Below are positions 1 to 64,000 of a DNA stretch of 64,000 nt, one piece after another. Location: the NCBI GenBank assembly GCA_964291675.2, contig OZ219866.1, forward strand, positions 1,984,001-2,048,000, given 5' to 3'. Under the pieces are notes generated by a model, which was not told the origin of the DNA, did no database searches, and worked only from the letters and a program-made list of their open reading frames with translations. Position numbers and translations under genes: made by a program. Positions within the stretch are counted from its first letter, which is position 1. Every line of letters begins with the position of its first letter. The DNA is from Alphaproteobacteria bacterium (lineage in GTDB: Bacteria; Pseudomonadota; Alphaproteobacteria; MPNO01).

Positions 1-1577
1 CCGCGGCCTTCGGCGTCGACCGGGAGCGCGTGCGCATCGTCTCCGGCGATGTCGGCGGCGGGTACGGCGTGCGCTCGGCCTGCGGCAACGAGTATCCGCT
101 GCTGCTCTGGGCCGCCCGGCGCGCGGGCCGTCCGGTCAAGTGGACCGGGGGTCGCGCCGAGACCTTCCTCTCCGACTACCACGCGCGCGACATCCGCACC
201 GAAGGCGCGCTGGCCCTCGACGCGGACGGCGGCATCGCCGGGCTCAGGATCGACTATCTCGGCAATCTCGGGGCGTATCCGATCTCGTTCGCGGTGCTCT
301 CCAACCTGCTCAAGATGGCCGGGCCGCCTTACGACATTCCGGCGATGCACGTCACCGTGCAGGGCGCGTTCACCAACACCATCCCGGTCTCCGTCTATCG
401 CGGTGCCGGGCGGCCCGAGGTGACGCAGATCGTCGAGCGCCTGATCGACCTCGCCGCCGACGAGGCGGGGATGGACGGGGCGGCGCTGCGCCGGCGCAAC
501 CTGATCGCCGCTTCCGCGCTGCCCTACCGCTCGGGGCTCGGGCTCGACTACGACTCGGGCGCGTTCGGCGAGAATTTCGAGGCGGTGCTGCGCGAGATCG
601 ACTGGGACGGTTTCCCGGCGCGGCGCGAAGCCGCTTCCGCGCGCGGCAGGCGGGCGGGGATCGGCGCCGTCGCCTATCTCGAATCGCCCGGCGCCGCGCC
701 CTATGAGCGCACCGATGTCGCGGTCCTGCCCGACGGCAGGGTCGAGGCGGCGATCGGCACCCAGGCCTCGGGCCAGGGGCACGAGACCAGCTTCGCCCAG
801 GTGGTCGCGGAGACGCTGGAAATTCCCCTTGAGAGCGTCGCGATCGCGTTCGGCGACACCGACCGGGCGGTCGACGGCTCGGGCTCCCACGCCGACCGGT
901 CGATGCGGCTCGGCGGCACCATCCTCTGGCGCGCGGCGCGGCGGATCGTCGACGACGGGCGCGAGGCGGCGGCGCACGTCCTGGAGGCCGCCGCCGCCGA
1001 TATCGGCTATGCCGAAGGCCGGTTCACCGTGCTCGGCACCGACCGTTCGGTCGGGCTGTTCGAGCTCGCCGCCGAGGCGCCGCTCGCCGCCACCGAGGAG
1101 ATCGCCACCCGTCTGCACGCCCACCCCAACGGCGCGGCCGGCTGCGAGGTCGAGATCGACCCCGAGACCGGCGAGCTGTCGGTGATCCGCTACGCCACCG
1201 TCGACGATGTCGGACGCGTCATCAACCCCTTGATCGTCGAGGGCCAGGTGCATGGCGGCATCGCCCAGGGCATCGGCCAGGCGCTGTTCGAACGCATTGT
1301 CCACGACCCCGCCTCCGGGCAGCTGCTCACCGGCTCGTTCATGGATTACTGCCTGCCGCGCGCCGACGACCTGCCATCGTTCTCGGGAGCCGTCGACGGG
1401 CGACCGACGCAGAGCAACCCGCTCGGCGTCAAGGGGGCGGGCGAGACCGGAACCACCCCGGCGACGGCGGCGGTGCTGAGCGCCGCCACCGACGCGCTCC
1501 GCGAGTACGGCGTGGCGCATCTCGAAATGCCGCTGACGCCCGAGCGCATCTGGCGCGCGATCCGGGGAGCGGGCTGA
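1..1577 (+). CDS. Xanthine dehydrogenase family molybdopterin-binding subunit (CoxL form II-like), 5' truncated by window edge
   Basis: Motifs DVGGGYG, VYRGAGRPE, GQGHET, GQVHGGIAQG, GVKGAGE; frame open from window start. Confidence 0.9.
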   Translation, partial: AAFGVDRERVRIVSGDVGGGYGVRSACGNEYPLLLWAARRAGRPVKWTGGRAETFLSDYHARDIRTEGALALDADGGIAGLRIDYLGNLGAYPISFAVLSNLLKMAGPPYDIPAMHVTVQGAFTNTIPVSVYRGAGRPEVTQIVERLIDLAADEAGMDGAALRRRNLIAASALPYRSGLGLDYDSGAFGENFEAVLREIDWDGFPARREAASARGRRAGIGAVAYLESPGAAPYERTDVAVLPDGRVEAAIGTQASGQGHETSFAQVVAETLEIPLESVAIAFGDTDRAVDGSGSHADRSMRLGGTILWRAARRIVDDGREAAAHVLEAAAADIGYAEGRFTVLGTDRSVGLFELAAEAPLAATEEIATRLHAHPNGAAGCEVEIDPETGELSVIRYATVDDVGRVINPLIVEGQVHGGIAQGIGQALFERIVHDPASGQLLTGSFMDYCLPRADDLPSFSGAVDGRPTQSNPLGVKGAGETGTTPATAAVLSAATDALREYGVAHLEMPLTPERIWRAIRGAG

Positions 1578-1583
1578 GCCTCC

Positions 1584-2564
1584 CTACTCCCCGATCTTGA
1601 ACAGCCGGACCGCGTTGGTGCGGCCGATCTTGATCCGGTCGGCCTCCGAGATCGTCACCTCGTCGAACCACTTCGCCCCGCCGTCGACGTTCTCGAACGG
1701 CCAGTCGACGGAGAACATGATCCGGTCGGAGCCGAGCTCCAGCATGGTGTCGACCAGGCTCTGGGTGCGGAAATTGCCGGAGGTGGTGATGTAGAAGTTC
1801 TCCTGCAGATAGTCGCCCAGCTTGCGCTTGGCCGGGTAGGCGGGGGGCGCGTTGGTCCAGCTATTGCGGTTGTCGCAGCGCCAGATGCTGAACGGCAGGC
1901 CCTCGCCCATATGGCCGAGCACGATCTGGATGCCGGGGTGCGCGTCGAACAGGCCGGACGCCATGAGCCGCAGCGCGTGGACGGCGGTCTCCTGGCCGAA
2001 CGCCCAGGTCGGCCCGAGCAGCCAGGGATGGCCCTCGTAGATCTGCGCCATGCTGGGCAGCGGGTTGCGCGGATGCAGGTAGAAGGGCGCGTCGAGAGCC
2101 TCGACGACGCTCCAGAAATCGCGGTATTGCGGCAGGTCGTAATAGACCGCGGTGTCGGGCTCGTCGACCTGGGAGAAGCCGTTCACGTTGGCGCCCACGA
2201 AGCCGAGCTCGGTCACGCAGCGCTCCAGCTCGCGCGCCGCGGCGTCGGGGTCCTGCATCGGCAGCGCGGCGAAGCCGAGGAACCGGTCGGGGCGCCTGGC
2301 GATTTCTTCCGCGAGCACGTCGTTCGCCTTCCTGGCGAGCGCGATGGCCTCGGCGCGGTCGTGGATGCCCTGAATCGCGGGTGCGTTGAGCGACAGGATC
2401 ATGATCTCGATTCCGTGCGCATCCATCTCCCGGACCCGCCGGTCGTGGATGTCGAGCAGCCGGCCGCTCAGCTCCTCCCAGGTATCCGGCGGCAGGTAGC
2501 CCGCCGAGTCGCTCAACGTATCCTGGATCGCGAAATGCTCCTCGAGCGCGATCTTCCCGTCCAT
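1584..2564 (-). CDS. graF: Gamma-resorcylate (2,6-dihydroxybenzoate) decarboxylase, amidohydrolase_2 family
   Basis: GKIALEEHF, FYLHPRNP, HPWLLGPTWAF, LGHMGEGLP, TTSGNFRTQ, DWPFEN closely match my recollection of the Rhizobium enzyme; RBS GGAGGG upstream. Confidence 0.85.
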   Translation of the reverse strand: MDGKIALEEHFAIQDTLSDSAGYLPPDTWEELSGRLLDIHDRRVREMDAHGIEIMILSLNAPAIQGIHDRAEAIALARKANDVLAEEIARRPDRFLGFAALPMQDPDAAARELERCVTELGFVGANVNGFSQVDEPDTAVYYDLPQYRDFWSVVEALDAPFYLHPRNPLPSMAQIYEGHPWLLGPTWAFGQETAVHALRLMASGLFDAHPGIQIVLGHMGEGLPFSIWRCDNRNSWTNAPPAYPAKRKLGDYLQENFYITTSGNFRTQSLVDTMLELGSDRIMFSVDWPFENVDGGAKWFDEVTISEADRIKIGRTNAVRLFKIGE

Positions 2565-2695
2565 CCTTCTTCCCTCCGTGCCTGTGCCGCGGAATCGGGA
2601 CTATGCACGAATTGCCGGGTCGAAAGAACGCCGCGCGCTTGACCTCGGCGGGCGGGCGGCGGATCGTGCGGGGACGCCCTTCGAGGAGCAGGAAC

Positions 2696-3907
2696 TTGGC
2701 GACGCGACAGACCGTCTTCCAGCCCATCCCCGAGCGCGAGGAGATCAACGCCCGCATAGCGGCGATGCTGCCTCTGGTACGCGAGAACGCGCTCGCCGGC
2801 GAGCGCGGCCGCAAGGTCGCCGACGAGGTGATCGAGGCGTTCAAGGACACCGGCATCCACCTCGCCTTGCAGCCCCGGCGCTATGGCGGCTGGGAGCACG
2901 GCTACGAGACGGTGATCGACGTGAGCTCGGCGCTGGGAACCGCCTGCGCCTCAACCGCCTGGGTGTGCGGGCTCTACATGATCCACAACTGGGCGCTCAC
3001 CCTGTTCCCCGAAGAGTTCCAGGACGAGATCTGGAGCGAGACCCGGGCGGTCGCCATTTCGGGGTCCTACGCGCCGGCCGGAACCGCGACCGCGGTCGAT
3101 GGCGGGTTTCGCCTCTCCGGCCGGTTCAGGTTTTCCAGCGGCTGCCCGCATGCCGACTGGAACCTGTGCGGCGCGGCGCTCCCCACCGCTTCGGGCGACG
3201 GAACCGCGCCCGCCTTCGTGCTGATCCCCAAGAGCGACTATCGCATCGACTGGGAGAGCTGGGACAATGTCGGCCTCGCCGCGACCGGGAGCTACGACGT
3301 GCTGGTCGACGATGCGTTCGTGCCCGCGCGCCGCGTGCTCCCCTTCGCCGCGGCGATGACGGGGAACGCGCCCGGGCTGCCGGCCCACGACAATCCGATC
3401 TACCGCATTCCGATGCTGGCCTGTGTGCCCTACGCCCTGGCGATGCCCGGCGTCGGTGCCGCGCGCGGCGCCATCGACCTGTTCGTGGAGGAGAACCGCG
3501 CCCGCGAGACCCGCGGCGCCGTGGTCGCCGGCGGCAACAGGGTCTCGGACTACCAGACCGTCCAGAAGCGCGTCGGCGAGGCCGAGGCGCTGGTCGATTC
3601 CTGCCTGGTCGTCGCCTATCGCGACATCGCCGAGACCCAGGATGAGGTCGCGGCCAACGGCGCGGTGTCGCTGGAGACCCGCATGCGCAACCGGCGCAGC
3701 CAGTCCTTCATCACCCATCAGGCGGTGGCGGCGATCGACCTCATCCTCGCCGCCGCCGGCGGGCGGTCGATGCAGGCGAGCCACCCCATCCCGCGCGCCT
3801 GGCGGGACATCCACAGCGCGGCGGCGCATATCAGCCTCAACCACGACGCGGTGATGTCGATGATCGGCCAGTACCGCTTCGGTCTGGAGCCGCACGGCCA
3901 GTATTGA
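2696..3907 (+). CDS. Acyl-CoA dehydrogenase-like two-component flavin-dependent monooxygenase (HsaA/GraA family)
   Basis: PRRYGG, FSSGCPHADW, W..VGLAATGS, RAWRDIH; probable TTG start at 2696 after GAGGAG. Confidence 0.85.
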   Translation: MATRQTVFQPIPEREEINARIAAMLPLVRENALAGERGRKVADEVIEAFKDTGIHLALQPRRYGGWEHGYETVIDVSSALGTACASTAWVCGLYMIHNWALTLFPEEFQDEIWSETRAVAISGSYAPAGTATAVDGGFRLSGRFRFSSGCPHADWNLCGAALPTASGDGTAPAFVLIPKSDYRIDWESWDNVGLAATGSYDVLVDDAFVPARRVLPFAAAMTGNAPGLPAHDNPIYRIPMLACVPYALAMPGVGAARGAIDLFVEENRARETRGAVVAGGNRVSDYQTVQKRVGEAEALVDSCLVVAYRDIAETQDEVAANGAVSLETRMRNRRSQSFITHQAVAAIDLILAAAGGRSMQASHPIPRAWRDIHSAAAHISLNHDAVMSMIGQYRFGLEPHGQY

Positions 3908-3927
3908 CGCGCCGCCGGGCTTGCGCA

Positions 3928-4782
3928 CTAGGCGGGGCCGCGCCGCAGCAGCGCGATATAGATCAGCGCGGTGGCGAACATGATCAGGCTGTAGGTCGCC
4001 GCCGGCACGGTCGCCAGCCCGCCGCCGAACAGCAGCACCGCGACGGCGATGGCGAGCGTCCCGTTCTGCAGCCCGCATTCGATGGCGATCGCGGTGCGCT
4101 GGGCGGGGCCGGTGGCGAACAGCCGCGCCAGCCCCCAGGCGATGGCCATCATCGCGAGGTTGAGGACCAGGGTGACGAGGCCGGCCTCGGCGAAATAGGG
4201 GACGATGTTGGCCCGTTCCTGGACGATCGCGCCGGCCAGCACGAGCACGAACAGCACCGCGGACAGCTTGCGCGCCGCCGGCTCGGCGCGACGCGCGAAG
4301 CCCTCGGCGAAGCGGCGGACGAACAGGCCGATCAGCACCGGGACGGCGACGATCAGGAACACGCCGATGGCGGTTCCCGCGACCGAGATGTCCTTGCCCG
4401 CCTGTTCCCCGAGGAACCGGGCGTAGGAGAAGACCACGATGACCGGGATGGTGACCACGCTCAGCAGGCTGATCACCGCGGTCAGCGAGATCGACAGCGC
4501 CACGTCGCCGCGCGCGAATGCGGTCAGGATGTTCGAGGTCACCCCGCCCGGCGCGGCGGCGATGATCATCAGCCCGAGCGCCAGCTCCGGCGCCATCGGC
4601 CAGATGCTGGCGAGGGCGAAGGCGACCGCCGGGAGCACGACGATCTGGCAGGCCGCGCCGAGCGCGAAATCGCGCGGACGGCGCGCCACCCGGGCGAAGT
4701 CGTCGAAGGTGAGCCCGAGCCCGAGGGCCAGCATGATAAAGGCGAGCGCCAGCGGCAGCACGACATCGACCATGAACCCCAT
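3928..4782 (-). CDS. Bile acid:sodium symporter (SBF) family transporter
   Basis: Multi-TM protein; PGGVTSN, GDVALSISLT and ECGLQNG motifs. Confidence 0.9.
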   Translation of the reverse strand: MGFMVDVVLPLALAFIMLALGLGLTFDDFARVARRPRDFALGAACQIVVLPAVAFALASIWPMAPELALGLMIIAAAPGGVTSNILTAFARGDVALSISLTAVISLLSVVTIPVIVVFSYARFLGEQAGKDISVAGTAIGVFLIVAVPVLIGLFVRRFAEGFARRAEPAARKLSAVLFVLVLAGAIVQERANIVPYFAEAGLVTLVLNLAMMAIAWGLARLFATGPAQRTAIAIECGLQNGTLAIAVAVLLFGGGLATVPAATYSLIMFATALIYIALLRRGPA

Positions 4783-4903
4783 GACATCCCTCCAGATGCG
4801 GCCGGCCTAGGCAAACCATTGCGCAGGGCTATATTGCATTGTGAAACGGCGCGGACGGCGGGGGAAGTGGGCCCGCCCGGCCGCCCGGCGAGGGAGCCAG
4901 AGA

Positions 4904-5821
4904 ATGACCCAGACGATGCAGTCCGGCCCGGCCGGCGCCGACGTGGTGGCGCCGCTCACCTTCATCGTGCCGCAGGACACCAAGCCGTCGTTCCACTCGA
5001 CGGCGCTCACCGGCGGCGTGCAGAAGCTGTTCTTCGAGACCGAGCCGGTCGCCGTCTCCATCGCCGACATGCGCCCGCTCGCCGGCGAACTGTCGATCGA
5101 CCGGGAGGGGTTCGAGCTGCATCGCCACGCGACGGCGGTTGCCGATCTCTACGACGACGAGGCGGTCGAGACCCGCTACTACAGGGAGATCGAGGCGTTG
5201 CTGAACGAGCGCTTCGGCGCCGAGAGGAGCGTGGTGTTCGACGCCACGAGGCGGGCGGACAGCGAGGCCGGCGCGCCCAACCCGGACGGGCTGCGCGGTC
5301 CCGCCGTCCGCGTCCATGTCGACTACACGGTGAAGAGCGGCCCGCAGCGTGTCGCCGACATACTGGGCGAGGACGAGGCGGCACGCCTCGCCGGGAGCGG
5401 GGCGCATATCGTCCAGGTCAATGTGTGGCGGCCGATATCGGGGCCGGTGCGGCGCTCGCCGCTGGCGGTCGCCGACGCGTCCTCCATCGCGCCTGCCGAG
5501 CTCCTCGCCACCGACCAGGTCTTCCCCGACCGGGTGGGCGAGATCTACATGCTCGCCCACGCGCCGACGCAGCGCTGGTACTACGCGCCGGAGATGACGC
5601 CGGACGAGGTGCTGCTGATCAAGGGCTGGGACAGCATCGACGACGGCCGCGCGCGCTTCACGCCGCACGGCGCGTTCCCGTTCGCCGAGACGCCGGACGC
5701 GCCGCCGCGCGAGAGCATCGAGGTGCGCGCGCTGGTGGTGATCGGGAACGCGGACGCCGCGCGGCTCGGCGGTGAGGTGGTGGGCGCGGCTGGGATTGAA
5801 CCAGCGACCTCTCGCGTGTGA
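4904..5821 (+). CDS. CmcJ/NvfI (AsaB-like) family Fe(II) oxidoreductase; 3' end overlaps tRNA-Val antisense
   Basis: VHVDYT, QVNVWRPI, PLAVADA, TPHGAF, RESIEVR motifs. Confidence 0.8.
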   Translation: MTQTMQSGPAGADVVAPLTFIVPQDTKPSFHSTALTGGVQKLFFETEPVAVSIADMRPLAGELSIDREGFELHRHATAVADLYDDEAVETRYYREIEALLNERFGAERSVVFDATRRADSEAGAPNPDGLRGPAVRVHVDYTVKSGPQRVADILGEDEAARLAGSGAHIVQVNVWRPISGPVRRSPLAVADASSIAPAELLATDQVFPDRVGEIYMLAHAPTQRWYYAPEMTPDEVLLIKGWDSIDDGRARFTPHGAFPFAETPDAPPRESIEVRALVVIGNADAARLGGEVVGAAGIEPATSRV

Positions 5822-5852
5822 GGCGAGCGCTCTCCCGCTGAGCTACGCGCCC
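5778..5852 (-). tRNA. tRNA-Val (anticodon CAC)
   Basis: Reverse complement GGGCGCGTAGCTCAGCGGGAGAGCGCTCGC-CTCACAC-GCGAGAGGTCGCTGGTTCAATCCCAGCCGCGCCCACCA; full cloverleaf with encoded CCA. Confidence 0.97.
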
Positions 5853-5863
5853 GAAGACGGGCG

Positions 5864-5893
5864 GGTATAGGGCCGGCCGCTCCGCGGTGTCAA
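5864..5893 (-). promoter_or_regulatory. Sigma70-like promoter of tRNA-Val
   Basis: TTGACA-N18-TATACC on minus strand, 11 nt upstream of the tRNA 5' end. Confidence 0.65.
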
Positions 5894-5983
5894 GAAACCG
5901 GCGCGATTCGGGGGTTGCGAGTCGCCCCTTCGCGGTCCAGTTTCCGCCCCCGGAAAGCCAGTTGAGCGAGCACAGGCCAATCC

Positions 5984-6823
5984 ATGATTCGACTCAGGCG
6001 TGTAATTCACGGGTTGCTGCTGGCGGCGGCCGTCGCGGCACCGGCGACCGCGAAGGAGTGTCCCGACCCGTCGGCCCGCAGGACCGTCCACCTGGTCTAC
6101 GCGGTCTATCTCGGCGGGATCAATGCGGTCGACCTCAATATCGACCTCGCGCTCGGCTGCGACGGCTACCGGCTCGACCTGTCCAGCAAGGTCGAGGGCC
6201 TGATGCGCTACATCCTGCCCTGGTCCCTCCGCGTCCGCTCCGAGGGCCGGGTGCGGGAGGCGGGGCTGGTGCCGGAACGGGCCCACACCGAGAGTACGTG
6301 GCGCGGCAAGCGGCGCTGGACCACGCTCGAATTCCCGGGCGGCCGTCCGGTGATCGTGAGCGCCCAGCCCAGGCGCAAGCCCCCCGACGTGCCGCCCGAA
6401 AAGATGCAGGGCGCCATCGACATCGCAACCGGCGTGCTCAGCGCCGCGCGCGCGGTAACCCGGCCCGGGTCCTGCGCGGTCAGGCTGCCGGTGTTCGACG
6501 GCCGCAGGCGCTTCGACGCCGTCTTCGAGGCGCTCGGCGAGGGCGAGCTGCCGCGCTCCAGGCTCTCCGCCTATTCCGGCAAGGCCGAGGTGTGCGATCT
6601 CAGCATCGAGAACCTGCTCGGTCGCCGGAAGAAGACCGACTATGCGGGGCTGGCGAGCGGCGAAAGGACGATGACGTTCTGGTTCGCGCCGCTGTTCGAC
6701 GGCATCCACCCGCTGCCGGTGCGGATCCAGCAGGACACCGACCTCGGCGGGGCGATCGGGCATCTGACCAGCGCCAGAATCGACGGCGAGGGCGGGCAGC
6801 CGGCCTACGCCTTGCCGCCTTGA
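5984..6823 (+). CDS. DUF3108 family exported protein
   Basis: Signal peptide, Y.VYLGG, PVFDGRRRFD, PLPVRI pattern. Confidence 0.7.
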   Translation: MIRLRRVIHGLLLAAAVAAPATAKECPDPSARRTVHLVYAVYLGGINAVDLNIDLALGCDGYRLDLSSKVEGLMRYILPWSLRVRSEGRVREAGLVPERAHTESTWRGKRRWTTLEFPGGRPVIVSAQPRRKPPDVPPEKMQGAIDIATGVLSAARAVTRPGSCAVRLPVFDGRRRFDAVFEALGEGELPRSRLSAYSGKAEVCDLSIENLLGRRKKTDYAGLASGERTMTFWFAPLFDGIHPLPVRIQQDTDLGGAIGHLTSARIDGEGGQPAYALPP

Positions 6824-6938
6824 TCGCGCCGGATCTCCCAATCCGCCGGGAGGCGCGCGCGGCAAAGCCCGTGGCGTCCGCCCCGGCTTTGTGGCAGTTT
6901 TCCGCGCCAGTCGATCAACCTGCGCCGGTACCCGCCAT

Positions 6939-8297
6939 ATGAGTGACAGGAGAGCCGCTGCCCTGGTGCTGGCCGCCGGCAAGGGCACGCGCATGAAGTC
7001 GGCCCTGCCCAAGACGCTGCACGAGATCGGCGGCCGATCGATGATCGGCCATGTGCTCGACCGGCTGGCCGAGACCGGGGTCGACCGCGCGGCCGTGGTC
7101 GTCGGCACCGGCGCCGAGGCGGTGGCAAGCGCGGTGGCGCCGGTCCCGACCGTGGTGCAGGACCCGCCGCTGGGTACCGCCCATGCGGTGCTGGCGGCGC
7201 GGGATTTCCTCGCCGGCTTCGACGGCGACGTGCTGGTCCTGTTCGGCGACACGCCGCTGCTGCGGGCCGACACGGTCCGCCACATGCTCGAAATGCGCCG
7301 CTCGCCGGCCGACCCGGCCGTCGTCGTGCTCGGCTTCCGGCCGGACGACACGGCCGAGTACGGGCGGCTGGTCACCGACGGGGACGGCCGGCTGCTCGCC
7401 ATCGTCGAGCACCGCGACGCGGACGAGGAGACCCGCCGGATCGGCTTCTGCAACGCCGGCATCATGGCGGCCGACGGGCGCCACCTGCTGTCGCTGCTCG
7501 ACGAGGTGGGCAACGACAACGCCAAGGGCGAGTATTCCATCACCGATATCGTCGCCATCGCCCGGTCGCGCGGGCTCGCCTGCGCGGTCACCGAGGCGGC
7601 GGATGCGGACGAGGTGATGGGCGTCAACGCGCGGTCCGAGCTCGCCGTCGCCGAGCGCGTGCTCCAGCAGAGGCTGCGCGCGCGGGCGATGGCCGACGGC
7701 GCGACGCTGGTCGACCCGGACAGCGTCTGGTTCAGCCACGACACCAGGCTCGGCCGGGACGTGACGATCGGCCCGCAGGTGGTGTTCGGACCCGGTGTGA
7801 CGGTCGGCGACGGCGTGACGATCGCGGCGTTCTGCCATATCGAGGGGGCCGAGATCGCCGACGATGCGGCGGTCGGCCCGTTCGCCCGGCTGCGCCCGGG
7901 CGCCCGCATCGGGGGCCGGGCGAGGGTCGGCAATTTCGTCGAGATCAAGGCCTCGTCGCTCGGCGCCGGCGCCAAGGTGAACCATCTGAGCTATGTCGGC
8001 GACAGCCGGGTGGGCGAAGGAGCCAATATCGGCGCCGGCACCATCACCTGCAACTATGACGGGTTCGACAAGGCGGAGACCGAGATCGGGGCGGGCGCCT
8101 TCATCGGCTCCAACGCGGCCCTGGTCGCCCCGGTCACCGTCGGCGAGGGCGCCATCGTCGGCGCCGGCAGCACGATCGCCCGCGACGTGCCGCCCGGCGC
8201 GCTCGCCGTCGAGCGCGGCGCGCAGACGGTCAAGGCGGGCTGGGCCGAGGAGTTCCGCAGTCGCCGCCGGGCTTCCGGGCCGCGCTCGGGATCGTAG
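6939..8297 (+). CDS. glmU: Bifunctional UDP-GlcNAc pyrophosphorylase / glucosamine-1-phosphate N-acetyltransferase
   Basis: LAAGKGTRMKS, GPFARLRPG, NFVEIK, HLSYVGD, TCNYDG, hexapeptide repeats; adjacent to glmS. Confidence 0.98.
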   Translation: MSDRRAAALVLAAGKGTRMKSALPKTLHEIGGRSMIGHVLDRLAETGVDRAAVVVGTGAEAVASAVAPVPTVVQDPPLGTAHAVLAARDFLAGFDGDVLVLFGDTPLLRADTVRHMLEMRRSPADPAVVVLGFRPDDTAEYGRLVTDGDGRLLAIVEHRDADEETRRIGFCNAGIMAADGRHLLSLLDEVGNDNAKGEYSITDIVAIARSRGLACAVTEAADADEVMGVNARSELAVAERVLQQRLRARAMADGATLVDPDSVWFSHDTRLGRDVTIGPQVVFGPGVTVGDGVTIAAFCHIEGAEIADDAAVGPFARLRPGARIGGRARVGNFVEIKASSLGAGAKVNHLSYVGDSRVGEGANIGAGTITCNYDGFDKAETEIGAGAFIGSNAALVAPVTVGEGAIVGAGSTIARDVPPGALAVERGAQTVKAGWAEEFRSRRRASGPRSGS

Positions 8298-8308
8298 GGC
8301 CGGGGCCC

Positions 8309-10132
<1,824 letters not shown>

Positions 10133-10138
10133 CGCCGC

Positions 10139-10891
10139 TCAGATCGCCCGCTCGACCGGGACGCCGCGCACGTCCATCTCGTATTCCAGCCCCTCGACCG
10201 GCGGCCGCGCGTAGTGCCAGGTGAGCCCGGCCGGCGCCGCGCCGCGCGCGACGATCTCCTCGGCGAGGAACGGGTGCGGGTCGTGCACGGTGTAGAGCTG
10301 GGTCGCCGTCGAATCGCCCCACCCCGCGCCCAGCGCCCGCATCCGCGTCTCCATCTCGGCGAGGACGAAGCGCGCCTTTTCGCGCAGCGCTTCGGGCGAT
10401 GTCTCGCCGCGGCGCACGATGTGGTCGCGGTAGTTGGCCATCCCCTCGGGCACGTCGGCCCCGCCGGCCGCGACGAACCCGCCCGCGGCCCCGCCCGCCG
10501 CCTCCACGGTGTAGGCGAAGGCATGGAAGACGGGTTCGGGCGGCGGGTCGATCGCCGGACACACGTTGGAGCGCGCGACCGGGTTGTCGCCGTCCCGGAA
10601 GATGCCCCAGCGCTCCAGCGTCCCGACATAGACCCGGTTGAAGGCGGCGAAACCGTCCTCGGTGAACGGCGCGGGCGATCTCAGCTCGCAGGCGCAGAAC
10701 GCCGTCGGCGGCCGGCCGAGCGCGGCGAGATGGGCCTCGATCGCCGCGAAGCCGTCCTCCAGCGCAAGCGGGCGCCGGAACCCCGCGCGCTCGACGGCGA
10801 ATCCCGGCTCGGCCGCGACACCGCCGGAATACTGGAACACGCCGCGCATGTAGCGGTAGCCGCCCGCCTCGAAGATCGCCGTCTCCGTCAT
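10139..10891 (-). CDS. CnbZ-like 2-amino-5-chloromuconate deaminase family protein
   Basis: GVFQYSGGVAA, FCACELRSP, NPVARSNVCP, RPPVEGLEYEMD; ATG at 10891 with GAGAGG RBS, overlapping the upstream stop. Confidence 0.65.
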   Translation of the reverse strand: MTETAIFEAGGYRYMRGVFQYSGGVAAEPGFAVERAGFRRPLALEDGFAAIEAHLAALGRPPTAFCACELRSPAPFTEDGFAAFNRVYVGTLERWGIFRDGDNPVARSNVCPAIDPPPEPVFHAFAYTVEAAGGAAGGFVAAGGADVPEGMANYRDHIVRRGETSPEALREKARFVLAEMETRMRALGAGWGDSTATQLYTVHDPHPFLAEEIVARGAAPAGLTWHYARPPVEGLEYEMDVRGVPVERAI

Positions 10892-11826
10892 CCGCCTCTC
10901 TCCCCTCTCGCCTCGGCCCGGGCGATATAGTAGGTGCTGCCGACGATGATGGCAGCCCCGAGCACCGTCCACGCCGAGGGGATCTCGGCGAACAGCAGGA
11001 AACCCAGGGCCGCGGCATAGATCAGGCGCAGATTCTCGGCCGGGCCGACGGCGTTGGCCTCGCCGATGGAGAACGCCCGGAAGTAGCAGAACATGCCCCC
11101 GGTGGTCAGCACGCCGATGGCGAGCAGCAGCAGCCATTCGATCCCGACCGGGGCATGCCCGGCCCACAGCGTCGGGCCGGCGAACACCGCCACCCCGCCG
11201 ATATGGTAGTAGAACAGCATCCGGGCGGTCGGCTCGGTCGCGGCCAGGATGCGGATCAGCACGTTGGCGACGGCGAACAGCAGCGCGGTGCCGACGGCGA
11301 TCAGCGCCACCGGGTCGATGCCCGCCGCGCCCGGGCGCATCATCACCAGGACGCCGAGGAAGCCCACGCCCGTCGCGACCCAGCGCCGGGCCCTCACCAG
11401 CTCCGACAGTACGATCACCGCCACCAGGGTGGTGAACAGCGGCTTGGAGAACATGAACGCCGTCGCGTCGGCGAGCGGCATGTGGATGATGGTGTAGAAC
11501 ACGCCGAGCTGGGCGAGGAAGGCGAGCCCCATGCGCAGCCCGTGCACCCCGATGCGCGCCGTCCTGAGCCCGCTCCACCCCAGCCGGACGAAGAGCGGGG
11601 TGAGCACGACCATCCCCGTCATGTAGCGATAGAAGGACAGCTCGTGCGGCGCGAACTTGGCGCCGAGCGCCTTGACCAGGACGTCCGAGCTGGTCAGCAG
11701 GAAGGCGCCGCCGGCGAGCAGCAGGATGCCGCGAAAATTGGCCGGCAGGGCGAGCCACAACCCGCCGAGCCGCGTCGCGGCGCCCGGAGCCGCCGCGGTC
11801 TTGCCAGCTTCGCGCGGCCGATCCAA
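10888..11826 (-). CDS. EamA/DMT family transporter
   Basis: About 10 hydrophobic segments, two EamA-like repeats (PLADAT..F..PLF; GFLLFAEIP); TTG start after GGAGAGG (ATG 11859/11862 are alternatives). Confidence 0.88.
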   Translation of the reverse strand: MDRPREAGKTAAAPGAATRLGGLWLALPANFRGILLLAGGAFLLTSSDVLVKALGAKFAPHELSFYRYMTGMVVLTPLFVRLGWSGLRTARIGVHGLRMGLAFLAQLGVFYTIIHMPLADATAFMFSKPLFTTLVAVIVLSELVRARRWVATGVGFLGVLVMMRPGAAGIDPVALIAVGTALLFAVANVLIRILAATEPTARMLFYYHIGGVAVFAGPTLWAGHAPVGIEWLLLLAIGVLTTGGMFCYFRAFSIGEANAVGPAENLRLIYAAALGFLLFAEIPSAWTVLGAAIIVGSTYYIARAEARGERGG

Positions 11827-11967
11827 CGACGCCTCTCCATGCGACACAAGCGGCGCCATCATGGCGGGGCGCGGGCCTGGCGCCAATAGCCCGCCGGCGG
11901 TTGAGGCGCCGCGCGATCCGTGGCTTGATGGGCGCGGTCGAAGACGAAGGGTGCGGCGGAGAGGCGT

Positions 11968-14334
11968 TTGACGGAGCCGGTTCTCGAAGGCGGCGCGATC
12001 GGCAGTTCCGCGCCGCGCATCGCCGCCCGGCGGCTCGCGCATGGGCGCGGCCGCTATACCGACGACATCGTGCTGCCCCGGATGCTGCACGCGGCCTTCG
12101 TGCGCAGCGCGCACGCCCATGCGCGGATCGTCCGCATCGACGGCGCGGAGGCGGCCCGCCGGCAAGGCGTGTTCCGCGTGGTGACCGGCGCCGATCTCGC
12201 CGGCATCTGCCGGCCCATGCTGGCGATCGCGGCCCATCGGCCGGGCCACAAATCCGCGCCCCAGCCGCCGATGGCGCAGGGAACCGCGTACTGGCAGGGC
12301 CAGCCCGTCGCCGCGGTGGTGGCCGAGAGCCGCGCGGCGGCGGAGGACGCGGCCGAGCTGGTGGAAGTCGAATACGAGCCGCTCGATCCGGTGGCCGACC
12401 CGGCCGAGGCGCTCGCCCCCGGGAGTCCGGCGATCCATCCCGAGCTCGGCGACAATCTGGCGTTTGCGCACCGCATCGAGGTCGGCGATGTCGATGCCGC
12501 CTTCGGCTCGGCCGCCGCGGTGGAGGAACAGGATTTGGGCTTCGGCCGCCACACCGCGGTCACGCTGGAGCCTCGGGTGACCATCGCCGATTACCAACCC
12601 GCCGACGGCACCCTCGTCGTCCACCAGTCGCACCAGTCGCCCTATCAGATGCAGGAGGTCTATGCCGCCCTGCTCGGCATCGACGATCACCGGGTGCGGG
12701 TGATCTGCCCCGACGTGGGCGGCGGGTTCGGGCTCAAGATCAACGTCCATGACGACGAGATCGCGACGGCGGCGATCGCCCGGCTCCTGGGCCGGCCGGT
12801 CAAGTTCTGCGCCGACCGCCTGGAAGCCTTCGGTGCCGACGCGCATAGCCGCGATCACACGGTGCGCGGGCGCATCGCGGTGTCGGAGAGCGGCGAGATC
12901 CTCGCCATGGAGGTCGACGACCTGTCTGCGATCGGGGCGTATACCGCCTTCATCCGCTTCGGCATCGCCGAGGGCATGATGACGATCACCAATGCCGGCG
13001 CGCCCTATCGCGTGCCGGCCTATCGCGGCGCGATGCGGGCGGCCTATGTCAACAAGCCGATCGTCGGCATGTATCGCGGCGTCGGCGTGCCGATCGCCTG
13101 CGCCGTCACCGAGCAGCTCTGCGACCTGGCCGCGCGCGCGATCGGCATGGATCCGGTCGCCTTCCGCCGGATCAACTATCTCGATCCCGATACCCTGCCC
13201 GGCGCGTCCATAGGCGGCATCCAGCTCCCGCGCATCGAGTTTTCGCGCGCGCTCGACCGGCTGGTGGAGACGATGGGATATGACGCGCTTCGCGCCGAAC
13301 AGGCCGCGCTGCGCAAGAGCGGCATCCATCGCGGCATCGGGGTCGCGACCTTCATCGAGCCGACCGCCTACGGTCCCGGCTATTACGGCCCGTCCGAGGC
13401 GCCGGTCTCGACCCAGGAGGGGACCACCGTCAAGCTCGAACCGTCGGGCAGGGTCCGCTGCATCACCAGCGTCACCGACCAGGGGCAGGGCACGCTCACC
13501 GCGATCGCCCAGATCGTCGCCGACCAGCTCGGCGTCGGCATCGACGAGATCGACACGATCGCCGGCGACAGCGCGGTCACCCCGTTCGGCGGCGGCGCCT
13601 GGGCGTCGCGCGGCCTGGCGATGGGCGGCGAGGCCTCGCTCGAAGCCGCGCTCGCGCTGAAACGGAACGTTCTCGCCATCGCCGGGCCCATGCTGCAGGC
13701 CGATCCGGCGAGCCTCGACCTGAAGCGCGGCGCGGTGGTCGACCGCGACGGCGGCACGCCCCGGCTCTCGCTCGGCGAAGTCGCGCGCATCGGCCATTTC
13801 CGCCAGGACACCCTGCCCGCCGATCTCCAGCCGGAGCTCGCCGTCACCCGCCACCACGTGCCCAACCGGGCGCATTACTACGTCGCCTACGGCGCTCTCG
13901 GCTGCCATCTCGAACTCGATCCGGAGACCGGCTCGATCGAGCTGCTCGGGGTCTGGGTGGCCGACGAGTGCGGCCGCATCGTCAACCCGCTTCTGGTCGA
14001 CGAACAGCTGCGCGGCGGGGTCGTCCAGGGGCTCGGCGCGGCGTTCTTCGAGGAATGCGTCTATGACGGCGGCGGGCAGCTTCTCAACGGCACGCTTGCC
14101 GATTACCTCGTGCCGATGGCGACCGACATCCCCGACATCGCGACCGCCCATATCGACGGGCTGGAGGAGACCACCAGGCTCGGCGCCAAGGGCGTGGGCG
14201 AGGGGGGGACCATAGGCGCCACCGCCGCCGCCTGGCTCGCGGTCAACGATGCGCTGGCGCCCTTCGGGGAAACGGTCTCGGCGCAGCCCTTCACCCCGGA
14301 ACGCATCCTCGCGGCGATCGAGGGCCGGGGATGA
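11968..14334 (+). CDS. Xanthine dehydrogenase family molybdopterin-binding subunit
   Basis: GRGRYTDD, DVGGGFGLK, MYRGVG, DQGQG, GAKGVGE. Confidence 0.92.
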   Translation: MTEPVLEGGAIGSSAPRIAARRLAHGRGRYTDDIVLPRMLHAAFVRSAHAHARIVRIDGAEAARRQGVFRVVTGADLAGICRPMLAIAAHRPGHKSAPQPPMAQGTAYWQGQPVAAVVAESRAAAEDAAELVEVEYEPLDPVADPAEALAPGSPAIHPELGDNLAFAHRIEVGDVDAAFGSAAAVEEQDLGFGRHTAVTLEPRVTIADYQPADGTLVVHQSHQSPYQMQEVYAALLGIDDHRVRVICPDVGGGFGLKINVHDDEIATAAIARLLGRPVKFCADRLEAFGADAHSRDHTVRGRIAVSESGEILAMEVDDLSAIGAYTAFIRFGIAEGMMTITNAGAPYRVPAYRGAMRAAYVNKPIVGMYRGVGVPIACAVTEQLCDLAARAIGMDPVAFRRINYLDPDTLPGASIGGIQLPRIEFSRALDRLVETMGYDALRAEQAALRKSGIHRGIGVATFIEPTAYGPGYYGPSEAPVSTQEGTTVKLEPSGRVRCITSVTDQGQGTLTAIAQIVADQLGVGIDEIDTIAGDSAVTPFGGGAWASRGLAMGGEASLEAALALKRNVLAIAGPMLQADPASLDLKRGAVVDRDGGTPRLSLGEVARIGHFRQDTLPADLQPELAVTRHHVPNRAHYYVAYGALGCHLELDPETGSIELLGVWVADECGRIVNPLLVDEQLRGGVVQGLGAAFFEECVYDGGGQLLNGTLADYLVPMATDIPDIATAHIDGLEETTRLGAKGVGEGGTIGATAAAWLAVNDALAPFGETVSAQPFTPERILAAIEGRG

Positions 14335-16676
14335 GCGAAGCCGCGATCGGGCGTTCCATCGCGCGCCCCAACGCGCGGCGCGCCGCCTCCGGCCGCGGCC
14401 GTCACGTCGCCGATCTCGCATTCAGGCGGCTGGTCGATGTCGCCTTCGTCCGCTGCCCCTACGCCCATGCCCGGATCGTGTCGATCGACACGGGGGAGGC
14501 GGCGGCGCAGCCGGGCGTGGCGGCGGTGCTCACGGGGGCGGAACTCGCCGAGCGCACCCGGCCGTGGCTGGGCACGATGAAGAACGCGCCTTCTCTCCTC
14601 TCCGTTCCGCAATACGGCATGGCGGTCGATTGCGCGCGCTGGCAGGGCGAGCCCGTCGCCGCGGTCGCCGCCGAGGGCCGGGCGCGCGCCGAGGACGCGG
14701 CCGAGCGCGTCGCCGTCGTCTGGGAAGAGCTTGAGCCGGTTGCCGACATCGAGACCGCCCTCGACGACGGAGCCCCGATCCTCCACCCCTCGCTCGGCAC
14801 CAACCGGCTGTATGACCGCGTTGTCGACACCGGGGACGCGGCAGCCGCCTTCGCCGCCGCGGATGTCGTCGTCGAAGGGCAGTTCCGCTTCGGCCGGCAT
14901 ACCGGCGTGCCGCTGGAGGCCCGGGCGATCGTCGCGGAGTACGACCCGGGCGACCGCAGGCTCACCTTGCACTATGGCGGGCAGGCGCCGCACATGACGC
15001 AGATCCTGTTCGCCCGTCATCTCGGGCTGGAGGAACGCCAAGTCCGGGTGATCGCCTACGACGTCGGGGGCGGGTACGGCATCAAGAGCCATCACTACGG
15101 CGACGAGTTCACCGCCGCCGCGCTGGCGATGCTGCTCGCCCGCCCGGTGCGGTACTGGGCGGACCGGCTGGAATCCTTCGTCTCCGACATCCACGCGCGG
15201 GACCACGCGGTCCGCGGCCGGCTCGCGGTGGAGAAGGACGGCCGGATCGCGGCGCTGGAGATCGACGACCTGGTCGGTGCCGGCGCCTATTCGTCCTACC
15301 CGCGCACCAGCTCGGTCGAGGCCAACCAGGTCCTCAATGTCTCCGGCGGACCCTACGCGATAGCCAACTACCGGGCGCGCACCCGGGTCGTGTTCCAGAA
15401 CAAGGTGCCGATCTCGCAATATCGCGGGGTCGGCCATCCGATCGCGATCCTGACCGTGGAGGCCCTGATCGACCGCGCCGCCGCCGCGCTCGGCACCGAC
15501 CCGGCGGAGCTGCGGCGGCGGAACTTCGTGCCCGACGACGGCTATCCGGTAAAGGCCCCGTCCGGCGTCGGGCTCGACGACCTGTCGCACCAGGCCTGTC
15601 TCGCAAAGCTGCTGGAGCTGATGGACTACGACGCGCTCCGCGCCGACCGGGACGAGAAGCGCAGCCGGGGCGCGCTCTGCGGCATCGGGCTCGCCTCGTT
15701 CATCAAGGGCACCAACCCGGGGCCGCAGATCTACGGACCCGCGGGCGTGCCCATCTCGGCGCAGGACGGGTGCACCGTCAGGCTCGAGCCGTCCGGCGCG
15801 GTGACCTGCCTCGCCGGCGTGACCGAGCAGGGCCAGGGCACCGAGACCGTCCTCGCCCAGGTGGTCGCCCAGTCGGTCGGCGTGCCCTTCGAGGCGGTCA
15901 CCGTGATCACCGGCGACACCGATGCGGTGCCCTATGGCGGCGGCACCTACGGCTCGCGCGGCGGCGGAATCGGCGGCGAGTCGGCGAGGCGCGCGGGCGA
16001 GGCGCTGCGCGGCGAGATCCTCGATCTCGCAGGCGCGCTGCTCCAGGCCGAGCCCGGATCGCTCGCCTTGCGCGACGGCGCCGTGGTCGAGCGCGCCGGC
16101 GGCGCCCCGCGCATGACCCTCGCCGAGCTGGGCGATCTCGCCTTCTTCCGCTGCGGCGAGCTGCCCGACGGGGTCTATCCCTCGCTCACCCAGACCCGCC
16201 GCTTCCGGGTGCCGGAATACGTGTTCACCAACGGCGCCCACGGGGCCCGGATCGAGGTCGATCCCGAGACCGGGGAGGTCCGCATTCTCGGCTACTGGGC
16301 GGTCGAGGACGGCGGGCGGCTGATCAACCCCCTGCTCGCGGAGGAGCAGCTTCGCGGCGCCATCGTCCAGGGGCTCGGCGACGCGCTCTACGAGCACAGC
16401 CTGTACGACCGCGACGGCCAGCTTCTCAACGGCACCATGGTCGACTACCTGGTGCCGATGGCGGCCGAGATGCCCGATATCGTGCTCGCCCATGTCGAGA
16501 CCCCGACCTCGGTCTCCGGCCTCGGCGCCAAGGGGGTGGGCGAGTCCGGCACCGCCGCCGCGCCCGGCACGGTGTTCAACGCGGTGAACGACGCGCTGGC
16601 GCCGCTCGGCGCCGCCGTGGAGGCGATACCGATCACGCCCGAATCGGTCCTCGCCGCGCTCGGCCGCGCCCGGTGA
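14331..16676 (+). CDS. Second xanthine dehydrogenase family molybdopterin-binding subunit
   Basis: DVGGGYGIK, QYRGVG, EQGQG, GAKGVGE; ATGA overlap with the previous gene. Confidence 0.92.
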   Translation: MSEAAIGRSIARPNARRAASGRGRHVADLAFRRLVDVAFVRCPYAHARIVSIDTGEAAAQPGVAAVLTGAELAERTRPWLGTMKNAPSLLSVPQYGMAVDCARWQGEPVAAVAAEGRARAEDAAERVAVVWEELEPVADIETALDDGAPILHPSLGTNRLYDRVVDTGDAAAAFAAADVVVEGQFRFGRHTGVPLEARAIVAEYDPGDRRLTLHYGGQAPHMTQILFARHLGLEERQVRVIAYDVGGGYGIKSHHYGDEFTAAALAMLLARPVRYWADRLESFVSDIHARDHAVRGRLAVEKDGRIAALEIDDLVGAGAYSSYPRTSSVEANQVLNVSGGPYAIANYRARTRVVFQNKVPISQYRGVGHPIAILTVEALIDRAAAALGTDPAELRRRNFVPDDGYPVKAPSGVGLDDLSHQACLAKLLELMDYDALRADRDEKRSRGALCGIGLASFIKGTNPGPQIYGPAGVPISAQDGCTVRLEPSGAVTCLAGVTEQGQGTETVLAQVVAQSVGVPFEAVTVITGDTDAVPYGGGTYGSRGGGIGGESARRAGEALRGEILDLAGALLQAEPGSLALRDGAVVERAGGAPRMTLAELGDLAFFRCGELPDGVYPSLTQTRRFRVPEYVFTNGAHGARIEVDPETGEVRILGYWAVEDGGRLINPLLAEEQLRGAIVQGLGDALYEHSLYDRDGQLLNGTMVDYLVPMAAEMPDIVLAHVETPTSVSGLGAKGVGESGTAAAPGTVFNAVNDALAPLGAAVEAIPITPESVLAALGRAR

Positions 16677-18232
16677 CCGATCCCCGCTGCGGCAATCTCG
16701 GCTATTTCAACCGCGCGGCGGCGGCGGCGCTGGGCGAGCGGATTGCGATCGTCGATCTGTCGCGCATGCCGGCAAGGGAAATCGCGCATGGCGAGCTTGA
16801 TTCGCGAATGGACCGCGTCGCCGCCGCGCTTCGCGCGCGCGGTCTCGCGCCGGGCGACCGCGTGCTGCTCGCCATGGCCAACCGGTTCGAGTTCGTCGAG
16901 GCGTTCTTCGGCGCGATGCGGGCGGGGCTGGTGCCGGTGCCGCTCAATATCAGGCTGGGCGCGGACACTATCCGCTTCGTGGTGGAAGACGCCGGCTGCA
17001 AGGCGGCCATCGCCTCCCCCGGCGCGCATGCCGAAATCGAGGCGGTCTGCGAGACCGCCGGGCTCGCGCCGCGCATCGCGACCGCGCCTTCCCCGGCCGG
17101 ATGGGAGGACTACGAGACCGCGCTCGCCGAGGCGGACGGGCGCGGCTTCGCCCCGCCGCCGGTCGCGCCCCGGCAGGTCGCCTTCCTGCCCTACACCTCG
17201 GGCTCCACCGGGCGTCCGAAGGGCGTGCTGCTCGCCCATGACGGCATGCTCTGGGCGATCCGCTCGTCGCAGCGCCACTGGCCCGCCGCGCCGGACGACC
17301 GGGCGCTGATCGCCGGTCCGCTCTACCACAAGAACGCGATGCGGGTGTCGGTGAAGCCCAAGCTGCATGTCGGGGCTTCGGTGGTCATCCTGCCGCGCTT
17401 CGAGCCGCGGGATTTTCTCCGGGCGCTCAGCGAGTACCGCTGCACCGAGGCCGGCGGCGTGCCCGCCATGTACCGCATGACGCTGGCCGAACGGGAGCTG
17501 ATCGAGAGCCTCGATTTCTCCGCGCTCCGGGTGCTGGAGATGGGCTCCGCGGTGGTCGGCGCCGAGCTGATCGCCGCCGTGGAGCGGGCCTTCGGGGCGA
17601 CGGTGATCGAGGCCTATGGATTGACCGAGGGCGGCGGGCCGCTGCGCGAGGCGGCCGACGGAAGACCCGCGCCGCGCGGCAGCTGCGGGCTTGCCGCCCC
17701 GGAGGTCGGCATCCGGCTGGTGGACGACACCGGTGCCGAGGGGGAGGAGGGCGAGCTCTGGGTCCGCTCGCCCGCCGTGCTCGCCGGCTACAACAACCGG
17801 CCCGATCTCGACGCCGAACGCATCCGCGACGGCTGGCTCCGCACCGGCGATTTGTTCCGCCGCGACGCCGAGGGTTTCTTCTACTTCCAGGGCCGGACCG
17901 ACGACCAGTTCTCCTGCGGCGGCGAGAACATCAACCCCAAGGAGGTCGAGCTCCTGCTGGTGCAGCATCCGGCGGTAATCGATGCCGCGGTCGCGCCGGT
18001 GCCGCACGCGCTCAAGGACCTGGCGCCCGCGGCGCTGGTCACGCTGCGCCCCGACCGGGACGCGGACGAGGCGGCGCTCAGGGCGTTCGCGCTGGAACGC
18101 GGCCCGGCCTACGCCCATCCGCGGCGCATCTTCGCGGTCGATGCGCTGCCGGTCGGCGGCACCGGCAAGATCGACCGCCGGGCGGTGCGCGAGCGCCTGC
18201 TCGCCCTGATCGCCGGAAACCCGGCGCCATGA
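16673..18232 (+). CDS. Class I adenylate-forming enzyme (acyl/aryl-CoA ligase)
   Basis: YTSGSTGRPKG, YGLTEG, WLRTGD, GGENINPKEVE, TGKIDR; GTGA overlap. Confidence 0.92.
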   Translation: MTDPRCGNLGYFNRAAAAALGERIAIVDLSRMPAREIAHGELDSRMDRVAAALRARGLAPGDRVLLAMANRFEFVEAFFGAMRAGLVPVPLNIRLGADTIRFVVEDAGCKAAIASPGAHAEIEAVCETAGLAPRIATAPSPAGWEDYETALAEADGRGFAPPPVAPRQVAFLPYTSGSTGRPKGVLLAHDGMLWAIRSSQRHWPAAPDDRALIAGPLYHKNAMRVSVKPKLHVGASVVILPRFEPRDFLRALSEYRCTEAGGVPAMYRMTLAERELIESLDFSALRVLEMGSAVVGAELIAAVERAFGATVIEAYGLTEGGGPLREAADGRPAPRGSCGLAAPEVGIRLVDDTGAEGEEGELWVRSPAVLAGYNNRPDLDAERIRDGWLRTGDLFRRDAEGFFYFQGRTDDQFSCGGENINPKEVELLLVQHPAVIDAAVAPVPHALKDLAPAALVTLRPDRDADEAALRAFALERGPAYAHPRRIFAVDALPVGGTGKIDRRAVRERLLALIAGNPAP

Positions 18233-19206
18233 CGGTCCTGGTCACCGGCGCGGCGGGGTTCATCGGCTACCACGTGAGCGCCTTCCTGCTCGAGCGCGGG
18301 GAGACCGTGGTCGGGCTGGACGCGGTCACCGATTACTACGATGTCGGGCTGAAGGAAGCCCGCATCGCCCGGCTCGATCGCCATGACCGGTTCAGCCTGC
18401 TCAGATGCGATCTCGCGGACCGGGACGCGGCGTTCGCCGCGCTCGGCGCGGTGGCGGGCATCGACCGGGCGGTACATCTCGCCGCGCAGGCCGGCGTGCG
18501 CCATTCGCGCGAGCGCCCGTTCGCCTATGTCGAGGCGAACCTCGTCGGCCACGCGACGGTGCTCGAATTCTGCCGCCATCTGCCCGGGCTCAGGCATCTC
18601 GTCTATGCCAGCTCGAGCTCGGTCTATGGCGGCAATGCCAAGCTGCCCTTCGCCGTCGGGGACCGGACCGATTCGCCGATCTCGCTCTACGCCGCCACCA
18701 AGCGGGCGAACGAGCATATGAGCCACTGCTACAGCCATCTCTACGGCATCCCGCAGACCGGACTCCGCTTCTTCACCGTCTACGGGCCGTGGGGCCGCCC
18801 CGACATGGCGCTCTACCAATTCACCCGGGCGATCCTCGAAGGCCGCCCCATCGAGGCGTTCAACGACGGCAACATGAAGCGCGACTTCACCTATATCGAC
18901 GACATCGTCCCGGGCGTCGCCGCCGCGCTCGACACCCCGCCGGACGCGGCGGCGGGCGTGCCGCACCGGCTCTACAATCTCGGCAACGACCGCCCCGAGC
19001 CCCTGATGCGCCTGATCGCGGTGCTGGAGGAGAGTCTCGGCCGCAAGGCGGAGATCGAGTTCCGCCCCCTGCAGCCGGGCGACGTCGCGGCGACCTGGGC
19101 CGACATCTCGGCGACCCGCCGCGACCTCGGCTTCGCGCCGGTCACGCCGATCGACGCCGGCGTCCCGCGCTTCGTCGAGTGGTACAGGCGCTACCACGGC
19201 GTCTGA
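18229..19206 (+). CDS. NAD-dependent epimerase, UDP-glucuronate 4-epimerase-like
   Basis: TGAAGFIG, HLAAQAGVR, YASSSSVYG, YAATK, RFFTVYGPWGRPDMA. Confidence 0.92.
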   Translation: MTVLVTGAAGFIGYHVSAFLLERGETVVGLDAVTDYYDVGLKEARIARLDRHDRFSLLRCDLADRDAAFAALGAVAGIDRAVHLAAQAGVRHSRERPFAYVEANLVGHATVLEFCRHLPGLRHLVYASSSSVYGGNAKLPFAVGDRTDSPISLYAATKRANEHMSHCYSHLYGIPQTGLRFFTVYGPWGRPDMALYQFTRAILEGRPIEAFNDGNMKRDFTYIDDIVPGVAAALDTPPDAAAGVPHRLYNLGNDRPEPLMRLIAVLEESLGRKAEIEFRPLQPGDVAATWADISATRRDLGFAPVTPIDAGVPRFVEWYRRYHGV

Positions 19207-19224
19207 GCGCGCCGCCGCGGAACC

Positions 19225-19301
19225 TGGCGCGCCCGGCAGGATTCGAACCTGCGACCCCGGGATTAGGAATCCCGTGCTCTATCCTGCTGAGCTACGGGCG
19301 C
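19225..19301 (-). tRNA. tRNA-Arg (anticodon CCT)
   Basis: Reverse complement GCGCCCGTAGCTCAGCAGGATAGAGCACGGGA-TTCCTAA-TCCCGGGGTCGCAGGTTCGAATCCTGCCGGGCGCGCCA. Confidence 0.97.
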
Positions 19302-19337
19302 GTCGGGCGAGCTATAGCAGAACCCCGGCCCCGCCAT

Positions 19338-21434
19338 CTACTGGTGGTGGTGCAGCACCTCCGAGTAGGTCGGGAACGGCCACGCGCGGCCGTCCACCAG
19401 GAGCTCCAGCCGGTCCGCCACGTCGCGCGCGGATTGCATGCACGGTTTCAGGGCCTCGTGCGCGTATGACGCGGCCCCTCCCGGATCGTCGTGCGGGAAG
19501 GCGTCGTACGCATCGGCGAGTCTTTCGGTTTCCGAAAGCAGCTCTTCGACGAGCGCGCGCTTCTTGTCGAACATCGGCGACTGGAACCCGGAGTCGCGGT
19601 CGGCGCGGGTGTCCTCGATGGCGACAGGGAGGATCTGGGTCCTGAGGATGCGCAGCAGCGCGCGCGCCTCGATGTGGAGCTCGGTGGCGTAGGCCTCCTG
19701 CAGGACGTTCTGACGCGCCACGAGCTCGTGCTCGTTGAGGATGCCGAGCTCGCCCATCAGCTTGACGTTCTTCTCCGCCGTCAGGGCCTCGTAGGCCTCC
19801 GGGCTGCTCCTGAGGTGGATCAGGCCGTGCTTCTCGGCGTGCTCGTAAAGAGCGTCGGAGTAGCCGTCGCCGCTGAACAGGGCGCCCTGGTTTTCCTGAA
19901 TGGTCTCGCGGATCACCTGATCGACGGGCTTGCCGGCGTCGACCTCGTCGCACATGTGCTTCAGGCTGTCCGCGATCGCCGCGTTCACCATGGTCAGCGG
20001 GAACGCGATATGCTGGTTGCCGCCCACGGCGCGGAACTCGAACCGGTTGCCGCACCACGGGAACGGCGCGGTGCGGTTGCGGTCCTCCAGATTGGCCCGC
20101 ACGTCGGCGACCGGGGCCACGATCTCGATCTCCTTGCGCTCGTTTCCGTAGCCCGCGAAGTCGCCGCCCTCGGCGACCGCCTTCACATGGGCTTCCAGGC
20201 GCTCGCCCAGATGCAGGGTGATGATCGCCGGCGGCGCCTCCTGGGCGCCGAGCCGGTGGTCGTTGCCGGCCGTCGACACGCCGCAGCGCAGCAGGTCGCC
20301 GTGCCGGTTGACCCCGCGCAGCAGGGCCGCGACGAAGGCGATGAAGCGCCGGTTCTCTTCCGCGGTCTCCCCCGGCACGAACAGGTTGGCGCCGGTGTCG
20401 GTGTTGAGCCCCCAGTTGTTGTGCTTGCCGGTGCCGTTGATGCCGGCGAAGGGCTTCTCGTGAAACAGGATGGTGAAGCCGTGGTCGAAGGCGAGGTCGC
20501 GAAGCACGTCCATGGCGAGCACGTTGGTATCCGCCGCGAGGTTGGCGAGGCCGAAGACCGGCGATATCTCGTGCTGCGCGGGGGCGACCTCGTTGTGGGT
20601 GCAATGGATCGAGATTCCGAGCTCCCACATCTTGTCGCGCGCCTCCGCCACGTAGCGGTTCACCCTGGGCGACAGCTTGGAGAAATAGTTGCCGTCCATC
20701 TCCTGGCCGCGCAGCGGCGCCGCGCCCAGCAGCGTGCGCCCCGCGGCCACCAGGTCGGGCCGCGCCAGGTACTTCTCCCGGTCGATCAGGAAGAACTCCT
20801 GCTCCCAGCCCACATTGCACACGACCTCCCTGGTCGAGCTGTCCCCGAGCAGCGAGAGCAGCCGCACGCTTTGCTCGTTGACCGCCATGTCGGCCCGCAA
20901 GAGCGGGGTCTTCTGGTCGAGGGCCTCGCCGTTCCAGGTCACGAAGGCGGACGGGATGTAAAGCGTCTGCCGGTAGACGAAGGGCGGCGATCCGGTGTCC
21001 CAGCCGATATAGGCCGCCGCCCGATGGGTCTCGCGCAGCCCGCCATTGGGGAAGGAGGAGCCGTCGGTCTCGGTCTGGAACAGCTCCGAGCCCGTCAGGT
21101 TGATGATCAGGCGATCGGTGGCGAAATCCACCCCGACGAAGGTTTCCAGCTTCTCGCCGTGGATCGCGCCCCGCATCGGCGAGAACCAGTGCGAATAGCC
21201 GATGCAGCCCTTCGACTGCGCCCATTCGCGAATCGACTTGGCCAGCGCGTTCGCGAAATCCCGATCCATCGGCACGCCCGTCGCGCGGCACTGGGCGAGC
21301 GCGTAGTAGACGTCCGGATCGACCAGCTTCTTCAGTATCGAGTCGTCCAGCACATTGCTGTTGATCATCGCCAGGGCCGGCGGGAGGGCTACCTCCTGGG
21401 TCGGTGCCTCGTGCGTGGAGTGCGTGATTGCCAT
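19338..21434 (-). CDS. glnN: Glutamine synthetase type III
   Basis: 698 aa; ETDGSSFPNGGLR, GWEQEFF, HNEVAPAQHE, HEKPFAGINGTGKH, DHRLGAQEAPP, DRNRT, NRFEFR. Confidence 0.93.
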   Translation of the reverse strand: MAITHSTHEAPTQEVALPPALAMINSNVLDDSILKKLVDPDVYYALAQCRATGVPMDRDFANALAKSIREWAQSKGCIGYSHWFSPMRGAIHGEKLETFVGVDFATDRLIINLTGSELFQTETDGSSFPNGGLRETHRAAAYIGWDTGSPPFVYRQTLYIPSAFVTWNGEALDQKTPLLRADMAVNEQSVRLLSLLGDSSTREVVCNVGWEQEFFLIDREKYLARPDLVAAGRTLLGAAPLRGQEMDGNYFSKLSPRVNRYVAEARDKMWELGISIHCTHNEVAPAQHEISPVFGLANLAADTNVLAMDVLRDLAFDHGFTILFHEKPFAGINGTGKHNNWGLNTDTGANLFVPGETAEENRRFIAFVAALLRGVNRHGDLLRCGVSTAGNDHRLGAQEAPPAIITLHLGERLEAHVKAVAEGGDFAGYGNERKEIEIVAPVADVRANLEDRNRTAPFPWCGNRFEFRAVGGNQHIAFPLTMVNAAIADSLKHMCDEVDAGKPVDQVIRETIQENQGALFSGDGYSDALYEHAEKHGLIHLRSSPEAYEALTAEKNVKLMGELGILNEHELVARQNVLQEAYATELHIEARALLRILRTQILPVAIEDTRADRDSGFQSPMFDKKRALVEELLSETERLADAYDAFPHDDPGGAASYAHEALKPCMQSARDVADRLELLVDGRAWPFPTYSEVLHHHQ

Positions 21435-21657
21435 GACGGTCCTTCCGCGAGAGCCATTACCGGGAAGGGAAAGCTAATGCATGCGTGCGAGGTTCACCAA
21501 GAAAATCCGCGACCCGGAGCGGCGAAAACAAGATTGCAATTTATTTGACCTGTTCGGCGAAAATGGAAAACTATTGAGTACATGTGCGGCTCAGAATTCC
21601 GGCGCAAACGCCGCTGCGCGGGCTTGAAACAGGCGATCGCAACCCTGGGCTGTCTTT

Positions 21658-22107
21658 TTGGGAAGGTCTATAGAACACGCCGTGCTCCATTTTTCACTGA
21701 TCAATGACTTGCGAGAACTTGGCGTTGCCGCGGCGAAAGTCGACGCGTTCTGCGCCGAGCACGGCGTGTCGCGGGATATCGCATTCGCCGTCAACGTGTC
21801 GGTCGACGAGCTGCTGACCAACACCATCAGCTACGGTTTCGACGACGGCGAATCGCACCGAATCGAAATGACCGTCCGCATCGAGGACGACGTGCTGGTG
21901 ATCGAGCTGGTGGATGACGCCACGCCCTACGATCCGACCCGTGCGCCGCATCCCGACATCGACGCGCCGATCGAGCGGCGCCCCATAGGTGGGCTCGGCG
22001 TCCACTTCGTCCGCGAATTGATGGACGGCTTCAGCTATCGCCGCAGCGAGGGGCGCAATATCGTGACCCTGACCAAGCGGACGGGAGACCGTCCGGCGGA
22101 GGGGTAG
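21658..22107 (+). CDS. RsbW/SpoIIAB-like anti-sigma factor / serine kinase (HATPase_c)
   Basis: ELLTNTISYG (N box), DDATPYDP, GGLGVHFV; start uncertain. Confidence 0.88.
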   Translation: MGRSIEHAVLHFSLINDLRELGVAAAKVDAFCAEHGVSRDIAFAVNVSVDELLTNTISYGFDDGESHRIEMTVRIEDDVLVIELVDDATPYDPTRAPHPDIDAPIERRPIGGLGVHFVRELMDGFSYRRSEGRNIVTLTKRTGDRPAEG

Positions 22108-22115
22108 CCCGGCGC

Positions 22116-24680
22116 TCACACCTTGCCGTTGTAGCGCAACACGAGACAGGTGATGTCGTCCGACTGCTCGGCGTCGCCCACGAACTCGCCGACGGCCAGG
22201 GTGACGTTGCCGATCACCGTATCCACCGGCGCTCCCGGACCGATCGAAAGCGCGTTCTCGAGACGACTCTCGTCGAAGGTTTCGCCCTGAATGTTCATCG
22301 CCTCGGAAATGCCGTCGGTATAGAGAAACAGCGTATCGCCGACGCCGAGCGTCACCCGGTTCTCGTCGTATTCCAGCTCCGGCAAGACGCCGACGGCCAC
22401 GCCGCCGGTCAAGGGCAGTGTCTCGATGGCGCCGGTGTTTCGGATCAGGAAGGGCGCGTTGTGACCGGCATTCGCGTAGCTGAGGGTCCCCGTCTGCGGG
22501 TCCAGGATGCCGTAGAACAAGGTCACGAACAGGTCGTGCGGGTTCTCGGAGGAGATCCGGTCGTTGACCACGCGCATGCAGGCGCCGGCCTGGCCGATCT
22601 CCTGGGCGCTGGCGCGCATGACCGTCCGCGTGATCGCCATGAAGAACGCCGCAGCCACGCCCTTGCCGGAGACATCGGCGATCACCAGGCCGAGCCGGCC
22701 GTCCGGCAGGCTGAAATAGTCGTAGAAATCGCCAGCCATCTCGCGCGCCGGCGTCATCACCGCATCGCCCGAATAGGCGGTATCGGGCGGCAGGGTCTTG
22801 GGCAGGATCGCGTGTTGCAGGGAATGCGCGACCGCGAGCTCGTCTTCCATGCGCCGGTTGGCCTCGTCGAGGAGGGCATTCTTGTTCGCGAGGTCGAGCG
22901 TGCGCTCGGCGACCAGGGCCTCCAAATGCTCCCGCCGGGCCTGAACCTCGCGCGCCATCGTCTGGAAGGTGTGGATCAGCCGCCCCAGCTCGTCGCGCCG
23001 CTCGCGGTAGGGGTCGAGCGAATCGGGCTTGAAACTGCCCTGGTCCATTTCTCCCGCCGCCTGGGTCAGCGCGGTGACCGGCCGCGTGATGCGCCGAGCC
23101 GACATGACCGCGGTAACCGCGCCGATCAGAAACGCCGCCAGCGTGATCGCGAGTCCGAAATCGATATAGTCGCCCAGCAATTCGTCGAGATGGTCGCGCG
23201 GCATGTGGATCACCGCGACACCCGTGGCGACGCCGCCGCGATCCAGGATCGGCGCGGCGACGTGGAGCGCCCTGTCGCTGAGGAAGGATTCCGCGGTCCC
23301 CTGGACGGCCCGGCCCGCAAGCGACTTGTCGGCGGAACCGAAAACCGGTTGCTCCGCGCTGCGCAAGGCGCCGGCGGCGACGGCGGCGGTGACCTTGAGG
23401 GCTTCGTCGACGACCCAGATCGCTCTTATGCCCGGCTGGGCGGCCAGCGAGTCGAGCGCCGCGGCGAGGCCGATCGTATCGCGCAGGCCCGTCGTCTTGT
23501 CGGCAAGGCTGCCGACCAGGACCGACCTGCCGTGGCGCGAGCGAACCCCGATATAGCGCAGCGGCACCTCCAGACCGTCCCTGGGTACGGATCGGAACGA
23601 CACCGAGAAGCGCTTCCCCGAGATCAGGGTCTGGAGGACCGGGCTGTCCACATCCCGAAGCGACATGTCGACGCCGGAACGGCCGAGTCCCTCGATCGCG
23701 CGCACCGCCGGCGTTCCCGTGTCGTCGAGCACCCAGATATCGTCGACCGCGCTGTTCGCCGCGATTTCCGCCAGTTCGATCGCGAGCGCCCGATCGTCGT
23801 CCCTCAGAACATCCGCAAGATGGGCCACCGCTATGGCCTGCGCCTCGTTCTCGGCGACGATGACGCGGTCGATCTGGTCCGCGATCACGCCGACCCGGTT
23901 GGCCTCGCTGGCGATCAGCCCGGCCACCATCCTGGCCTGGTTCTCGGCCTGCTCGATCAGCGTGTTGCGCGCCAGCAATCCCAGCGCCACCGCCACGCTG
24001 AGAATGGCGATGCCCACCGATGCGGAGACGATCAGGATCAGATGCCGGGACAGGCTGATGCTGGCATCGCGGCGACGCACGTGGGCGAACCGCATGACCA
24101 GGGCGACGACGCCGGCAAAGGCGAGGAACCAGGCCATCGCATAGAGGTAGATCCAGAAAGAGAGCTGCGGCTGGCCGAGCGCGGCGATCACCGTGTCGAC
24201 CCGGAAGACCATTTCCGGGACACCGATAACCGAGGCGGTGGCCGAAGCCATCACGATGATCAGGAAGTAGTTGGTCCACGACGGCAGGAACAGGAGCGCC
24301 TCGGTGGTCTGGCCGCGCCTGAGATGCCGCAACGCGGCGAGCGCGTTGTCCGAGACGAACCCCGCGACCGCGATCGAAAGCGCGAGCGAGGCCTTGATCC
24401 ACACCGGCACGATGACCGTCGTGCCGAACAACACGAAACTCCCCGGGACCATATAGGCGAGGTAGAACAGCATGACGAAGGTCGGCGCGCTGGCGGCGAG
24501 CATCGTCAGCGCGCCGGCGCCCTGGCTCACGCGGCGCAGGCGGCCGCCGCGCAGTGCCGCCAGAGCCCCCCCGAGCACCGTGCCGATCGCCATCGCGACC
24601 AGCGAGACCAGCATGTTCCAGCCGAAACCGACCGCCAGATAGGGCGTCCAGGTAATCAGGACGTCGATGACATTGGGCAT
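22116..24680 (-). CDS. Fusion protein: amino-acid ABC permease-like domain + TM/periplasmic sensor + HAMP + PP2C (SpoIIE/RsbU-type) phosphatase
   Basis: N-terminal ~200 aa HisM-like TM pattern (LVSLVAMAIGTVLG, ASVIGVPE); two further TMs flank a periplasmic region; HAMP (ITRPV...DELGRL..F..M); PP2C motifs AGDFYD, IADVSGKG, NAGH, YTDGISEA, SDDIT; single uninterrupted ORF. Confidence 0.88.
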   Translation of the reverse strand: MPNVIDVLITWTPYLAVGFGWNMLVSLVAMAIGTVLGGALAALRGGRLRRVSQGAGALTMLAASAPTFVMLFYLAYMVPGSFVLFGTTVIVPVWIKASLALSIAVAGFVSDNALAALRHLRRGQTTEALLFLPSWTNYFLIIVMASATASVIGVPEMVFRVDTVIAALGQPQLSFWIYLYAMAWFLAFAGVVALVMRFAHVRRRDASISLSRHLILIVSASVGIAILSVAVALGLLARNTLIEQAENQARMVAGLIASEANRVGVIADQIDRVIVAENEAQAIAVAHLADVLRDDDRALAIELAEIAANSAVDDIWVLDDTGTPAVRAIEGLGRSGVDMSLRDVDSPVLQTLISGKRFSVSFRSVPRDGLEVPLRYIGVRSRHGRSVLVGSLADKTTGLRDTIGLAAALDSLAAQPGIRAIWVVDEALKVTAAVAAGALRSAEQPVFGSADKSLAGRAVQGTAESFLSDRALHVAAPILDRGGVATGVAVIHMPRDHLDELLGDYIDFGLAITLAAFLIGAVTAVMSARRITRPVTALTQAAGEMDQGSFKPDSLDPYRERRDELGRLIHTFQTMAREVQARREHLEALVAERTLDLANKNALLDEANRRMEDELAVAHSLQHAILPKTLPPDTAYSGDAVMTPAREMAGDFYDYFSLPDGRLGLVIADVSGKGVAAAFFMAITRTVMRASAQEIGQAGACMRVVNDRISSENPHDLFVTLFYGILDPQTGTLSYANAGHNAPFLIRNTGAIETLPLTGGVAVGVLPELEYDENRVTLGVGDTLFLYTDGISEAMNIQGETFDESRLENALSIGPGAPVDTVIGNVTLAVGEFVGDAEQSDDITCLVLRYNGKV

Positions 24681-24682
24681 CG

Positions 24683-26311
24683 CTAGGCCCCGTGCGCCCT
24701 GCGTTCCCAGCTGCGGAGCGCCCACACCGTGGCGAAGACCAGCAGGAAGTAGCACAGCAGCAGCAGGTTCATCATCACGGCGTCATTGCCCTTTTCGGCG
24801 ATGATCGCCGTGCTCGCGTGTACCAGCTCCGGCAAGGCGAGCGTGCTCGCCATCCCGGTGGCCTTGACGATATTGACGGAATTGCCGGCCACGGCGGCCT
24901 GGCACAGCTCCAGCGCGCGGCGGAATTCGCGCCAGGTGAACCCCAGCTTGCCGCCGGGCTCGGCCGCCACGTCCGCGGCCAGGGAGAACGACACCGCGTT
25001 GCTGGCCGCGGCATAGAGCGACAGCACCGCGGCGGCGAGCGAGAACGCATCCAGCGTGAAGCCGTAGGCGAACAGGATGCCGCCGATCCCGAAGAAGAAG
25101 ACGTAGAGCTGAAGCAGCGGGGGCGTCATCCGCAGCACCGCGCAGAACGCTTGCAGCAGCGGCGCCACGACAACCGTCCGGCGATGCAGGACCCAGCCGA
25201 ACAGGGCGCCGAGGACGACGCTGCCCAGCACGGTCGCGACCGAGAGCGCGACGGTCAGGAACAGGCCATGCAGGAACACGCTCCGGTCGAGCGGGTCGTA
25301 GACCGGGCTGACATCGAGCCCCGTCGCCTCCTTGAACGCCATGGATATCCCCGAAATTCCGCCCAACTCCTCGCTGGTGATCAGCGCGCGCTCCCGGCAC
25401 TCCAAAGGCCAGTTGCCGGTCTCGTCGCGGCGGCATCGGAGTTCGCCCGATTCGTCGGTTTCCTTCCAGGTCTCGTGCGCCCGCCGCAGATAGGGCGAGG
25501 GGGGCAGGCTCCACGTCTTCTCCAGCGCCTGGAAAAACCCCTCGCGATGCCACGCGGCCACGGTGTCGCCGAACAGGCGGTCGAGTCGTCCTCCGGCCTC
25601 CTCCTTTGCGATGGCGATCGCCCAGGGCGCGACGAATCGCGTCGGCAGGGCCACGGTGTAACCGTCCCACTCCCCGCTCGCCAGGGCGCTGAGCAAGTTG
25701 ACCTCGTCGTACAGCCAGCCCACGCAGTGTCCGTTGCGCAAGGCGAGCGCGGCTTCCCGGGTGGAGTTGAGGGAAATCGTCTCGACCAGGAGGCGTTGCG
25801 CGGCCAGGCGGTTCCAGATCGAGCCCTGCACGCTGCACAGCGTCCGGCCGCGGAGGCCTTCCCAGGTCGAGATCCCCGAGTCTTCGCGCATCAGCACGTT
25901 GGCGCCGTCGCCGTAATACTGGGGCTCGATCATGTGCACCAGCCGGCGGCGGCTGCGGTTGTCGCCCAGCGTGGCGATAACGACGTCGATCTCGCCGCGC
26001 GCGAGCTTCTGCAGACGGTTGGCGCTGGTCACCGGTGTCAGCCGCAGCGCAACACCGATCGCGTCCGCCAGGCCGCGCGCGACATCGACGTCGTAGCCCA
26101 CCAGCCTGCCGGAATCGTTGCGCACGCCGAAGGGATGGTAGTCCGCCTTGACGCCGGCGATCAGGTGGCCCCGAGCCCGGATCTCGTCCAGCCGATCCGC
26201 CGTTGCCGGCGCCGCGACCGACAGCCAGGCGGCGCTCAGGACGACCAGTCGGGCGAGACGGAAGAACCGCCGGGGCGCGACATTCACAAACGAAAGACCG
26301 GCAGGTCTCAC
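24683..26311 (-). CDS. Fusion protein: polar amino-acid substrate-binding domain (SBP_bac_3) + ABC permease domain
   Basis: Signal peptide; GVKADYHPF, GYDVDVA, RGEIDVVIA; C-terminal TMs with RMTPPLLQLY and VKATGMAS.LALPEL. Confidence 0.88.
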   Translation of the reverse strand: MRPAGLSFVNVAPRRFFRLARLVVLSAAWLSVAAPATADRLDEIRARGHLIAGVKADYHPFGVRNDSGRLVGYDVDVARGLADAIGVALRLTPVTSANRLQKLARGEIDVVIATLGDNRSRRRLVHMIEPQYYGDGANVLMREDSGISTWEGLRGRTLCSVQGSIWNRLAAQRLLVETISLNSTREAALALRNGHCVGWLYDEVNLLSALASGEWDGYTVALPTRFVAPWAIAIAKEEAGGRLDRLFGDTVAAWHREGFFQALEKTWSLPPSPYLRRAHETWKETDESGELRCRRDETGNWPLECRERALITSEELGGISGISMAFKEATGLDVSPVYDPLDRSVFLHGLFLTVALSVATVLGSVVLGALFGWVLHRRTVVVAPLLQAFCAVLRMTPPLLQLYVFFFGIGGILFAYGFTLDAFSLAAAVLSLYAAASNAVSFSLAADVAAEPGGKLGFTWREFRRALELCQAAVAGNSVNIVKATGMASTLALPELVHASTAIIAEKGNDAVMMNLLLLCYFLLVFATVWALRSWERRAHGA

Positions 26312-27066
26312 GGCCGGGCCACGATCAGGAAACCGTAGCCGACCGCCACCGGGGCGAGCGCGCAGGCCAGATCGTCGAGCCAGCCCAGCAGCGGGTTGCC
26401 GACCACCGCGGTCTCCGGCAGCAGGCTTTCCGGCTCGACGCTCTCGATTCGGAAGCCGGCGGACGACAATTCATCGCGTGCCTCGGCGGGCGAGAACAGG
26501 TGATAGAACATCTCGATACTACCAGCCTCCGAACGGCGCGCGTACAAAACATCGCCGGGCTCCAGATCGCCGTCCCGCACCATCGGGGCCGCGGCGCGCT
26601 GCTCCGCGTGGAACCGGCGTCGCGCATTGGGCAGGCTGAGCACCAGAACGCCGTCCGGCTTGAGGATTTCCCGAATCGCGGCGAGCAGAGCCGCGCGCTC
26701 CTTCCGCCCCGCCACATGGGCGAGGACGCCGAATGCGAGCAGTGCGAGGTCGAACCCGCGTGGAAACGACTGGGCGAGAGCCGTCGCGTCGGCGTTGCGC
26801 ACCGAGAGGCGTCCGCCGCCGACGAAAGTCGCCAGACGCTCCGACAGCATGTGGCAGGCGGTCGGGCAGACGTCGTAGGCCATGCCCGTTGCGCTTGTGT
26901 GTTGCAAGAGGGGCAGGGTGTAGCGCCCCGTCCCGGCGCCGAAATCGACGAAGCGGCCCTCCGCCGGCATCAGGCGCAGCACCCTCCGCAGCGTGCGCCG
27001 ATTCGGGGCGGGATAGCGGCGGTCGTAGAGCCCCGACGCCAGATACTCATCGTAGCTGTGGGACAT
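26308..27066 (-). CDS. Class I SAM-dependent methyltransferase
   Basis: VDFGAGTGR motif I, LKPDGVLVL; stop overlaps the next start (GTGA); start could lie further upstream. Confidence 0.85.
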   Translation of the reverse strand: MSHSYDEYLASGLYDRRYPAPNRRTLRRVLRLMPAEGRFVDFGAGTGRYTLPLLQHTSATGMAYDVCPTACHMLSERLATFVGGGRLSVRNADATALAQSFPRGFDLALLAFGVLAHVAGRKERAALLAAIREILKPDGVLVLSLPNARRRFHAEQRAAAPMVRDGDLEPGDVLYARRSEAGSIEMFYHLFSPAEARDELSSAGFRIESVEPESLLPETAVVGNPLLGWLDDLACALAPVAVGYGFLIVARP

Positions 27067-27267
27067 ATCCGGCGTGGTTGCCTGGGGCTCGGCCACACCG
27101 GCGGCCACGCAATCCTTGATGCCGCTGGGTGAAATGTTGGCGTCTCCACTGGCCCCATCGAGATGCGGATGCATCTCGTCGAGATTGAAAATGCGGGCTG
27201 CGCCGCCCGATAGCGGTGAGCGGCGCTCAAATTCTCCCGATCGCCGATAAATTCTGCCCGGGTTCGA

Positions 27268-27339
27268 GATTGTCGATGCCTCCATTGTTGACAATTTTGG
27301 CCTCCGGTTCAAATAGTAAGTCCAGACGGCTCGACAATC
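27268..27339. promoter_or_regulatory. Candidate operator cluster in the divergent promoter region
   Basis: GATTGTCGA (27268-27276) and its exact reverse complement TCGACAATC (27331-27339) flank near-palindrome ATTGTTGACAAT (27284-27295), which contains TTGACA. Confidence 0.45.
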
Positions 27340-27434
27340 GAAAACCGGCTGCGACCGTTTGTCGCAGAGGCGGTCGGTCCGGGCCGCGCCATGGGCCGAA
27401 TCCCCGACCGGCCGATCGAGAGGAGCAAGGCAAG

Positions 27435-28340
27435 GTGAAGCTGCGACGAGCGGGCCGGTTGAGCTTCCCGAGGGCGGCGGTCGCGCTGACCGGTGCGGTG
27501 CTGGCGACGGTCAGCTTCGCGGCGACGGCGGCGGAGAGCGTCCTGACCCGAATCGCCGAGGACGGAATGCTCCGCGCCGGCACCCGGGCCAGCGCCGCGC
27601 CCTTCGCCCAGAAATTGCCGACGGGAGAATTTCGGGGATTCTCCGTCGATCTTCTGCAGGATATCCGGGCTGCGGTGCAGCGCGAGGTGGGCCGCCCGGT
27701 GCGCATCGAGCTTCATGAAGTCACGCCGAGCGACCGTCTGCAGCGGGTCGCCCGGGGCGAGCTCGATATCGTCTGCGGCATCACCACGCCGACCTGGGAC
27801 AGGGAGGCGACCGTCGATTTCTCGCTACCGTTCTTCCGCGACGGTACCCGGGTGATGGTATACCGGCGCGGCGCCGGAGAGACCGTCGATGTCGCCAAGC
27901 TCAATATCGGCGTCGTCAAGGGCACCACGACCGTCGACGTTCTCAAGAACAACCTCCCGGGGACGCGGCTCAGCGAATTCCCCAACATGGCCGCGGCGAT
28001 GAGCGGGTTCGAGAAGGGCGAGGTCGACGGGGTCGCCAATGTCGGCGTCGTGCTGCTCGGTCTCGCCGAGCGCAGCGAGCCGCGGCGCAGCGTCGTGCTG
28101 CTGCCGAGGACCCGATCCCTGGCGACCGAGAGCCTCGCCTGCGTGCTGCCGCAGAACGACAGCCGCTGGCGGGATCTGGTCAACCGAACCCTGATCCGCA
28201 TGTTCGGCGACGTGCGGCAGTTCAGGGGACGCTACGAGGAAATCTACAATCGCTGGTTCGGGCGGGACGGCGCGCTGTTCTACCCGCTCGATCGCGCGAC
28301 CCGCGACTATCTCGCCGACGTGTCCATCTGGGCCAAGTAG
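27435..28340 (+). CDS. Polar amino-acid ABC substrate-binding protein (GltI-like)
   Basis: Signal peptide; GTRASAAPF, GFSVDL, DIVCG.TT.T..RE..VDFS. Confidence 0.88.
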   Translation: MKLRRAGRLSFPRAAVALTGAVLATVSFAATAAESVLTRIAEDGMLRAGTRASAAPFAQKLPTGEFRGFSVDLLQDIRAAVQREVGRPVRIELHEVTPSDRLQRVARGELDIVCGITTPTWDREATVDFSLPFFRDGTRVMVYRRGAGETVDVAKLNIGVVKGTTTVDVLKNNLPGTRLSEFPNMAAAMSGFEKGEVDGVANVGVVLLGLAERSEPRRSVVLLPRTRSLATESLACVLPQNDSRWRDLVNRTLIRMFGDVRQFRGRYEEIYNRWFGRDGALFYPLDRATRDYLADVSIWAK

Positions 28341-28539
28341 TCGCCGGATCGTCGGCGCACCCGCGGCGCGTCCCGACCGGCTCCGACGGCGCGGCGAACC
28401 CATCGAGGTTGATTGCCGCCCGGTTCGCGGCCTATAAGAATGTCATTCCCTGAATCGTAGTTTCTGTTGGCGTGACTCCCGAGAACGGCTGGATGGCTGC
28501 ACCGCGAGCGCCAATGCGAACCGGAGGGCATGCAATATC

Positions 28540-30027
28540 ATGTCGCACATCGCGAATTCGATCGGATTGACGGCTACCGAACGCAGGGCCGGGCGTGGGT
28601 CGACCCCGTCAGGCGCCGCGCGGTTCGATGCGGGACACCGCGACGGCGCTCGGGACACCGGCGTCTCGCCGGGATGGCGGCGCGCCGCCCCGCTCGGGCT
28701 CGCCGTCGCCGCCCTGCTTCTGCTCCCGGCGGACGCGCATGCGGCGGTGGCCGACGAGACGCAATTCGTCCTGAACAGCTTCTCGTTCCTGATCTGGGGC
28801 GCGCTGGTGATGTGGATGTGCGCCGGTTTCACCATGCTCGAATCGGGCTCGGTGCGGACCAAGAACGCCTCGGTCATCTGCCTCAAGAATATCGGCCTCT
28901 ACTCGATCGCCGGGCTGATGTTCTACCTCGTCGGCTACAACATCATGTATGTCGGGGTCCCCGAAGGCGGCTGGTTCGGCACGCTGACGCTGTTCTACGG
29001 CACCACCGGCGAAGAAAAGGCGCTGCTCGGCGGCGGCGGCGACGCGGCCAAGGCGGGCGCCGCGGTGGTCAAGAACGGCTATTCGACGATGTCCGACTGG
29101 TTCTTCCAGATGGTGTTCGTCGCCACCACCGCCTCGATCGTCTCCGGCACGCTGGCCGAGCGGGTGAAGCTCTGGTCCTTCCTGCTGTTCATCACCGTGC
29201 TCACGGCGATCATCTACCCGGTCATCGGGTCATGGACCTGGGGCGGCGGCTGGCTGTCGGCGATGGGCTTCCAGGACTTCGCCGGTTCGACGATCGTCCA
29301 CTCCACCGGCGGCTGGGCGGCGCTTGCCGGGGCGCTGGTGGTCGGCGCGCGGAAGAACAAGTTCCGCGCCGACGGCAGCGTGAAGGTCACCCCGCCATCC
29401 AACGTGCCCGCAGTGACGCTCGGCGTGTTCATCCTCTGGCTCGGCTGGTTCGGGTTCAACGGCGGCTCGCAGCTCGCGCTCGGCGGCGCCGCCGACGCGG
29501 TGGCGATCAGCAACATTCTCGCCAACACCAATCTCGCCGCGGCCGCGGGGGTGATCGCCGCGATGGCGCTGTCGCGTCCGGTTCTCGGGCGCGTCGATCT
29601 TCTCGCCAGCCTGAACGGCGCGATCGGCGGCCTGGTGGCGATCACCGCGGGGCCCGACATCGTCCAGCACTACTGGGCGGTGATAATCGGCGCGGTCGGC
29701 GGCTGCATCGTGGTCCTCGGGATCAAGCTGCTCGACCGGCTCAAGATCGACGACGTGGTCGCGGCGGTTCCGGCGCATCTGTTCGCCGGCGTGTGGGGCA
29801 CGCTCGCGGTGTGCATCGCCGCGGGCGGCGATATCGTTGCGCAGATCACCGGCATCCTGGCCATCGGGGCGTTCGTGTTTGCCGCCTCGTGGGTGGTATG
29901 GTGGGCGATCGATTCGACCATCGGCGCGCGCGTCACGCCGATAACGGAAGAGCTGGGGCAGGATGTCGCGGAGCTGGGCATCGAGGCCTATCCGGAATTC
30001 GTCGTCGTCCCCGACATGGACGACTGA
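28540..30027 (+). CDS. amt: Ammonium transporter (Amt)
   Basis: GFTMLESG.VR.KN, FFQMVF, DFAGSTIVH, WFGFNGGS, IDDVVAAVPAH; twin His and Phe gate apparently intact. Confidence 0.96.
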   Translation: MSHIANSIGLTATERRAGRGSTPSGAARFDAGHRDGARDTGVSPGWRRAAPLGLAVAALLLLPADAHAAVADETQFVLNSFSFLIWGALVMWMCAGFTMLESGSVRTKNASVICLKNIGLYSIAGLMFYLVGYNIMYVGVPEGGWFGTLTLFYGTTGEEKALLGGGGDAAKAGAAVVKNGYSTMSDWFFQMVFVATTASIVSGTLAERVKLWSFLLFITVLTAIIYPVIGSWTWGGGWLSAMGFQDFAGSTIVHSTGGWAALAGALVVGARKNKFRADGSVKVTPPSNVPAVTLGVFILWLGWFGFNGGSQLALGGAADAVAISNILANTNLAAAAGVIAAMALSRPVLGRVDLLASLNGAIGGLVAITAGPDIVQHYWAVIIGAVGGCIVVLGIKLLDRLKIDDVVAAVPAHLFAGVWGTLAVCIAAGGDIVAQITGILAIGAFVFAASWVVWWAIDSTIGARVTPITEELGQDVAELGIEAYPEFVVVPDMDD

Positions 30028-30128
30028 GGAATGGCTTGCCTGCCCGAGCGGCCCGCATTCGAGTACAATGGGGCGCCGCACCGGCCGAAGGCGTGCGTTC
30101 ATAGAAGCAGCCGCAGGACACGAAGACG

Positions 30129-30467
30129 ATGGATTTGACGACTGAACGAAGCGAAAACGTCGTGTGCGTGGACGTGAAGGGGCGAATCGACGGGTCCACC
30201 GCCGTCGCCTTCGAGGAGTCTGTGCGCAACGCGCTCGAGGAATCCGACCGCGCCATGATCATGGATTTCCGGGAGCTCGCCTATATCAGCAGCGCCGGGC
30301 TCCGGGTGATCCTGCTGACGGCGAAGTCGCTGCAGAGCCAGGACGCGAAGCTGGTGCTGTGCTCGCTTTCCGATCAGATTCGCGAAGTGTTCAAGATCAG
30401 CGGCTTCGACAAGCTTCTGCCGATTCACGAGACCAGGGAGGAGGCGCGCGAGTCGCTCGGCGCCTGA
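30129..30467 (+). CDS. STAS domain anti-sigma factor antagonist (RsbV/SpoIIAA-like)
   Basis: GRID, YISSAGLR containing the phosphoacceptor Ser, VFKISGF. Confidence 0.92.
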   Translation: MDLTTERSENVVCVDVKGRIDGSTAVAFEESVRNALEESDRAMIMDFRELAYISSAGLRVILLTAKSLQSQDAKLVLCSLSDQIREVFKISGFDKLLPIHETREEARESLGA

Positions 30468-30554
30468 GCCGCGCGCGCGTCCGACCGGCGGCTGCCCGAG
30501 CCGCGCCCCGCCCGGCCCGCCGGGCGCATCCCCCGTTGTCGGGAGGCACCGTAG

Positions 30555-31259
30555 ATGGACGGACGGAAGGTTGCGATCGTTACCGCCGGCGGCAGGGGGA
30601 TGGGGGAAGCGATCGCCCGGGCCCTCGCCGGGCGGGACCACGCGCTGGTCCTGATGTCGCCCGGCGGGTCGGCCGAGGCGCTGGCCGAAGAGCTTGGCGC
30701 GATCGGCGTGAACGGCTCGGTCACCCGGGCGGAGGACCTCGAAGCGGCGGTCGCGGCGGCGATGGATGCGCATGGCCGGGTCGACGCGGTGGCCAACAAT
30801 GCCGGCTTCCCGCCCAAGGGGGAGCTGCTCGACATCCCCGACGAGGACTGGCGCGACGGCCTCGACATGGTGCTGCTGAACGTCATCCGCATGGCGCGCC
30901 TGGTGACGCCGATCATGGTCGCGCAGGGCGGCGGCGCGATCGTCAACATATCCACCTACGCCGCCGTCGAGCCCAGCCCGGCCTATCCGGTCTCGGCCAC
31001 GTTCCGGGCCGGGCTCTCCGCCTTCACCAAGCTGTATGCGGACCGCTACGCCGCCGACGGCATCCGCATGAACAACATCCTGCCCGGCTTCATCGACACC
31101 CATGGGGTCGATGAAGGGGTGGCCGCGGGAATTCCCGCGCGGCGCTACGGAACCCCGGAAGAGGTGGGCGAGACGGCGGCCTTCCTGCTGTCGGACGGCG
31201 CCGGCTACATCACCGGCCAGAACCTCCGCATCGACGGCGGGCTCACCCGCTCGGTTTAG
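30555..31259 (+). CDS. SDR family oxidoreductase
   Basis: TAGGRGMG, NNAG, YITGQNLRIDGG. Confidence 0.9.
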   Translation: MDGRKVAIVTAGGRGMGEAIARALAGRDHALVLMSPGGSAEALAEELGAIGVNGSVTRAEDLEAAVAAAMDAHGRVDAVANNAGFPPKGELLDIPDEDWRDGLDMVLLNVIRMARLVTPIMVAQGGGAIVNISTYAAVEPSPAYPVSATFRAGLSAFTKLYADRYAADGIRMNNILPGFIDTHGVDEGVAAGIPARRYGTPEEVGETAAFLLSDGAGYITGQNLRIDGGLTRSV

Positions 31260-31269
31260 CGCCGCCCTC

Positions 31270-32376
31270 TCAGGGGTGCAGCGAGATGCAGATCGCCTCC
31301 TCGCCCGGGATCTCCCCGCCGAGCATCCGGATCGCGCGCTCGGCGTCCTCCAGCTTCATCTCGTGGGTGTGCATCGGCGCCAGTCTTTCCAGGTTGCGGG
31401 CGAGCAGGTCGATGCCGGCGCGGTACATGTCGGCGCCCTGGGTGAACACCGCCTTCAGCGTGATCTCCTTGTAGACCATGCGGTCGGTATCGAGCGTCGC
31501 CACGCTGTTGCCGCCCTTGACCCCGGCGACGACGATGGTCCCGCCCGCGCGCACGACCTCGACGGCGTGACCGATGACCGCGGTGTCCGCCGGCACCACG
31601 TCGACCGCGATGTCGACGCCCCGCCCGCCGGTGATCTCCATGACCCGGGCGACGGTGTCCTCCTCGTCGGCGACGATGGTGTGGGTGGCGCCGAAGGCGC
31701 GCGCGAGGTCCAGCTTGAAGGCGTCGCGCGCGAGCCCGGTGACGACGATCTCGGCAACCCCGGCGGCCTTGAGCGCGATCACCGAGGCGAGCCCGCGCTG
31801 CCCGCACCCCATCACCAGCACGGTGTCGGAGAAGCTCGCCCCGGGCACCGCGACCGCCCAGCGGATGCCGGCGGCGAGCGCCTGGTACATCGTCGCCATC
31901 TCGTCGGGCACAAGGTCGGGCAGCTTGTGCATCAGGGTGCGCTCGTGCAGGTGGATGTACTCGCCGTAGCCGCCCCACAGCCCGTGACCGATCGTGGTCG
32001 GCAGATAGCCATAGGCGGGCGATGCCATCTGGAACATGCCCTTGCACAGGTGATGCGCGCCGGCGAGGCAGTCGACGCAGCGGCCGCAGGAGATCACCGG
32101 CTGCAGCGCCACCCGGTCGCCCACCTTGACGCCCCACTTGGCCGCGGCCTCGGCGCCGAGCTCCTCGATCACGCCCACCGGCTCGTGGCCCGGGATGACC
32201 GGGTAGACGGCGAGCCCCTTCTCCGCGAAGTGGCCGCGATACTGCTCGACATCGCTGCCGCACAGCCCGCACGCGCGCACGCGTAGCAGGCCTTCCGAGG
32301 CGCCGACGACGGGTACCTCGAATTCCTCCATCTCCAGCCGCCGGGCGGCGACCTGCACCATCGCGCGCGCCTTCAT
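31270..32376 (-). CDS. Zinc-binding (MDR) dehydrogenase
   Basis: GLCGSD, GHE, structural Zn motif CGRCVDC......LC. Confidence 0.9.
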   Translation of the reverse strand: MKARAMVQVAARRLEMEEFEVPVVGASEGLLRVRACGLCGSDVEQYRGHFAEKGLAVYPVIPGHEPVGVIEELGAEAAAKWGVKVGDRVALQPVISCGRCVDCLAGAHHLCKGMFQMASPAYGYLPTTIGHGLWGGYGEYIHLHERTLMHKLPDLVPDEMATMYQALAAGIRWAVAVPGASFSDTVLVMGCGQRGLASVIALKAAGVAEIVVTGLARDAFKLDLARAFGATHTIVADEEDTVARVMEITGGRGVDIAVDVVPADTAVIGHAVEVVRAGGTIVVAGVKGGNSVATLDTDRMVYKEITLKAVFTQGADMYRAGIDLLARNLERLAPMHTHEMKLEDAERAIRMLGGEIPGEEAICISLHP

Positions 32377-32456
32377 CGAAGCCGTCTCCCCGCTGCACGG
32401 CGAACCTCGCCAGGCAAGGATTGTCGCAGCGCCCGCCCGCGGGTCAACCGGGCGGG

Positions 32457-33344
32457 CTACGTCTCCTTCGCCGAGATGATCGCCGCGGTCATCGAGCGCG
32501 GGTCGCGCAGCTCCCAGCGCCCGGCCTCGACCCGCGCCATGAAGTCGCCGCAGACCTGGTTGTAGAGCGCGGGCTCCTCCAGATTGCACAGATGCCCGGT
32601 GCGCGGCAGCAGCACCAGCGCCGAGGACCGGATGGCGCGCTTCATCAGCAGCCCGGCGTCGAGGCACGGGTCGTCCTCGTCGCCGTTGACCACCAGGGTC
32701 GGCACGGTCAGCGCGCGCATCCTGTCTTCCAGGTCGAACAGCGACGGCCGGCGGCGCTGCACGCCGCGCATGGTGTTGGCCGAGCCCAGGCTGGAATGCT
32801 CGCACAGCCGGTCGGTGAATTCCTGCCAGCCGCGCGGGTCCTTGTTCTGGTACTGCACCCGGGTCGGACCCAGCGCGTAGACCTTGCCGAACGCCGCCAT
32901 GGTCTCGTCCTCCATGCGCTGGGCGGCTTCGGCGGTCTCCCGCTGGAACCGCTCGCGCGCGTCCGCCCTGGCGCCGTAGCCGCAGCCGGCCACCACCAGC
33001 GACAGCGCCCGGTCCGGGTACTGGAATCCGAAGTGAAGCGTCGCAAAGCCGCCCATGGACAGCCCGTTGATATGCGCACGCTCGATCCCGAGCCCGTCCA
33101 GCACCGCGAGGATGTCGTCGCGCGCGCGGTCCTGGCTGTACATCTCCGGGTCCGCGGGAACGTCCGACGGCGGGTATCCGCGCGCATTGAAGGCGATGCA
33201 GCGATGGCTGCGCGAGAAGTGGCGAAGCTGCGGCTCCCAGGCCCGGCAGTCGCCGGCGAACTCGTGCACGAACACGATCGGCCGGCCGCTGCCCGCCTCC
33301 TCGTAGTAGAGCCCGACCCCGTCATCGGCCGTGACATGCGGCAT
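32457..33344 (-). CDS. Alpha/beta hydrolase
   Basis: FVHEFAG, GLSMG nucleophile elbow, GHLCNLE. Confidence 0.9.
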   Translation of the reverse strand: MPHVTADDGVGLYYEEAGSGRPIVFVHEFAGDCRAWEPQLRHFSRSHRCIAFNARGYPPSDVPADPEMYSQDRARDDILAVLDGLGIERAHINGLSMGGFATLHFGFQYPDRALSLVVAGCGYGARADARERFQRETAEAAQRMEDETMAAFGKVYALGPTRVQYQNKDPRGWQEFTDRLCEHSSLGSANTMRGVQRRRPSLFDLEDRMRALTVPTLVVNGDEDDPCLDAGLLMKRAIRSSALVLLPRTGHLCNLEEPALYNQVCGDFMARVEAGRWELRDPRSMTAAIISAKET

Positions 33345-33508
33345 GGCGGCCTCCCCCTTCTGTCCGTTCCCGGTGCCTGCTTACCCGCGGCGCGGCAAGG
33401 CGGCAAGCCGGCCGGCCGATTGGTGCTGCGGTTGACTCGGCGCCGCCATGCCGGGACGGTATCGGTCGAACGGTCGAAGGGGAGCGCCGGGATGGAGAGC
33501 CGCCCGTC

Positions 33509-34699
33509 ATGAGTGCCGGTCTGCGAAACGCCCGTGGCGTAACCCACTACGAGCCGGGACGCACCCATGACGGCTATACGCTGTTCGCGCCGATGTACGG
33601 TCGCAACGTCTGGCTCATCGACATGTGGGGCACCATCCTGCACCGCTGGCCGACCGCGAACCTGCCCGGCAATTACGGCGAGCTGCTGGCCAACGGGAAC
33701 CTGCTCTTCGCCGGTCGCAGCAAGCCGGCGATCCCCGACTTCGCGGGCAATGGCGGCGAGCTGGTGGAGTACGACTGGCAGGGCGAAATCGTCTGGGAGT
33801 ATCGCGACCCCTATCTCAGCCACTGCTTCGCGCCGCTCGCCAACGGCAACCTGCTGGTCAACAAGTGGCGGCGCGTTCCCGCCGCGATCGCCCGGCGGGT
33901 CAAGGGCGGCCAGCCGGGCACCGAGCGCGACGGCGAGATGTACGGCGAGGCGGTGCAGGAGATCGACCGCGCCGGCAACGTGGTCTGGGAATGGCTGACC
34001 TTCGAGCATCTCGATCCCGGGATCGACGCGATCGGCCCCATGCATCCGCGCGACCGCTGGACCAATCTCAACGCGCTGCACGAGATGCCCGACGGCCGCG
34101 TCCTGATGAGCTTCCGCTTCATCGACACCATCGCGATCGTCGACCGGGCGAGCGGCGATATCGACTGGCGCTGGGGCCCCGGCAAGCTGGCCGGTCCGCA
34201 CGACCCGACATGGCTGGAAGGCGGCACGGTGCTGGTGTTCGACAACGGCGCGCACCGGACCCACACGACGATCGACTACTCGCGCGTGGTCGAAATCGAC
34301 CCGGCGACCGGAGAGATCGTGTGGGAGTACAAGGAGAACCCGGTCTACGACTTCTCCAGCTTCATCTGCTCGGGCGCCCAGCGGCTCGCCAACGGCAACA
34401 CGCTGATCTGCGAATGCACCAAGGGCCGGCTGTTCGAGGTGACGCGCGACGGCGACCTGGTGTGGGAGTTCGTCAGCCCGTTCTACTACGAGCACCCGAT
34501 CTTCGGGACCAACAACATGGTGTTCCGCTGCATGCGCTACGACGCCGACGACCCGCGCTTCGCCGGCGCGCCGCTGGGTGCCGGGGACAACGTCGACTTC
34601 AACGCCATGATGCCGCGCCCGTTCGTGCGCAGCCCCGACAGCGCCAGGCCGCTGGGCACGAGCTACGCGACGGGGACGATCCTGCGCGGCGGGCACTGA
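33509..34699 (+). CDS. Arylsulfotransferase (ASST)-like beta-propeller protein
   Basis: Repeated LANGNLL and G.IVWEY blades, FDNG, AQRLANGNTLI. Confidence 0.8.
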   Translation: MSAGLRNARGVTHYEPGRTHDGYTLFAPMYGRNVWLIDMWGTILHRWPTANLPGNYGELLANGNLLFAGRSKPAIPDFAGNGGELVEYDWQGEIVWEYRDPYLSHCFAPLANGNLLVNKWRRVPAAIARRVKGGQPGTERDGEMYGEAVQEIDRAGNVVWEWLTFEHLDPGIDAIGPMHPRDRWTNLNALHEMPDGRVLMSFRFIDTIAIVDRASGDIDWRWGPGKLAGPHDPTWLEGGTVLVFDNGAHRTHTTIDYSRVVEIDPATGEIVWEYKENPVYDFSSFICSGAQRLANGNTLICECTKGRLFEVTRDGDLVWEFVSPFYYEHPIFGTNNMVFRCMRYDADDPRFAGAPLGAGDNVDFNAMMPRPFVRSPDSARPLGTSYATGTILRGGH

Positions 34700-34733
34700 A
34701 ATCGGCGCGGACGGGCCGGGCGGCGGGCGCCGA

Positions 34734-35963
34734 TTGGAGACCGGGCAATTGACATCCGGCGATACCACGCCCCGCCAGGGAGACGGCGACGAACTGATCG
34801 CCGCGGCGCGGGCGCTGGCGCCGGCGATCGGGGCGGACGCCGAGAGCGCGGAGAAGGCGCGCAGGATCTCCCCGCGAGTCCATGCGGCGATCAGAGAGGC
34901 CGGATTTCTCCGCATTCTTCTGCCCCGCCGTTTCGGCGGCTACGAGCTCGACCTCGACACCGCGATCGGCGTGATTCTCGAGCTGTCGGCGGCCTGCGGG
35001 TCGACCGGCTGGGTGGCGAGCTGCGGCATTTCGCACCAGTGGATGGTGGCGCAGTTCCCGCTCGCCTGTCAGGAGGAGATCTGGGCCGACGGCCCCGACA
35101 AGCTGGTCGTGACGTCGTTCCCGGCGACCGGCGCCTGCGAGCGGGTCGATGGCGGGTTTCGGATCGACGGGAGGTGGCGCTATGCCAGCGGCTGCGACTA
35201 TGCCGATGTCGCGCTGCTCGGCGTCGCGCTGCCGCCCGAGAGGGACGGCGACGCCGCGGTCCCGGGGTTCGTCGTGGTGCCGATGTCCGATTGCGCGATG
35301 GAAGAGGACTGGGACACGATGGGGCTCGCGGCGACCGGCAGCCATGCGGTCGTCGCCGAAAATGTCTTCGTGCCCGAATACCGGAGCCTGCCGGCGGAGG
35401 TCTTCGTCGCGGCGGACACGCCGGGCCGGATCGCCTTCGAGACCAATCTCAGCCGCTACCCGGTGTTCTCGCTCGGCGCCCATGGCCTGTCCGCGACGGC
35501 GGTCGGTTGCCTCCAGGGCGCGCTCGACCACTTCGTCGCATTGCTGGCCGACTGGCGGGTCCGCGGCAGCGGGGTGGGCGCGGGCGCCAGGGTCGCCGAA
35601 TTCCCCGCAATCCAGATGCGGGTCGGGCAGGCGGCGATGGCGCTGAAGGCGGCGAAGGCGCTGATGTTCTCGCAGATCGAGGACACGCGGCGCGCCGTCA
35701 TCGACCGGGGCGCTGTGCTGGACCGCGGCGAGCGTCTGGAGAACCGGGTGGTCCAGGCCTATGTCGTCCAGCTCGCCCTGCAGGGGCTCGACGCGCTCTG
35801 GGGCGCGGCGGGCGCCAGCGGCATCCATCACGCCGAGCCGGTCCAGCGCGCCTGGCGCGACGCGCACGCCGTGTCCCACCACGCGTTCTTCAACTGGGAT
35901 GTCCACGCGGCGATGTACGGCCAGGCCCGGCTCGGGATCGAGCCGAGCGGCGCGCCCTATTGA
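34734..35963 (+). CDS. Acyl-CoA dehydrogenase-like flavin-dependent monooxygenase (HsaA family)
   Basis: PRRFGG, YASGCDYAD, WDTMGLAATGS, QRAWRDAH; start uncertain. Confidence 0.85.
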   Translation: METGQLTSGDTTPRQGDGDELIAAARALAPAIGADAESAEKARRISPRVHAAIREAGFLRILLPRRFGGYELDLDTAIGVILELSAACGSTGWVASCGISHQWMVAQFPLACQEEIWADGPDKLVVTSFPATGACERVDGGFRIDGRWRYASGCDYADVALLGVALPPERDGDAAVPGFVVVPMSDCAMEEDWDTMGLAATGSHAVVAENVFVPEYRSLPAEVFVAADTPGRIAFETNLSRYPVFSLGAHGLSATAVGCLQGALDHFVALLADWRVRGSGVGAGARVAEFPAIQMRVGQAAMALKAAKALMFSQIEDTRRAVIDRGAVLDRGERLENRVVQAYVVQLALQGLDALWGAAGASGIHHAEPVQRAWRDAHAVSHHAFFNWDVHAAMYGQARLGIEPSGAPY

Positions 35964-36009
35964 CCGCATCGGCGGCGAACATGCAGCGCACGGCATTGGG
36001 GAGAAGACG

Positions 36010-37095
36010 ATGACCGAAATCAGGGCGGCGGTGTTCCGCGATACCAGCCTCAAGCCTTCCATCGAGACCCTGGAGATGTCCGGACCGGGCGCGGACGAGG
36101 TGCTGGTCAAGCTGACCGCGACCGGCGTCTGCCACACCGATCTGAAGACGGCCGGCACCGACCGGTCGCCGCGCCCGGTGGTGCTCGGGCACGAAGGCGC
36201 GGGCGTCGTCGAGGCGGTCGGCTCCGGCGTCGCCGATCTGGCGCCCGGCGATCACGTCGTGATGACCTTCACCTGGTGCCGGCGCTGCCCGAGCTGCCGG
36301 AGCGCCCGGCCGGCCTATTGCTACAACACCGATCACTTCGCCTGCACCCGTCCCGACGGCAGCCACTACCTGCGCGGCGCGGACGGGCCGGTGCATGGCG
36401 ACTTCTTCAACCAGTCGTCCTTCGCCACCCACGCGCTGGGACGCCGGACCGGCGTGGTCAAGGTGCGCAAGGATGCGCCGCTGAACATCCTCGGGCCGCT
36501 CGGCTGCGGCATTCAGACCGGGGCGGGCGCGGTGCTCAACGTGTTCGGGATGAAGCCCGGGCAGACGCTTGCCGTCTTCGGCGCGGGCTCGCTCGGTCTC
36601 TCCGCGGTGATGGCGGCGAGGATCGCCGGCGCATCGGAGGTGGTCGCCGTCGACCTCCATCCCAACCGCTTGCAGCTCGCGGCCGAGCTCGGCGCCGACC
36701 ACGCGATCCGCGCCGATGGCGGGAAGGTGCACGACCGGATCCGCGACCTGATCCCGCACGGGGTCGATTTCGCGCTGGACACCACGGCCGTCGGCCCGGT
36801 GATGCTGGACGCGATCGCAAGCCTGGCGCCGCATGGCAGCTTCGGCTTCGTGGCCCCGACCGAGACCGGCGAGCTCACCGTCCCGCTCCGGCCGCTGATG
36901 ATGAACCGCAAGGTTCTCGGCATCATGGAGGGGAACAGCAACCCCGACGTCTTCATCCCCCGGCTGGTGGATTTCCACATGCAGGGCGTGTTCCCCTTCG
37001 ACCGGCTGGTCAGGTTCTATCCGTTCGACGACATCGAGCAGGCCTTCCACGACAGCGAGGCGGGCACCACGGTCAAGCCGATCCTCGAAATGTGA
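36010..37095 (+). CDS. Zn-dependent aryl-alcohol dehydrogenase-like (XylB family)
   Basis: CHTD, LGHEGAG, FFNQSSFA, PLGCGIQTGAG, FPFDRLV. Confidence 0.88.
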   Translation: MTEIRAAVFRDTSLKPSIETLEMSGPGADEVLVKLTATGVCHTDLKTAGTDRSPRPVVLGHEGAGVVEAVGSGVADLAPGDHVVMTFTWCRRCPSCRSARPAYCYNTDHFACTRPDGSHYLRGADGPVHGDFFNQSSFATHALGRRTGVVKVRKDAPLNILGPLGCGIQTGAGAVLNVFGMKPGQTLAVFGAGSLGLSAVMAARIAGASEVVAVDLHPNRLQLAAELGADHAIRADGGKVHDRIRDLIPHGVDFALDTTAVGPVMLDAIASLAPHGSFGFVAPTETGELTVPLRPLMMNRKVLGIMEGNSNPDVFIPRLVDFHMQGVFPFDRLVRFYPFDDIEQAFHDSEAGTTVKPILEM

Positions 37096-37146
37096 CCGCC
37101 CGGCGTATACAAATCAGGGGAAACACCGGCAGGGAGGAACAGGAAG

Positions 37147-38661
37147 ATGACACTTCAGGGTCCCAGCGCGTCGGAACTGCAGGACCTCGCCCGGTCGCTC
37201 GGCTTCGGGCTGACCGACGCGGAAGCCGGGGAATACAGCGCGCTGCTCGCCCCGCTGGTGGGCATGGCCGACGCCCAGCAGAAAATGCCGGACTACCTGC
37301 CAGAGGTGAAATACCCTCGGACCCCCGGCTACCGGCCCGACGGCGATGAGAACAGGTACAACGCCTGGTACTACAAGAGCCGCATCGAGGGCGCCCCGGA
37401 CGGCAAGCTGGCCGGCAAGACGGTCGCGCTCAAGGACAACGTGATGCTGGCCGGCGTGCCGATGATGAACGGCACGTCGATCCTCGAAGGCTATGTGCCC
37501 GAGGTCGACGCGACGATCGTCACGCGGCTGCTCGATGCGGGCGCGACGATTCTGGGCAAGGCGCATTGCGAGAACTACTGCCTCTCGGGCAGCAGCCATA
37601 CCAACGCGACCGGCCCCTGCCACAACCCGCACCGGATGGGCTACAGCGCCGGCGGCTCGTCCTCCGGCAGCGCCGCGCTGGTGGCCGCCGGCGAGGTCGA
37701 CATGGCGATCGGCGGCGACCAGGGCGGGTCGATCCGCATGCCGGCCTCGTTCTGCGGCGTCTACGGGATGAAGCCGACCTACGGCCTGGTGCCCTATACC
37801 GGGGTGCTCGGGATCGAGGCCGCGATCGACCATGTCGGGCCGATGACGGCGACCGTGGCGGACAACGCCCTGATGCTGGAGGCCATCGCCGGTGCGGACG
37901 GGATCGACGGGCGGCAGCGCGACGTGGTCACCCATCCCTATTCGGAGATGCTGGAGGGCGGGGTTTCGGGGCTCAGGATCGCGGTGATCGAGGACGGGTT
38001 CGATCACCCCGGCTCGCAGGCCGAGTCGGACGCCGTGGTGCGCGCCGCCTGCGCCAGGTTCGGCGAGCTCGGCGCCGAGGTCGAGACCATCGCCTTCCCG
38101 CTGCATCGCGAGGCGGCGGTGATGTACATGCCGGCCCTTGTGGAGGGGCTCGCCCGGGAGATGATGCTGCAGGGCGGCGTGTTCTACGGCCTGCCCGGGC
38201 TCTATGTCGGCGGCGCGCTCGAACGCTGCAACGGCTGGACCGAGCGCGCGCACGAGCTGCCGCCGACGGTCCGCGTGTTCACCCTGCTGGGTGCCTGGTA
38301 CATGGAGACCCTGGGCGGGCGCGTCTATGCCAAGGGGATGAATTTGCAGCGCAAGGCGAAGGACGGGTTCGCGCGGCTGATGGAGGACTTCGACCTCCTG
38401 CTGATGCCGACCGTGCCGCTGGTGGCGCAGCCGTTTCCGGCGGCGGACGCCTCGATCGCGGAGTATTGCGACCACGCCTGGAACATGCTGGCCAACTGTC
38501 CGACCTACAACTACACCGGCCAGCCTTCGATGTCGGTGCCCTGCGGCACGGTCGACGGGCTCCCGGTCGGGCTGATGATCACCGGACGGTGGTGGGACGA
38601 GCCGACCGTCTACCGGGCCGCGGCGGCGTTCGAGGCGAATTTCGACTGGCGCTCCCTCTGA
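37147..38661 (+). CDS. Amidase (amidase signature family)
   Basis: ALKDN, GGSSSGS, GGDQGGSIRMP (Ser-Ser-Lys triad). Confidence 0.95.
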   Translation: MTLQGPSASELQDLARSLGFGLTDAEAGEYSALLAPLVGMADAQQKMPDYLPEVKYPRTPGYRPDGDENRYNAWYYKSRIEGAPDGKLAGKTVALKDNVMLAGVPMMNGTSILEGYVPEVDATIVTRLLDAGATILGKAHCENYCLSGSSHTNATGPCHNPHRMGYSAGGSSSGSAALVAAGEVDMAIGGDQGGSIRMPASFCGVYGMKPTYGLVPYTGVLGIEAAIDHVGPMTATVADNALMLEAIAGADGIDGRQRDVVTHPYSEMLEGGVSGLRIAVIEDGFDHPGSQAESDAVVRAACARFGELGAEVETIAFPLHREAAVMYMPALVEGLAREMMLQGGVFYGLPGLYVGGALERCNGWTERAHELPPTVRVFTLLGAWYMETLGGRVYAKGMNLQRKAKDGFARLMEDFDLLLMPTVPLVAQPFPAADASIAEYCDHAWNMLANCPTYNYTGQPSMSVPCGTVDGLPVGLMITGRWWDEPTVYRAAAAFEANFDWRSL

Positions 38662-38671
38662 CGGCGCGGGT

Positions 38672-38700
38672 TTGACAGCCTGCGGGCCGGTACCCACTAT
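38672..38700 (+). promoter_or_regulatory. Sigma70-like promoter upstream of the RidA/OCD genes
   Basis: TTGACA-N17-CACTAT. Confidence 0.45.
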
Positions 38701-38734
38701 CGGCCCGCCAATCGACCATAGCGCCGAGGAGATC

Positions 38735-39115
38735 ATGGGGTTCGAAGTCGTCGAGACGCCCGGCCTGCCGACGCCGGGACAGTTTTCCCATGTCGTGAGG
38801 AAGGGGCCGTTCGTCTTCATCTCGGGACAGACCGCGGCGGTCGCCGCGGGGGAGGGGAACCTCGATCCCGAGGACCAGGCGCGGGAGATCTTCGGCTATC
38901 TGAGGACGGCGATCGAGTCGGCCGGCGGCACGATGGCCGACATCTGCAAGATCAACCTGTTCCTCACCGACGGCTCGCAGATCCCGGCGATCCTGGAGCT
39001 GCGGCCGCAGTTCTTCGAAAAACCCTATCCCGCGGCCACCCTGGTCATGGTCAACGGCCTGTTCCGGCGCGAACTCGTGATGGAGATCGAGGCGACGGCC
39101 ATCCTCGACGGCTGA
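38735..39115 (+). CDS. RidA/YjgF family protein
   Basis: FSHVV, FISGQ, YPAAT, EIEATA; GAGGAG RBS. Confidence 0.88.
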   Translation: MGFEVVETPGLPTPGQFSHVVRKGPFVFISGQTAAVAAGEGNLDPEDQAREIFGYLRTAIESAGGTMADICKINLFLTDGSQIPAILELRPQFFEKPYPAATLVMVNGLFRRELVMEIEATAILDG

Positions 39116-39134
39116 ACCGCACGGAGCGCCCGCC

Positions 39135-40157
39135 ATGTCCGCAGAGGGACCGCTCTTCGTCTCCTACCGCGATACGCTCGACCTGCTCTCGGCCGCCGAG
39201 GCGCTGGAGGTCGTCGAACGGGTCTACGCGATGCACGCCAGGGGCTCGGTGCAATGGTCCGACCCGCCGAGCTTCCACATGGACGACGCGGGGCTGCACA
39301 ACCACTGGCACGTCAAGGCCTGCCTGCTGAAGGACATCCCGATCGCCGGGGTGCGCATGTACGGCTATTACGAGGACAGCGAACGCTCCACTGTCGGCAC
39401 CCTCGATTCGACGCGCCTCGTCGTCATCAGCGATCCGGCGACCAGCGTGCCGCTGGCGATCGTCGACGAGCACTGGAACTTCTCGATCCGCAGCACCGCG
39501 GCCGCCTGCATCGCCTGCAAGTGGATGACCAACCCCGATCCCCGGGTGCTCGGCCTCGTCGGCGTGGGCTCGATGGGACGGACCGCGCTGCAGTGCCTGT
39601 CGTCGATGTACGCGTTCGAGGAGATCCGCTGCACCTCGCGGCGGCCGGAGACCCGCGAGGCGTTCGCCGCGGAATGGTCGGAGGCGCTCGGCGTTCCGGT
39701 GATCCCGGTGGCGACGCCGGAGGAAACGGTCACCGGCGCCGACATCGCGGTCGGCGGCACGACGTCGGCCGATGTCGTCTCGCGCGTCGAGTGGCTGAAG
39801 CCGGGCTCGACCTTCATCTCGCTCGCGCGGCGCGAGCTCGATCCCGCCGGCTGGCCGAAGATGGACAAGGTCGTGATCGACGATTTCGAGCTCAACATGC
39901 TGAGCCCGGTATTCCGCGAGACGGTGGAACGGGGCTATCTGTCGCGCGAGACCCTCCATGCCGAGATCTGGGAGCTGGTCGCGGGACGCAAGCCCGGCCG
40001 CGAGCATCCCGACGAGCGGGTGCTGATCCACACCGTCGGGCTGGTGTCGCAGGACGTGGCGCTCGCCGAATTCGTCTACCGCAAGGCGGTCGAGAAGGGC
40101 GTCGGCATCCGCCTCCCGGCGGCCCATTCCCGAGCCCCGGGCCGGACCCGCGCTTGA
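39135..40157 (+). CDS. Ornithine cyclodeaminase / mu-crystallin family protein
   Basis: IRSTAA, GVGSMG Rossmann loop, GRKPGR, GLVSQDVA. Confidence 0.85.
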   Translation: MSAEGPLFVSYRDTLDLLSAAEALEVVERVYAMHARGSVQWSDPPSFHMDDAGLHNHWHVKACLLKDIPIAGVRMYGYYEDSERSTVGTLDSTRLVVISDPATSVPLAIVDEHWNFSIRSTAAACIACKWMTNPDPRVLGLVGVGSMGRTALQCLSSMYAFEEIRCTSRRPETREAFAAEWSEALGVPVIPVATPEETVTGADIAVGGTTSADVVSRVEWLKPGSTFISLARRELDPAGWPKMDKVVIDDFELNMLSPVFRETVERGYLSRETLHAEIWELVAGRKPGREHPDERVLIHTVGLVSQDVALAEFVYRKAVEKGVGIRLPAAHSRAPGRTRA

Positions 40158-40182
40158 CCGGCCGCCGGGGCGGGGACAGAAT
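40154..40182 (+). promoter_or_regulatory. Sigma70-like promoter upstream of the first M20/Rieske module
   Basis: TTGACC-N17-CAGAAT. Confidence 0.35.
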
Positions 40183-40210
40183 TTTGCCGCCCGCGACGCG
40201 ATGCAGCACG

Positions 40211-41542
40211 ATGACCGACGACCGCCTCCGATCGATAGCCGACGCCGCGGCGGCGAAGCTGGTGCCGGGCGAGACGCTGCGACTCGCGGCGCGGATGGTC
40301 GATATTCCGAGCCCGTCGGGCCGCGAGCGCGAGCTGGCGGAGACGGTCGCGGGCTTCATGGCGGATAACGGCCTCGAAGGGCGCTGCCAGGCGGTCGACG
40401 GCGAGCTGTGCAACGCCCTCGGCCGGCTGCCCGGCTCCGGCGGCGGCGCCGAGCTGATGCTGTTTTCTCCCCTGGACACCGCCTTCGCCGGAACCCCCGA
40501 AGCCGATGGGCCGTTCCTCGGCACGCCGATGCGCGACGACCAGATCGCTTCCGCCCGCATCGAGGGCAAGGTCCTGACCGGGCTCGGCGCGCACAACCCG
40601 AAGGGCCACGCCGCCGCCGCCGTCATGGCCGCAATCTGCCTCGCGCGCGCCGGCGCGGCGCTCCCGGGCGATGTCGTCGTGGCGCTCGGGGGCGGCGGCA
40701 TGCCGACCAACATCCCGGCGGGCGACGGACGGGCCGGGCGGCGGATCGGCCACGGCGCCGGTTGCGCGTTCCTGCTCGAGCAGGGCGTCCGCCCCGATTA
40801 TGCCATCGTCGTCAAGCCGGGCCCTCCGGCCTGGGAGGAGGTCGGCCTCTGCTGGTTTCGCGTTTCGGTGCGCGGGCTGCTCGGCTACGCGGGGACACGG
40901 CACGCGGTGGCGCACGCCAACCCGATCCTCGCGGCGACCAGGGTGATCGAGGGGCTGGAGGCCTGGTTCGCCGACTACTCGGAGGCCAACGCGTCCGGCA
41001 CCCTGCGCCCGCAGGGCTCGATCGGCTGTATCCGCGCGGGCTGGGCCGAGAAGCCGACCTTCATCCCCGAGATCTGCGAGATCTATCTCGATCTGCGCAG
41101 CACGCCCCGCACCGGTCCGGCCGAGGTGCGCCGGCAATTCGCCGCCGCGATCGAGTCCATCCGCGCGGCCGATGACGGTCTCGATGTCGACTGGGAGATG
41201 ATCCTCGCCGTGCCCGCCTCCCATACCGACCCGGAGAGCTGGATCGTGGGCGCGGCGATCCGCGCATGGGAGCGCATGACGGGCCGCCCCTTCGTCTCCG
41301 GGAGCGACGGCAGCGGCGCCACGGAGGCGAACGTGATCCGCAATTGGGGCATCCCGACGGCGCGCTTCGGGCTGCCGCCGCCGCCCCAGCCGCTGCCGCG
41401 CTCGGGGCAATTCTCGATGGGGGAGGTGCACGCCGACAGCCTGGATTCGCTGGTGCGCGCGCTGATCGACGCCGCCGTCGACACCTGCGGGCGGCCGCTG
41501 GCCGAGCTGGATACGGAATCGGAGCGAGGCCCGCGATGTTGA
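40211..41542 (+). CDS. M20/ArgE-fold protein with degenerate metal-binding motifs
   Basis: IPSPSGRE, LFSPLDT, GLGAHNPKG, dimerisation domain with DLR. Confidence 0.75.
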   Translation: MTDDRLRSIADAAAAKLVPGETLRLAARMVDIPSPSGRERELAETVAGFMADNGLEGRCQAVDGELCNALGRLPGSGGGAELMLFSPLDTAFAGTPEADGPFLGTPMRDDQIASARIEGKVLTGLGAHNPKGHAAAAVMAAICLARAGAALPGDVVVALGGGGMPTNIPAGDGRAGRRIGHGAGCAFLLEQGVRPDYAIVVKPGPPAWEEVGLCWFRVSVRGLLGYAGTRHAVAHANPILAATRVIEGLEAWFADYSEANASGTLRPQGSIGCIRAGWAEKPTFIPEICEIYLDLRSTPRTGPAEVRRQFAAAIESIRAADDGLDVDWEMILAVPASHTDPESWIVGAAIRAWERMTGRPFVSGSDGSGATEANVIRNWGIPTARFGLPPPPQPLPRSGQFSMGEVHADSLDSLVRALIDAAVDTCGRPLAELDTESERGPRC

Positions 41543-42690
41543 TGCCCAAGCCCACCGGCGTGCCGCGCAACCTGACCGAACAGATCACCGGGCGGGAGCA
41601 GGGCGCGTCGCGGTTCCGCATCTACGACAGCCATCCGCTCGGGCTCCCCGAGTACTGGTATCCGATACTCTGGTCCAGAACCCTGAAGCCGCGCCGGGGC
41701 ATCGGGCTCACGCTGCTCGGCAAGGAGGTCGCGCTGTTCCGCGAGGGCGGCAGGGCCTACGCCCTCGACAACCGCTGCCCGCATCGCGGCGTGCCCATCG
41801 ACAACGCGCAGTGCGATTTCGCCGGCACCCGCACCTGCCCCTATCACGGCTGGGTGTTCGAGCTGGAGACCGGGCGGCTGCGCGCCGCGCTCACCGACGG
41901 GCCGGACTCCCCGATCGTGAAGAAGGGCAGCGTCCGCGTGCGCACCTACCCCGTCGAGGAGCGCTGCGGGCTGGTCTGGATCTATCTCGGGGACGGCGAG
42001 CCGCCGCCGGTCGAGGACGACATCCCCGACGAGTGGCTGCTGCCCACGGCGATCGTCACCGGGCGCATTTCCGAGCGCGCCGGCGACTGGCGCTACGCCG
42101 TCGAGAACGGCTACGACGAGGGGCACGTCAAGTACCTCCACCGCCGCGGCGTCTGGACCTTCTGGCGGCGCGCGCCCGGCTGGGGGTGGTCGGAGCCGCG
42201 CATCTCGGAGGACGGCAAGTGGTTGACGCGCGAGACCAGGGAAATCGGCTTCTGCGCCGAGTTTCCCGGGCTCGGCGTCTGGCCGCCGCAGAAATGGTAC
42301 AAGTGGCGCCCCGGCGCGCGCGGCATCAAGTTCCGCCTGCCCTGCACGCTCCGCGTGGCGTACCGGGCGTGGGCGCATTTCGAGTGGTACGTGCCGACCG
42401 AGCGCGGGCACCACCGCTATCTCCAGTTCATCTGCAAGCAGGCGAGCGGGCTTGCGGCGCTCTGGCACCGGATCAAGTACCTGCTCTACATCCGCCCGTT
42501 CTTCCACCACCAGTTCAACGACCAGGACGCCTGGATGGTGGAGAACATGGTGACGCCGCCGGAGATACTCTACCGGCCCGACGGCGCCATGCAGTCGGTG
42601 CGCCAGTACTACGAGGACACCGCGCGCGGCTTCGGACGCGAGCCCGTCGAGCGGTATCCCAGGGAAGGCAGCGGGCCGGGCGCCGACTAG
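41536..42690 (+). CDS. Rieske non-heme iron oxygenase, CarAa/OxoO (homotrimeric) family
   Basis: CPHRG...CPYHG Rieske motif, ENGYDEGHVKYLH, FEWYVP, FNDQD. Confidence 0.88.
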   Translation: MLMPKPTGVPRNLTEQITGREQGASRFRIYDSHPLGLPEYWYPILWSRTLKPRRGIGLTLLGKEVALFREGGRAYALDNRCPHRGVPIDNAQCDFAGTRTCPYHGWVFELETGRLRAALTDGPDSPIVKKGSVRVRTYPVEERCGLVWIYLGDGEPPPVEDDIPDEWLLPTAIVTGRISERAGDWRYAVENGYDEGHVKYLHRRGVWTFWRRAPGWGWSEPRISEDGKWLTRETREIGFCAEFPGLGVWPPQKWYKWRPGARGIKFRLPCTLRVAYRAWAHFEWYVPTERGHHRYLQFICKQASGLAALWHRIKYLLYIRPFFHHQFNDQDAWMVENMVTPPEILYRPDGAMQSVRQYYEDTARGFGREPVERYPREGSGPGAD

Positions 42691-42707
42691 GACGCAGGGG
42701 GACGGGC

Positions 42708-43532
42708 ATGGGCGAGAACGGCGGCAGATTCGTCCGCATCGACGGACACCGGATCCATATCGACGAGACGGGCGAGGGCTACCCGGTGATCTGCCTCCAC
42801 GGCGGCGGACCCGGCGCCGGCGGCCGCAGCAACTTCCGCTACAACGTGGACGCGGTCGCGGCGCGCTACCGCACGATCCTCATGGACATGCCGAATTTCG
42901 GCAAGTCCGACATGATCGTCTCCGACAAGGGCCGGCTCAGCCTGTGCGCCGACATGATCCGCGGGCTGATGGACGCGCTCGGCATCCCGAAGGCCCACTT
43001 CATCGGCAACTCGATGGGCGCCCAGAGCGTGTTCAAGTTCGCCCTCGACCATCCGGACCGTATCGACCGCTTCGTCGCCATCGGCAACACCACCTACACG
43101 CGCACCTTCTTCCAGCCGCGCCCGGCGGAGGGCATCAGGCTGATCGCCGAGTACTATCGCGGCGAAGGCCCCACCGAGGAGAAGATGCGCGCCCTCTTGA
43201 CCGCCATCGTCTACGACCCGTCCTTCATCACCGACCGGATCGTGAGAGAGCGCTACGAGGCGAGCGCCGAGCCCCGGGTGGTCGAGCTGTGGTCGAACAA
43301 CCCGCCAAAGCCCGAGGACATCGGCGACCGGCTGCACGAGGTACGCTGCCCGGTCCTGCTCATGTGGGGGTCGCAGGACCGTTTCTCGTCGCTGGATTCC
43401 GGCCTCTCCATGGTCAACATCCTCGCCGACGCGCGCATGCACATCTTCCCGCGCTGCGGCCACTGGGTGCAGGTGGAATGCGCCGAGGAGTTCAACGAGC
43501 TCGCGCTCGCCTTCCTCGCCCGCGAGTCGTGA
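42708..43532 (+). CDS. Meta-cleavage product C-C hydrolase (CarC/BphD/MhpC family)
   Basis: LHGGGPGA, GNSMG, CGHWVQ. Confidence 0.88.
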   Translation: MGENGGRFVRIDGHRIHIDETGEGYPVICLHGGGPGAGGRSNFRYNVDAVAARYRTILMDMPNFGKSDMIVSDKGRLSLCADMIRGLMDALGIPKAHFIGNSMGAQSVFKFALDHPDRIDRFVAIGNTTYTRTFFQPRPAEGIRLIAEYYRGEGPTEEKMRALLTAIVYDPSFITDRIVRERYEASAEPRVVELWSNNPPKPEDIGDRLHEVRCPVLLMWGSQDRFSSLDSGLSMVNILADARMHIFPRCGHWVQVECAEEFNELALAFLARES

Positions 43533-43542
43533 GAGCGGGCGG

Positions 43543-43794
43543 GTGAGCCGCTACGAGCTCAACCGGGCGATGTACGAGGGCACGCGCGACCGGTCGATCG
43601 CCGACAAGGCGGAGTTTCTCGCGGCCTACGCGCTCGACGAGGCGGAGCGGCGGGCGCTGGCCGCGCCCAACTTCGCGGCGATCCTCGATCTCGGCGGGCT
43701 GCCCAACCTGGTCTACCGGTACTACCGGGCGCACGGGCTCGCATTCGAGGCGTTCTCCGAGCGCCTCGGCCGCGACCGCGCGGAGCTCGGCTAG
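43543..43794 (+). CDS. LigA/CarBa-like small subunit of class III extradiol dioxygenase
   Basis: 83 aa helical protein directly before a LigB-like gene; Y.L...ER.AL, G.LPNL. Confidence 0.7.
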   Translation: MSRYELNRAMYEGTRDRSIADKAEFLAAYALDEAERRALAAPNFAAILDLGGLPNLVYRYYRAHGLAFEAFSERLGRDRAELG

Positions 43795-44634
43795 ATGGCG
43801 CGCCTGGTCCTCGGCATCGCGACCACCCATATCGCCGCGATCGCGCGGACCCCGCAAATCGCCGCGCCGGACGAAGCGGCGCGGTTTCGGGCAGGCTTCC
43901 AGACGCTCGCCCGCGCGCTCGCGCGGGCTCGGCCCGACGTGCTCGTCGTGATCTCGCCCGACCACGTCAACCGCTTCTTCCTCGACAACATGCCCGCCTT
44001 CTGCATCGGCCTGAGGGACAGCTTCGAGGGGCCGGCCGAGCAGGGTACGGGGATCCCGCGCCGGCGCCTCGCCGGCCATGCGGGGCTGGCGACCGGCATT
44101 CTGGAACACGGGCTGGCGCACGGGATCGACTGGTCCCGCGCCGAGGACTGGGTGCTCGACCACGGATTCATGGTTCCGCTGCACATGCTCGACCCCGAGG
44201 GGCGTCTCCCGGTGGTGCCCGTGAACGTCAACTGCGCCGCCCCGCCGCTGCCGGGCATCGCCCGCTGTCACGCCGTCGGCGCGCTGCTGGGCGAGGCGAT
44301 CCGGGCGGCGGATGACCGTCTTCGCGTCGCCGTCGTCGCCGCCGGCGGGCTCTCCCACTCGCCGGGCGACGAGCGCATGGGGTTTATCGATTCCGGGTTC
44401 GACGAGCGCTTTCTCGGTCTGCTCGAGGCGGGGAAGACCGCCGACATCCTCGCGCTCACCGATGCCGAGATCGACGCCGCCGGGACCTCGACCGCCGAGA
44501 TCCGGAGCTGGATCGTGCTTTACGGCGCGCTCGGGAACCGGCCCTTCCGCCGGGTCCACTACGAGGCGATCGCCGCCTACGGCACCGGCTGCGGCCAGTG
44601 CCTGGTAGAGCCCGCGACCGGAGATCCGGGATAG
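43795..44634 (+). CDS. LigB/CarBb-like class III extradiol dioxygenase
   Basis: TTH, SPDH, FFLDNMPAF, LDHG, GLSH, EIRSW. Confidence 0.9.
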   Translation: MARLVLGIATTHIAAIARTPQIAAPDEAARFRAGFQTLARALARARPDVLVVISPDHVNRFFLDNMPAFCIGLRDSFEGPAEQGTGIPRRRLAGHAGLATGILEHGLAHGIDWSRAEDWVLDHGFMVPLHMLDPEGRLPVVPVNVNCAAPPLPGIARCHAVGALLGEAIRAADDRLRVAVVAAGGLSHSPGDERMGFIDSGFDERFLGLLEAGKTADILALTDAEIDAAGTSTAEIRSWIVLYGALGNRPFRRVHYEAIAAYGTGCGQCLVEPATGDPG

Positions 44635-44662
44635 ATGACTTTGGCAACCATGATGACGATAG

Positions 44663-45231
44663 TTACAGATTTGCCGAAAACCGCGCCAGTTCGGCGGCTG
44701 TCGCTTCGAGTCCCAGTCCCGCGAGGATGGCGCGATAGTCGTGAACTGAGATAGGCGGCGCTACCAGCCGGATTCGTATCTTGCGCACAGCGTCGCAGAA
44801 GGGGCCGGGCATCAGGTCAAGGTGATCGGACAGAAAGTTGTCGGGGTGCAGGATTTCGATCCCGTAGGGTGCGACCGCGTCCTCCGGGAAGTCTCGCAGG
44901 TTGCAGGTAACGATCGCGTCGCAGCATCCGACGATCGCGCGGCAAGAACATGACGATCGTCGGGATCGGGAAGATCGAGCGCGGGAATCAACGGTTCGTA
45001 TCCGGTGACCAGACAGTCCCGCGTGGCTTGGTCCATGCGACGGCGGGTGTGTTCGAGGGTCGCTCGATCCCGGTGAGGTTCGTTGCGGATCAGGGCGTCG
45101 ATCCACTCCCGATGGATGTCGGCGGTCCACTTCGCGCGAAAGACATCGTCAGCCGCCAACTGCAGGAAAATATCCCGCATCGGTGCGGGATAGAGGATGT
45201 TGGCGTCGAGAAGGGCGGTGACGCCCGTCAC
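44663..45231 (-). pseudogene. PIN domain (VapC-like) toxin, frameshifted near 44938
   Basis: LLDANIL...LPDPDDRHVLAA in one frame continues as AIVGCCDAIVTCNLRDFP in another; one missing G restores HVLAAAIVG. Confidence 0.8.
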
Positions 45232-45692
45232 CGGGCGCCATATCCCATGTCGTGAGCCTGGGCGTCCCGGGTTAGTTGCTCAAGCACCTGCTCGCGTTCA
45301 CGGTCGATGGCATTCTTGTATGCCATGACATCCTCCATGCGAATCCGGCGGTGCCTGCCGACCTTCCGATGCGGGATGGCCCTCCGGTCGAGGAGCTTGA
45401 TGAGGAACGGACGGGAGACGTTCAATATGTCGGCCGCCTGAACCGTGGTGAGTTCGGCGCTTTCCGGAATCAGCGTCACGCCCTGGCCCGCGGCCATGGC
45501 TTCCAAGACATGTATGAGCAGGTCGACCGCACCGGTCGGGAGATCGATCGGCTGTTCCTGTTCGCCGTCTCTGACGCGCAGCTTCAAGGGCCGGTCCATC
45601 CCGCCATAGGGAGACAGAGCCTCGTGAGTGCTTCGTGCGATCGCAGCGTCCCGAGGCGTAGGCGGGAGCTGCCGATGAGCCAGCGTGTTCAT
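45228..45692 (-). CDS. Excisionase-like HTH DNA-binding protein (putative antitoxin of the PIN toxin)
   Basis: ELTTVQAADILNVSRPFLIKLL, KVGRHRRI; GTGA overlap with the PIN gene. Confidence 0.88.
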   Translation of the reverse strand: MNTLAHRQLPPTPRDAAIARSTHEALSPYGGMDRPLKLRVRDGEQEQPIDLPTGAVDLLIHVLEAMAAGQGVTLIPESAELTTVQAADILNVSRPFLIKLLDRRAIPHRKVGRHRRIRMEDVMAYKNAIDREREQVLEQLTRDAQAHDMGYGAR

Positions 45693-45822
45693 GCATGCCT
45701 CCTTGGAAGGCGTGAATCCGCAGAGTGAAGATATTTGTATGAAATAAATGAAGCTATCGAAGCAAATGTCAACGGCGCTTGGGTCGAGGCGTGGGTCCGA
45801 GCGTCGGCTGCATTCACTCGGG

Positions 45823-45862
45823 TTGTATCCCCAGAGCTCCTACACCGCCTCTGGGGATACAA
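45823..45862. repeat. Perfect 14-bp inverted repeat
   Basis: TTGTATCCCCAGAG (45823-45836), 12-nt loop, CTCTGGGGATACAA (45849-45862). Confidence 0.9.
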
Positions 45863-45874
45863 TCTCCGTAAGAA

Positions 45875-45891
45875 ATTTCAGTGCACGAAAT
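45875..45891. promoter_or_regulatory. Candidate operator palindrome upstream of the cupin operon
   Basis: ATTTC-AGTGCAC-GAAAT in an AT-rich intergenic patch. Confidence 0.4.
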
Positions 45892-46050
45892 ATGGGGCGA
45901 GCGTGTGGCAGCGATCGCCATCCTTCCGGCCGGTTTCTTGTCCGCCGGCGGGGGCGGTGATACCGTGATCCGCGCGGGGTATTGCGGCTGTCGGCCCGGA
46001 AACGCGCCTGTCCGCCCTCGCTTGAGGTGGCAAGTTCGGGGACCGGAACG

Positions 46051-46464
46051 ATGGCCGAAGCAAGGCCCTTCTTCACCAACATTCACCAGGCGCCGACCCG
46101 GAACATGAAGCTGGGGCGGGGCACCGGGATCAAGCTGGTCAACCCCGAGATGGGCTGCCGGAAGGTCGACGTCCACATCAACGTCATCAACGACGACTCA
46201 GGCCCCGGCGAGGTCCATTTCCACGAGAACGCCGACAACGTCTACATCGTCCTCGACGGCGTGCTCGAGGTCGTGGTCGAGGGCGAGCGCCATCTCCTGC
46301 ACAAGGACGATGTCGGCTACATCCCGGCCGGGGTGGTGCACACCGCCGGAAGCGCCGGCGGGCACGGCCCGACGCGGGTCATCGAAATCTACGCGCCCGG
46401 CGGCTACGACTTTCACGAAGTCGAAAGCTTCGACAACCCCGTCGAGATCGCGCCGTCGTCCTGA
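46051..46464 (+). CDS. Cupin domain protein
   Basis: HFH...D..YIVLDG and IPAGVVH motifs. Confidence 0.88.
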   Translation: MAEARPFFTNIHQAPTRNMKLGRGTGIKLVNPEMGCRKVDVHINVINDDSGPGEVHFHENADNVYIVLDGVLEVVVEGERHLLHKDDVGYIPAGVVHTAGSAGGHGPTRVIEIYAPGGYDFHEVESFDNPVEIAPSS

Positions 46465-46478
46465 ACGGCCCCCGGAGG

Positions 46479-47327
46479 ATGCGGATGACGGAAATTTCGA
46501 CCGTCTTCGTCGAGGGGACGCCGCGGCTTGCCGTCGACCGGGCCGGGTCGGGTCCGCTGGCGTTCTTCCTGCACGGTATCGGCGGCAACCGGACCAACTG
46601 GACTGCGCAGATCGAAGCGCTCGCCGACTCCTTCCATGCCGTCGCCTGGGACGCGCGCGGCTACGGCGATTCCGACGACTACGAGGGCGCGCTCGATTTC
46701 GGCGATTTCGCGCGCGATGCGCTCAGGGTGCTCGACCGCTTCGGCGCCGAGCGGGCGCATTTCGTCGGGCTCTCGATGGGCGGGCGGATCGCCCAGGATT
46801 TTTGCGCCCGATACCCCGACCGGGTCGCCACGCTGGTGCTGTGCGACACGATGTCGGATTTCCGGGGGTCGATGACGCCCGAGAAGCGCGCCGAGTTCAT
46901 CCGGCTGCGCCAGGCGCCGCTCAAGGCGGGCAAGGAGCCGCGCGACATCGCCGACGCGCTGGTGGACAGCCTGACCGGACCCGGCGCAAGCGAGGCCGCG
47001 CGCCGGCGGCTGTGGGACAGCATCGCCGCGCTCCACAAGGACTCTTATCTCAAGACCATCGAGGCCTCGCTCTCCTTCGACCGGTCCGCCGAAATCGACC
47101 GGATATCGGTTCCGACGCTGCTGCTCTACGGCGAGCATGACCGGCTCACCCCGCCCGGCATCGGACAGGCTTTGCACCGACGCATCGCCGGCTCGGAGTT
47201 CGCGGTGATCGAGGATGCCGGACATCTTTGCAACATCGAACGGCCCGAGGCTTTCAACGCCGTGCTCCGCGCCTTCCTCGCCAGGCATCGCGACCGCGCC
47301 GAACCCACAGGGAGGACAGCAGAATGA
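46479..47327 (+). CDS. Alpha/beta hydrolase (enol-lactonase-like)
   Basis: LHGIGG, GLSMG, GHLCNIE. Confidence 0.88.
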   Translation: MRMTEISTVFVEGTPRLAVDRAGSGPLAFFLHGIGGNRTNWTAQIEALADSFHAVAWDARGYGDSDDYEGALDFGDFARDALRVLDRFGAERAHFVGLSMGGRIAQDFCARYPDRVATLVLCDTMSDFRGSMTPEKRAEFIRLRQAPLKAGKEPRDIADALVDSLTGPGASEAARRRLWDSIAALHKDSYLKTIEASLSFDRSAEIDRISVPTLLLYGEHDRLTPPGIGQALHRRIAGSEFAVIEDAGHLCNIERPEAFNAVLRAFLARHRDRAEPTGRTAE

Positions 47328-49480
47328 ACCCCGATCTCCTCGTCCCGGATGCGACCGAAAGATGCGCCGCCCTGAGGCCGGCGGGCGGGACCGACGGCTT
47401 GGCGGTCGGCGCCCTGGTCGGCCCGGACGAGACGGCGACGCCGCTCGCCCGGCGTCTCGACGGCGCCGCCGTCCGGGTGCGGGGCTATCTCGCGCCGTCG
47501 CTCAGCCCCCGGGCGGGACGCTTTCTGCTCACCGAGGCTTCGCTCGCGCCCTGCAATCTCTGCGGCAACATCCACGGCGTCGCCGTCGGCCTCGCCGTCG
47601 AGCCGTCCGAGCCCCGGGCGGCCGATATCGCGATGCACGAGGCGGTGGAGGTCGCCGGCGTGCTTGCTCTCGGCGCGCCCGAGGCCGCCGGTCCGATCCG
47701 CGACTTCGCGCTCCGCGACTGCACCGTGGCCCGCCTCCCGCAACCCGATCCCGCGGCGGGATCGGAGGCGAGGACCTGGCTCCGCCGCTTTCTCGACGAG
47801 CGCTCGGACGCCGCCCCGCGGACCCGTCCGCTGCGCCCGGCGCGGCCGGTAACCGGCGCCGGTCCCGCCGATACCGTGCTCACCAACGGCCACGTCCGCA
47901 CCGTCGACCGGGTCTCGACCACGGCCGAGGCGGTCGCCATACGCGGCGGGCGCTTCATCGCCGTGGGCGACGCGGACGAGGTCGCGGCCCATGCGGGGCC
48001 GGATACCGAGATCCTCGACCTCGGGGGGCGGACCGCGGTGCCGGGGCTGATCGATTCCCACATCCACCAGTTCTATCTCGGCCTCAATCTGCCGACGGTG
48101 CAGCTGCTCGACGCGCGCTCGGTCGCCGACGTGCAGGCGCGGATCGCCGAGCGGGCCGCCGCGACGCCCGACGGCGAGTGGATCGTCGGCACCTCGGGCT
48201 GGCACGAGAGCCTGCTCGCCGAGGGGCGCATGCCCACCCGCTGGGAGCTCGACGAGGCCGCGCCCGACAACCCGGTGATCGTGCCGCGCGGCGGCCATGT
48301 CGTGACCGTCAACTCGAAGGCGCTGGAACGCGCCGGCATCGCCGACGACACGCCCGATCCCGTGGGCGGCGTGATCGTGCGCGATCCGGCGAGCGGCGCG
48401 GCCACCGGCGTGCTGCTCGAAAGCGCCGCCTATTTCGCGCGCCGAGTCGCGCCCCTGACCCCGCCCGAGGACGAGATGGCGGACCTCCTGAAGGCGGCGA
48501 TGAAGGAGCTCAACGCCTACGGCATCGTCAGCGTGACCGACCCGGTGATCGACGAGACCAGCATGGCGGTCTACCGCCGGCTGCGCGACGAGGACGCGAT
48601 CACCGTCCGCACGGAGCTGCTCTACAAGGCCGCCGACAGGGCAGGCACCGAGCGCGGCATCGCCGCCATGCAGGCGGAGACCGGCGACGACATGCTCTGC
48701 TTCGCCGGCATCAAGTTCATGCTCGACGGCGGCGTCGAGGGGGCGAGGCTGCGCGAGCCCTACCGCATCGTGCCGGGCGAACAGCCGCACGCGGATTACC
48801 GCGGCCTGCTGATGACCCCGCCCGGCGGCGAGGAAGAGTTCGTCGAGTGCCTGAAGCTGGTGGCCGAGGCCGGGATGCAGGCCCAGACCCATGGCGTGGG
48901 CGACGAGGCGATCGACGTCATCATCCGCTGCTACGCGGCGGTGGCCGAGCAAATCCCCATCGCCGATCTGCGCTGGACCCTGATGCACGTGTTCCTGCCG
49001 ACCGACGAGGCGATCGAGACCATGCGCCGCATCGGCGTGCTCGCGACGGTGCAGGATCACCCGGTCTTGCTCGGCCACAACCAGCGCCGCTGGTGGGGCG
49101 ACGAGAGGGCGGCGGCGGCGATACCGATCCGCCGGCTGATCGATTCCGGGCTGCTGGTCGGCGGCGGCACCGACGGTCCCGTGGTGCCGGTCGATCCGTT
49201 CCTGTCGATGTGGTGGATGGTCACGCGCGGGACGCTGCTGGGCTATACGCTCGGCGCCGACCAGGCGATCTCCGCCGCCGAGGCGCTGGAGCTCTACACC
49301 GTCAACAACGCGCGGATCATGGGCGTCGAGGACGAGCGCGGATCGATCGAGCCCGGCAAGCAGGCCGACCTCGCGGTCCTGTCGCAGGACATCGTCGAAA
49401 TCGAGGCGGACGAGATCCGTAATACCCGTGCCCTGCTCACCATGGTCGGCGGCAAGGTGGTCCATCGCGACGGCATGTGA
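47324..49480 (+). CDS. YtcJ-like amidohydrolase (Amidohydro_3) with an extra N-terminal CxxC domain
   Basis: PGLIDSHIH, KFMLDGG, HGVGD, GGTDGP, GSIEPGKQAD; N-terminal ~170 aa with VRVRGYLAP, FLLT, CNLC. Confidence 0.85.
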   Translation: MNPDLLVPDATERCAALRPAGGTDGLAVGALVGPDETATPLARRLDGAAVRVRGYLAPSLSPRAGRFLLTEASLAPCNLCGNIHGVAVGLAVEPSEPRAADIAMHEAVEVAGVLALGAPEAAGPIRDFALRDCTVARLPQPDPAAGSEARTWLRRFLDERSDAAPRTRPLRPARPVTGAGPADTVLTNGHVRTVDRVSTTAEAVAIRGGRFIAVGDADEVAAHAGPDTEILDLGGRTAVPGLIDSHIHQFYLGLNLPTVQLLDARSVADVQARIAERAAATPDGEWIVGTSGWHESLLAEGRMPTRWELDEAAPDNPVIVPRGGHVVTVNSKALERAGIADDTPDPVGGVIVRDPASGAATGVLLESAAYFARRVAPLTPPEDEMADLLKAAMKELNAYGIVSVTDPVIDETSMAVYRRLRDEDAITVRTELLYKAADRAGTERGIAAMQAETGDDMLCFAGIKFMLDGGVEGARLREPYRIVPGEQPHADYRGLLMTPPGGEEEFVECLKLVAEAGMQAQTHGVGDEAIDVIIRCYAAVAEQIPIADLRWTLMHVFLPTDEAIETMRRIGVLATVQDHPVLLGHNQRRWWGDERAAAAIPIRRLIDSGLLVGGGTDGPVVPVDPFLSMWWMVTRGTLLGYTLGADQAISAAEALELYTVNNARIMGVEDERGSIEPGKQADLAVLSQDIVEIEADEIRNTRALLTMVGGKVVHRDGM

Positions 49481-49583
49481 GGCCGCGCGCCATCGCTCCC
49501 TCTTTGGCCTGCGGGCTTCCCCCGGCTTGTGCCGGCGGCGGCGGGGTGGAACACTTGGCCGCCATGCAAACGGGCGCGGACAG

Positions 49584-50381
49584 TTGACGGAAAGCGTCAT
49601 CGCCTTTCGCGGGGTCGAGGTCGGTTTCGCCGCCGAGACGATCTATGACGACCTCAGCTTCGACGTCCGGGAGGGCGAGTTCTTCTGCATTCTCGGCCCG
49701 TCCGGCTGCGGCAAGTCGACCTCGCTCAGGGTGATGGGCGATTTGCTGCGCGCATCGGGCGGCGCGGTCCTGGTGGACGGGCGCCCGCCCGACGAGGCCT
49801 GGCAGGAGATCGCCTATATCTTCCAGTCGCCCCGCCTGGTTCCCTGGCGGGACGCGCTCGGCAATGTCGTGCTCGGCATGGAGCTGCGTTTCGACCGCAT
49901 GCCGAAGGCCGCGATGGAGGAACGGGCGCGCGACCTGCTCGCCCTGGTCGGGCTCGCCGCCGACATGCACAAATTTCCGTCGATGCTGTCCGGCGGGGAG
50001 CGTCAGCGCGTGGCGATCGCCCGCGCCCTGTCGGTCGATCCGAAGATCGTGCTGATGGACGAGCCGTTCTCGGCGCTCGACCTCAACACCAGGCGGCGCC
50101 TGCGCGAAGAGATCGTCTCGATCTGGCAGAAGACCGGGAAGACCATCGTGTTCGTCACCCACGATATCGACGAGGCGCTGGTGCTGGCGGACCGGGTGCT
50201 GCTGCTCTCCAACAAGCCGACCCGCATTCTCGACACCATCGAGATCGCCGAGGACCGGCCGCGCGCGATCGAGGGCTCCGCCGGCCTCAGGGCGCACAAG
50301 GCGCATCTTCACGCGCTGTTTCGCACGCTCGCACCCGATGCGACGGAACCAGTCGAACACCAGATGGAGGCAAGACCATGA
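49584..50381 (+). CDS. ABC transporter ATP-binding protein (NitT/TauT/SsuB type)
   Basis: GPSGCGKS, LSGGERQR, MDEPF, VTHD. Confidence 0.93.
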   Translation: MTESVIAFRGVEVGFAAETIYDDLSFDVREGEFFCILGPSGCGKSTSLRVMGDLLRASGGAVLVDGRPPDEAWQEIAYIFQSPRLVPWRDALGNVVLGMELRFDRMPKAAMEERARDLLALVGLAADMHKFPSMLSGGERQRVAIARALSVDPKIVLMDEPFSALDLNTRRRLREEIVSIWQKTGKTIVFVTHDIDEALVLADRVLLLSNKPTRILDTIEIAEDRPRAIEGSAGLRAHKAHLHALFRTLAPDATEPVEHQMEARP

Positions 50382-51358
50382 AGCGGTTGCTGCTCGGAAC
50401 GCTCGCCGCCTTCGCGCTCGGCGCGACGCCGGGGGCCGGGGCGAAGGAAACGATCACCTACGCCTATCTGATCGAGCCGGCGATGGAAGGCGTGCTCTAC
50501 GGGATCAAGAGCGGGGTCGTGAAATCCGACACGATCGAGATCGAGATGTCCTCGCTCGGCATCCCGGCGCTGATCCAGTCGACCCCGACCCGGCGCTACG
50601 ACGTGATCATGAACGCCGTGATGTCGATCCCGCGGGCCCAGGCCCGCGGCCTGCAGCTCGTCGTGCTCTCGACCGCGCTGCGCTCGCCCGCGGGGCGCGA
50701 GGGCGGCGCCATCTGGGTCAAGGCCGACAGCCCCTACAAGACCGTCGCCGACCTCAAGGGCAAGCGGATGGGCAATGTCGCCCTGCAGTCGACCGGGACG
50801 ACATGGCAGCGCATCGCGCTCTGGAAGAAGCACGGCATCAACGTCTCCTACAAGGGCGGCGACTTCAAATGGGTCCAGATGCCGGCGCCGGCGCTGCTCG
50901 GCGCGCTGGAGGCCGGACGGGTCGATGCCGCCGGGCTGATCCACTCCCAGGCCTACAAGGCCGACAAGTCCGGCAAGTACCGTGTCGTGGCCTATACCAG
51001 CCGCGACATCCACGAGCTCTTCGGGGTCGACGTGGTCCCGGCGGTCAATGTGAGCTACCCCAACAAGCTTGAGGCCCGCCCCGCCGCGTTCCGGGAGTTC
51101 AACCGGATGCTCAAGGCCTCGGTCGACTACGCGCTCGCCAATCGCCGCAAGGTTGGCGAGGCGATCAGCAAGGAGCACAACATCTCGCCCGATTTCTTCG
51201 AGGCTTGGCTGACCCGCTTCTCGTTCTTCCCGGCGACCGTGAGCGAGGCCGATGCCAAGGCGTTCGAGACCGTCTGGCAGGGCGCCAAGGAGCTCGGCAT
51301 CCTGAAGAGCTACCCGAAGGCCGAGACGGTCATCTGGGAGCACGCGATCAGGGACTAG
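50378..51358 (+). CDS. ABC substrate-binding protein (NitT/TauT type)
   Basis: Signal peptide, SP..TVADLKGKR, operon context. Confidence 0.85.
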   Translation: MKRLLLGTLAAFALGATPGAGAKETITYAYLIEPAMEGVLYGIKSGVVKSDTIEIEMSSLGIPALIQSTPTRRYDVIMNAVMSIPRAQARGLQLVVLSTALRSPAGREGGAIWVKADSPYKTVADLKGKRMGNVALQSTGTTWQRIALWKKHGINVSYKGGDFKWVQMPAPALLGALEAGRVDAAGLIHSQAYKADKSGKYRVVAYTSRDIHELFGVDVVPAVNVSYPNKLEARPAAFREFNRMLKASVDYALANRRKVGEAISKEHNISPDFFEAWLTRFSFFPATVSEADAKAFETVWQGAKELGILKSYPKAETVIWEHAIRD

Positions 51359-51374
51359 CCCCGGCTCCCGAACC

Positions 51375-52157
51375 TTGGGACGCCTGAAGCCGGATACCGC
51401 GCGCCGCGACATGCGGCGCGCGGCCCATCTGTTCACCCTCGGGTTCCTGGCCCTGTGGGCGATCTACGCGCAGATCGTCGAGCCCTTCATCATGCCGGGC
51501 CCGGTCTCGGTGGCGGTCCGGCTCTACGAGTTCTTCACCGACTACCACCTGGTGAAGCACATGTTCTGGTCCTTCGCCCATATCGGCGGCGCGATCCTGG
51601 CGTCCTTCCTGATCGGCAGCGCGTGCGCCTTCCTGGTGTTCTACCTGCCGTCCTTCCGGATCATGGTGCACGGGCGGCTGAGCCCGTTCCTCAACTCGTT
51701 TTCCGGCATCGGCTGGACCCTGCTGGCCATCATCTGGTTCGGGGTCAACGACTTCACCGTGATGTTCGCGATCAGCATGGTCCTGATCCCGTTCTCCATC
51801 ATCAACATGCGCGAGGGGCTGGAGGCCATCGACCGCGAGATGCTGGAGATGGGGGCGAGCTTCGGGCGCGGGCGCTGGCGGGCGTTCCGCCTCTTGATCC
51901 TGCCGGCGCTGTTCCCCTTCGTCTTCGCCACGCTCAGGATCAGCTTCGGCGTCGCCTGGAAGGTGGCGCTCACCGCCGAGCTGTTCGGCGGCGATACCGG
52001 TCTCGGCTACCTGCTCAACCTGGCGCGGCAGGATTTCGACATGCCCATGATCCTGGTGGTGATCATCGTCATCATCATGTTCGTCTACTCGACCGACCGG
52101 TGGGTGTTCGCGCCCGTGCAGGCGCGGCTTGCGAGGCATCATGCGGCGGACGGCTGA
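51375..52157 (+). CDS. ABC permease (SsuC/TauC type)
   Basis: TM helices, EMGASFG coupling loop, AELFGG..GLG. Confidence 0.9.
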   Translation: MGRLKPDTARRDMRRAAHLFTLGFLALWAIYAQIVEPFIMPGPVSVAVRLYEFFTDYHLVKHMFWSFAHIGGAILASFLIGSACAFLVFYLPSFRIMVHGRLSPFLNSFSGIGWTLLAIIWFGVNDFTVMFAISMVLIPFSIINMREGLEAIDREMLEMGASFGRGRWRAFRLLILPALFPFVFATLRISFGVAWKVALTAELFGGDTGLGYLLNLARQDFDMPMILVVIIVIIMFVYSTDRWVFAPVQARLARHHAADG

Positions 52158-52914
52158 CCGCTCGGCGGGCAGGCGGCTGCGCGAGCGCCTGCTCGGCGAG
52201 GGGCTGGTGGTGCTCGCTTTGGCCGGGTGGTGGCTCGCCGCCCGCGGCATGCCGGATTTCATCCTGCCCGGGCCGTTGGCGGTGGCGGAGCGGGTGGTCG
52301 ACTTCTTCTTCCTGTCGGGCATCGTCGACGATTCGCTGGTCAGCACGCTGCGCGTCGCCTCGTCGGTCGTCATCGCGGTCGCGCTGGGCGGCGCCCTCGC
52401 CTTCGTGCCCAGGCTGTGGCCTGCCGGCGAGGCGATCGTTCACGAACGCATCAAGCCGTTCCTCAACTCCTTCCCGTCGGTCGGCTGGGCGATCCTCGCC
52501 TCGATCTGGTTCGGGCCGTCGAACCTGTCGGTGATCTTCGTCCAGGTGGCGATCCTGACGCCGTTCTGCCTGGTCAACATCTCCGAAGGCCTCAAGGAGC
52601 TCGACCGCGAATTGCTGGAGATGGCGCGCAGCTTCACCCGCAACCCGGTCAAGGTGTTCTGGCGCATCACGGTGCCGCTGCTGATGCCCTATGTCGTGGC
52701 GGCGCTGCGCATCGCCTACGGGGTGGGGTGGAAGATCGCGCTGGTCTCCGAGCTGTTCGGCGCCGAGAGCGGCATCGGCTTCCTGATGCTGCGCGCGCTC
52801 ACCGCGTCGGACGCCGTGACCCTGTTCGCCGCATGCTTCGCCATCGTGCTGATCTTCATCGCCGGCGAGAAGCTGGTCATCGACCCGCTGTCGCGCCGCT
52901 TCGCGGTAAAGTGA
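52141..52914 (+). CDS. ABC permease (SsuC/TauC type)
   Basis: TM helices, EMARSF coupling loop, SELFGAESGIG. Confidence 0.9.
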   Translation: MRRTADRSAGRRLRERLLGEGLVVLALAGWWLAARGMPDFILPGPLAVAERVVDFFFLSGIVDDSLVSTLRVASSVVIAVALGGALAFVPRLWPAGEAIVHERIKPFLNSFPSVGWAILASIWFGPSNLSVIFVQVAILTPFCLVNISEGLKELDRELLEMARSFTRNPVKVFWRITVPLLMPYVVAALRIAYGVGWKIALVSELFGAESGIGFLMLRALTASDAVTLFAACFAIVLIFIAGEKLVIDPLSRRFAVK

Positions 52915-52936
52915 CCGGGCCGGGGAGCGCCACGGG

Positions 52937-53950
52937 ATGCGATACGGAATCTGGGCCCCGCTGCCGCACACGGTGCGCAGCGACGCCGCGATGGAGGATG
53001 CGGTCGCCGATCTGCGGACGCCCGGCGCCGGCGGCGATGTCGACAAGTCGTTCCAGATCGCGGTCGATGTCGTCAGGCGCGCCGAGGCGCTGGGCTTCGC
53101 GACCACGCTGATCGCCGAGCGCCATCTGGGCCCCGACCTCGAAGCCTGGATGGTGACCGCCGCGCTGATCGCCCACACGCGGCGGATCGAGCTCATGTGC
53201 GCGGTCCACCCCGGCATCGTCGCGCCCCAGCTCGCCGCCAAGATGGGGGCCTCGCTCGACCGCATCAGCGGTGGGCGGTTCGCGGTCAACGTCGTCAATG
53301 GCTGGTACGAGGAGGAGTTCGACGTCTTCGGCAATGGCGGCTGGCTCGACCAGTCGGATGCCCGCTATCGCCGGATGGGAGAGTTCGTCGACGTGATGAA
53401 GGGGCTCTGGACCGAGGAGGTTTTCACCCTGGAGGGCGAGTTCTACCGCTGCGAGCGCGGACGGCTGCCGATCAGGCCGGTGCAGCTTCCCAACCCGCCG
53501 ATCTATGCCGCCAGCCGCGCCGAGGCGGGCAAGGAGGTGGTGGCGCGCGCCTGCGACGCGTGGTTCGTCGCCTACGATCCGGGCTATGCCAGCGCAGACG
53601 CCAACCTCGCCGGCTTCGCCCGCGCCGTCGAGGATCTCGACCGGCGGAGCGCGCAATGCGGCCGGGCGCTGTCCTACGGCATCAGCGCGCATGTCATCTG
53701 CACCGAGAGCGCGAGCGAGGCCGAGGAGCGTGTCCAGGAGCTGGAGGAGTACGGCAGCCGCGACCCGGTCTCGGCGGTCGCCGCCAAGGGTCTCGGCGCC
53801 GGCCTGGTCGGCACGCCCCGCCAGATCGCCGATCGCCTGCGCTACCTGGAATCGCTCGGCATCGACTGCCCGCTGGTGCATTTCTACCCGATGATGGACG
53901 GGCTGGAGACCTTCGCCGCCAGGGTGATGCCGCTGGTGGAGGGAAGCTGA
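52937..53950 (+). CDS. LLM class (luciferase-like) flavin-dependent monooxygenase, SsuD/SfnG-related
   Basis: AEALGF..TLIAER, SGGRFAVNVVNGW, GLVGTP.QIAD. Confidence 0.88.
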   Translation: MRYGIWAPLPHTVRSDAAMEDAVADLRTPGAGGDVDKSFQIAVDVVRRAEALGFATTLIAERHLGPDLEAWMVTAALIAHTRRIELMCAVHPGIVAPQLAAKMGASLDRISGGRFAVNVVNGWYEEEFDVFGNGGWLDQSDARYRRMGEFVDVMKGLWTEEVFTLEGEFYRCERGRLPIRPVQLPNPPIYAASRAEAGKEVVARACDAWFVAYDPGYASADANLAGFARAVEDLDRRSAQCGRALSYGISAHVICTESASEAEERVQELEEYGSRDPVSAVAAKGLGAGLVGTPRQIADRLRYLESLGIDCPLVHFYPMMDGLETFAARVMPLVEGS

Positions 53951-53956
53951 CCCCTC

Positions 53957-55288
53957 TCACGGGAGGCGGACGCAGCCCGTCTCCTCGCGCGTCCGGGTGC
54001 AGGTATCGACGATCGAGTAGACCAGCTTGCGGCAGGTATGCGCGAGGTCGGGCGCCGAGGTGACCCCCATGCCGCCCAGCCCCTCGCGGAACTCGTCCGG
54101 CGTCGCGTCCGGCACGTTGACCCAGCCGGTGCGCGCGGTCGGGATGCCGAGATTGCGGATGGTCGAGATGTCGGTCTGGCCGCTGGTGCGGCGCGGCGGC
54201 TCGTGGGTCCGCCCCTCGACCGCCTCCCAGGCGGCGATCGCGGAGCGGACGATCCAGCTCTCCGGGTCGGTGCTCGCGCCGGGGATCGCGGCGGTCATCT
54301 CCCAGTCGAGGTCGAGATCCGGATGGTTCGCCCGGATGCCGGCGATCGCCGCGCCGAGCTGGGCGGCGACCTCGGCGGGCGGCGTGCGCGGATTGCAGCG
54401 GATGTCGAGATGGATCTCGGTGGTCGCCGAGGGGAAGGCCACCCGGTCGGGCCAGCCGCCGCGCACCGCCGCCACCCAGCCCTGGGGCATCACCTGGCCC
54501 GAGCTGTTGCGTTCCGCATAGCCCGGCAGCCACGCCTCCAGCTCGGCGATGACGCTCGCCGCCGGCACGATCGAGCTGCGGAAGCCCGGAACGCCCCGCG
54601 CGATCCCGGCATATCCCATCGTGCCCCTGACCGAGACCTTGAACCAGCAGAGCCCGGGCTCCTCGTGATAGACCGCGTTTCCCGGCTTCATCACCAGCGC
54701 GAAGTCGGCATAGACCCCGCGGGTCAGCAGATGGAAGACCCCGTCCGACAGCCCCCGGTTGCCGGCCGCTGCGAGGTCGACCGGCATGCCGCCGCCGGCG
54801 AACCCGACGAGCAGATCGCCGGCAAGCGGGATACCGGCCTCGGCGACGACCCGGGCGGCCTCCGCCTGGGCGACCACCATCGCCTTGGGGTTGGCGGCGC
54901 CGAGCCCGATGATCAGCCCGTCGCGCACCACCGGCTCGGGGATCATGTCCTGTCGGAGGCCCGGGCCGACCCACGGGATGTCGGTTTCCGGATCGGCCTC
55001 CAGATGGGTGTCTATCGGCGCGTAGAGCAGAAGGCTCGGCCCGCCGCCGCTTCCGCGCAGCCGCGCGGCCGCGTTGCCCGATGCCTCGCCCATCGGCTGG
55101 TACCAGGACTCGAGGCCTGCCTCGGCAAGCCGGGCCACCATGAATTCGCTCGCCGCGCGCTCGCGCCCGGTCGGGCTGTGGATGCCGGTGAGCTCGAACG
55201 CCAGGCGGTGGATGCGTTCCTCGTCGATCAGCGAGACCGCCCTGTCGAACCACGCCTGCCGTTCCGGCCCGAGCTCCGGGTGCGTCAT
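53957..55288 (-). CDS. M20/ArgE-fold protein with degenerate metal-binding motifs (paralog of 40211-41542)
   Basis: IHSPTGRE, LYAPIDT, GLGAANPKA, GGGMP, GLCWF.VSVRG shared with the paralog. Confidence 0.78.
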   Translation of the reverse strand: MTHPELGPERQAWFDRAVSLIDEERIHRLAFELTGIHSPTGRERAASEFMVARLAEAGLESWYQPMGEASGNAAARLRGSGGGPSLLLYAPIDTHLEADPETDIPWVGPGLRQDMIPEPVVRDGLIIGLGAANPKAMVVAQAEAARVVAEAGIPLAGDLLVGFAGGGMPVDLAAAGNRGLSDGVFHLLTRGVYADFALVMKPGNAVYHEEPGLCWFKVSVRGTMGYAGIARGVPGFRSSIVPAASVIAELEAWLPGYAERNSSGQVMPQGWVAAVRGGWPDRVAFPSATTEIHLDIRCNPRTPPAEVAAQLGAAIAGIRANHPDLDLDWEMTAAIPGASTDPESWIVRSAIAAWEAVEGRTHEPPRRTSGQTDISTIRNLGIPTARTGWVNVPDATPDEFREGLGGMGVTSAPDLAHTCRKLVYSIVDTCTRTREETGCVRLP

Positions 55289-55431
55289 TTCAGGTCTCCT
55301 CGCCGGATCGGGTCGATCGATCCGGGAGAAACCTACCCCGGCGCCCGGGCTTGTGCGAACCGCCACTGGCGGTCCGGGGCCGGCGGGTTCAAGATATTCG
55401 ACCAAGCAATCGACTCGCGAGGGATCGAGAG

Positions 55432-56754
55432 GTGGATGCGTCGGCGCCCGCGGACCGGGTCATCGAGATCGTCGACGGGCAGAGGCGGGAGCTGGTCGAG
55501 CTTTGCCTCCGCCTCGGCAATGCGCGCGACTACGCCGGGGACGAAATCGCGGTCGCCCGAGCGGTCGAGGCCTGGCTCGCCGAGGCGGGCATCGAGACCC
55601 GGCTGCAGCGCATCGGCGAGGCCAGCGCGAACGCCGTCGGCATCCTGCGCGGCGCGGGCGACCGGTCGAGCGGCGCACGGTCGCTGATCTTCAACGCCCA
55701 CATGGACACCCAGGGCGCGGCACCCGCCGCCGGGGCGGAGGAGGAGCGGCGGCTGCGCGGCGCGCACGAGCAGGACGGGCTGCTGTTCGGCAACGGGCTC
55801 GCCAACGACAAGGCCCAGCTCGCCGCCCAGATGATCGCCGCGCGCGCCATCGTCCGGGCCGGACTCCGGCTTGGCGAGACCCTCTACGTCACCGGCGTCG
55901 CCCAGGAGACCGGCGCTCCGCCGCAGCGCGGCGAGGAGATCGAGGGCTGGTCCGGGATCGGGCCGCGCATGAGCCAGGTGCGGGAGGGTCACGGCGCGCG
56001 CTGGCTGGTCGAGCACGGGATCGTCGCCGACTATGCGCTTGTCGGCGAGATCACCGACTTCAGGCTCGGCCTGGGCCAGGCCGGCTACCTCCGGCTCAGG
56101 ATCGCCGTGCCCGGCCATCTGCGCTACACGCCTCTGCTGATCCGCGGCGAGACGCCGAGCGACAACCCCAACCCGTTCGAGCGCGCGGCGCATGTCGTTT
56201 CGGCGCTGGAGTCCTGGGCGACGGACTACGAGAGGACCGACGCGCTCGACTTCGGAAGGGGAACCGTCGTGCCCCGAGCCCAGGTTTGCGAGGTGGCGGC
56301 GGGCGGCCTCCCCTTCACCGAGGTTTCCGACAGCTGCAACGTGTTCTTCGACGTGCGCCTCGTGCCCGGCGCCCGCCCGGCGGAGATCCTCGACCGGGTG
56401 CGGCAGGCGCTCGGCGCGACAGGGCTGGATTGCGAGATTTCGCCCTACGACTATCGGCGGGGCTATCTCGCCGAGGACGCCGACCCGCTGGGCGAAGCGC
56501 TCGGCCGCGCGCACCTTCGCGTCTTCGACGAGGAGATGGAATTCGCGGAATCCGGCCCGACCAGCACCTGGCGGGACACCAACGCGTTCAACGAGGCGGG
56601 GATCCCCGCCGTCTGCTACGGCGCGCGGGCGCGCTCGGCGTTTCTCGGCGGCGGGCTCGCGGGAGACCGGCGGCCGATGGCGGTCGACGACTTGCTGGCG
56701 CTCTCGAAGGTCTACGCGCTGACCGCGCTCGACCTGTGCGGCGTAGTATCATAG
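55432..56754 (+). CDS. M20/ArgE family deacylase-like protein
   Basis: FNAHMDT, GNGLANDKA, VAQET, VGEIT, FDVR.VPG. Confidence 0.78.
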   Translation: MDASAPADRVIEIVDGQRRELVELCLRLGNARDYAGDEIAVARAVEAWLAEAGIETRLQRIGEASANAVGILRGAGDRSSGARSLIFNAHMDTQGAAPAAGAEEERRLRGAHEQDGLLFGNGLANDKAQLAAQMIAARAIVRAGLRLGETLYVTGVAQETGAPPQRGEEIEGWSGIGPRMSQVREGHGARWLVEHGIVADYALVGEITDFRLGLGQAGYLRLRIAVPGHLRYTPLLIRGETPSDNPNPFERAAHVVSALESWATDYERTDALDFGRGTVVPRAQVCEVAAGGLPFTEVSDSCNVFFDVRLVPGARPAEILDRVRQALGATGLDCEISPYDYRRGYLAEDADPLGEALGRAHLRVFDEEMEFAESGPTSTWRDTNAFNEAGIPAVCYGARARSAFLGGGLAGDRRPMAVDDLLALSKVYALTALDLCGVVS

Positions 56755-56779
56755 GCGGGGAGAGGAAGGAGAACGGCTC

Positions 56780-57616
56780 ATGGCACCACGCGGAGACCTG
56801 TCGGACAGCCAGTTCGTCACCGCAGCCGGTGTGCGGGTGCACTACAAGGAGGTGGGCGAGGGCTACCCGGTCATCTGCCTGCACGGCGCGGGACCCGGCG
56901 CGAACAGCGAGAGCAACTTCCGGCGCAATGTCGGCGCGCTGTCGGAACGCTTTCGCGCGGTGCTGGTCGACATGCCGCAATTCGGCAAGAGCGAGAAGGT
57001 GCCGATCGAGGAGGGACGGCTCGGCTTCAACGCCCGGGTGATGGACGCGTTCATGACCGAGACCGGAATCGAACGCGCGCATTACATCGGCAACTCGATG
57101 GGCGGGCAGGTGGCGCTGAAGCTCGCCGTCGACAAGCCGGAACGGGTGGACCGCCTGGTCGTGCTGGGTCCCGGGGCGATCAACAACCCGATCTTCGTGC
57201 CGAGCCCGCTCGAAGGCATCAAGCTGATCGCCGACTACTACAAGGGCGAGGGGCCGACCCGGGAGAAGCTGCGCAAGCTGCTCGACACGCTGGTCTACGA
57301 CTCCTCCTTCCTCACCGACGAGGTCGTCGAGGAACGGTTCCAGACGACGATCGAGCCCGACAACCTCGAACTCTTCGCCAAGCTTCAGGGCCGCTACAGG
57401 AAGGAAGACCTGTACGCCGACCTCGACAGGATCGAGTCCCCGACGCTGATCGTCTGGGGCATGGACGACCGGTTCGGCGCGCTCGATGTGGGGCTTCAGA
57501 TGACCCGGCTGATGAAGCGCGCGCAGATGCACATCTTCGCGCGATGCGGCCACTGGGCGCAGGTCGAGCACGCCGAAGCGTTCAATCGCCTGGTGGTCGG
57601 CTTCCTGTCGGATTGA
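56780..57616 (+). CDS. Meta-cleavage product C-C hydrolase (CarC/BphD family)
   Basis: LHGAGPGA, GNSMGG, CGHWAQ; paralog of 42708-43532. Confidence 0.9.
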   Translation: MAPRGDLSDSQFVTAAGVRVHYKEVGEGYPVICLHGAGPGANSESNFRRNVGALSERFRAVLVDMPQFGKSEKVPIEEGRLGFNARVMDAFMTETGIERAHYIGNSMGGQVALKLAVDKPERVDRLVVLGPGAINNPIFVPSPLEGIKLIADYYKGEGPTREKLRKLLDTLVYDSSFLTDEVVEERFQTTIEPDNLELFAKLQGRYRKEDLYADLDRIESPTLIVWGMDDRFGALDVGLQMTRLMKRAQMHIFARCGHWAQVEHAEAFNRLVVGFLSD

Positions 57617-57627
57617 AGGGGGTAGGC

Positions 57628-58812
57628 ATGGCGGACAGCGGAACGGACGCAGCGGCCGAGCCGGAAAAGGACTTCGTCAACAAGCCCTGGGCGCCCTATA
57701 TCGAGGCGGCGCTCGGCTTCCGCAATCACTGGTACCCGGCCTGCTTCTCGAAGGAGGTCGCCGACGGGCAGTGCCTTGGCATCGAGCTCCTCGGCGAGCG
57801 GGTGCTGTTCAAGCGCATCGACGGCCGCGTCTACGCGATGGAGGACCGTTGCGCCCATCGCGGGGTCGCGTTCTCCGCGCGCCCCGAGTGCTACTCGGCC
57901 AACACGGTCACCTGCTGGTATCACGGCTTCACCTACGACTTGAGGGACGGCAGGCTGGTGGCGATCGTCACCGACCCCGAGAGCCCGCTGATCGGCAAGG
58001 TCGCGCTCAAGACCTACCATGTCGAGGAACGGCAGAACGTCGTCTTCGTCTTCATCGGCGACGGCGAGCCGCCGCCGCTGGTCGAGGACGTGCAGCCGGG
58101 CTTTCTCGACGACGACCTATATATCGCGCCCGACGGCGACCGGGGCGCGGTCGGGAGCAACTGGCGCCTCGCGGCGGAGAACGGGGTCGACGCGTCGCAC
58201 ATATACATCCACCGCAATTCGCGGCTGCTGAGCGCGCTCGGCCGCGCGGTTCCGCTGGCGAGCTACTTCGTCACGCGCGAGGACATGGTGGTGGACGCGC
58301 CCGGCGGTCCCAAGGGCGTGGTCAAGGGGGCGGGCCGCAAGATCTCGGTCTGGGAGACCGAGATCGAAGGCGAGAGGGTCGCCGCCCGGACCATGCCCGA
58401 GGAAGATCGCGCGGGCTCCGGGGCCACCGACACGTCGCTCTGGATGCCCTGCGGGCTGAAGGTCGATCCGTTCCCGGCCCTCGGCATCACCCATTTCGAA
58501 TGGTACGTCCCGATCGACGAGCATTCGCACTACTACATGGTCACCTGGGGGAAGCGGGTATCGGACCCGGTCGAGCAGGAGCGCTTCGCCCACGAGGTCG
58601 ACACCTATTGGCGCGAGATGGTGGTCGACCGCTTCAACGACGAGGACGTGTTCGCCCGCGAGGCGATGGAGCGGTTCTACAGCGAGGAGGACGGCTGGAA
58701 CCGCGAGCGGCTCTACCGGCCCGACGTGGTGGTCACCGAATGGCGCAAGCTGGCCAGCAAGCACAATCGCGGCATCCAGAGCCGCGGGGCTGCCAGGGGG
58801 CGCGCTTCGTGA
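57628..58812 (+). CDS. Carbazole 1,9a-dioxygenase-like terminal oxygenase (CarAa-like)
   Basis: WAPYI.A.LGFRNHWYP, CAHRG, TCWYHG, SNWRLAAENG.D.SHIYIH, LKV.PFP, FEWYVPIDE, WRKLAS.HN.GIQ match CarAa as I recall it along the whole length. Confidence 0.88.
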   Translation: MADSGTDAAAEPEKDFVNKPWAPYIEAALGFRNHWYPACFSKEVADGQCLGIELLGERVLFKRIDGRVYAMEDRCAHRGVAFSARPECYSANTVTCWYHGFTYDLRDGRLVAIVTDPESPLIGKVALKTYHVEERQNVVFVFIGDGEPPPLVEDVQPGFLDDDLYIAPDGDRGAVGSNWRLAAENGVDASHIYIHRNSRLLSALGRAVPLASYFVTREDMVVDAPGGPKGVVKGAGRKISVWETEIEGERVAARTMPEEDRAGSGATDTSLWMPCGLKVDPFPALGITHFEWYVPIDEHSHYYMVTWGKRVSDPVEQERFAHEVDTYWREMVVDRFNDEDVFAREAMERFYSEEDGWNRERLYRPDVVVTEWRKLASKHNRGIQSRGAARGRAS

Positions 58813-59090
58813 CCGGGTCACCGCCCGGCTCGGCGCGCTACTGGCTCAACCGCGCCTTGTTCGACCTCGGCGACCCGGCCCGCCGGCGGGAGTTCGGCGC
58901 CGACCGGGCGGCCTGGCTCGACCGCTACCCGCTGGACGCGGACGCGCGCGCGGCCCTCGAGGCGCCGGGATGGCAGGCGCTGCTCGACCACGGGGCGCTG
59001 CCCAACCTGGTCTTCAAGTACTTCATGCTGCACGGCCACCCGCCCGGGAAGTTCGCCGCCATCGCCGGGGAGGCGGACCGGCATGGCTGA
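58809..59090 (+). CDS. CarBa/LigA-like small subunit
   Basis: Y.LNR, YPLD..AR.AL, GALPNL; overlaps both neighbours. Confidence 0.75.
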   Translation: MTGSPPGSARYWLNRALFDLGDPARRREFGADRAAWLDRYPLDADARAALEAPGWQALLDHGALPNLVFKYFMLHGHPPGKFAAIAGEADRHG

Positions 59091-59910
59091 GCTCTGCCTG
59101 GGGCTCGCGACCTCGCATCTCGCCCATATCGTGAATGCGCGCGATGCCGGCGACCCGGCCGAGGTCGCCGCGTTCGACGCCGGCTACGCCCGGCTCGCCG
59201 CGGCGCTCCGCGAGGCCGCTCCCGATGTCTGCCTCCTGGTCTCCGCCGAGCACGTCAACAAGTTCTTCATCGACAACATGCCGGCCTTCTGCATGGGGCT
59301 GTTCGACAGCTTCGCCGGCCCGGTCGAGAGCAAGGCGCGCGACGTCGGCTATCCCTGGCGCGAGGTGCCGAGCGACCCCGGGCTCGCCCGCTATCTCATC
59401 GAGCGCGGGCTCGACGAGGGCGTGGACTGGGCGGTGTCGGAGTTCTGGGAGGTCGATCACGGGATGATGGTTCCGCTGCACAAGCTGGACCCCGACGGCC
59501 GGGTGCCGATGATCCCGGTATTCGTCAACTGCGCCTCCGCGCCGATGCCCTCGGCCCGGCGGTGCTTCGCGGTCGGGCGCTGGCTCGCCGAAGCGATCGC
59601 GGACTGGCCGGCATCGAAGCGGGTGGGGATCCTCGCGACCGGCGGGCTGTCCCATTCCGTCGGCACGCTGGACCAGGGCCGCATCGACGCCGGCTTCGAC
59701 GAATGGTTCCTCGACAGGCTGTGCGCCGGCGACGGCGCGGCGCTGGCCGGGCTCGACGATGCCCGGATGACGGCGGCCGGCAGCTCGGCGGGCGAAGTCC
59801 GGTCCTGGATCGTGCTGGCGGGCGCCTTCGCCGGCCGCCGCGCCGAACGGGTGTTCTACGCGCCCATCGAGGGCTTCGATACCGGCTGCGCGCAGGCGGT
59901 CTATAGCTGA
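59083..59910 (+). CDS. CarBb/LigB-like class III extradiol dioxygenase
   Basis: TSH, SAEH, FFIDNMPAF, VDHG, TGGLSH, EVRSW. Confidence 0.9.
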   Translation: MAELCLGLATSHLAHIVNARDAGDPAEVAAFDAGYARLAAALREAAPDVCLLVSAEHVNKFFIDNMPAFCMGLFDSFAGPVESKARDVGYPWREVPSDPGLARYLIERGLDEGVDWAVSEFWEVDHGMMVPLHKLDPDGRVPMIPVFVNCASAPMPSARRCFAVGRWLAEAIADWPASKRVGILATGGLSHSVGTLDQGRIDAGFDEWFLDRLCAGDGAALAGLDDARMTAAGSSAGEVRSWIVLAGAFAGRRAERVFYAPIEGFDTGCAQAVYS

Positions 59911-59918
59911 GACCTGCT

Positions 59919-61055
59919 TCAGTCGGCCACCAGTATGCAGGCCTCGCTGCGCAGCTCGATCCCGACGGCATCGCCCGCGGCGAAGCGGCGCCCGCCCCGG
60001 TCCGAGCGCGCGCGAAGCAGGACATCGCGCAGCCGGACGAAATAGACCACGGCGTCGCCCAGGAACTGCACCGAGTCGACCACCCCGGACCAGCCATCGT
60101 CGGTTTCGGAATCGGTGCGCGGAATCACGCGGACGCCCTCCGGCCGGAGAGCGGCCGAAACGCGGTCGCCGGGGTTGAAGGCCACGCGGCCCACCGCATC
60201 GAAGCGCGCCCCCCAGGGGGTCTCGACGCCGAAGCGGTACAGATCGGCCTTGCCGTTGTCGACCGAGCGGACCCGCGCCTCGATCAGGTTGGCGGCGCCG
60301 AGAAAGGAGGCGACGAACCGCGTGCGCGGGTAGTCGTAAAGCTCCTCGGGCGTGCCGCGCTGCTCGATCGCGCCGTCCCGCATGACCGCGAGCGAGGACG
60401 ACATCGCCAATGCTTCGGACTGGTCGTGGGTGACATAGATCGACGTCACGCCGAGTCGCTCCTGGATGCGGGTGAGCTCCACCCGCAAGTCTTCCCGAAG
60501 CCGCGTGTCGAGGTTCGACAGCGGCTCGTCCAGCAGCAGGACCGGCGGCTCCATCACCAGCGCGCGGGCGACGGCGAGGCGCTGCTGCTGCCCGCCGGAG
60601 AGCATCGTCGCCTTGCGTTTCGCGAGATGGGCGATCTGGATCACGTCGAGGAGCTCGGCGACACGGCGGTCTATGTCCGCCCGGCCGTAGGTCCCCCGTC
60701 GACCGCGAACCGTCAACGGGTAGGCGACGTTCTCCGCGACGTCCATGTGCGGCCAGATCGCATAGGACTGGAAGACCATGCCGAGATCGCGCCGGTTGGG
60801 CGGGACGTTGATGCCCCTGGCCGAGGAGAAGAGCACCCGGTCGCCCAGCCGGATCTCGCCCCCGTCGGGGATTTCGAGCCCCGCGATGCAGCGCAGCAGG
60901 GTGGTCTTGCCGCAGCCGGACGGGCCGAGCAGGGTGAAGAACGCGCCGTCCTCTATGGCGAGGCTCACGCCGTCGAGCGCGGGCCTGTCGGCTTCGCCGC
61001 GCCGCCGCGCCAGGCGGTGATAGTCCTTGCGCAGGTCTTCCACGACCAGCTTCAT
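59919..61055 (-). CDS. ABC ATP-binding protein (FbpC/PotA type, C-terminal TOBE)
   Basis: GPSGCGKT, FQSYAIWPHM, LSGGQQQR, LDEPLSNLD. Confidence 0.93.
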   Translation of the reverse strand: MKLVVEDLRKDYHRLARRRGEADRPALDGVSLAIEDGAFFTLLGPSGCGKTTLLRCIAGLEIPDGGEIRLGDRVLFSSARGINVPPNRRDLGMVFQSYAIWPHMDVAENVAYPLTVRGRRGTYGRADIDRRVAELLDVIQIAHLAKRKATMLSGGQQQRLAVARALVMEPPVLLLDEPLSNLDTRLREDLRVELTRIQERLGVTSIYVTHDQSEALAMSSSLAVMRDGAIEQRGTPEELYDYPRTRFVASFLGAANLIEARVRSVDNGKADLYRFGVETPWGARFDAVGRVAFNPGDRVSAALRPEGVRVIPRTDSETDDGWSGVVDSVQFLGDAVVYFVRLRDVLLRARSDRGGRRFAAGDAVGIELRSEACILVAD

Positions 61056-61063
61056 GCCCGCGC

Positions 61064-62773
61064 TCACCGGGTCACCGCCGCACGGTCGCCGATCCAGGTG
61101 ACGAGCAGCGCCATCGCCATGGCGATCAGCACGGTGATCACGCCGACCACGGCGGCGACTTCGAGCCGCCCGGACGTTGCGTAGGTGAACATCAGGAGCG
61201 GCAGGGTGAAGGTGTCGGGCGTCGACACCAGCACGGTCGCGCTGATGTCCTTGATCGCCGACATGAAGGACAGCACGAACACCGTCGCGACGACGGGGGC
61301 GACCAGCGGCGCGGTGATGCGCAGGATCGTCTCCAGCCGCCCGGCCCCGCTCATCAGCGAGGACTCTTCGAGCTCGCGCGAGACCTGGCCGATCGAGGCC
61401 TCGAACAGATGGGTGGCGAACGGCAGGCCCTGGACGATCAGCACCGTGACCAGGGCGACCGCCGTCCCGTAGAAGATCGTGAGCCCCGGCGCGTTGAGGA
61501 AGATCACCAGGAACGCCGTCCCGAGCAGCACGCCGGGGAGCGCCCAGGGCAGCCATATCGCGAGCGAGAGCGCGCCCTTTCCCGGAAACGCGTTGCGCGC
61601 GATGAACCAGGCGAGGCCGAGATAGATCGTCGTCCCGGCGATGGCGACCGCCGCCCCGGTCATCAGCGACTGGCCGACCGCACGCAGGAACTCGTCGCCC
61701 TCCAGCACCGTCGCCCAGTGCCCCAGGGTCCACGGATCCGGCAGGTGGAAGAAGCCGAAGAGCCGGCTGAACGAGCTCAGCAGCACCATCAGGAAGGGAA
61801 GCCCGATGGTCACCGCGATGGCCAGGAACAGGAAGGCCGAGACCGCGTAGGAGCGCGGCGTGCGCTGGCGCGGCTGAAGCTTGGCGCCCCGGCCGGTCAG
61901 CGTCGCGGCCATGCTCGCCCGTTGCAGCCAGACCCGGTAGACGAGCACCAGCACGAACATGATCACCAGAAAGAAGGAGCTGAGCGCCATCGACTGCGGC
62001 GCGTCCGGCGGTATCACCCGCAGCAGGTGATAGATGCGCGTGGAGTAGACCAGGATGTCGGCCGGCAGGCCGAGAAGCTGCTCGACCTCGAAGGCCTCGA
62101 GCGACCGGATGGTGCCGGCGATGAACGCCGTCAGCAGGGTCGGCGCGATCAGCGGGACCGTCACCCGGCGGAGGGTGGTCAGCGTCCCCGCGCCCGACAT
62201 CGTCGAGGCCTCCTCGAACGAGGCGTCGATCAGCCGCTGCGCCGGCTCGATCAGGATCACCATGATCGGGATGGTCGACAGCGTGATGTGCACCCAGGTA
62301 ATGCCGCCCAGCGAGTAGATGTCGAACAGCGCCCCGTCCACAAGGGGGAGCTTCTTGAGCCAGGCGTTGACCAGCCCGAAATTGGGGTCGAGCAGCAGAA
62401 TCCAGCCCAGCGTCGCCGGCAGGATCGGCAGGAAGAACCCGACCCAGAGCGAGAACATGATGGCGCGCTTGCCGAAGACGTCGTTGCGGGCGAGGTACCA
62501 GGCGATGAAGAAGGCGATCAGCATCGCCGCCGGAACGCGCAGGCTGAGCACGAACGAGGTGACGATCGAGTCGATCGTGTGCTTGCTCTCCAGGGCCCGC
62601 GTCCAGGGCGCCAGGGTCGGGTCGAACGCGTTGATCGGCTCGCCCTCGCTGAACCCGCCGAGGACGATCAGCAGCACCGGCAGGATGCAGATCGCGGCCA
62701 CCGCCGCCAGGCAGAGCCAGCCGAACAGGCGCAGCAGGCTCCCGGCGACGCCCGGCCTTGCGTTAAGTGTCAC
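61064..62773 (-). CDS. ABC permease with two fused TM domains (FbpB type)
   Basis: Two EAA loops (FEEASTMSGA, LEESSLMSGA). Confidence 0.92.
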   Translation of the reverse strand: MTLNARPGVAGSLLRLFGWLCLAAVAAICILPVLLIVLGGFSEGEPINAFDPTLAPWTRALESKHTIDSIVTSFVLSLRVPAAMLIAFFIAWYLARNDVFGKRAIMFSLWVGFFLPILPATLGWILLLDPNFGLVNAWLKKLPLVDGALFDIYSLGGITWVHITLSTIPIMVILIEPAQRLIDASFEEASTMSGAGTLTTLRRVTVPLIAPTLLTAFIAGTIRSLEAFEVEQLLGLPADILVYSTRIYHLLRVIPPDAPQSMALSSFFLVIMFVLVLVYRVWLQRASMAATLTGRGAKLQPRQRTPRSYAVSAFLFLAIAVTIGLPFLMVLLSSFSRLFGFFHLPDPWTLGHWATVLEGDEFLRAVGQSLMTGAAVAIAGTTIYLGLAWFIARNAFPGKGALSLAIWLPWALPGVLLGTAFLVIFLNAPGLTIFYGTAVALVTVLIVQGLPFATHLFEASIGQVSRELEESSLMSGAGRLETILRITAPLVAPVVATVFVLSFMSAIKDISATVLVSTPDTFTLPLLMFTYATSGRLEVAAVVGVITVLIAMAMALLVTWIGDRAAVTR

Positions 62774-63350
62774 CGCTCAGTTCCGCGCGCATCAGCACCG
62801 CGCAGTCGAGCTGGTGGCGCCCGGGAACCGGCCGGTCCGGCGAGGACGGCATGTCGCGGCTGGTGTCGGTCTTGCAGACCACGAGATGGGGACCCGGGGC
62901 GGCCATCGCCGTGCCCATCCGGTCGGCGAGCTCGTTGGGGCCGGCCGGGGTGTGCACATGGCCCGCGTCCCAGCCGTTGGCGAGCGCCAGCCCGGCGAGG
63001 TCCGCGCCGCAGCCGGTCGCGCTCGGCTCGGTACCGTCGCCGGTGCCCCAGACCTCGTTGTCGAGCACCACCACGACGAGGTTCTTGGGCCGCATCCGCC
63101 GGATTGTCGACAGCACCGCCGCGCCGGCGAAGAACGAGCCGTCCCCCTCGATGGCGAGCATCTTCCGGTCCGGCCGCGCCAGCGCCGCGCCAAGCGCAAT
63201 GGCCGTCGCATAGCCCATGTCCATGTTGTAGATGGTCGCCGGCGCGTCGGCCCTTGCGTAGAGCAGCCCGGAGTTGACGCCGGGACCGGTGAATGCGGCC
63301 GCGTCGCCGCGCGCCGCCGCGACGATGTCCATCGCCTCGATGCGGTTCAT
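62763..63350 (-). CDS. ThDP-dependent decarboxylase beta subunit (ComE / phosphonopyruvate decarboxylase-like)
   Basis: MG.A..IALG, EGDGS...LDN ThDP motif. Confidence 0.8.
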   Translation of the reverse strand: MNRIEAMDIVAAARGDAAAFTGPGVNSGLLYARADAPATIYNMDMGYATAIALGAALARPDRKMLAIEGDGSFFAGAAVLSTIRRMRPKNLVVVVLDNEVWGTGDGTEPSATGCGADLAGLALANGWDAGHVHTPAGPNELADRMGTAMAAPGPHLVVCKTDTSRDMPSSPDRPVPGRHQLDCAVLMRAELSGDT

Positions 63351-63865
63351 CGGGACGCTCCCCGCATCACATGAGGCGGGACCAGCAGCCCGAAACAGGT
63401 GCGCTGACCGCGCGCGGTCTGCACCGCCCGGAACATCCGTGCCTCCAGCCCGTCCCGGTCGGTCGCGATCTCGAAGGGTATGCCGAGCCCCCTGAAAATG
63501 CCGTCCGACAGGAGCCGCGTGGCGCCGTGATAGTCCATCGGCTCGCCGCCGCCCGCGGTGTGGCTGGCGACGATCGTCACGGGAGTCCGCTGGACCTGGG
63601 CGCGGGCGAGGATCAGACCGCTGTATCCGAGGCCCGACGCCTCCATCATGCACACCGGGTTGCGCCCGCCGAGATCGAGACCGACGGCGATGGCGATGCC
63701 CTCGTCCTCGCGCGCGCACGGCACCATCAGAATTTCGCCGCTCGCGCGGAAGGCCCGGATGGTCGGCGACAGCACGCTGTCGGGCAGGTAGACGCAGGCA
63801 TCCACGCCGGCGCGGCGGGCGCCCCGCAACAGGGCCTCCGCCGCGCCGTCCACAGCCTCCGTCAC
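63347..63865 (-). CDS. ThDP-dependent decarboxylase alpha subunit (ComD-like)
   Basis: LPDS, REDEGIAIAVG, SGLG; overlaps the beta subunit start. Confidence 0.78.
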   Translation of the reverse strand: MTEAVDGAAEALLRGARRAGVDACVYLPDSVLSPTIRAFRASGEILMVPCAREDEGIAIAVGLDLGGRNPVCMMEASGLGYSGLILARAQVQRTPVTIVASHTAGGGEPMDYHGATRLLSDGIFRGLGIPFEIATDRDGLEARMFRAVQTARGQRTCFGLLVPPHVMRGASR

Positions 63866-63887
63866 ACGCCTTGCCCCGGGCGGTCGC

Positions 63888-64000
63888 TCAGCGCTTGCCG
63901 AGGGCGTCGGTGATCGCCTTCACCACCACCTTCCGGCGCAGGTAACGCTCCTCGCTGTATGCCTCGAAATACTTCACGCCCGGCCGCGGGACCAGGTAGC
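63888..64000 (-). CDS. C-terminus of a truncated upstream CDS (possibly the ABC substrate-binding protein)
   Basis: Open frame YLVPRPGVKYFEAYSEERYLRRKVVVKAITDALGKR* with GC3-rich codons; function inferred only from context. Confidence 0.45.
   Translation of the reverse strand, partial: YLVPRPGVKYFEAYSEERYLRRKVVVKAITDALGKR

Follow-up and report, generated by a model that had tools for sequence, protein, structure and literature searches.

Importers of the PAAT/HEQRo type, such as Art(QN)2 (4YMS) and HisQMP2, have membrane domains (TMDs) with a 5-TM fold, binding proteins (SBPs) of the amino-acid family, and two TMD genes that follow the SBP gene. The locus described here shares these three features with them, but differs in that the cassette has no ATPase, both EAA loops are deleted, the TMDs score under the family cut-offs, and the second TMD (TMD2) forms one polypeptide with a phosphatase or a kinase. 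In its nearest canonical alphaproteobacterial relatives, the gene order is SBP, TMD, TMD, GlnQ. The N-terminal fusion of an SBP to a TMD is also found in GlnPQ of Lactococcus lactis (6h30, 4kpt). GlnPQ works as a transporter with the GlnQ ATPase; the cassette, in contrast, lacks an ATPase, and its SBP1 is connected to TMD1 by a conserved two-Cys linker.

On the signaling side, the cassette resembles RsbU/RsbW/RsbV and SpoIIE/SpoIIAB/SpoIIAA in that it combines a PP2C phosphatase and a HATPase_c_2 kinase with a STAS protein whose Ser is conserved. Unlike in these systems, no sigma factor gene lies in the cassette block, the input is a relic of an ABC importer, and some lineages have the kinase tethered to the membrane. 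Sensors derived from transporters are known, such as UhpC and the yeast proteins Snf3/Rgt2 and Ssy1. Further cases are GerAB, the SLC5 domains of CbrA and CrbS, and BceAB and Pst co-sensing, in which a transporter reports to a signaling protein. All have in common with the cassette that a transporter or its homolog reports a substrate to a signaling protein, but none is known to be an ATPase-stripped type I ABC importer; BceAB and Pst need ATP hydrolysis, whereas the cassette is proposed to work without ATP, and its output runs through a Ser/Thr partner switch rather than a histidine kinase. A literature search found no description of a system like the one reported here, which is probably a signaling unit made from a polar-amino-acid ABC importer minus its motor.

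The window, the whole stretch of 64,000 nt that was analyzed, contains all block genes named in the initial annotation, at or very near the same positions (Table 1), and profile matches confirm that a partner-switching trio and a polar amino-acid ABC set are encoded in one block. A tightly packed operon on the minus strand runs from the methyltransferase gene through SBP1-TMD1 to the fusion of TMD2, periplasmic domain, HAMP and PP2C. The methyltransferase stop overlaps the GTG start of SBP1-TMD1 (GTGA), and the phosphatase ATG sits 2 nt past the SBP1-TMD1 stop; in homologs this ATG at 24680 is the start, rather than the upstream GTG at 24755. Genes for the free SBP2, the RsbW-like kinase, Amt, STAS and GSIII flank the operon. 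SBP2, whose ORF is open from 27216 and encodes a hydrophobic signal (aa 87-105), likely starts at the GTG at 27435 and is transcribed away from the operon, and the STAS gene lies 101 nt 3' of Amt.

Table 1. Features of the cassette and its surroundings (window coordinates; strand relative to the window).
Feature	Position	Strand	Evidence
Type III glutamine synthetase (GSIII)	19338..21434	-	GSIII_N, Gln-synt_C, Gln-synt_C-ter
RsbW-like serine kinase	21658..22107	+	HATPase_c_2, E 1.2e-24
TMD2-periplasmic domain-HAMP-PP2C fusion, 854 aa	22116..24680	-	HAMP; SpoIIE, E 6.7e-49
TM3 cytoplasmic end and EAA-loop remnant of TMD2 (VSDNALAALRHLRRGQTTEALLFLPSW), conserved	24276..24356	-	MAFFT of 21 loci
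SBP1-TMD1 fusion, 542 aa	24683..26311	-	SBP_bac_3, E 2.6e-21
EAA-loop deletion site of TMD1 (AADVAAEPGG)	24950..24979	-	Alignment gap vs canonical relatives
Class I SAM-dependent methyltransferase	26308..27312	-	Methyltransf_23/12/25/11, E 6e-11 to 4e-9
SBP2, free periplasmic binding protein, polar-amino-acid family	27435..28340	+	SBP_bac_3, E 6.2e-21
Ammonium transporter (Amt), marine subtype	28540..30027	+	Ammonium_transp, E 3e-93
STAS, anti-sigma-antagonist type	30129..30467	+	STAS, E 3.2e-22
Short-chain dehydrogenase	30555..31259	+	adh_short_C2, E 4e-50

Although strongly diverged, TMD1 and TMD2 are genuine membrane domains of type I ABC importers. Pfam BPD_transp_1 matched neither of them, and in the genome scan TIGR01726 gave 40.4 and 26.1 bits for the two, under its cut-off of 42.2, with all 10 canonical permeases encoded in this genome above it. 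SBP1-TMD1 was matched by TIGR01726 (35.7 bits) and by a cystine permease model over positions 15-202 of 222, and the phosphatase N-terminus by NF011680 (E 3e-6) and TIGR01726 (E 5.6e-4). With profiles built from the TMD relatives, the sole PDB match was ArtQ of Art(QN)2 (4yms_D) over the full 5-TM domain (E 1.7e-6 and 1.7e-5, the latter with the TMD1 profile, A3). The model of the whole phosphatase is poor across TMD2 (pLDDT <50); a confident model of TMD2 has a pLDDT of 94.6 and best matches ArtQ (E 2.4e-7, TM 0.69/0.72), followed by MetI and the Opp, Dpp and Mal TMDs. The second permease is indeed the N-terminus of the phosphatase, as first annotated: TMD2 (aa 1-~205, 5 TM) is followed by TM6 (aa 214-232), a periplasmic double alpha/beta domain (aa ~238-498), TM7 (aa 508-526), HAMP (aa 528-580) and PP2C (aa 659-850). 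SBP1-TMD1 consists of an N-terminal anchor or signal peptide (aa 16-34), a binding domain of the polar-amino-acid type (aa 50-267), the two-Cys linker (aa 291-307) and the 5-TM importer-like domain (aa 345-538). Across 8 lineages the mean column identity is 68-69%, and 'VSDNAL..RH' is invariant at the TMD2 remnant loop, which argues for selection.

The EAA coupling loop (EAA-x3-G-x9-I-x-LP), on which the ATPase docks, is absent as such from both TMDs. An exact deletion of 20 residues (2+18) in TMD2 removes the second half of the loop (MAFFT, 21 loci), and in the profile alignment ArtQ has ~20 extra residues where this deletion falls. In the TMD2 model, TM3 ends at residue 121 and TM4 begins at 131, with a one-turn helix (125-128) among the ~9 residues between them; the span at this loop is 23 residues in 55 of the 90 representative matches, vs 43 in canonical permeases. 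For TMD1, a gap of 9 residues relative to canonical relatives takes out 'VPxxTxEAA' (16-17 residues in Kaistia, Bosea and locus L128), and ArtQ 'neaarsl' faces the gap in the HMMER alignment. Both gaps, of 20 residues in TMD2 and 9-17 in TMD1, occur in every sensor-type locus aligned; since the metagenome loci were retrieved using short-loop family motifs, the uniformly short loops among them are partly so by construction. Because the coupling loops are deleted, neither TMD should be able to dock a nucleotide-binding subunit.

Consistent with the initial annotation, neither a GlnQ-type ATPase nor a sigma factor is present among the window ORFs scanned. The two ABC-ATPase ORFs of the window (49428-50381, and ~59919-61733, found by phmmer only) each lie beside the permeases of another transporter. 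In the clade of the window, homologous loci do not routinely carry a GlnQ-like ATPase, a point on which the first reading of the locus had been made to depend: at a threshold of at least 200 bits, it was found in 0/13 related genome loci and 0/80 metagenome loci. ATPase ORFs in the neighborhood of related loci are instead of the PhnT2/PotA, ZnuC, UgpC/MalK, DppF, sugar, bacteriocin-exporter and LptB types. The source genome has exactly five GlnQ-type ATPases, each adjoining one of its five canonical permease pairs, and hence no orphan of this type; genomes G402 and G403 each have one GlnQ-type ATPase, adjoining the one canonical pair. One canonical pair of permeases in Kaistia (861-862 kb) has no strong GlnQ-type match listed in its vicinity, so either ATPase sharing occurs there or an ATPase was missed by the search.

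EAA-loop deletions in both TMDs go with the absence of the ATPase. Within the best 30 loci from a class sample of 401 genomes, none of the 6 short-loop loci has an adjacent GlnQ, and among the 24 with intact loops GlnQ is adjacent in 19 and lies in the neighboring partner-switch operon in 2 more. The correlation is not perfect, as locus L120 has intact loops and no ATPase within 1.5 kb. Outside the short-loop clade, a sister clade of two genomes (loci L129 and L130) does carry a GlnQ-type ATPase and has kept both loops. There the ATPase gene is part of an operon with the order STAS-PP2C-methyltransferase-ATPase-RsbW, and the Walker A, LSAGQ, Walker B and H-loop motifs are intact. In the tree, these loci stand beside the branch (99/100) that sets apart all short-loop rows, and they appear to be an intermediate form.

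Judged by conserved catalytic motifs, the phosphatase and kinase are predicted to be active enzymes and the STAS protein an intact, phosphorylatable part of the switch. The PP2C fold is nearest to RssB, Rv1364c RsbU and SiaA-PP2C (6k4e, TMt 0.84), and 47 sequences all share its metal-binding Asp residues D651, D654, D669, D789, D841 and D842. In nine sequences each, the N-box (E51/N55/G60) and GGLG of the RsbW-like kinase and S55 of STAS, in 'YISSAGLR', are invariant; STAS scores 89.9 bits with TIGR00377, above cut-off. TMD2 is fused to PP2C in 22 protein clusters (853-855 aa) and to the RsbW kinase in L007-L009, P0102 and P0110, with Kaistia, Bosea and L128 among those that have this fusion; in the remaining lineages it is a stand-alone gene just upstream. 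These arrangements point to a functional link between TMD2 and the partner switch.

The target of the STAS pathway is probably not a nearby-encoded sigma factor: no sigma-factor family was found among the Pfam-scanned ORFs of 25 related loci, L128 having at most a faint Sigma70_r4/GerE match. A target other than a sigma factor is also a feature of SiaABCD of Pseudomonas aeruginosa, which comprises the membrane HAMP-PP2C protein SiaA, the kinase SiaB, the phospho-protein SiaC and the cyclase SiaD, and in which, as here, a membrane HAMP-PP2C opposes a small kinase on a small protein. Identity with this system was considered and rejected: NF038263 (SiaA) matches the phosphatase at E 1.3e-30 with 106.5 bits vs a cut-off of 700, which indicates that it is not a SiaA equivalog, the substrate is a STAS protein, and no diguanylate cyclase (GGDEF) gene occurs among the window ORFs scanned. 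An ABC-permease domain is not known from SiaA.

Beyond the window, the cassette is found again in 13 genome loci and 80 metagenome loci, and TMD1 is encoded upstream in 71/71 metagenome loci with enough upstream flank. This recurrence and the TMD2 fusions support the core claim of the initial annotation, that an ABC-like set without ATPase is functionally tied to a partner switch. The conserved co-occurrence it expected holds for the absence of the nucleotide-binding subunit (0/93 loci) and fails for Amt and GSIII, each found in 1 of the 28 metagenome loci that have 4 kb or more of flank on each side; in these 28, RsbW lies within ~8 kb in 11 and STAS in 17, and neither was seen near the cassette in L006, L126 and L127. 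The methyltransferase, overlooked at first, is co-transcribed and a core, conserved part of the cassette: it is directly upstream of SBP1-TMD1 in 43 of the 51 metagenome loci whose flanks reach far enough, as it is in most genome loci, and neither PDB nor Atlas gave a closer functional name. SBP2 is present in 13/13 genome loci and 19/28 metagenome loci, and in more distant variants its gene directly precedes that of the phosphatase. Both SBPs match amino-acid binders. The binding part of SBP1 is nearest to TmArgBP (6svf) and AncQR, with matches to the GlnP binding domains as well; SBP2 is GrrP-like (TIGR04262, 2e-39), with AncQR (4zv1) and DEBP (2ia4) as nearest PDB entries.

The domain identities, fusions, loop deletions, missing ATPase, conservation and intact catalytic motifs established here make it probable that the cassette is an ATP-independent receptor derived from an ABC importer that sets STAS phosphorylation. 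TMD pairing, ligand class, signaling direction and output we infer from homology and gene context. By homology with ArtQ2 and HisQM, SBP1-TMD1 and TMD2 would form an importer-like membrane heterodimer, on which no nucleotide-binding subunit would dock, the EAA loops being deleted and the cognate ATPase absent. The tethered SBP1, and perhaps also the free SBP2, would bind an amino-acid-like ligand and dock onto the TMD pair from its periplasmic side, and the resulting shift may be relayed to the signaling enzyme, here through TM5 of TMD2, which continues into TM6, and on via the periplasmic domain, TM7 and HAMP to PP2C. In Kaistia and Bosea, the RsbW kinase fused to the same TMD2 would receive the signal instead. 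PP2C and RsbW are predicted to oppose each other on Ser55 of STAS, whose phosphorylation state would be the output. What remains of a transporter thus seems to have become a receptor at the cell surface. Points that weigh against this reading are the inconstant proximity of RsbW and STAS to the cassette, the intact-loop locus L120 and the Kaistia permease pair.

Other explanations of the TMD pair have to be weighed against this. The phosphatase has a periplasmic sensor-like domain of its own, and the signal may therefore bypass the TMD pair. Binding-protein-dependent sensors are well known, and the periplasmic domain could be the real sensor, directly or via SBP2, with the TMD pair only anchoring or positioning SBP1 or aiding assembly. 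This is rather unlikely, though in its favor the split-form phosphatase is by itself a complete membrane sensor (TM, periplasmic double alpha/beta domain, TM, HAMP, PP2C), the periplasmic domain has weak dCache matches, and distant variants encode SBP2 directly before the phosphatase. However, a mere periplasmic anchor hardly explains the fusion of TMD2 to a cytoplasmic kinase in several lineages, nor that the cytoplasmic remnant loop is the most conserved stretch of TMD2, nor the constant presence of TMD1 upstream. The cassette could also still be an ATP-driven importer that borrows an ATPase encoded elsewhere, with the phosphatase sensing transport flux in the manner of Bce- or Pst-type co-sensing. 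Importers are known to share ATPases, the TMDs are homologous to PAAT importers, and the L129/L130 clade carries an ATPase in the partner-switch operon. We nevertheless consider this very improbable in view of the EAA loops deleted from both TMDs, the lack of an orphan GlnQ-type ATPase in the source genome, G402 and G403, and its absence near all 93 related loci. As there is neither an ATPase nor a docking loop, ATP-driven transport is unlikely, and the earlier label 'transceptor', which implies transport, found no support. A true transceptor, in which the TMD pair is an ATP-independent amino-acid facilitator or channel as well as a receptor, would fit the well-conserved TMD core, but no computed result here points to transport, and transport in the absence of the ATPase is not known from any TMD pair of a type I importer; we regard it, too, as very improbable.

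On the output side, the STAS state could take over the role of PII in controlling Amt and/or GSIII, as first suggested. The Amt (TIGR03644, 519.5 bits, above cut-off) is the only strong one in the genome, and the STAS gene follows it where the PII gene (glnK) of an AmtB-GlnK-type pair would be, there being no glnK behind Amt. Amt occurs in 7/94 loci including the window (the others being L001, L002, L011, L126, L147 and L155), with STAS directly after it in all but L126; GSIII is found in these same loci except L126 (6/94), and the order Amt-STAS-GSIII in L011 and L155. Against such control stand the rarity of both genes in the flanked metagenome loci, the NCS2 permease that Kaistia and Bosea carry in place of Amt/GSIII, the unrelated neighbors in other loci, and the retention of the single PII gene (C1:404245-404562), adjoining glnA. 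Amt and GSIII are context genes, linked in one subclade only, and replacement of PII is both unsupported and unlikely.

The preferred reading, a receptor that sets STAS phosphorylation, can be extended, speculatively and with little likelihood, to widespread 'motor-less ABC receptors', in which SBP docking on a stripped dimer would drive a Ser/Thr phospho-switch; in the Defluviicoccus-like clade, STAS might then plug or gate the sole ammonium channel, and perhaps GSIII, and the methyltransferase might tune the receptor. External amino-acid status would in that case control ammonium uptake in parallel to PII/GlnK, and the tuning would resemble that of chemoreceptors by CheR. Among the other neighbors, a short-chain dehydrogenase gene recurs next to the cassette, in the window as well as in L007, L009, L138 and L211.

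The block in the window combines the parts of a polar amino-acid ABC importer, without its ATPase, with a complete partner switch. Since the G+C content of the window is ~70%, reading frames were chosen by codon-position G+C together with family matches. The minus-strand operon is compact: the methyltransferase stop codon overlaps the start of the binding protein-permease fusion (SBP1-TMD1) in the sequence GTGA, and the ATG of the gene for the 854-aa protein lies 2 nt past the TAG of the gene upstream. The latter protein consists of five hydrophobic helices (the second permease domain, TMD2), helix 6, a periplasmic part of ~260 residues, helix 7, a HAMP domain, a coiled coil and a PP2C/SpoIIE phosphatase domain. 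Searches of the methyltransferase against the PDB and the Atlas returned generic class I SAM methyltransferases only. As the initial annotation held, no sigma factor family was found among the window ORFs scanned; the only ABC-ATPase ORFs of the window are at least 20 kb from the block, next to permeases of other transporters. The G+C fraction at window positions 20001-30000 is 0.65-0.68, compared to 0.70-0.73 around it, and the block may have been acquired from elsewhere.

Genes of the block and their positions in the window
Gene or product	Position	Strand	Remark
GSIII	19338-21434	-	family match
RsbW-like kinase	21658-22107	+	family match
854-aa TMD2-HAMP-PP2C protein	22116-24680	-	third gene of the three-gene operon
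SBP1-TMD1 (SBP-permease fusion)	24683-26311	-	second gene of the operon
Class I SAM methyltransferase	26308-27312	-	first gene of the operon
SBP2 (free binding protein)	27435-28340	+	family match
Amt	28540-30027	+	family match
STAS	30129-30467	+	family match
Short-chain dehydrogenase	30555-31259	+	family match

Pfam did not detect TMD1 or TMD2, a scan of fragments at E-values up to 10 gave nothing useful, and matches to NCBIfam stayed under the cut-offs. In a genome-wide scan the two domains reached 40.4 and 26.1 bits, below the cut-off of 42.2 that 10 canonical HEQRo permeases encoded in this genome exceed. Profiles of both domains, built from eight lineages, matched a single PDB protein, the ArtQ subunit from the amino-acid importer Art(QN)2; the matches extend across the entire domain, at E = 1.7e-6 (TMD2) and 1.7e-5 (TMD1). 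A model of the full-length protein was not usable in its TMD2 part, and this domain was remodelled alone from a deeper alignment of 46 rows (pLDDT 94.6, pTM 0.86). The best structural match of the new model is again ArtQ (E = 2.4e-7, TM 0.69/0.72), followed by MetI and the membrane subunits of Opp, Dpp and Mal. Both SBP1 and SBP2 match solved polar-amino-acid binders. Taken together, the ArtQ matches of the permease domains and the amino-acid-binder matches of the binding proteins therefore bear out the domain reading of the initial annotation.

Importer permeases dock their ATPase through the cytoplasmic EAA loop, and this loop is deleted in both domains. In an alignment of TMD1 and TMD2 from 21 loci, the canonical relatives of TMD2 carry the loop GQWE[AS]AE[AS]LAF[ST]RxQTxxxIILPQCxKRMxPPWMN, and all sensor-type (short-loop) TMD2 sequences have a 2+18-residue gap that leaves RRG--QTTEALLF---LPSW. 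All sensor-type TMD1 sequences lack VPxxTxEAA, a stretch of 9 residues; in the Kaistia group the gap is 16-17 residues long. At the TMD2 gap site, HMMER likewise placed ~20 extra residues of ArtQ. In the TMD2 model, TM3 ends at residue 121, a single helical turn spans 125-128 and TM4 starts at 131, so that a pair of coupling helices would not fit between TM3 and TM4 in the predicted structure. Decay to a pseudogene was considered and rejected on the basis of open reading frames, high conservation and intact catalytic motifs. The residues VSDNAL..RH around the deletion scar in TMD2 are invariant; this sequence conservation suggests that the remnant loop is a new cytoplasmic contact rather than a product of decay.

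The same gene set was found at 10 loci of a species-genome collection (Defluviicoccus, other Alphaproteobacteria and Rhodospirillales MAGs, two Kaistia and one Bosea), and three further loci came from a class sample of 401 genomes, giving 13 genome loci. A set of 5.8 billion proteins contains 98 relatives of the phosphatase at E <= 0.001, including 22 clusters of 853-855 aa with an N-terminal TMD2 and 62 clusters of 641-689 aa that start at the exact end of TMD2. If the phosphatase has no TMD2, this domain is encoded by its own gene immediately upstream. Kaistia, Bosea and two clusters from the profile search (P0102, P0110) have a fusion of TMD2 with the RsbW kinase rather than with the phosphatase; in genome G224 (locus L128) the kinase domain directly follows TMD2, a candidate fusion. 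Fusion to the phosphatase in some lineages and to the kinase in others is strong evidence that TMD2 works together with the phosphatase-kinase-STAS switch. A profile was also searched against 1.84 billion representatives (clusters at 50% identity) and gave 709 proteins at E <= 0.001, 48 of them at <= 1e-30. The loop span was read in the best 150 of the 709; of the 90 in which the loop is covered, 55 have a span of 23 residues, as in TMD2 of the window, and 16 the canonical span of 43. Other TMD2 fusions were with SBP_bac_3 or with NMT1_3: short-loop TMD2-like domains in clusters P0185, P0190 and P0109 are joined to NMT1_3, a TAXI-like binding domain (650-657 aa), or to a C-terminal SBP_bac_3 (484 aa).

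A metagenome scan with a 12-row alignment as query added 80 loci at 47-92% identity. Among loci with enough flank, TMD1 lies upstream in 71/71, SBP1 was present in 60/60 and the methyltransferase in 43/51; SBP2 was found at 19 of the 28 loci with at least 4 kb on both sides, the sensor part of the phosphatase at 19/28, STAS at 17/28 and RsbW at 11/28. A Pfam check of the partner sensor at eight of the loci showed a SpoIIE phosphatase in all eight and a detectable dCache domain in two. The cassette thus recurs at the 13 genome and 80 metagenome loci, with STAS and RsbW near it at some of them; Amt and GSIII, whose co-occurrence the initial annotation had proposed to check, were each present at 1 of the 28 metagenome loci with at least 4 kb on both sides.

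The initial annotation had also stated that no matching ATPase is encoded in the block, and this was confirmed more widely. No GlnQ-type ATPase was found within 10 kb at any of the 13 genome loci, where the best HMM score was 180 bits, compared to 313-343 bits for true GlnQ neighbors in canonical operons; at the metagenome loci none of at least 200 bits was found (0/80). The short loops of these metagenome loci are in part there by construction, as short-loop motifs were used for retrieval, whereas their lack of an ATPase does not stem from the retrieval. Such ABC ATPases as occur near cassette loci belong to other families (MalK/UgpC, PotA/PhnT2, ZnuC, DppF, sugar-type, bacteriocin exporter and LptB). 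The genome of the window (4.8 Mb in two contigs, 93.7% complete) encodes exactly five GlnQ-type ATPases (233-580 bits; next best 185), and no orphan is among them, since all five adjoin one of five canonical permease pairs. Two further cassette-bearing genomes, G402 and G403, each have a lone GlnQ-type ATPase, which adjoins the lone canonical pair, and both GlnQ-type ATPases of a Kaistia genome (G401) are also paired.

Short loops and the lack of an adjacent ATPase are correlated. Among the best 30 loci of the class sample, the loop is short in six, with an adjacent GlnQ in 0/6, and full in 24, with an adjacent GlnQ (at least 249 bits) in 19. The remaining full-loop loci comprise two at contig ends, one (L120) with none within 1.5 kb, and L100 and L102, which correspond to the sister-clade loci L129 and L130. 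The latter two have SBP2, a fused SBP1-TMD1 and TMD2, with intact loops and visible to Pfam, and the adjoining operon encodes STAS, PP2C, methyltransferase, ATPase and RsbW; the ATPase is GlnQ-like, and its Walker A, Walker B, signature and H-loop motifs are intact. A maximum-likelihood tree of TMD2 (38 rows, unrooted and drawn with a midpoint root, the rogue long branch own_C2_1110 being ignored) has a branch with 99/100 support between the short-loop rows, 24 in all, and those with the loop intact; the intermediate pair stands beside this branch. The simplest history is that a PAAT importer became linked to a partner switch, that the ATPase and both loops were lost once, and that TMD2 was then fused to either enzyme.

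The enzymes of the switch retain their catalytic motifs. The metal-binding aspartates of the PP2C domain are invariant in 47 sequences and its fold is closest to RssB, Rv1364c RsbU and SiaA-PP2C; the kinase has kept its N box and GGLG, and STAS has kept Ser55 in YISSAGLR. We infer that a domain of five TM helices, with the N terminus outside and the C terminus inside, is compatible with the topology of all the fusions. In the mechanism that seems most likely, a binding protein would dock on the motor-less TMD dimer, and docking would bias the phosphatase here, or the kinase in the Kaistia group, and so set the phosphorylation of STAS. A complex prediction for SBP2 with the periplasmic domain of the phosphatase scored 0.29 (mark 0.32).

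The ATPase is a defining part of ABC importers. That transporters can give rise to sensors is an established idea. The cassette permeases are of the PAAT importer kind but fail three of its defining features (cut-off, EAA loop and ATPase); the SBP fusion is GlnP-like and the switch SiaA- or RsbU-like. In the openly accessible literature covered, nothing was found on an ATPase-less type I ABC permease pair joined to PP2C, RsbW and STAS. This is a whole importer family without ATPase, with clean docking-loop deletions in both membrane subunits yet under strong selection, and it takes in 55 of the 90 loop-covering matches among the best 150 representatives, besides the 13 genome and 80 metagenome loci. 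Such a family would be a clear example, in bacteria, of an ABC transporter that has become a pure receptor, and because a living intermediate still has the ATPase, the steps of this change are open to study. The family would also represent a new kind of input for partner-switching systems beyond the stress and sporulation models, and offers a handle on how importer membrane domains respond to binding-protein docking without a nucleotide cycle.

A second short-loop, ATPase-less permease pair (SBP-TMD1 and TMD2; L138:5185-10227, L143, L115 and L116) adjoins a dCache adenylate/guanylate cyclase, an unrelated methyltransferase and an SDR. These loci may be the same input module wired to another output; they are only a loose parallel, as BLASTP found no likeness between the sensor part of the window phosphatase and the L138 cyclase, nor between the two methyltransferases.

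Control of Amt or GSIII in place of PII/Ntr had been suggested as the output. The link to both genes is real in the Defluviicoccus-like subclade, but only there, and PII is kept beside glnA. The Amt of the window is the only strong Amt of the genome and has no adjacent glnK; the single PII gene is directly upstream of the GSI glnA (G000:C1:402764-404562). Neighbors differ in other lineages. In Kaistia and Bosea (L007:13614-15371 and L009:13670-15427) the STAS gene faces a gene for a 585-aa NCS2 (Xan_ur_permease) protein with a C-terminal tail of ~180 residues without family match, and the methyltransferase and an SDR come next. A bacterial GPP34 (GOLPH3-like) gene, of which the window ORFs scanned hold none, adjoins STAS, Amt or the phosphatase of the cassette at four related loci, L003:13803-14537, L011:1765-2442, L126:12414-13079 and L149:10393-11175. 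Distant metagenome variants have a YbaK-like aminoacyl-tRNA editing gene (tRNA_edit) directly after the phosphatase (L179:11687-12274, L182:11470-12072, L195:11579-12226 and L201:8664-9866), fused in L201 to an MTS-type methyltransferase; downstream of the L201 cassette, two free STAS genes flank a SulP transporter (L201:9945-13093) that itself includes STAS and cNMP-binding domains. The G224 phosphatase is followed downstream (L128:12664-15391) by a PAS-GGDEF protein and by a protein of 356 aa in which a LuxR/GerE helix-turn-helix is faintly recognizable; these two may serve as outputs there.

Elsewhere in the window, a 326-aa ORF at 4841-5821 (+) has gene-like codon G+C and no Pfam family at E-values up to 1. 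Positions 41266-59910 hold two copies of a set of Rieske/homotrimeric ring hydroxylase and LigB-type extradiol dioxygenase, together with hydrolases and amidohydrolases, and look like a region for the degradation of aromatic compounds.

Follow-up and report, generated by a model that had tools for sequence, protein, structure and literature searches.

A relic type I ABC importer membrane domain joined to a dCache-like sensor phosphatase as putative transporter-derived receptor in an alphaproteobacterium

The gene located at positions 22116..24680 of the analysed window, a stretch of 64,000 nucleotides from an Alphaproteobacteria bacterium (contig OZ219866.1), encodes a protein in which the relic of an ABC importer membrane domain (TMD) is joined to a membrane-bound sensor phosphatase. 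The protein and its gene neighbourhood are best read as an ATPase-less, transporter-derived receptor that probably feeds a partner-switching pathway. The combination of a decayed TMD lacking the ATPase-docking loop with a sensor phosphatase makes a former transporter seem the receptor of a signalling switch. The original prediction had described a single 854-aa ORF with permease, periplasmic sensor, HAMP and PP2C parts; the ORF call and the alignment of orthologues bore out the reading frame, and Pfam, profile searches, models and fold searches gave the same domain order. The following features were assigned:

22116..24680, (-) strand: fusion gene for relic ABC TMD, linker, TM helix, double-PDC sensor, TM helix, HAMP, coiled-coil linker and PP2C
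24081..24680, (-) strand: type I ABC-importer TMD of the polar amino-acid family, five TM helices, N-out, without coupling helix (aa 1-200)
24276..24320, (-) strand: shortened cytoplasmic loop between TM3 and TM4, RRGQTTEALLFLPSW (aa 121-135; MAFFT alignment with canonical relatives)
24042..24080, (-) strand: basic cytoplasmic linker representing the fusion junction, VRRRDASISLSRH (aa 201-213)
23166..23975, (-) strand: double-PDC (dCache-like) periplasmic domain (aa 236-505; model and fold searches)
22941..23099, (-) strand: HAMP domain (aa 528-580; Pfam PF00672, E 1.1e-9, 38.8 bits, cut-off 25)
22119..22763, (-) strand: PP2C/SpoIIE phosphatase domain (aa 640-854; Pfam PF07228)

The ORF starts with an ATG codon at position 24680 and ends with the stop codon at 22116-22118. 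An alternative GTG start at 24755 yields a longer ORF but would overlap the upstream gene, the TAG codon of which is located 2 nt before the ATG, and all orthologues of the fusion gene align from the MPNV start. As related genomes contain two genes at the same place, whose stop and start codons either overlap as GTGA or ATGA or are separated by a short spacer at the position of the linker, an assembly or frameshift artefact might have joined them. The chance of this is negligible, since the junction carries a conserved linker sequence of its own and the fused form is present in 10 of 41 related genomes and in 12 of 67 species loci. Moreover, 22 protein clusters of 853-855 aa with 69-91% identity were detected in many assemblies, the sole name given to the protein in public databases being 'SpoIIE family protein phosphatase'; full-length fused homologues thus exist, and not only pairs of separate genes. 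The junction was also compared with contigs from three sequencing runs that may include the source sample: unitigs of two runs span 23600-24483 with 0 differences and no indels, and a contig of the third run spans 23741-24800 with 51 substitutions and 0 gaps. A sample of about 1/100 of the raw reads of Hi-C run X21 contributed 0 reads at the junction.

The N-terminal 200 residues had been predicted as a HisM-like permease. A profile of nine TMD orthologues matched ArtQ (4yms_D) over its full length with an E-value of 5.6e-9, and the AlphaFold model of residues 1-205 (pLDDT 95.4, pTM 0.89) retrieved the same structure as best Foldseek match (E 1.9e-6, TM-scores 0.74/0.71), followed by the TMDs of MetI, OppB/C, DppB/C and MalF/G. 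In the model, residues 1-200 accordingly have the type I importer fold with its 5-TM core. Residues 1-205 gave no match to Pfam PF00528 (BPD_transp_1) even at E<=10, and the TMD stayed below the cut-offs of TIGR01726 (20.5 versus 42.2 bits) and of the cystine permease model NF011680 (27.3 versus 300 bits). An ESM Atlas feature search with residues 1-205, taken as a lead only, returned clusters at 0.90-0.94 that are annotated as 'ABC transporter permease subunit' or as hypothetical. Hydropathy and the positive-inside rule yielded an N-out topology of five TM helices, the basic cytoplasmic linker, a TM helix leading out, the periplasmic domain, a TM helix leading back in and HAMP.

The alignment with canonical relatives revealed that exactly 20 residues comprising the EAA/coupling-helix motif are missing from the TM3-TM4 loop, a gap at which the canonical relatives show the pattern QWEAAxxLxxxxxQxxxxIxLPQxxxRMxPPW. 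In the TMD model, helices 93-121 and 131-152 are joined by the nine residues 122-130 with a one-turn helix at 125-128. Among 84 aligned rows that cover the loop (83 of the 150 best library representatives and the query), the short form is seen in 66 and the canonical form in 18, and this label changes only once on a quick tree of 72 rows (SH-aLRT 99). The median dN/dS over 45 pairs of ten fused genes amounted to 0.17 for the TMD, compared with 0.12-0.23 for the other domains and 0.23 for the linker, and these ratios indicate a relic TMD that is kept under purifying selection. Of the predicted HisM-like permease the type I importer fold therefore stood, whereas a working permease did not, as the EAA/coupling-helix loop and an ATPase partner are missing; the part is a relic, a feature that the original prediction had missed.

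The sensor part is flanked by TM helices at about residues 214-235 and 506-527. The model of residues 205-590 (pLDDT 80.1 for the dCache-like domain) comprises, in its own numbering, a helix at 6-88, strands at 110-188, a helix at 189-209 and strands at 216-290. Foldseek retrieved dCache ligand-binding domains with E-values of 1e-7 to 1e-5; the distal PDC module matched WalK, CitA and DcuS (VIA Z 13-14), and both modules together reached Z-scores of 10.5-11.9, including KinD (11.9; 41-290), DctB (10.7; 49-286) and Mlp24 (10.7). The predicted structure is thus that of a double-PDC domain, in which two TM helices enclose a long N-terminal helix and a pair of PAS-like alpha/beta modules, in agreement with the tandem Cache/PAS-like domains proposed originally, and the two IWV(L/V)D strands on which that proposal was based (aa 315-319 and 421-425) form the first beta-strand of each PDC module in the model. 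The domain scored 15.2 bits with Pfam dCache_1 (cut-off 45) and remained below the cut-offs of sCache_3_2 and CHASE8, and a 13-row profile searched against PDB sequences gave chance matches alone, e.g. SNAP-25 at E 0.12. The ESM Atlas search pointed, again as a lead only, to Cache-like clusters (0.93-0.96). In the model, helices follow the second TM helix at a position consistent with HAMP, and a helical, coiled-coil linker connects HAMP with PP2C. Pfam PF07228 covers residues 659-850 (E 6.2e-49, 167 bits, cut-off 25), and the four motifs GDFYD (650-654), ADVSGKG (668-674), TDG (788-790) and SDD (840-842), reported earlier as intact, are invariant or nearly so among 30 aligned homologues. Their individual Asp residues presumably bind metal, as in other members of the family.

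The gene neighbourhood of the fusion gene is composed as follows:

24683..26311, (-) strand: upstream SBP::TMD gene, 542 aa, with signal peptide, SBP (aa 30-267), linker and a second relic TMD (about aa 345-530)
26308..27312, (-) strand: class I SAM-dependent methyltransferase, first gene of the operon, start uncertain (Pfam Methyltransf_23/12/25/11)
27216..28340, (+) strand: divergently oriented free SBP (SBP2), start uncertain (Pfam SBP_bac_3, E 6.2e-21)
28540..30027, (+) strand: ammonium transporter Amt (Pfam PF00909, E 3.1e-93)
30129..30467, (+) strand: STAS anti-sigma-factor-antagonist, 112 aa (TIGR00377, E 9.1e-26, above cut-off; PF01740 match)
21658..22107, (+) strand: RsbW/SpoIIAB-like serine kinase or anti-sigma-type protein, 149 aa, convergent (Pfam HATPase_c_2, E 1.2e-24)
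19338..21434, (-) strand: type III glutamine synthetase, GSIII (Pfam GSIII_N, Gln-synt_C, Gln-synt_C-ter)

A search with a 9-row alignment of orthologues provided 67 species loci for comparison. The SBP::TMD gene, with its SBP and second TMD, is present in all 67. Its SBP part was recognized by SBP_bac_3 (E 2.6e-21) and TIGR01096 (E 2.1e-25); its TMD part scored 35.7 bits with HEQRo_perm_3TM, under the cut-off of 42.2, matched ArtQ by profile at E 0.0088 and contains no EAA consensus, with a TM3-TM4 loop of near-normal length. The methyltransferase gene (47/67 loci) overlaps with its stop the SBP::TMD start by 4 nt. SBP2, found in 56 loci, belongs to the polar-amino-acid SBP family and is nearest to the 'orphan' GrrP model TIGR04262 (E 2e-39, below cut-off). 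The partner-switching set of PP2C, STAS and RsbW-like kinase is completely encoded in the window, and none of the genes seen next to the cluster appeared to encode a sigma factor. The stop codon of the RsbW-like gene (29/67 loci) is located 8 nt from that of the fusion gene; the deduced protein can be aligned with SpoIIAB and RsbW and has kept the N-box E..N, and its near orthologues contain DDA in the G1 box instead of the D-x-G of SpoIIAB and RsbW, which makes its kinase activity uncertain. The STAS gene (41/67 loci) is located just downstream of the amt gene, and its ISSAGL motif aligns with MDSSGL of SpoIIAA, in which we take the serine to be the phosphorylated residue on the basis of the protein family. 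GSIII (17/67 loci) is divergent from the RsbW-like gene, and Amt occurs in 20 loci; linkage of both genes is a property of this clade, as the 21 loci with Amt or GSIII are all from near relatives, and the link to nitrogen may therefore be clade-specific or coincidental.

The distribution of the signalling genes indicated repeated fusion events. The sensor-PP2C gene is present in 58 of the 67 loci and unfused in 46 of these; at least one of the sensor-PP2C, STAS and RsbW-like genes occurs in 59 loci and all three in 23. The remaining eight loci contain no partner-switching gene within their flanks, although three of them are short, and the TMD pair can thus exist without these genes; at the Amaricoccus locus L098, one of those without PP2C, the downstream ORFs belong to no Pfam family. 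The TMD::sensor-PP2C fusions have two different linkers and fall into two distinct clades, with a split form as the sister group of each (SH-aLRT 96-100). According to this tree, the PP2C fusion arose twice from two translationally coupled genes, and the two adjacent genes, the commoner state, are ancestral to the derived fusion. Additionally, the same TMD is fused to an RsbW-like kinase in three of the 67 loci and in two library representatives from different subclades. Taken together, the SBP::TMD neighbour at every locus, the two independent PP2C fusions and the kinase fusions support the proposed input to the phosphatase from the permease/SBP side, and the periplasmic sensor may add a second one.

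The search for a cognate ATPase was performed with a simple Walker-A+LSGG[QEM] pattern, and 18 of the 67 loci revealed such an ORF within 7 kb. No GlnQ/HisP-type protein was the best match for any of the seven ATPases typed at these loci, which are of the ZnuC, PotA/PhnT2, ModC or LivF/UrtE types, the other 11 loci being taken as alike from their position. The ATPase gene beside SBP2 in the L054 subgroup was likewise considered as a partner and rejected, as it is of the ZnuC type. In the genome under study, which is 93.7% complete, all five GlnQ-type ATPases are encoded no more than 2 kb from two canonical HEQRo permeases, and among the paired HEQRo matches only the two relic TMDs lack an adjoining GlnQ-type ATPase.

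These data bear on the question of whether the fusion protein might still be a subunit of a working importer, with TMDs that borrow an ATPase encoded elsewhere and a PP2C that senses flux as BceS does for BceAB. Its TMD has kept an intact fold and evolves under purifying selection, the partner TMD carries a tethered SBP domain as in GlnPQ, and ATPases are known to be shared among ABC importers. The near-normal TM3-TM4 loop of this partner moreover means that some ATPase might bind that subunit. We nevertheless regard a working importer as improbable: the coupling helix is deleted in the fusion-gene TMD, the EAA consensus is absent from both TMDs, both score below the family cut-offs, the typed ATPases include no GlnQ/HisP-type protein, and each of the five GlnQ-type ATPases of the genome is accompanied by a permease pair of its own. 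Alternatively, the TMD pair might let an amino acid or a different nitrogen compound pass independently of ATP, as a channel or facilitator with a phosphatase that regulates it or is regulated by it. This would be in line with the high model confidence of the translocation-pathway fold and with the adjoining amt and GSIII genes of this clade. That the TMD has been fused to a kinase as well as to a phosphatase speaks for signalling instead, and we know of no precedent for a type I ABC TMD acting as a channel, so that this explanation is very unlikely.

The fusion might also be a neutral accident, caused by a one-base change at a GTGA overlap and reflecting co-expression only, in which case TMD and phosphatase need not touch each other. 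Most PP2C loci are indeed unfused, and the GTGA/ATGA overlaps at the junction of the split relatives make such a fusion mutationally easy. This is set against two fusions with PP2C and another with the RsbW-like kinase, which have been kept in at least 10 and at least three species-level genomes, respectively, and against the dN/dS of the linker. Furthermore, a 5-TM N-out domain followed by an outward TM helix provides the exact topology for a working fusion, and the forced 1:1 stoichiometry and proximity would rarely be tolerated between unrelated membrane proteins. An accidental origin without functional contact is consequently considered unlikely.

The closest transporters are the PAAT/HEQRo importers, such as Art(QN)2 of Thermoanaerobacter (PDB 4YMS) and HisQMP2, which share with the present module the 5-TM N-out fold (TM-score 0.74 to ArtQ), tandem TMD genes and a polar-amino-acid SBP. 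They differ from it by the 20-residue EAA/coupling-helix deletion, the partner lacking an EAA consensus and the missing ATPase gene found here, and by TMDs that are below the Pfam/NCBIfam cut-offs and are linked to a sensor phosphatase by fusion or by translational coupling. In GlnPQ of Lactococcus, SBDs are fused to the TMD, and the SBP is thus tethered to one TMD as in the upstream gene. In LuxP-LuxQ and TorT-TorS, an SBP is bound to a periplasmic tandem-PAS sensor, to which the free SBP encoded beside a double-PDC sensor could be analogous; these systems differ by their histidine kinase output and by having no ABC-derived TMD, and binding of the SBP is only predicted here. A complex prediction for SBP2 and the dCache-like domain gave a score of 0.40 (runs 0.40, 0.49 and 0.37; best of three controls 0.00), with at least 86% of the contacts agreeing between runs and a partner pLDDT of at least 85. 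Of 80 solved complexes, 58 attain the mark applied to this score, as do 2 of 110 mismatched pairs; scores passing at 0.60 or under comprise seven of the 80 solved complexes and both mismatches, so that a prediction with such a score tends to be wrong unless the pairing was already probable on other grounds, and the model lends weak support to such binding.

Further parallels concern signalling systems. The membrane protein GlnX of the Actinobacteria is, to our knowledge, not an ABC permease homologue, and the output of its system is a Hanks kinase with an FHA protein and not a PP2C/STAS/RsbW switch. The GlnH-GlnX-PknG system (PMC6069109, PMC9769921, bioRxiv 10.64898/2026.07.02.735984) resembles the present module by a periplasmic non-transport amino-acid SBP that signals via a dedicated membrane protein and by Ser/Thr phospho-signalling controlling nitrogen/glutamate metabolism. 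SiaA of Pseudomonas aeruginosa SiaABC(D) (bioRxiv 10.1101/674879), RsbU, RsbP and SpoIIE provide examples of the succession of TM helix, periplasmic domain, TM helix, HAMP and PP2C, of neighbouring genes for a cognate kinase and for a small phospho-protein as substrate, and of a coiled-coil linker into the PPM domain (PMC12143880). The SiaA equivalog model NF038263 matched only the HAMP-PP2C region (aa 510-850; 106.6 bits, cut-off 700), and the present module differs from SiaA by its putative substrate, a canonical STAS protein, and by containing an ABC-derived TMD and SBPs, with no sigma factor or diguanylate cyclase seen adjoining. In BceAB-BceS and VraFG-GraS (PMC7951975, PMC4314665, PMC11109136), the membrane domain of an ABC transporter does the actual sensing for the signalling enzyme attached to it, but these are active type VII transporters with ATPases that permit flux sensing and have histidine kinases, in contrast to the ATPase-less importer relic with PP2C. 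The ECF S-component fold in 5TMR-LYT kinases, described among prokaryotic 'transceptors' (PMC11109136), likewise represents a transporter fold recruited as membrane sensor, with another fold than the type I importer TMD and a histidine kinase output in place of PP2C or an RsbW-like kinase; the term 'PP2C' has 0 occurrences in that article and 'SpoIIE' one.

With the receptor reading, the membrane signalling complex would descend from a polar-amino-acid ABC importer and would no longer transport. The two relic TMDs probably pair like HisQ and HisM, one bearing the tethered periplasmic amino-acid-binding domain and the other forming the N-terminal 200 residues of the fusion protein. Since the EAA consensus is absent in both TMDs, the coupling helix is lost and an ATPase partner is missing, docking of the liganded SBP presumably cannot drive ATP hydrolysis. 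The conformational change would instead pass sideways in the membrane and along the 13-residue linker, reach the dCache-HAMP sensor at its first TM helix and continue from there through the coiled-coil linker to a PP2C dimer; transmission by coiled-coil linkers from HAMP or other sensor domains to PPM dimers has been proposed to be a general mechanism (PMC12143880). The dCache-like domain may provide a further input by responding to a small ligand or to the divergently encoded free SBP. The PP2C would then dephosphorylate the phospho-STAS protein, which in turn might capture the RsbW-like kinase and thereby release a target. As the cluster is located between Amt and GSIII in this clade, the module would most likely sense how much amino acid or nitrogen is supplied from outside and most likely act on nitrogen assimilation. 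In its most specific form, to which we give somewhat less than an even chance, this constitutes a bacterial 'ABC transceptor', in which a TMD heterodimer without coupling helix reads the occupancy of the tethered SBP and signals via dCache-HAMP-PP2C, or elsewhere via the RsbW-like kinase, to a STAS switch governing ammonium uptake and glutamine synthesis.

In the literature searched, which contained few subscription journals, no description of a permease/PP2C fusion or of an ATPase-less ABC sensor was found. Transporter-derived receptors were long regarded as rare and eukaryotic. The ECF S-component fold in LytS-type kinases, a prokaryotic case, was reported only in 2024 (PMC11109136). If the reading is true, the type I ABC membrane domain, the commonest bacterial importer fold, would join the transporter-derived receptors, and the change in role would have a clean molecular signature in that both the ATPase and the 20-residue loop at which it docks have been lost. 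It would also offer a directly testable answer to how a Gram-negative partner-switching phosphatase gets its signal, and Ser phospho-signalling would be tied to the amino-acid and nitrogen supply of Alphaproteobacteria outside the PII/NtrBC paradigm. Genetics is possible because cultured carriers exist, i.e. Zavarzinia aquatilis, Kaistia hirudinis, Oryzicola mucosus, Aquamicrobium zhengzhouense and Tianweitania sp. Should the more specific transceptor reading hold, the relic TMDs, with 66 of 84 rows, would represent a new and widespread class of sensory membrane modules.

The window contains an open frame of 854 amino acids on the minus strand, termed here the fusion gene, in the following gene order:

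19338..21434, minus strand, GSIII gene
21658..22107, plus strand, RsbW-like gene
ATG at 24680, stop at 22116-22118, minus strand, fusion gene (854 aa)
24683..26311, minus strand, SBP::TMD gene (a substrate-binding protein domain, SBP, plus a second relic ABC importer membrane domain, TMD)
26308..27312, minus strand, methyltransferase gene
27216..28340, plus strand, gene of a free SBP
28540..30027, plus strand, Amt gene
30129..30467, plus strand, STAS gene

The eight relatives compared first, with identities as low as 52%, share this order. The TAG of the upstream gene ends two bases ahead of the ATG of the fusion gene, and an alignment of nine orthologues yielded a common MPNV start, indicating that the alternative GTG at 24755, which would give a longer frame, is not the start. 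A Pfam scan of the fusion protein detected a HAMP domain (aa 528-580, E 1.1e-9) and a SpoIIE/PP2C domain (aa 659-850, E 6.2e-49) and no other family, and the NCBIfam profiles contributed two sub-threshold matches, to a cystine ABC permease (aa 1-126, E 2.8e-6) and to HEQRo_perm_3TM (aa 13-111, 20.5 bits against a cut-off of 42.2). The motifs GDFYD, ADVSGKG, TDG and SDD are all present and conserved in the PP2C part, as had been read from the sequence. The observation of a single 854-aa protein composed of a permease-type TMD, a sensor, a HAMP and a PP2C domain is confirmed.

Profile and structure model identify the N-terminal domain as the membrane domain of an ABC importer. The nine-orthologue profile matched ArtQ (4yms_D), the permease of the Art(QN)2 amino-acid importer, over the whole length with an E-value of 5.6e-9, and an AlphaFold model of aa 1-205 (43 aligned sequences; mean pLDDT 95.4, pTM 0.89) retrieved the same structure as the top Foldseek match (E 1.9e-6, TM 0.74/0.71), followed by MetI, OppB/C, DppB/C, MalF/G, SugA and PstC. 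The partner TMD encoded by the upstream SBP::TMD gene matched ArtQ with an E-value of 0.0088 only, and the Pfam family BPD_transp_1 matches neither relic TMD, even at E<=10. Hydropathy and charge assign five transmembrane helices to the N-terminal domain, with the N-terminus outside and a basic segment of 13 residues (aa 201-213) on the cytoplasmic side, followed by an outgoing transmembrane helix, approximately 270 periplasmic residues, a returning helix and the HAMP domain. This is the topology that a working fusion requires.

The HMM alignment of the orthologue profile with ArtQ showed a gap at the EAA loop. In comparison with the nearest canonical relatives of the representative library, exactly 20 residues are missing in the fusion protein and its family, and the canonical 'GQWEAAxxLxxxxxQxxxxIxLPQxxxRMxPPWM' corresponds to 'RRGQTTEALLFLPSWT' in the fusion protein. 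Among 84 loop-spanning rows (83 from the 150 best library matches plus the query), 66 carry the short loop and 18 the canonical 36-residue form. The 72 rows with a length of 170 aa or more, 55 short and 17 canonical, were placed in a quick, unrooted maximum-likelihood tree, in which one branch (SH-aLRT 99) separates the canonical TMDs from the short ones, such that a single change of state suffices for the loop form. The model connects the helices 93-121 and 131-152 by nine residues with a single helical turn. According to these sequence and model data, the docking site for the ATPase motor is gone from the TMD of the fusion protein; in the partner TMD the loop is of near-normal length and the EAA consensus is absent.

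With respect to an ATPase partner, a search of nine sequences (the window and eight loci of 12-19 kb) revealed the Walker-A plus LSGG pattern only at a distance from the cluster, at 49986 and 60602 in the window and at 1154 in the related locus L016. An open frame with this pattern occurs in 18 of 67 species-level loci taken with flanks of 7 kb. Seven of these were typed, as ZnuC (L054, L058), PotA/PhnT2-like (L066, L080, L087), ModC (L097) and UrtE/LivF-like (L102, as was the ATPase of L016), and GlnQ/HisP was the best match of none of the seven; the other 11 share their relative position with that of L054 or L080. The subgroup L054-L065, L068 and L091 lacks the methyltransferase gene; on the divergent strand, directly after the gene of the free SBP, it carries a gene for a zinc ABC ATPase of the ZnuC type. 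The genome of the window, which is 93.7% complete, encodes five GlnQ-type ATPases (E<=1e-60), all of them with two above-cut-off HEQRo permease matches within 2 kb; the two relic TMDs of the cluster, both below the HEQRo cut-off, have no GlnQ-type ATPase within 2 kb. The original prediction, a phosphatase with its own periplasmic sensor and a permease/SBP input, is partly supported and sharpened: the importer fold of the TMD stands, but its ATPase-docking loop is gone and no GlnQ-type partner was seen among the neighbouring ATPases typed.

Sequence methods gave no family assignment for the periplasmic domain. In the structure model built for aa 205-590 from 30 sequences (pLDDT 80.1), a long helix precedes two PAS-like modules that are separated by a further helix, and TM2 and HAMP come after them. 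Each of the two 'IWV(L/V)D' strings, which had suggested tandem Cache/PAS-like domains, forms the first strand of one module. Foldseek retrieved the dCache ligand-binding domains of 2p7j, 3lid, TlpQ, Tlp3, KinD, McpH and TlpA (E 1e-7 to 1e-5, probability 1.0), with TM-scores that are low (0.27-0.47), as expected from the long helices attached in the model. VIA-align superimposed the distal module on WalK, CitA and DcuS (Z 13-14, rmsd 2.6-3.0 over 117-131 residues), and both modules on KinD (Z 11.9, 173 residues, model 41-290), DctB (Z 10.7) and Mlp24 (Z 10.7). As modelled, the periplasmic domain is a double-PDC domain of the dCache-like type. It may be bound by the free SBP, to which the complex prediction lends weak support: the pair scored 0.40, compared with 0.00 for the best of three controls. 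Of 80 solved complexes 58 passed the mark, as did 2 of 110 mismatched pairs, but passing scores of up to 0.60 account for only seven of the 80 solved complexes and for both passing mismatches.

The fusion is genuine and derived, and it has arisen repeatedly. Contigs of three sequencing runs cross the junction without indels, which speaks against an assembly artefact: two runs cover 23600-24483 with zero differences, and in the contig of the third, 51 substitutions but no gap occur across 23741-24800. Among 120 of 140 protein matches listed, at least 22 clusters of 853-855 aa (69-91% identity, 100% query cover) represent full-length fused homologues, along with at least 97 clusters of 641-673 aa lacking the TMD (cover 74-76%) and one fragment of 597 aa. 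Ten of 41 related genomes contain an uninterrupted match to aa 1-853, namely nine of the 12 from the genus of the window and one placed in another family, and at six places, including one genome of the window's genus, the match is divided into two neighbouring ones, to aa 1-202 and to aa 204-852. The split junctions show a GTGA overlap (L013, L014, L020), an ATGA overlap (L016, L017) or a spacer of roughly 75 nt (L015), whereas the fused forms read through. The fusion is present in 12 of the 67 loci with two different linkers, 'MRFAHVRRRDASISLSRH' (nine loci and the window) and 'MRALRARLGGASGSLSRH' (three loci). A quick tree built from 32 rows of the sensor-PP2C part unites the former group (SH-aLRT 96), with the split locus L050 as its sister (100), and likewise the latter group (100), with the split locus L053 as its sister (97), indicating two independent fusions. 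The median dN/dS values of 45 pairs among ten genes of the 'MRFAHVRRRDASISLSRH' group are 0.17 for the TMD, 0.23 for linker and TM, 0.20 for dCache, 0.12 for HAMP and linker and 0.13 for PP2C. The fused form in the genome of another family (G035; loci L018/L044) shows 78% identity, and a split cluster from a MAG labelled Anaerolineae (L080) is nested in the tree among alphaproteobacterial ones; both could reflect transfer or a binning error.

Library representatives of the TMD family number 567 at E<=1e-3, with 176 remaining at 1e-10 and 42 at 1e-30. Two of them, P0124 (384 aa) and P0131 (368 aa), have a short-loop TMD that continues into a HATPase_c_2 domain and belong to separate subclades of the TMD tree; accordingly, the fusion of a TMD to an RsbW-like kinase probably arose more than once. 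It is present in three of the 67 loci (Zavarzinia aquatilis, Zavarzinia sp. and Kaistia hirudinis), next to a sensor-PP2C gene, the loci with this fusion being L031/L082 (Z. aquatilis), L090 (K. hirudinis) and L097. Cultured carriers include Z. aquatilis and K. hirudinis for the kinase fusion, and Oryzicola mucosus, Aquamicrobium zhengzhouense and Tianweitania sp. for an operon in which the TMD, RsbW-like and PP2C genes are unfused. Other short-loop members of the family carry a C-terminal SBP_bac_3 domain (P0128) or an SBP-like NMT1_3 domain (P0196, P0224).

Across the 67 loci, SBP::TMD was found in 67, sensor-PP2C in 58, the free SBP in 56, the methyltransferase in 47, STAS in 41, the RsbW-like gene in 29, Amt in 20 and GSIII in 17. 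At least one partner-switch gene is present in 59 loci and all three in 23. Of the PP2C genes, 12 are fused, 37 lie on the same strand within 205 nt downstream, six follow an interposed RsbW-like gene and three are on the opposite strand; PP2C was not seen in nine loci, three of which are short. Eight loci (L088, L093, L096, L098-L102), from Amaricoccus, Roseobacter weihaiensis, Sediminimonas, Paracraurococcus and MAGs, retain methyltransferase, SBP::TMD and TMD, with PP2C, RsbW-like and STAS genes all absent within the flanks; the downstream open frames of L098 match no Pfam family. The stops of the fusion gene and the convergent RsbW-like gene are 8 nt apart (22107-22116), leaving no room for separate terminators. 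At 28540-30467 (plus strand) the Amt gene is followed by the STAS anti-sigma-antagonist gene and not by a glnK-type gene, an order also found in four of the five Amt-containing loci among those compared first (L014, L016, L017, L019; L013 lacks a STAS match), and the literature search retrieved no paper on this pairing. Two tandem open frames of 788 and 781 aa at 11968-16676 (plus strand) resemble, by eye, the large subunits of molybdopterin-dependent enzymes of the aldehyde-oxidase/xanthine-dehydrogenase type.

In the proposed mechanism, the two relic TMDs would pair as in HisQM and the tethered SBP would dock onto the pair. Without a motor, the transmembrane helices of the sensor would read the conformational change, and the signal would be carried via HAMP and the coiled-coil linker to PP2C; PMC12143880 proposes the linker mechanism as general for PPM phosphatases, including HAMP-linked ones. 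PP2C would then dephosphorylate STAS-P, and the dephosphorylated STAS protein, whose 'ISSAGL' aligns with 'MDSSGL' of SpoIIAA, would bind the RsbW-like protein. The latter keeps the N-box; its near orthologues carry 'DDA(T/R)P(Y/F)DP' at the G1 box, where SpoIIAB and RsbW have D-x-G, and more distant members 'DAG', 'DDG' or 'GGE'. On this sequence evidence its kinase competence is uncertain.

A literature search of openly available full texts yielded no description of the TMD/sensor-PP2C architecture. The closest analogues are PAAT importers in fold, SiaA/RsbU-type phosphatases in output, GlnH-GlnX-PknG in logic and BceAB-BceS for a transporter acting as sensor, along with the S-component/LytS 'transceptor' (PMC11109136). 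Amt and GSIII as neighbours point to nitrogen in no more than 21 of the 67 loci.
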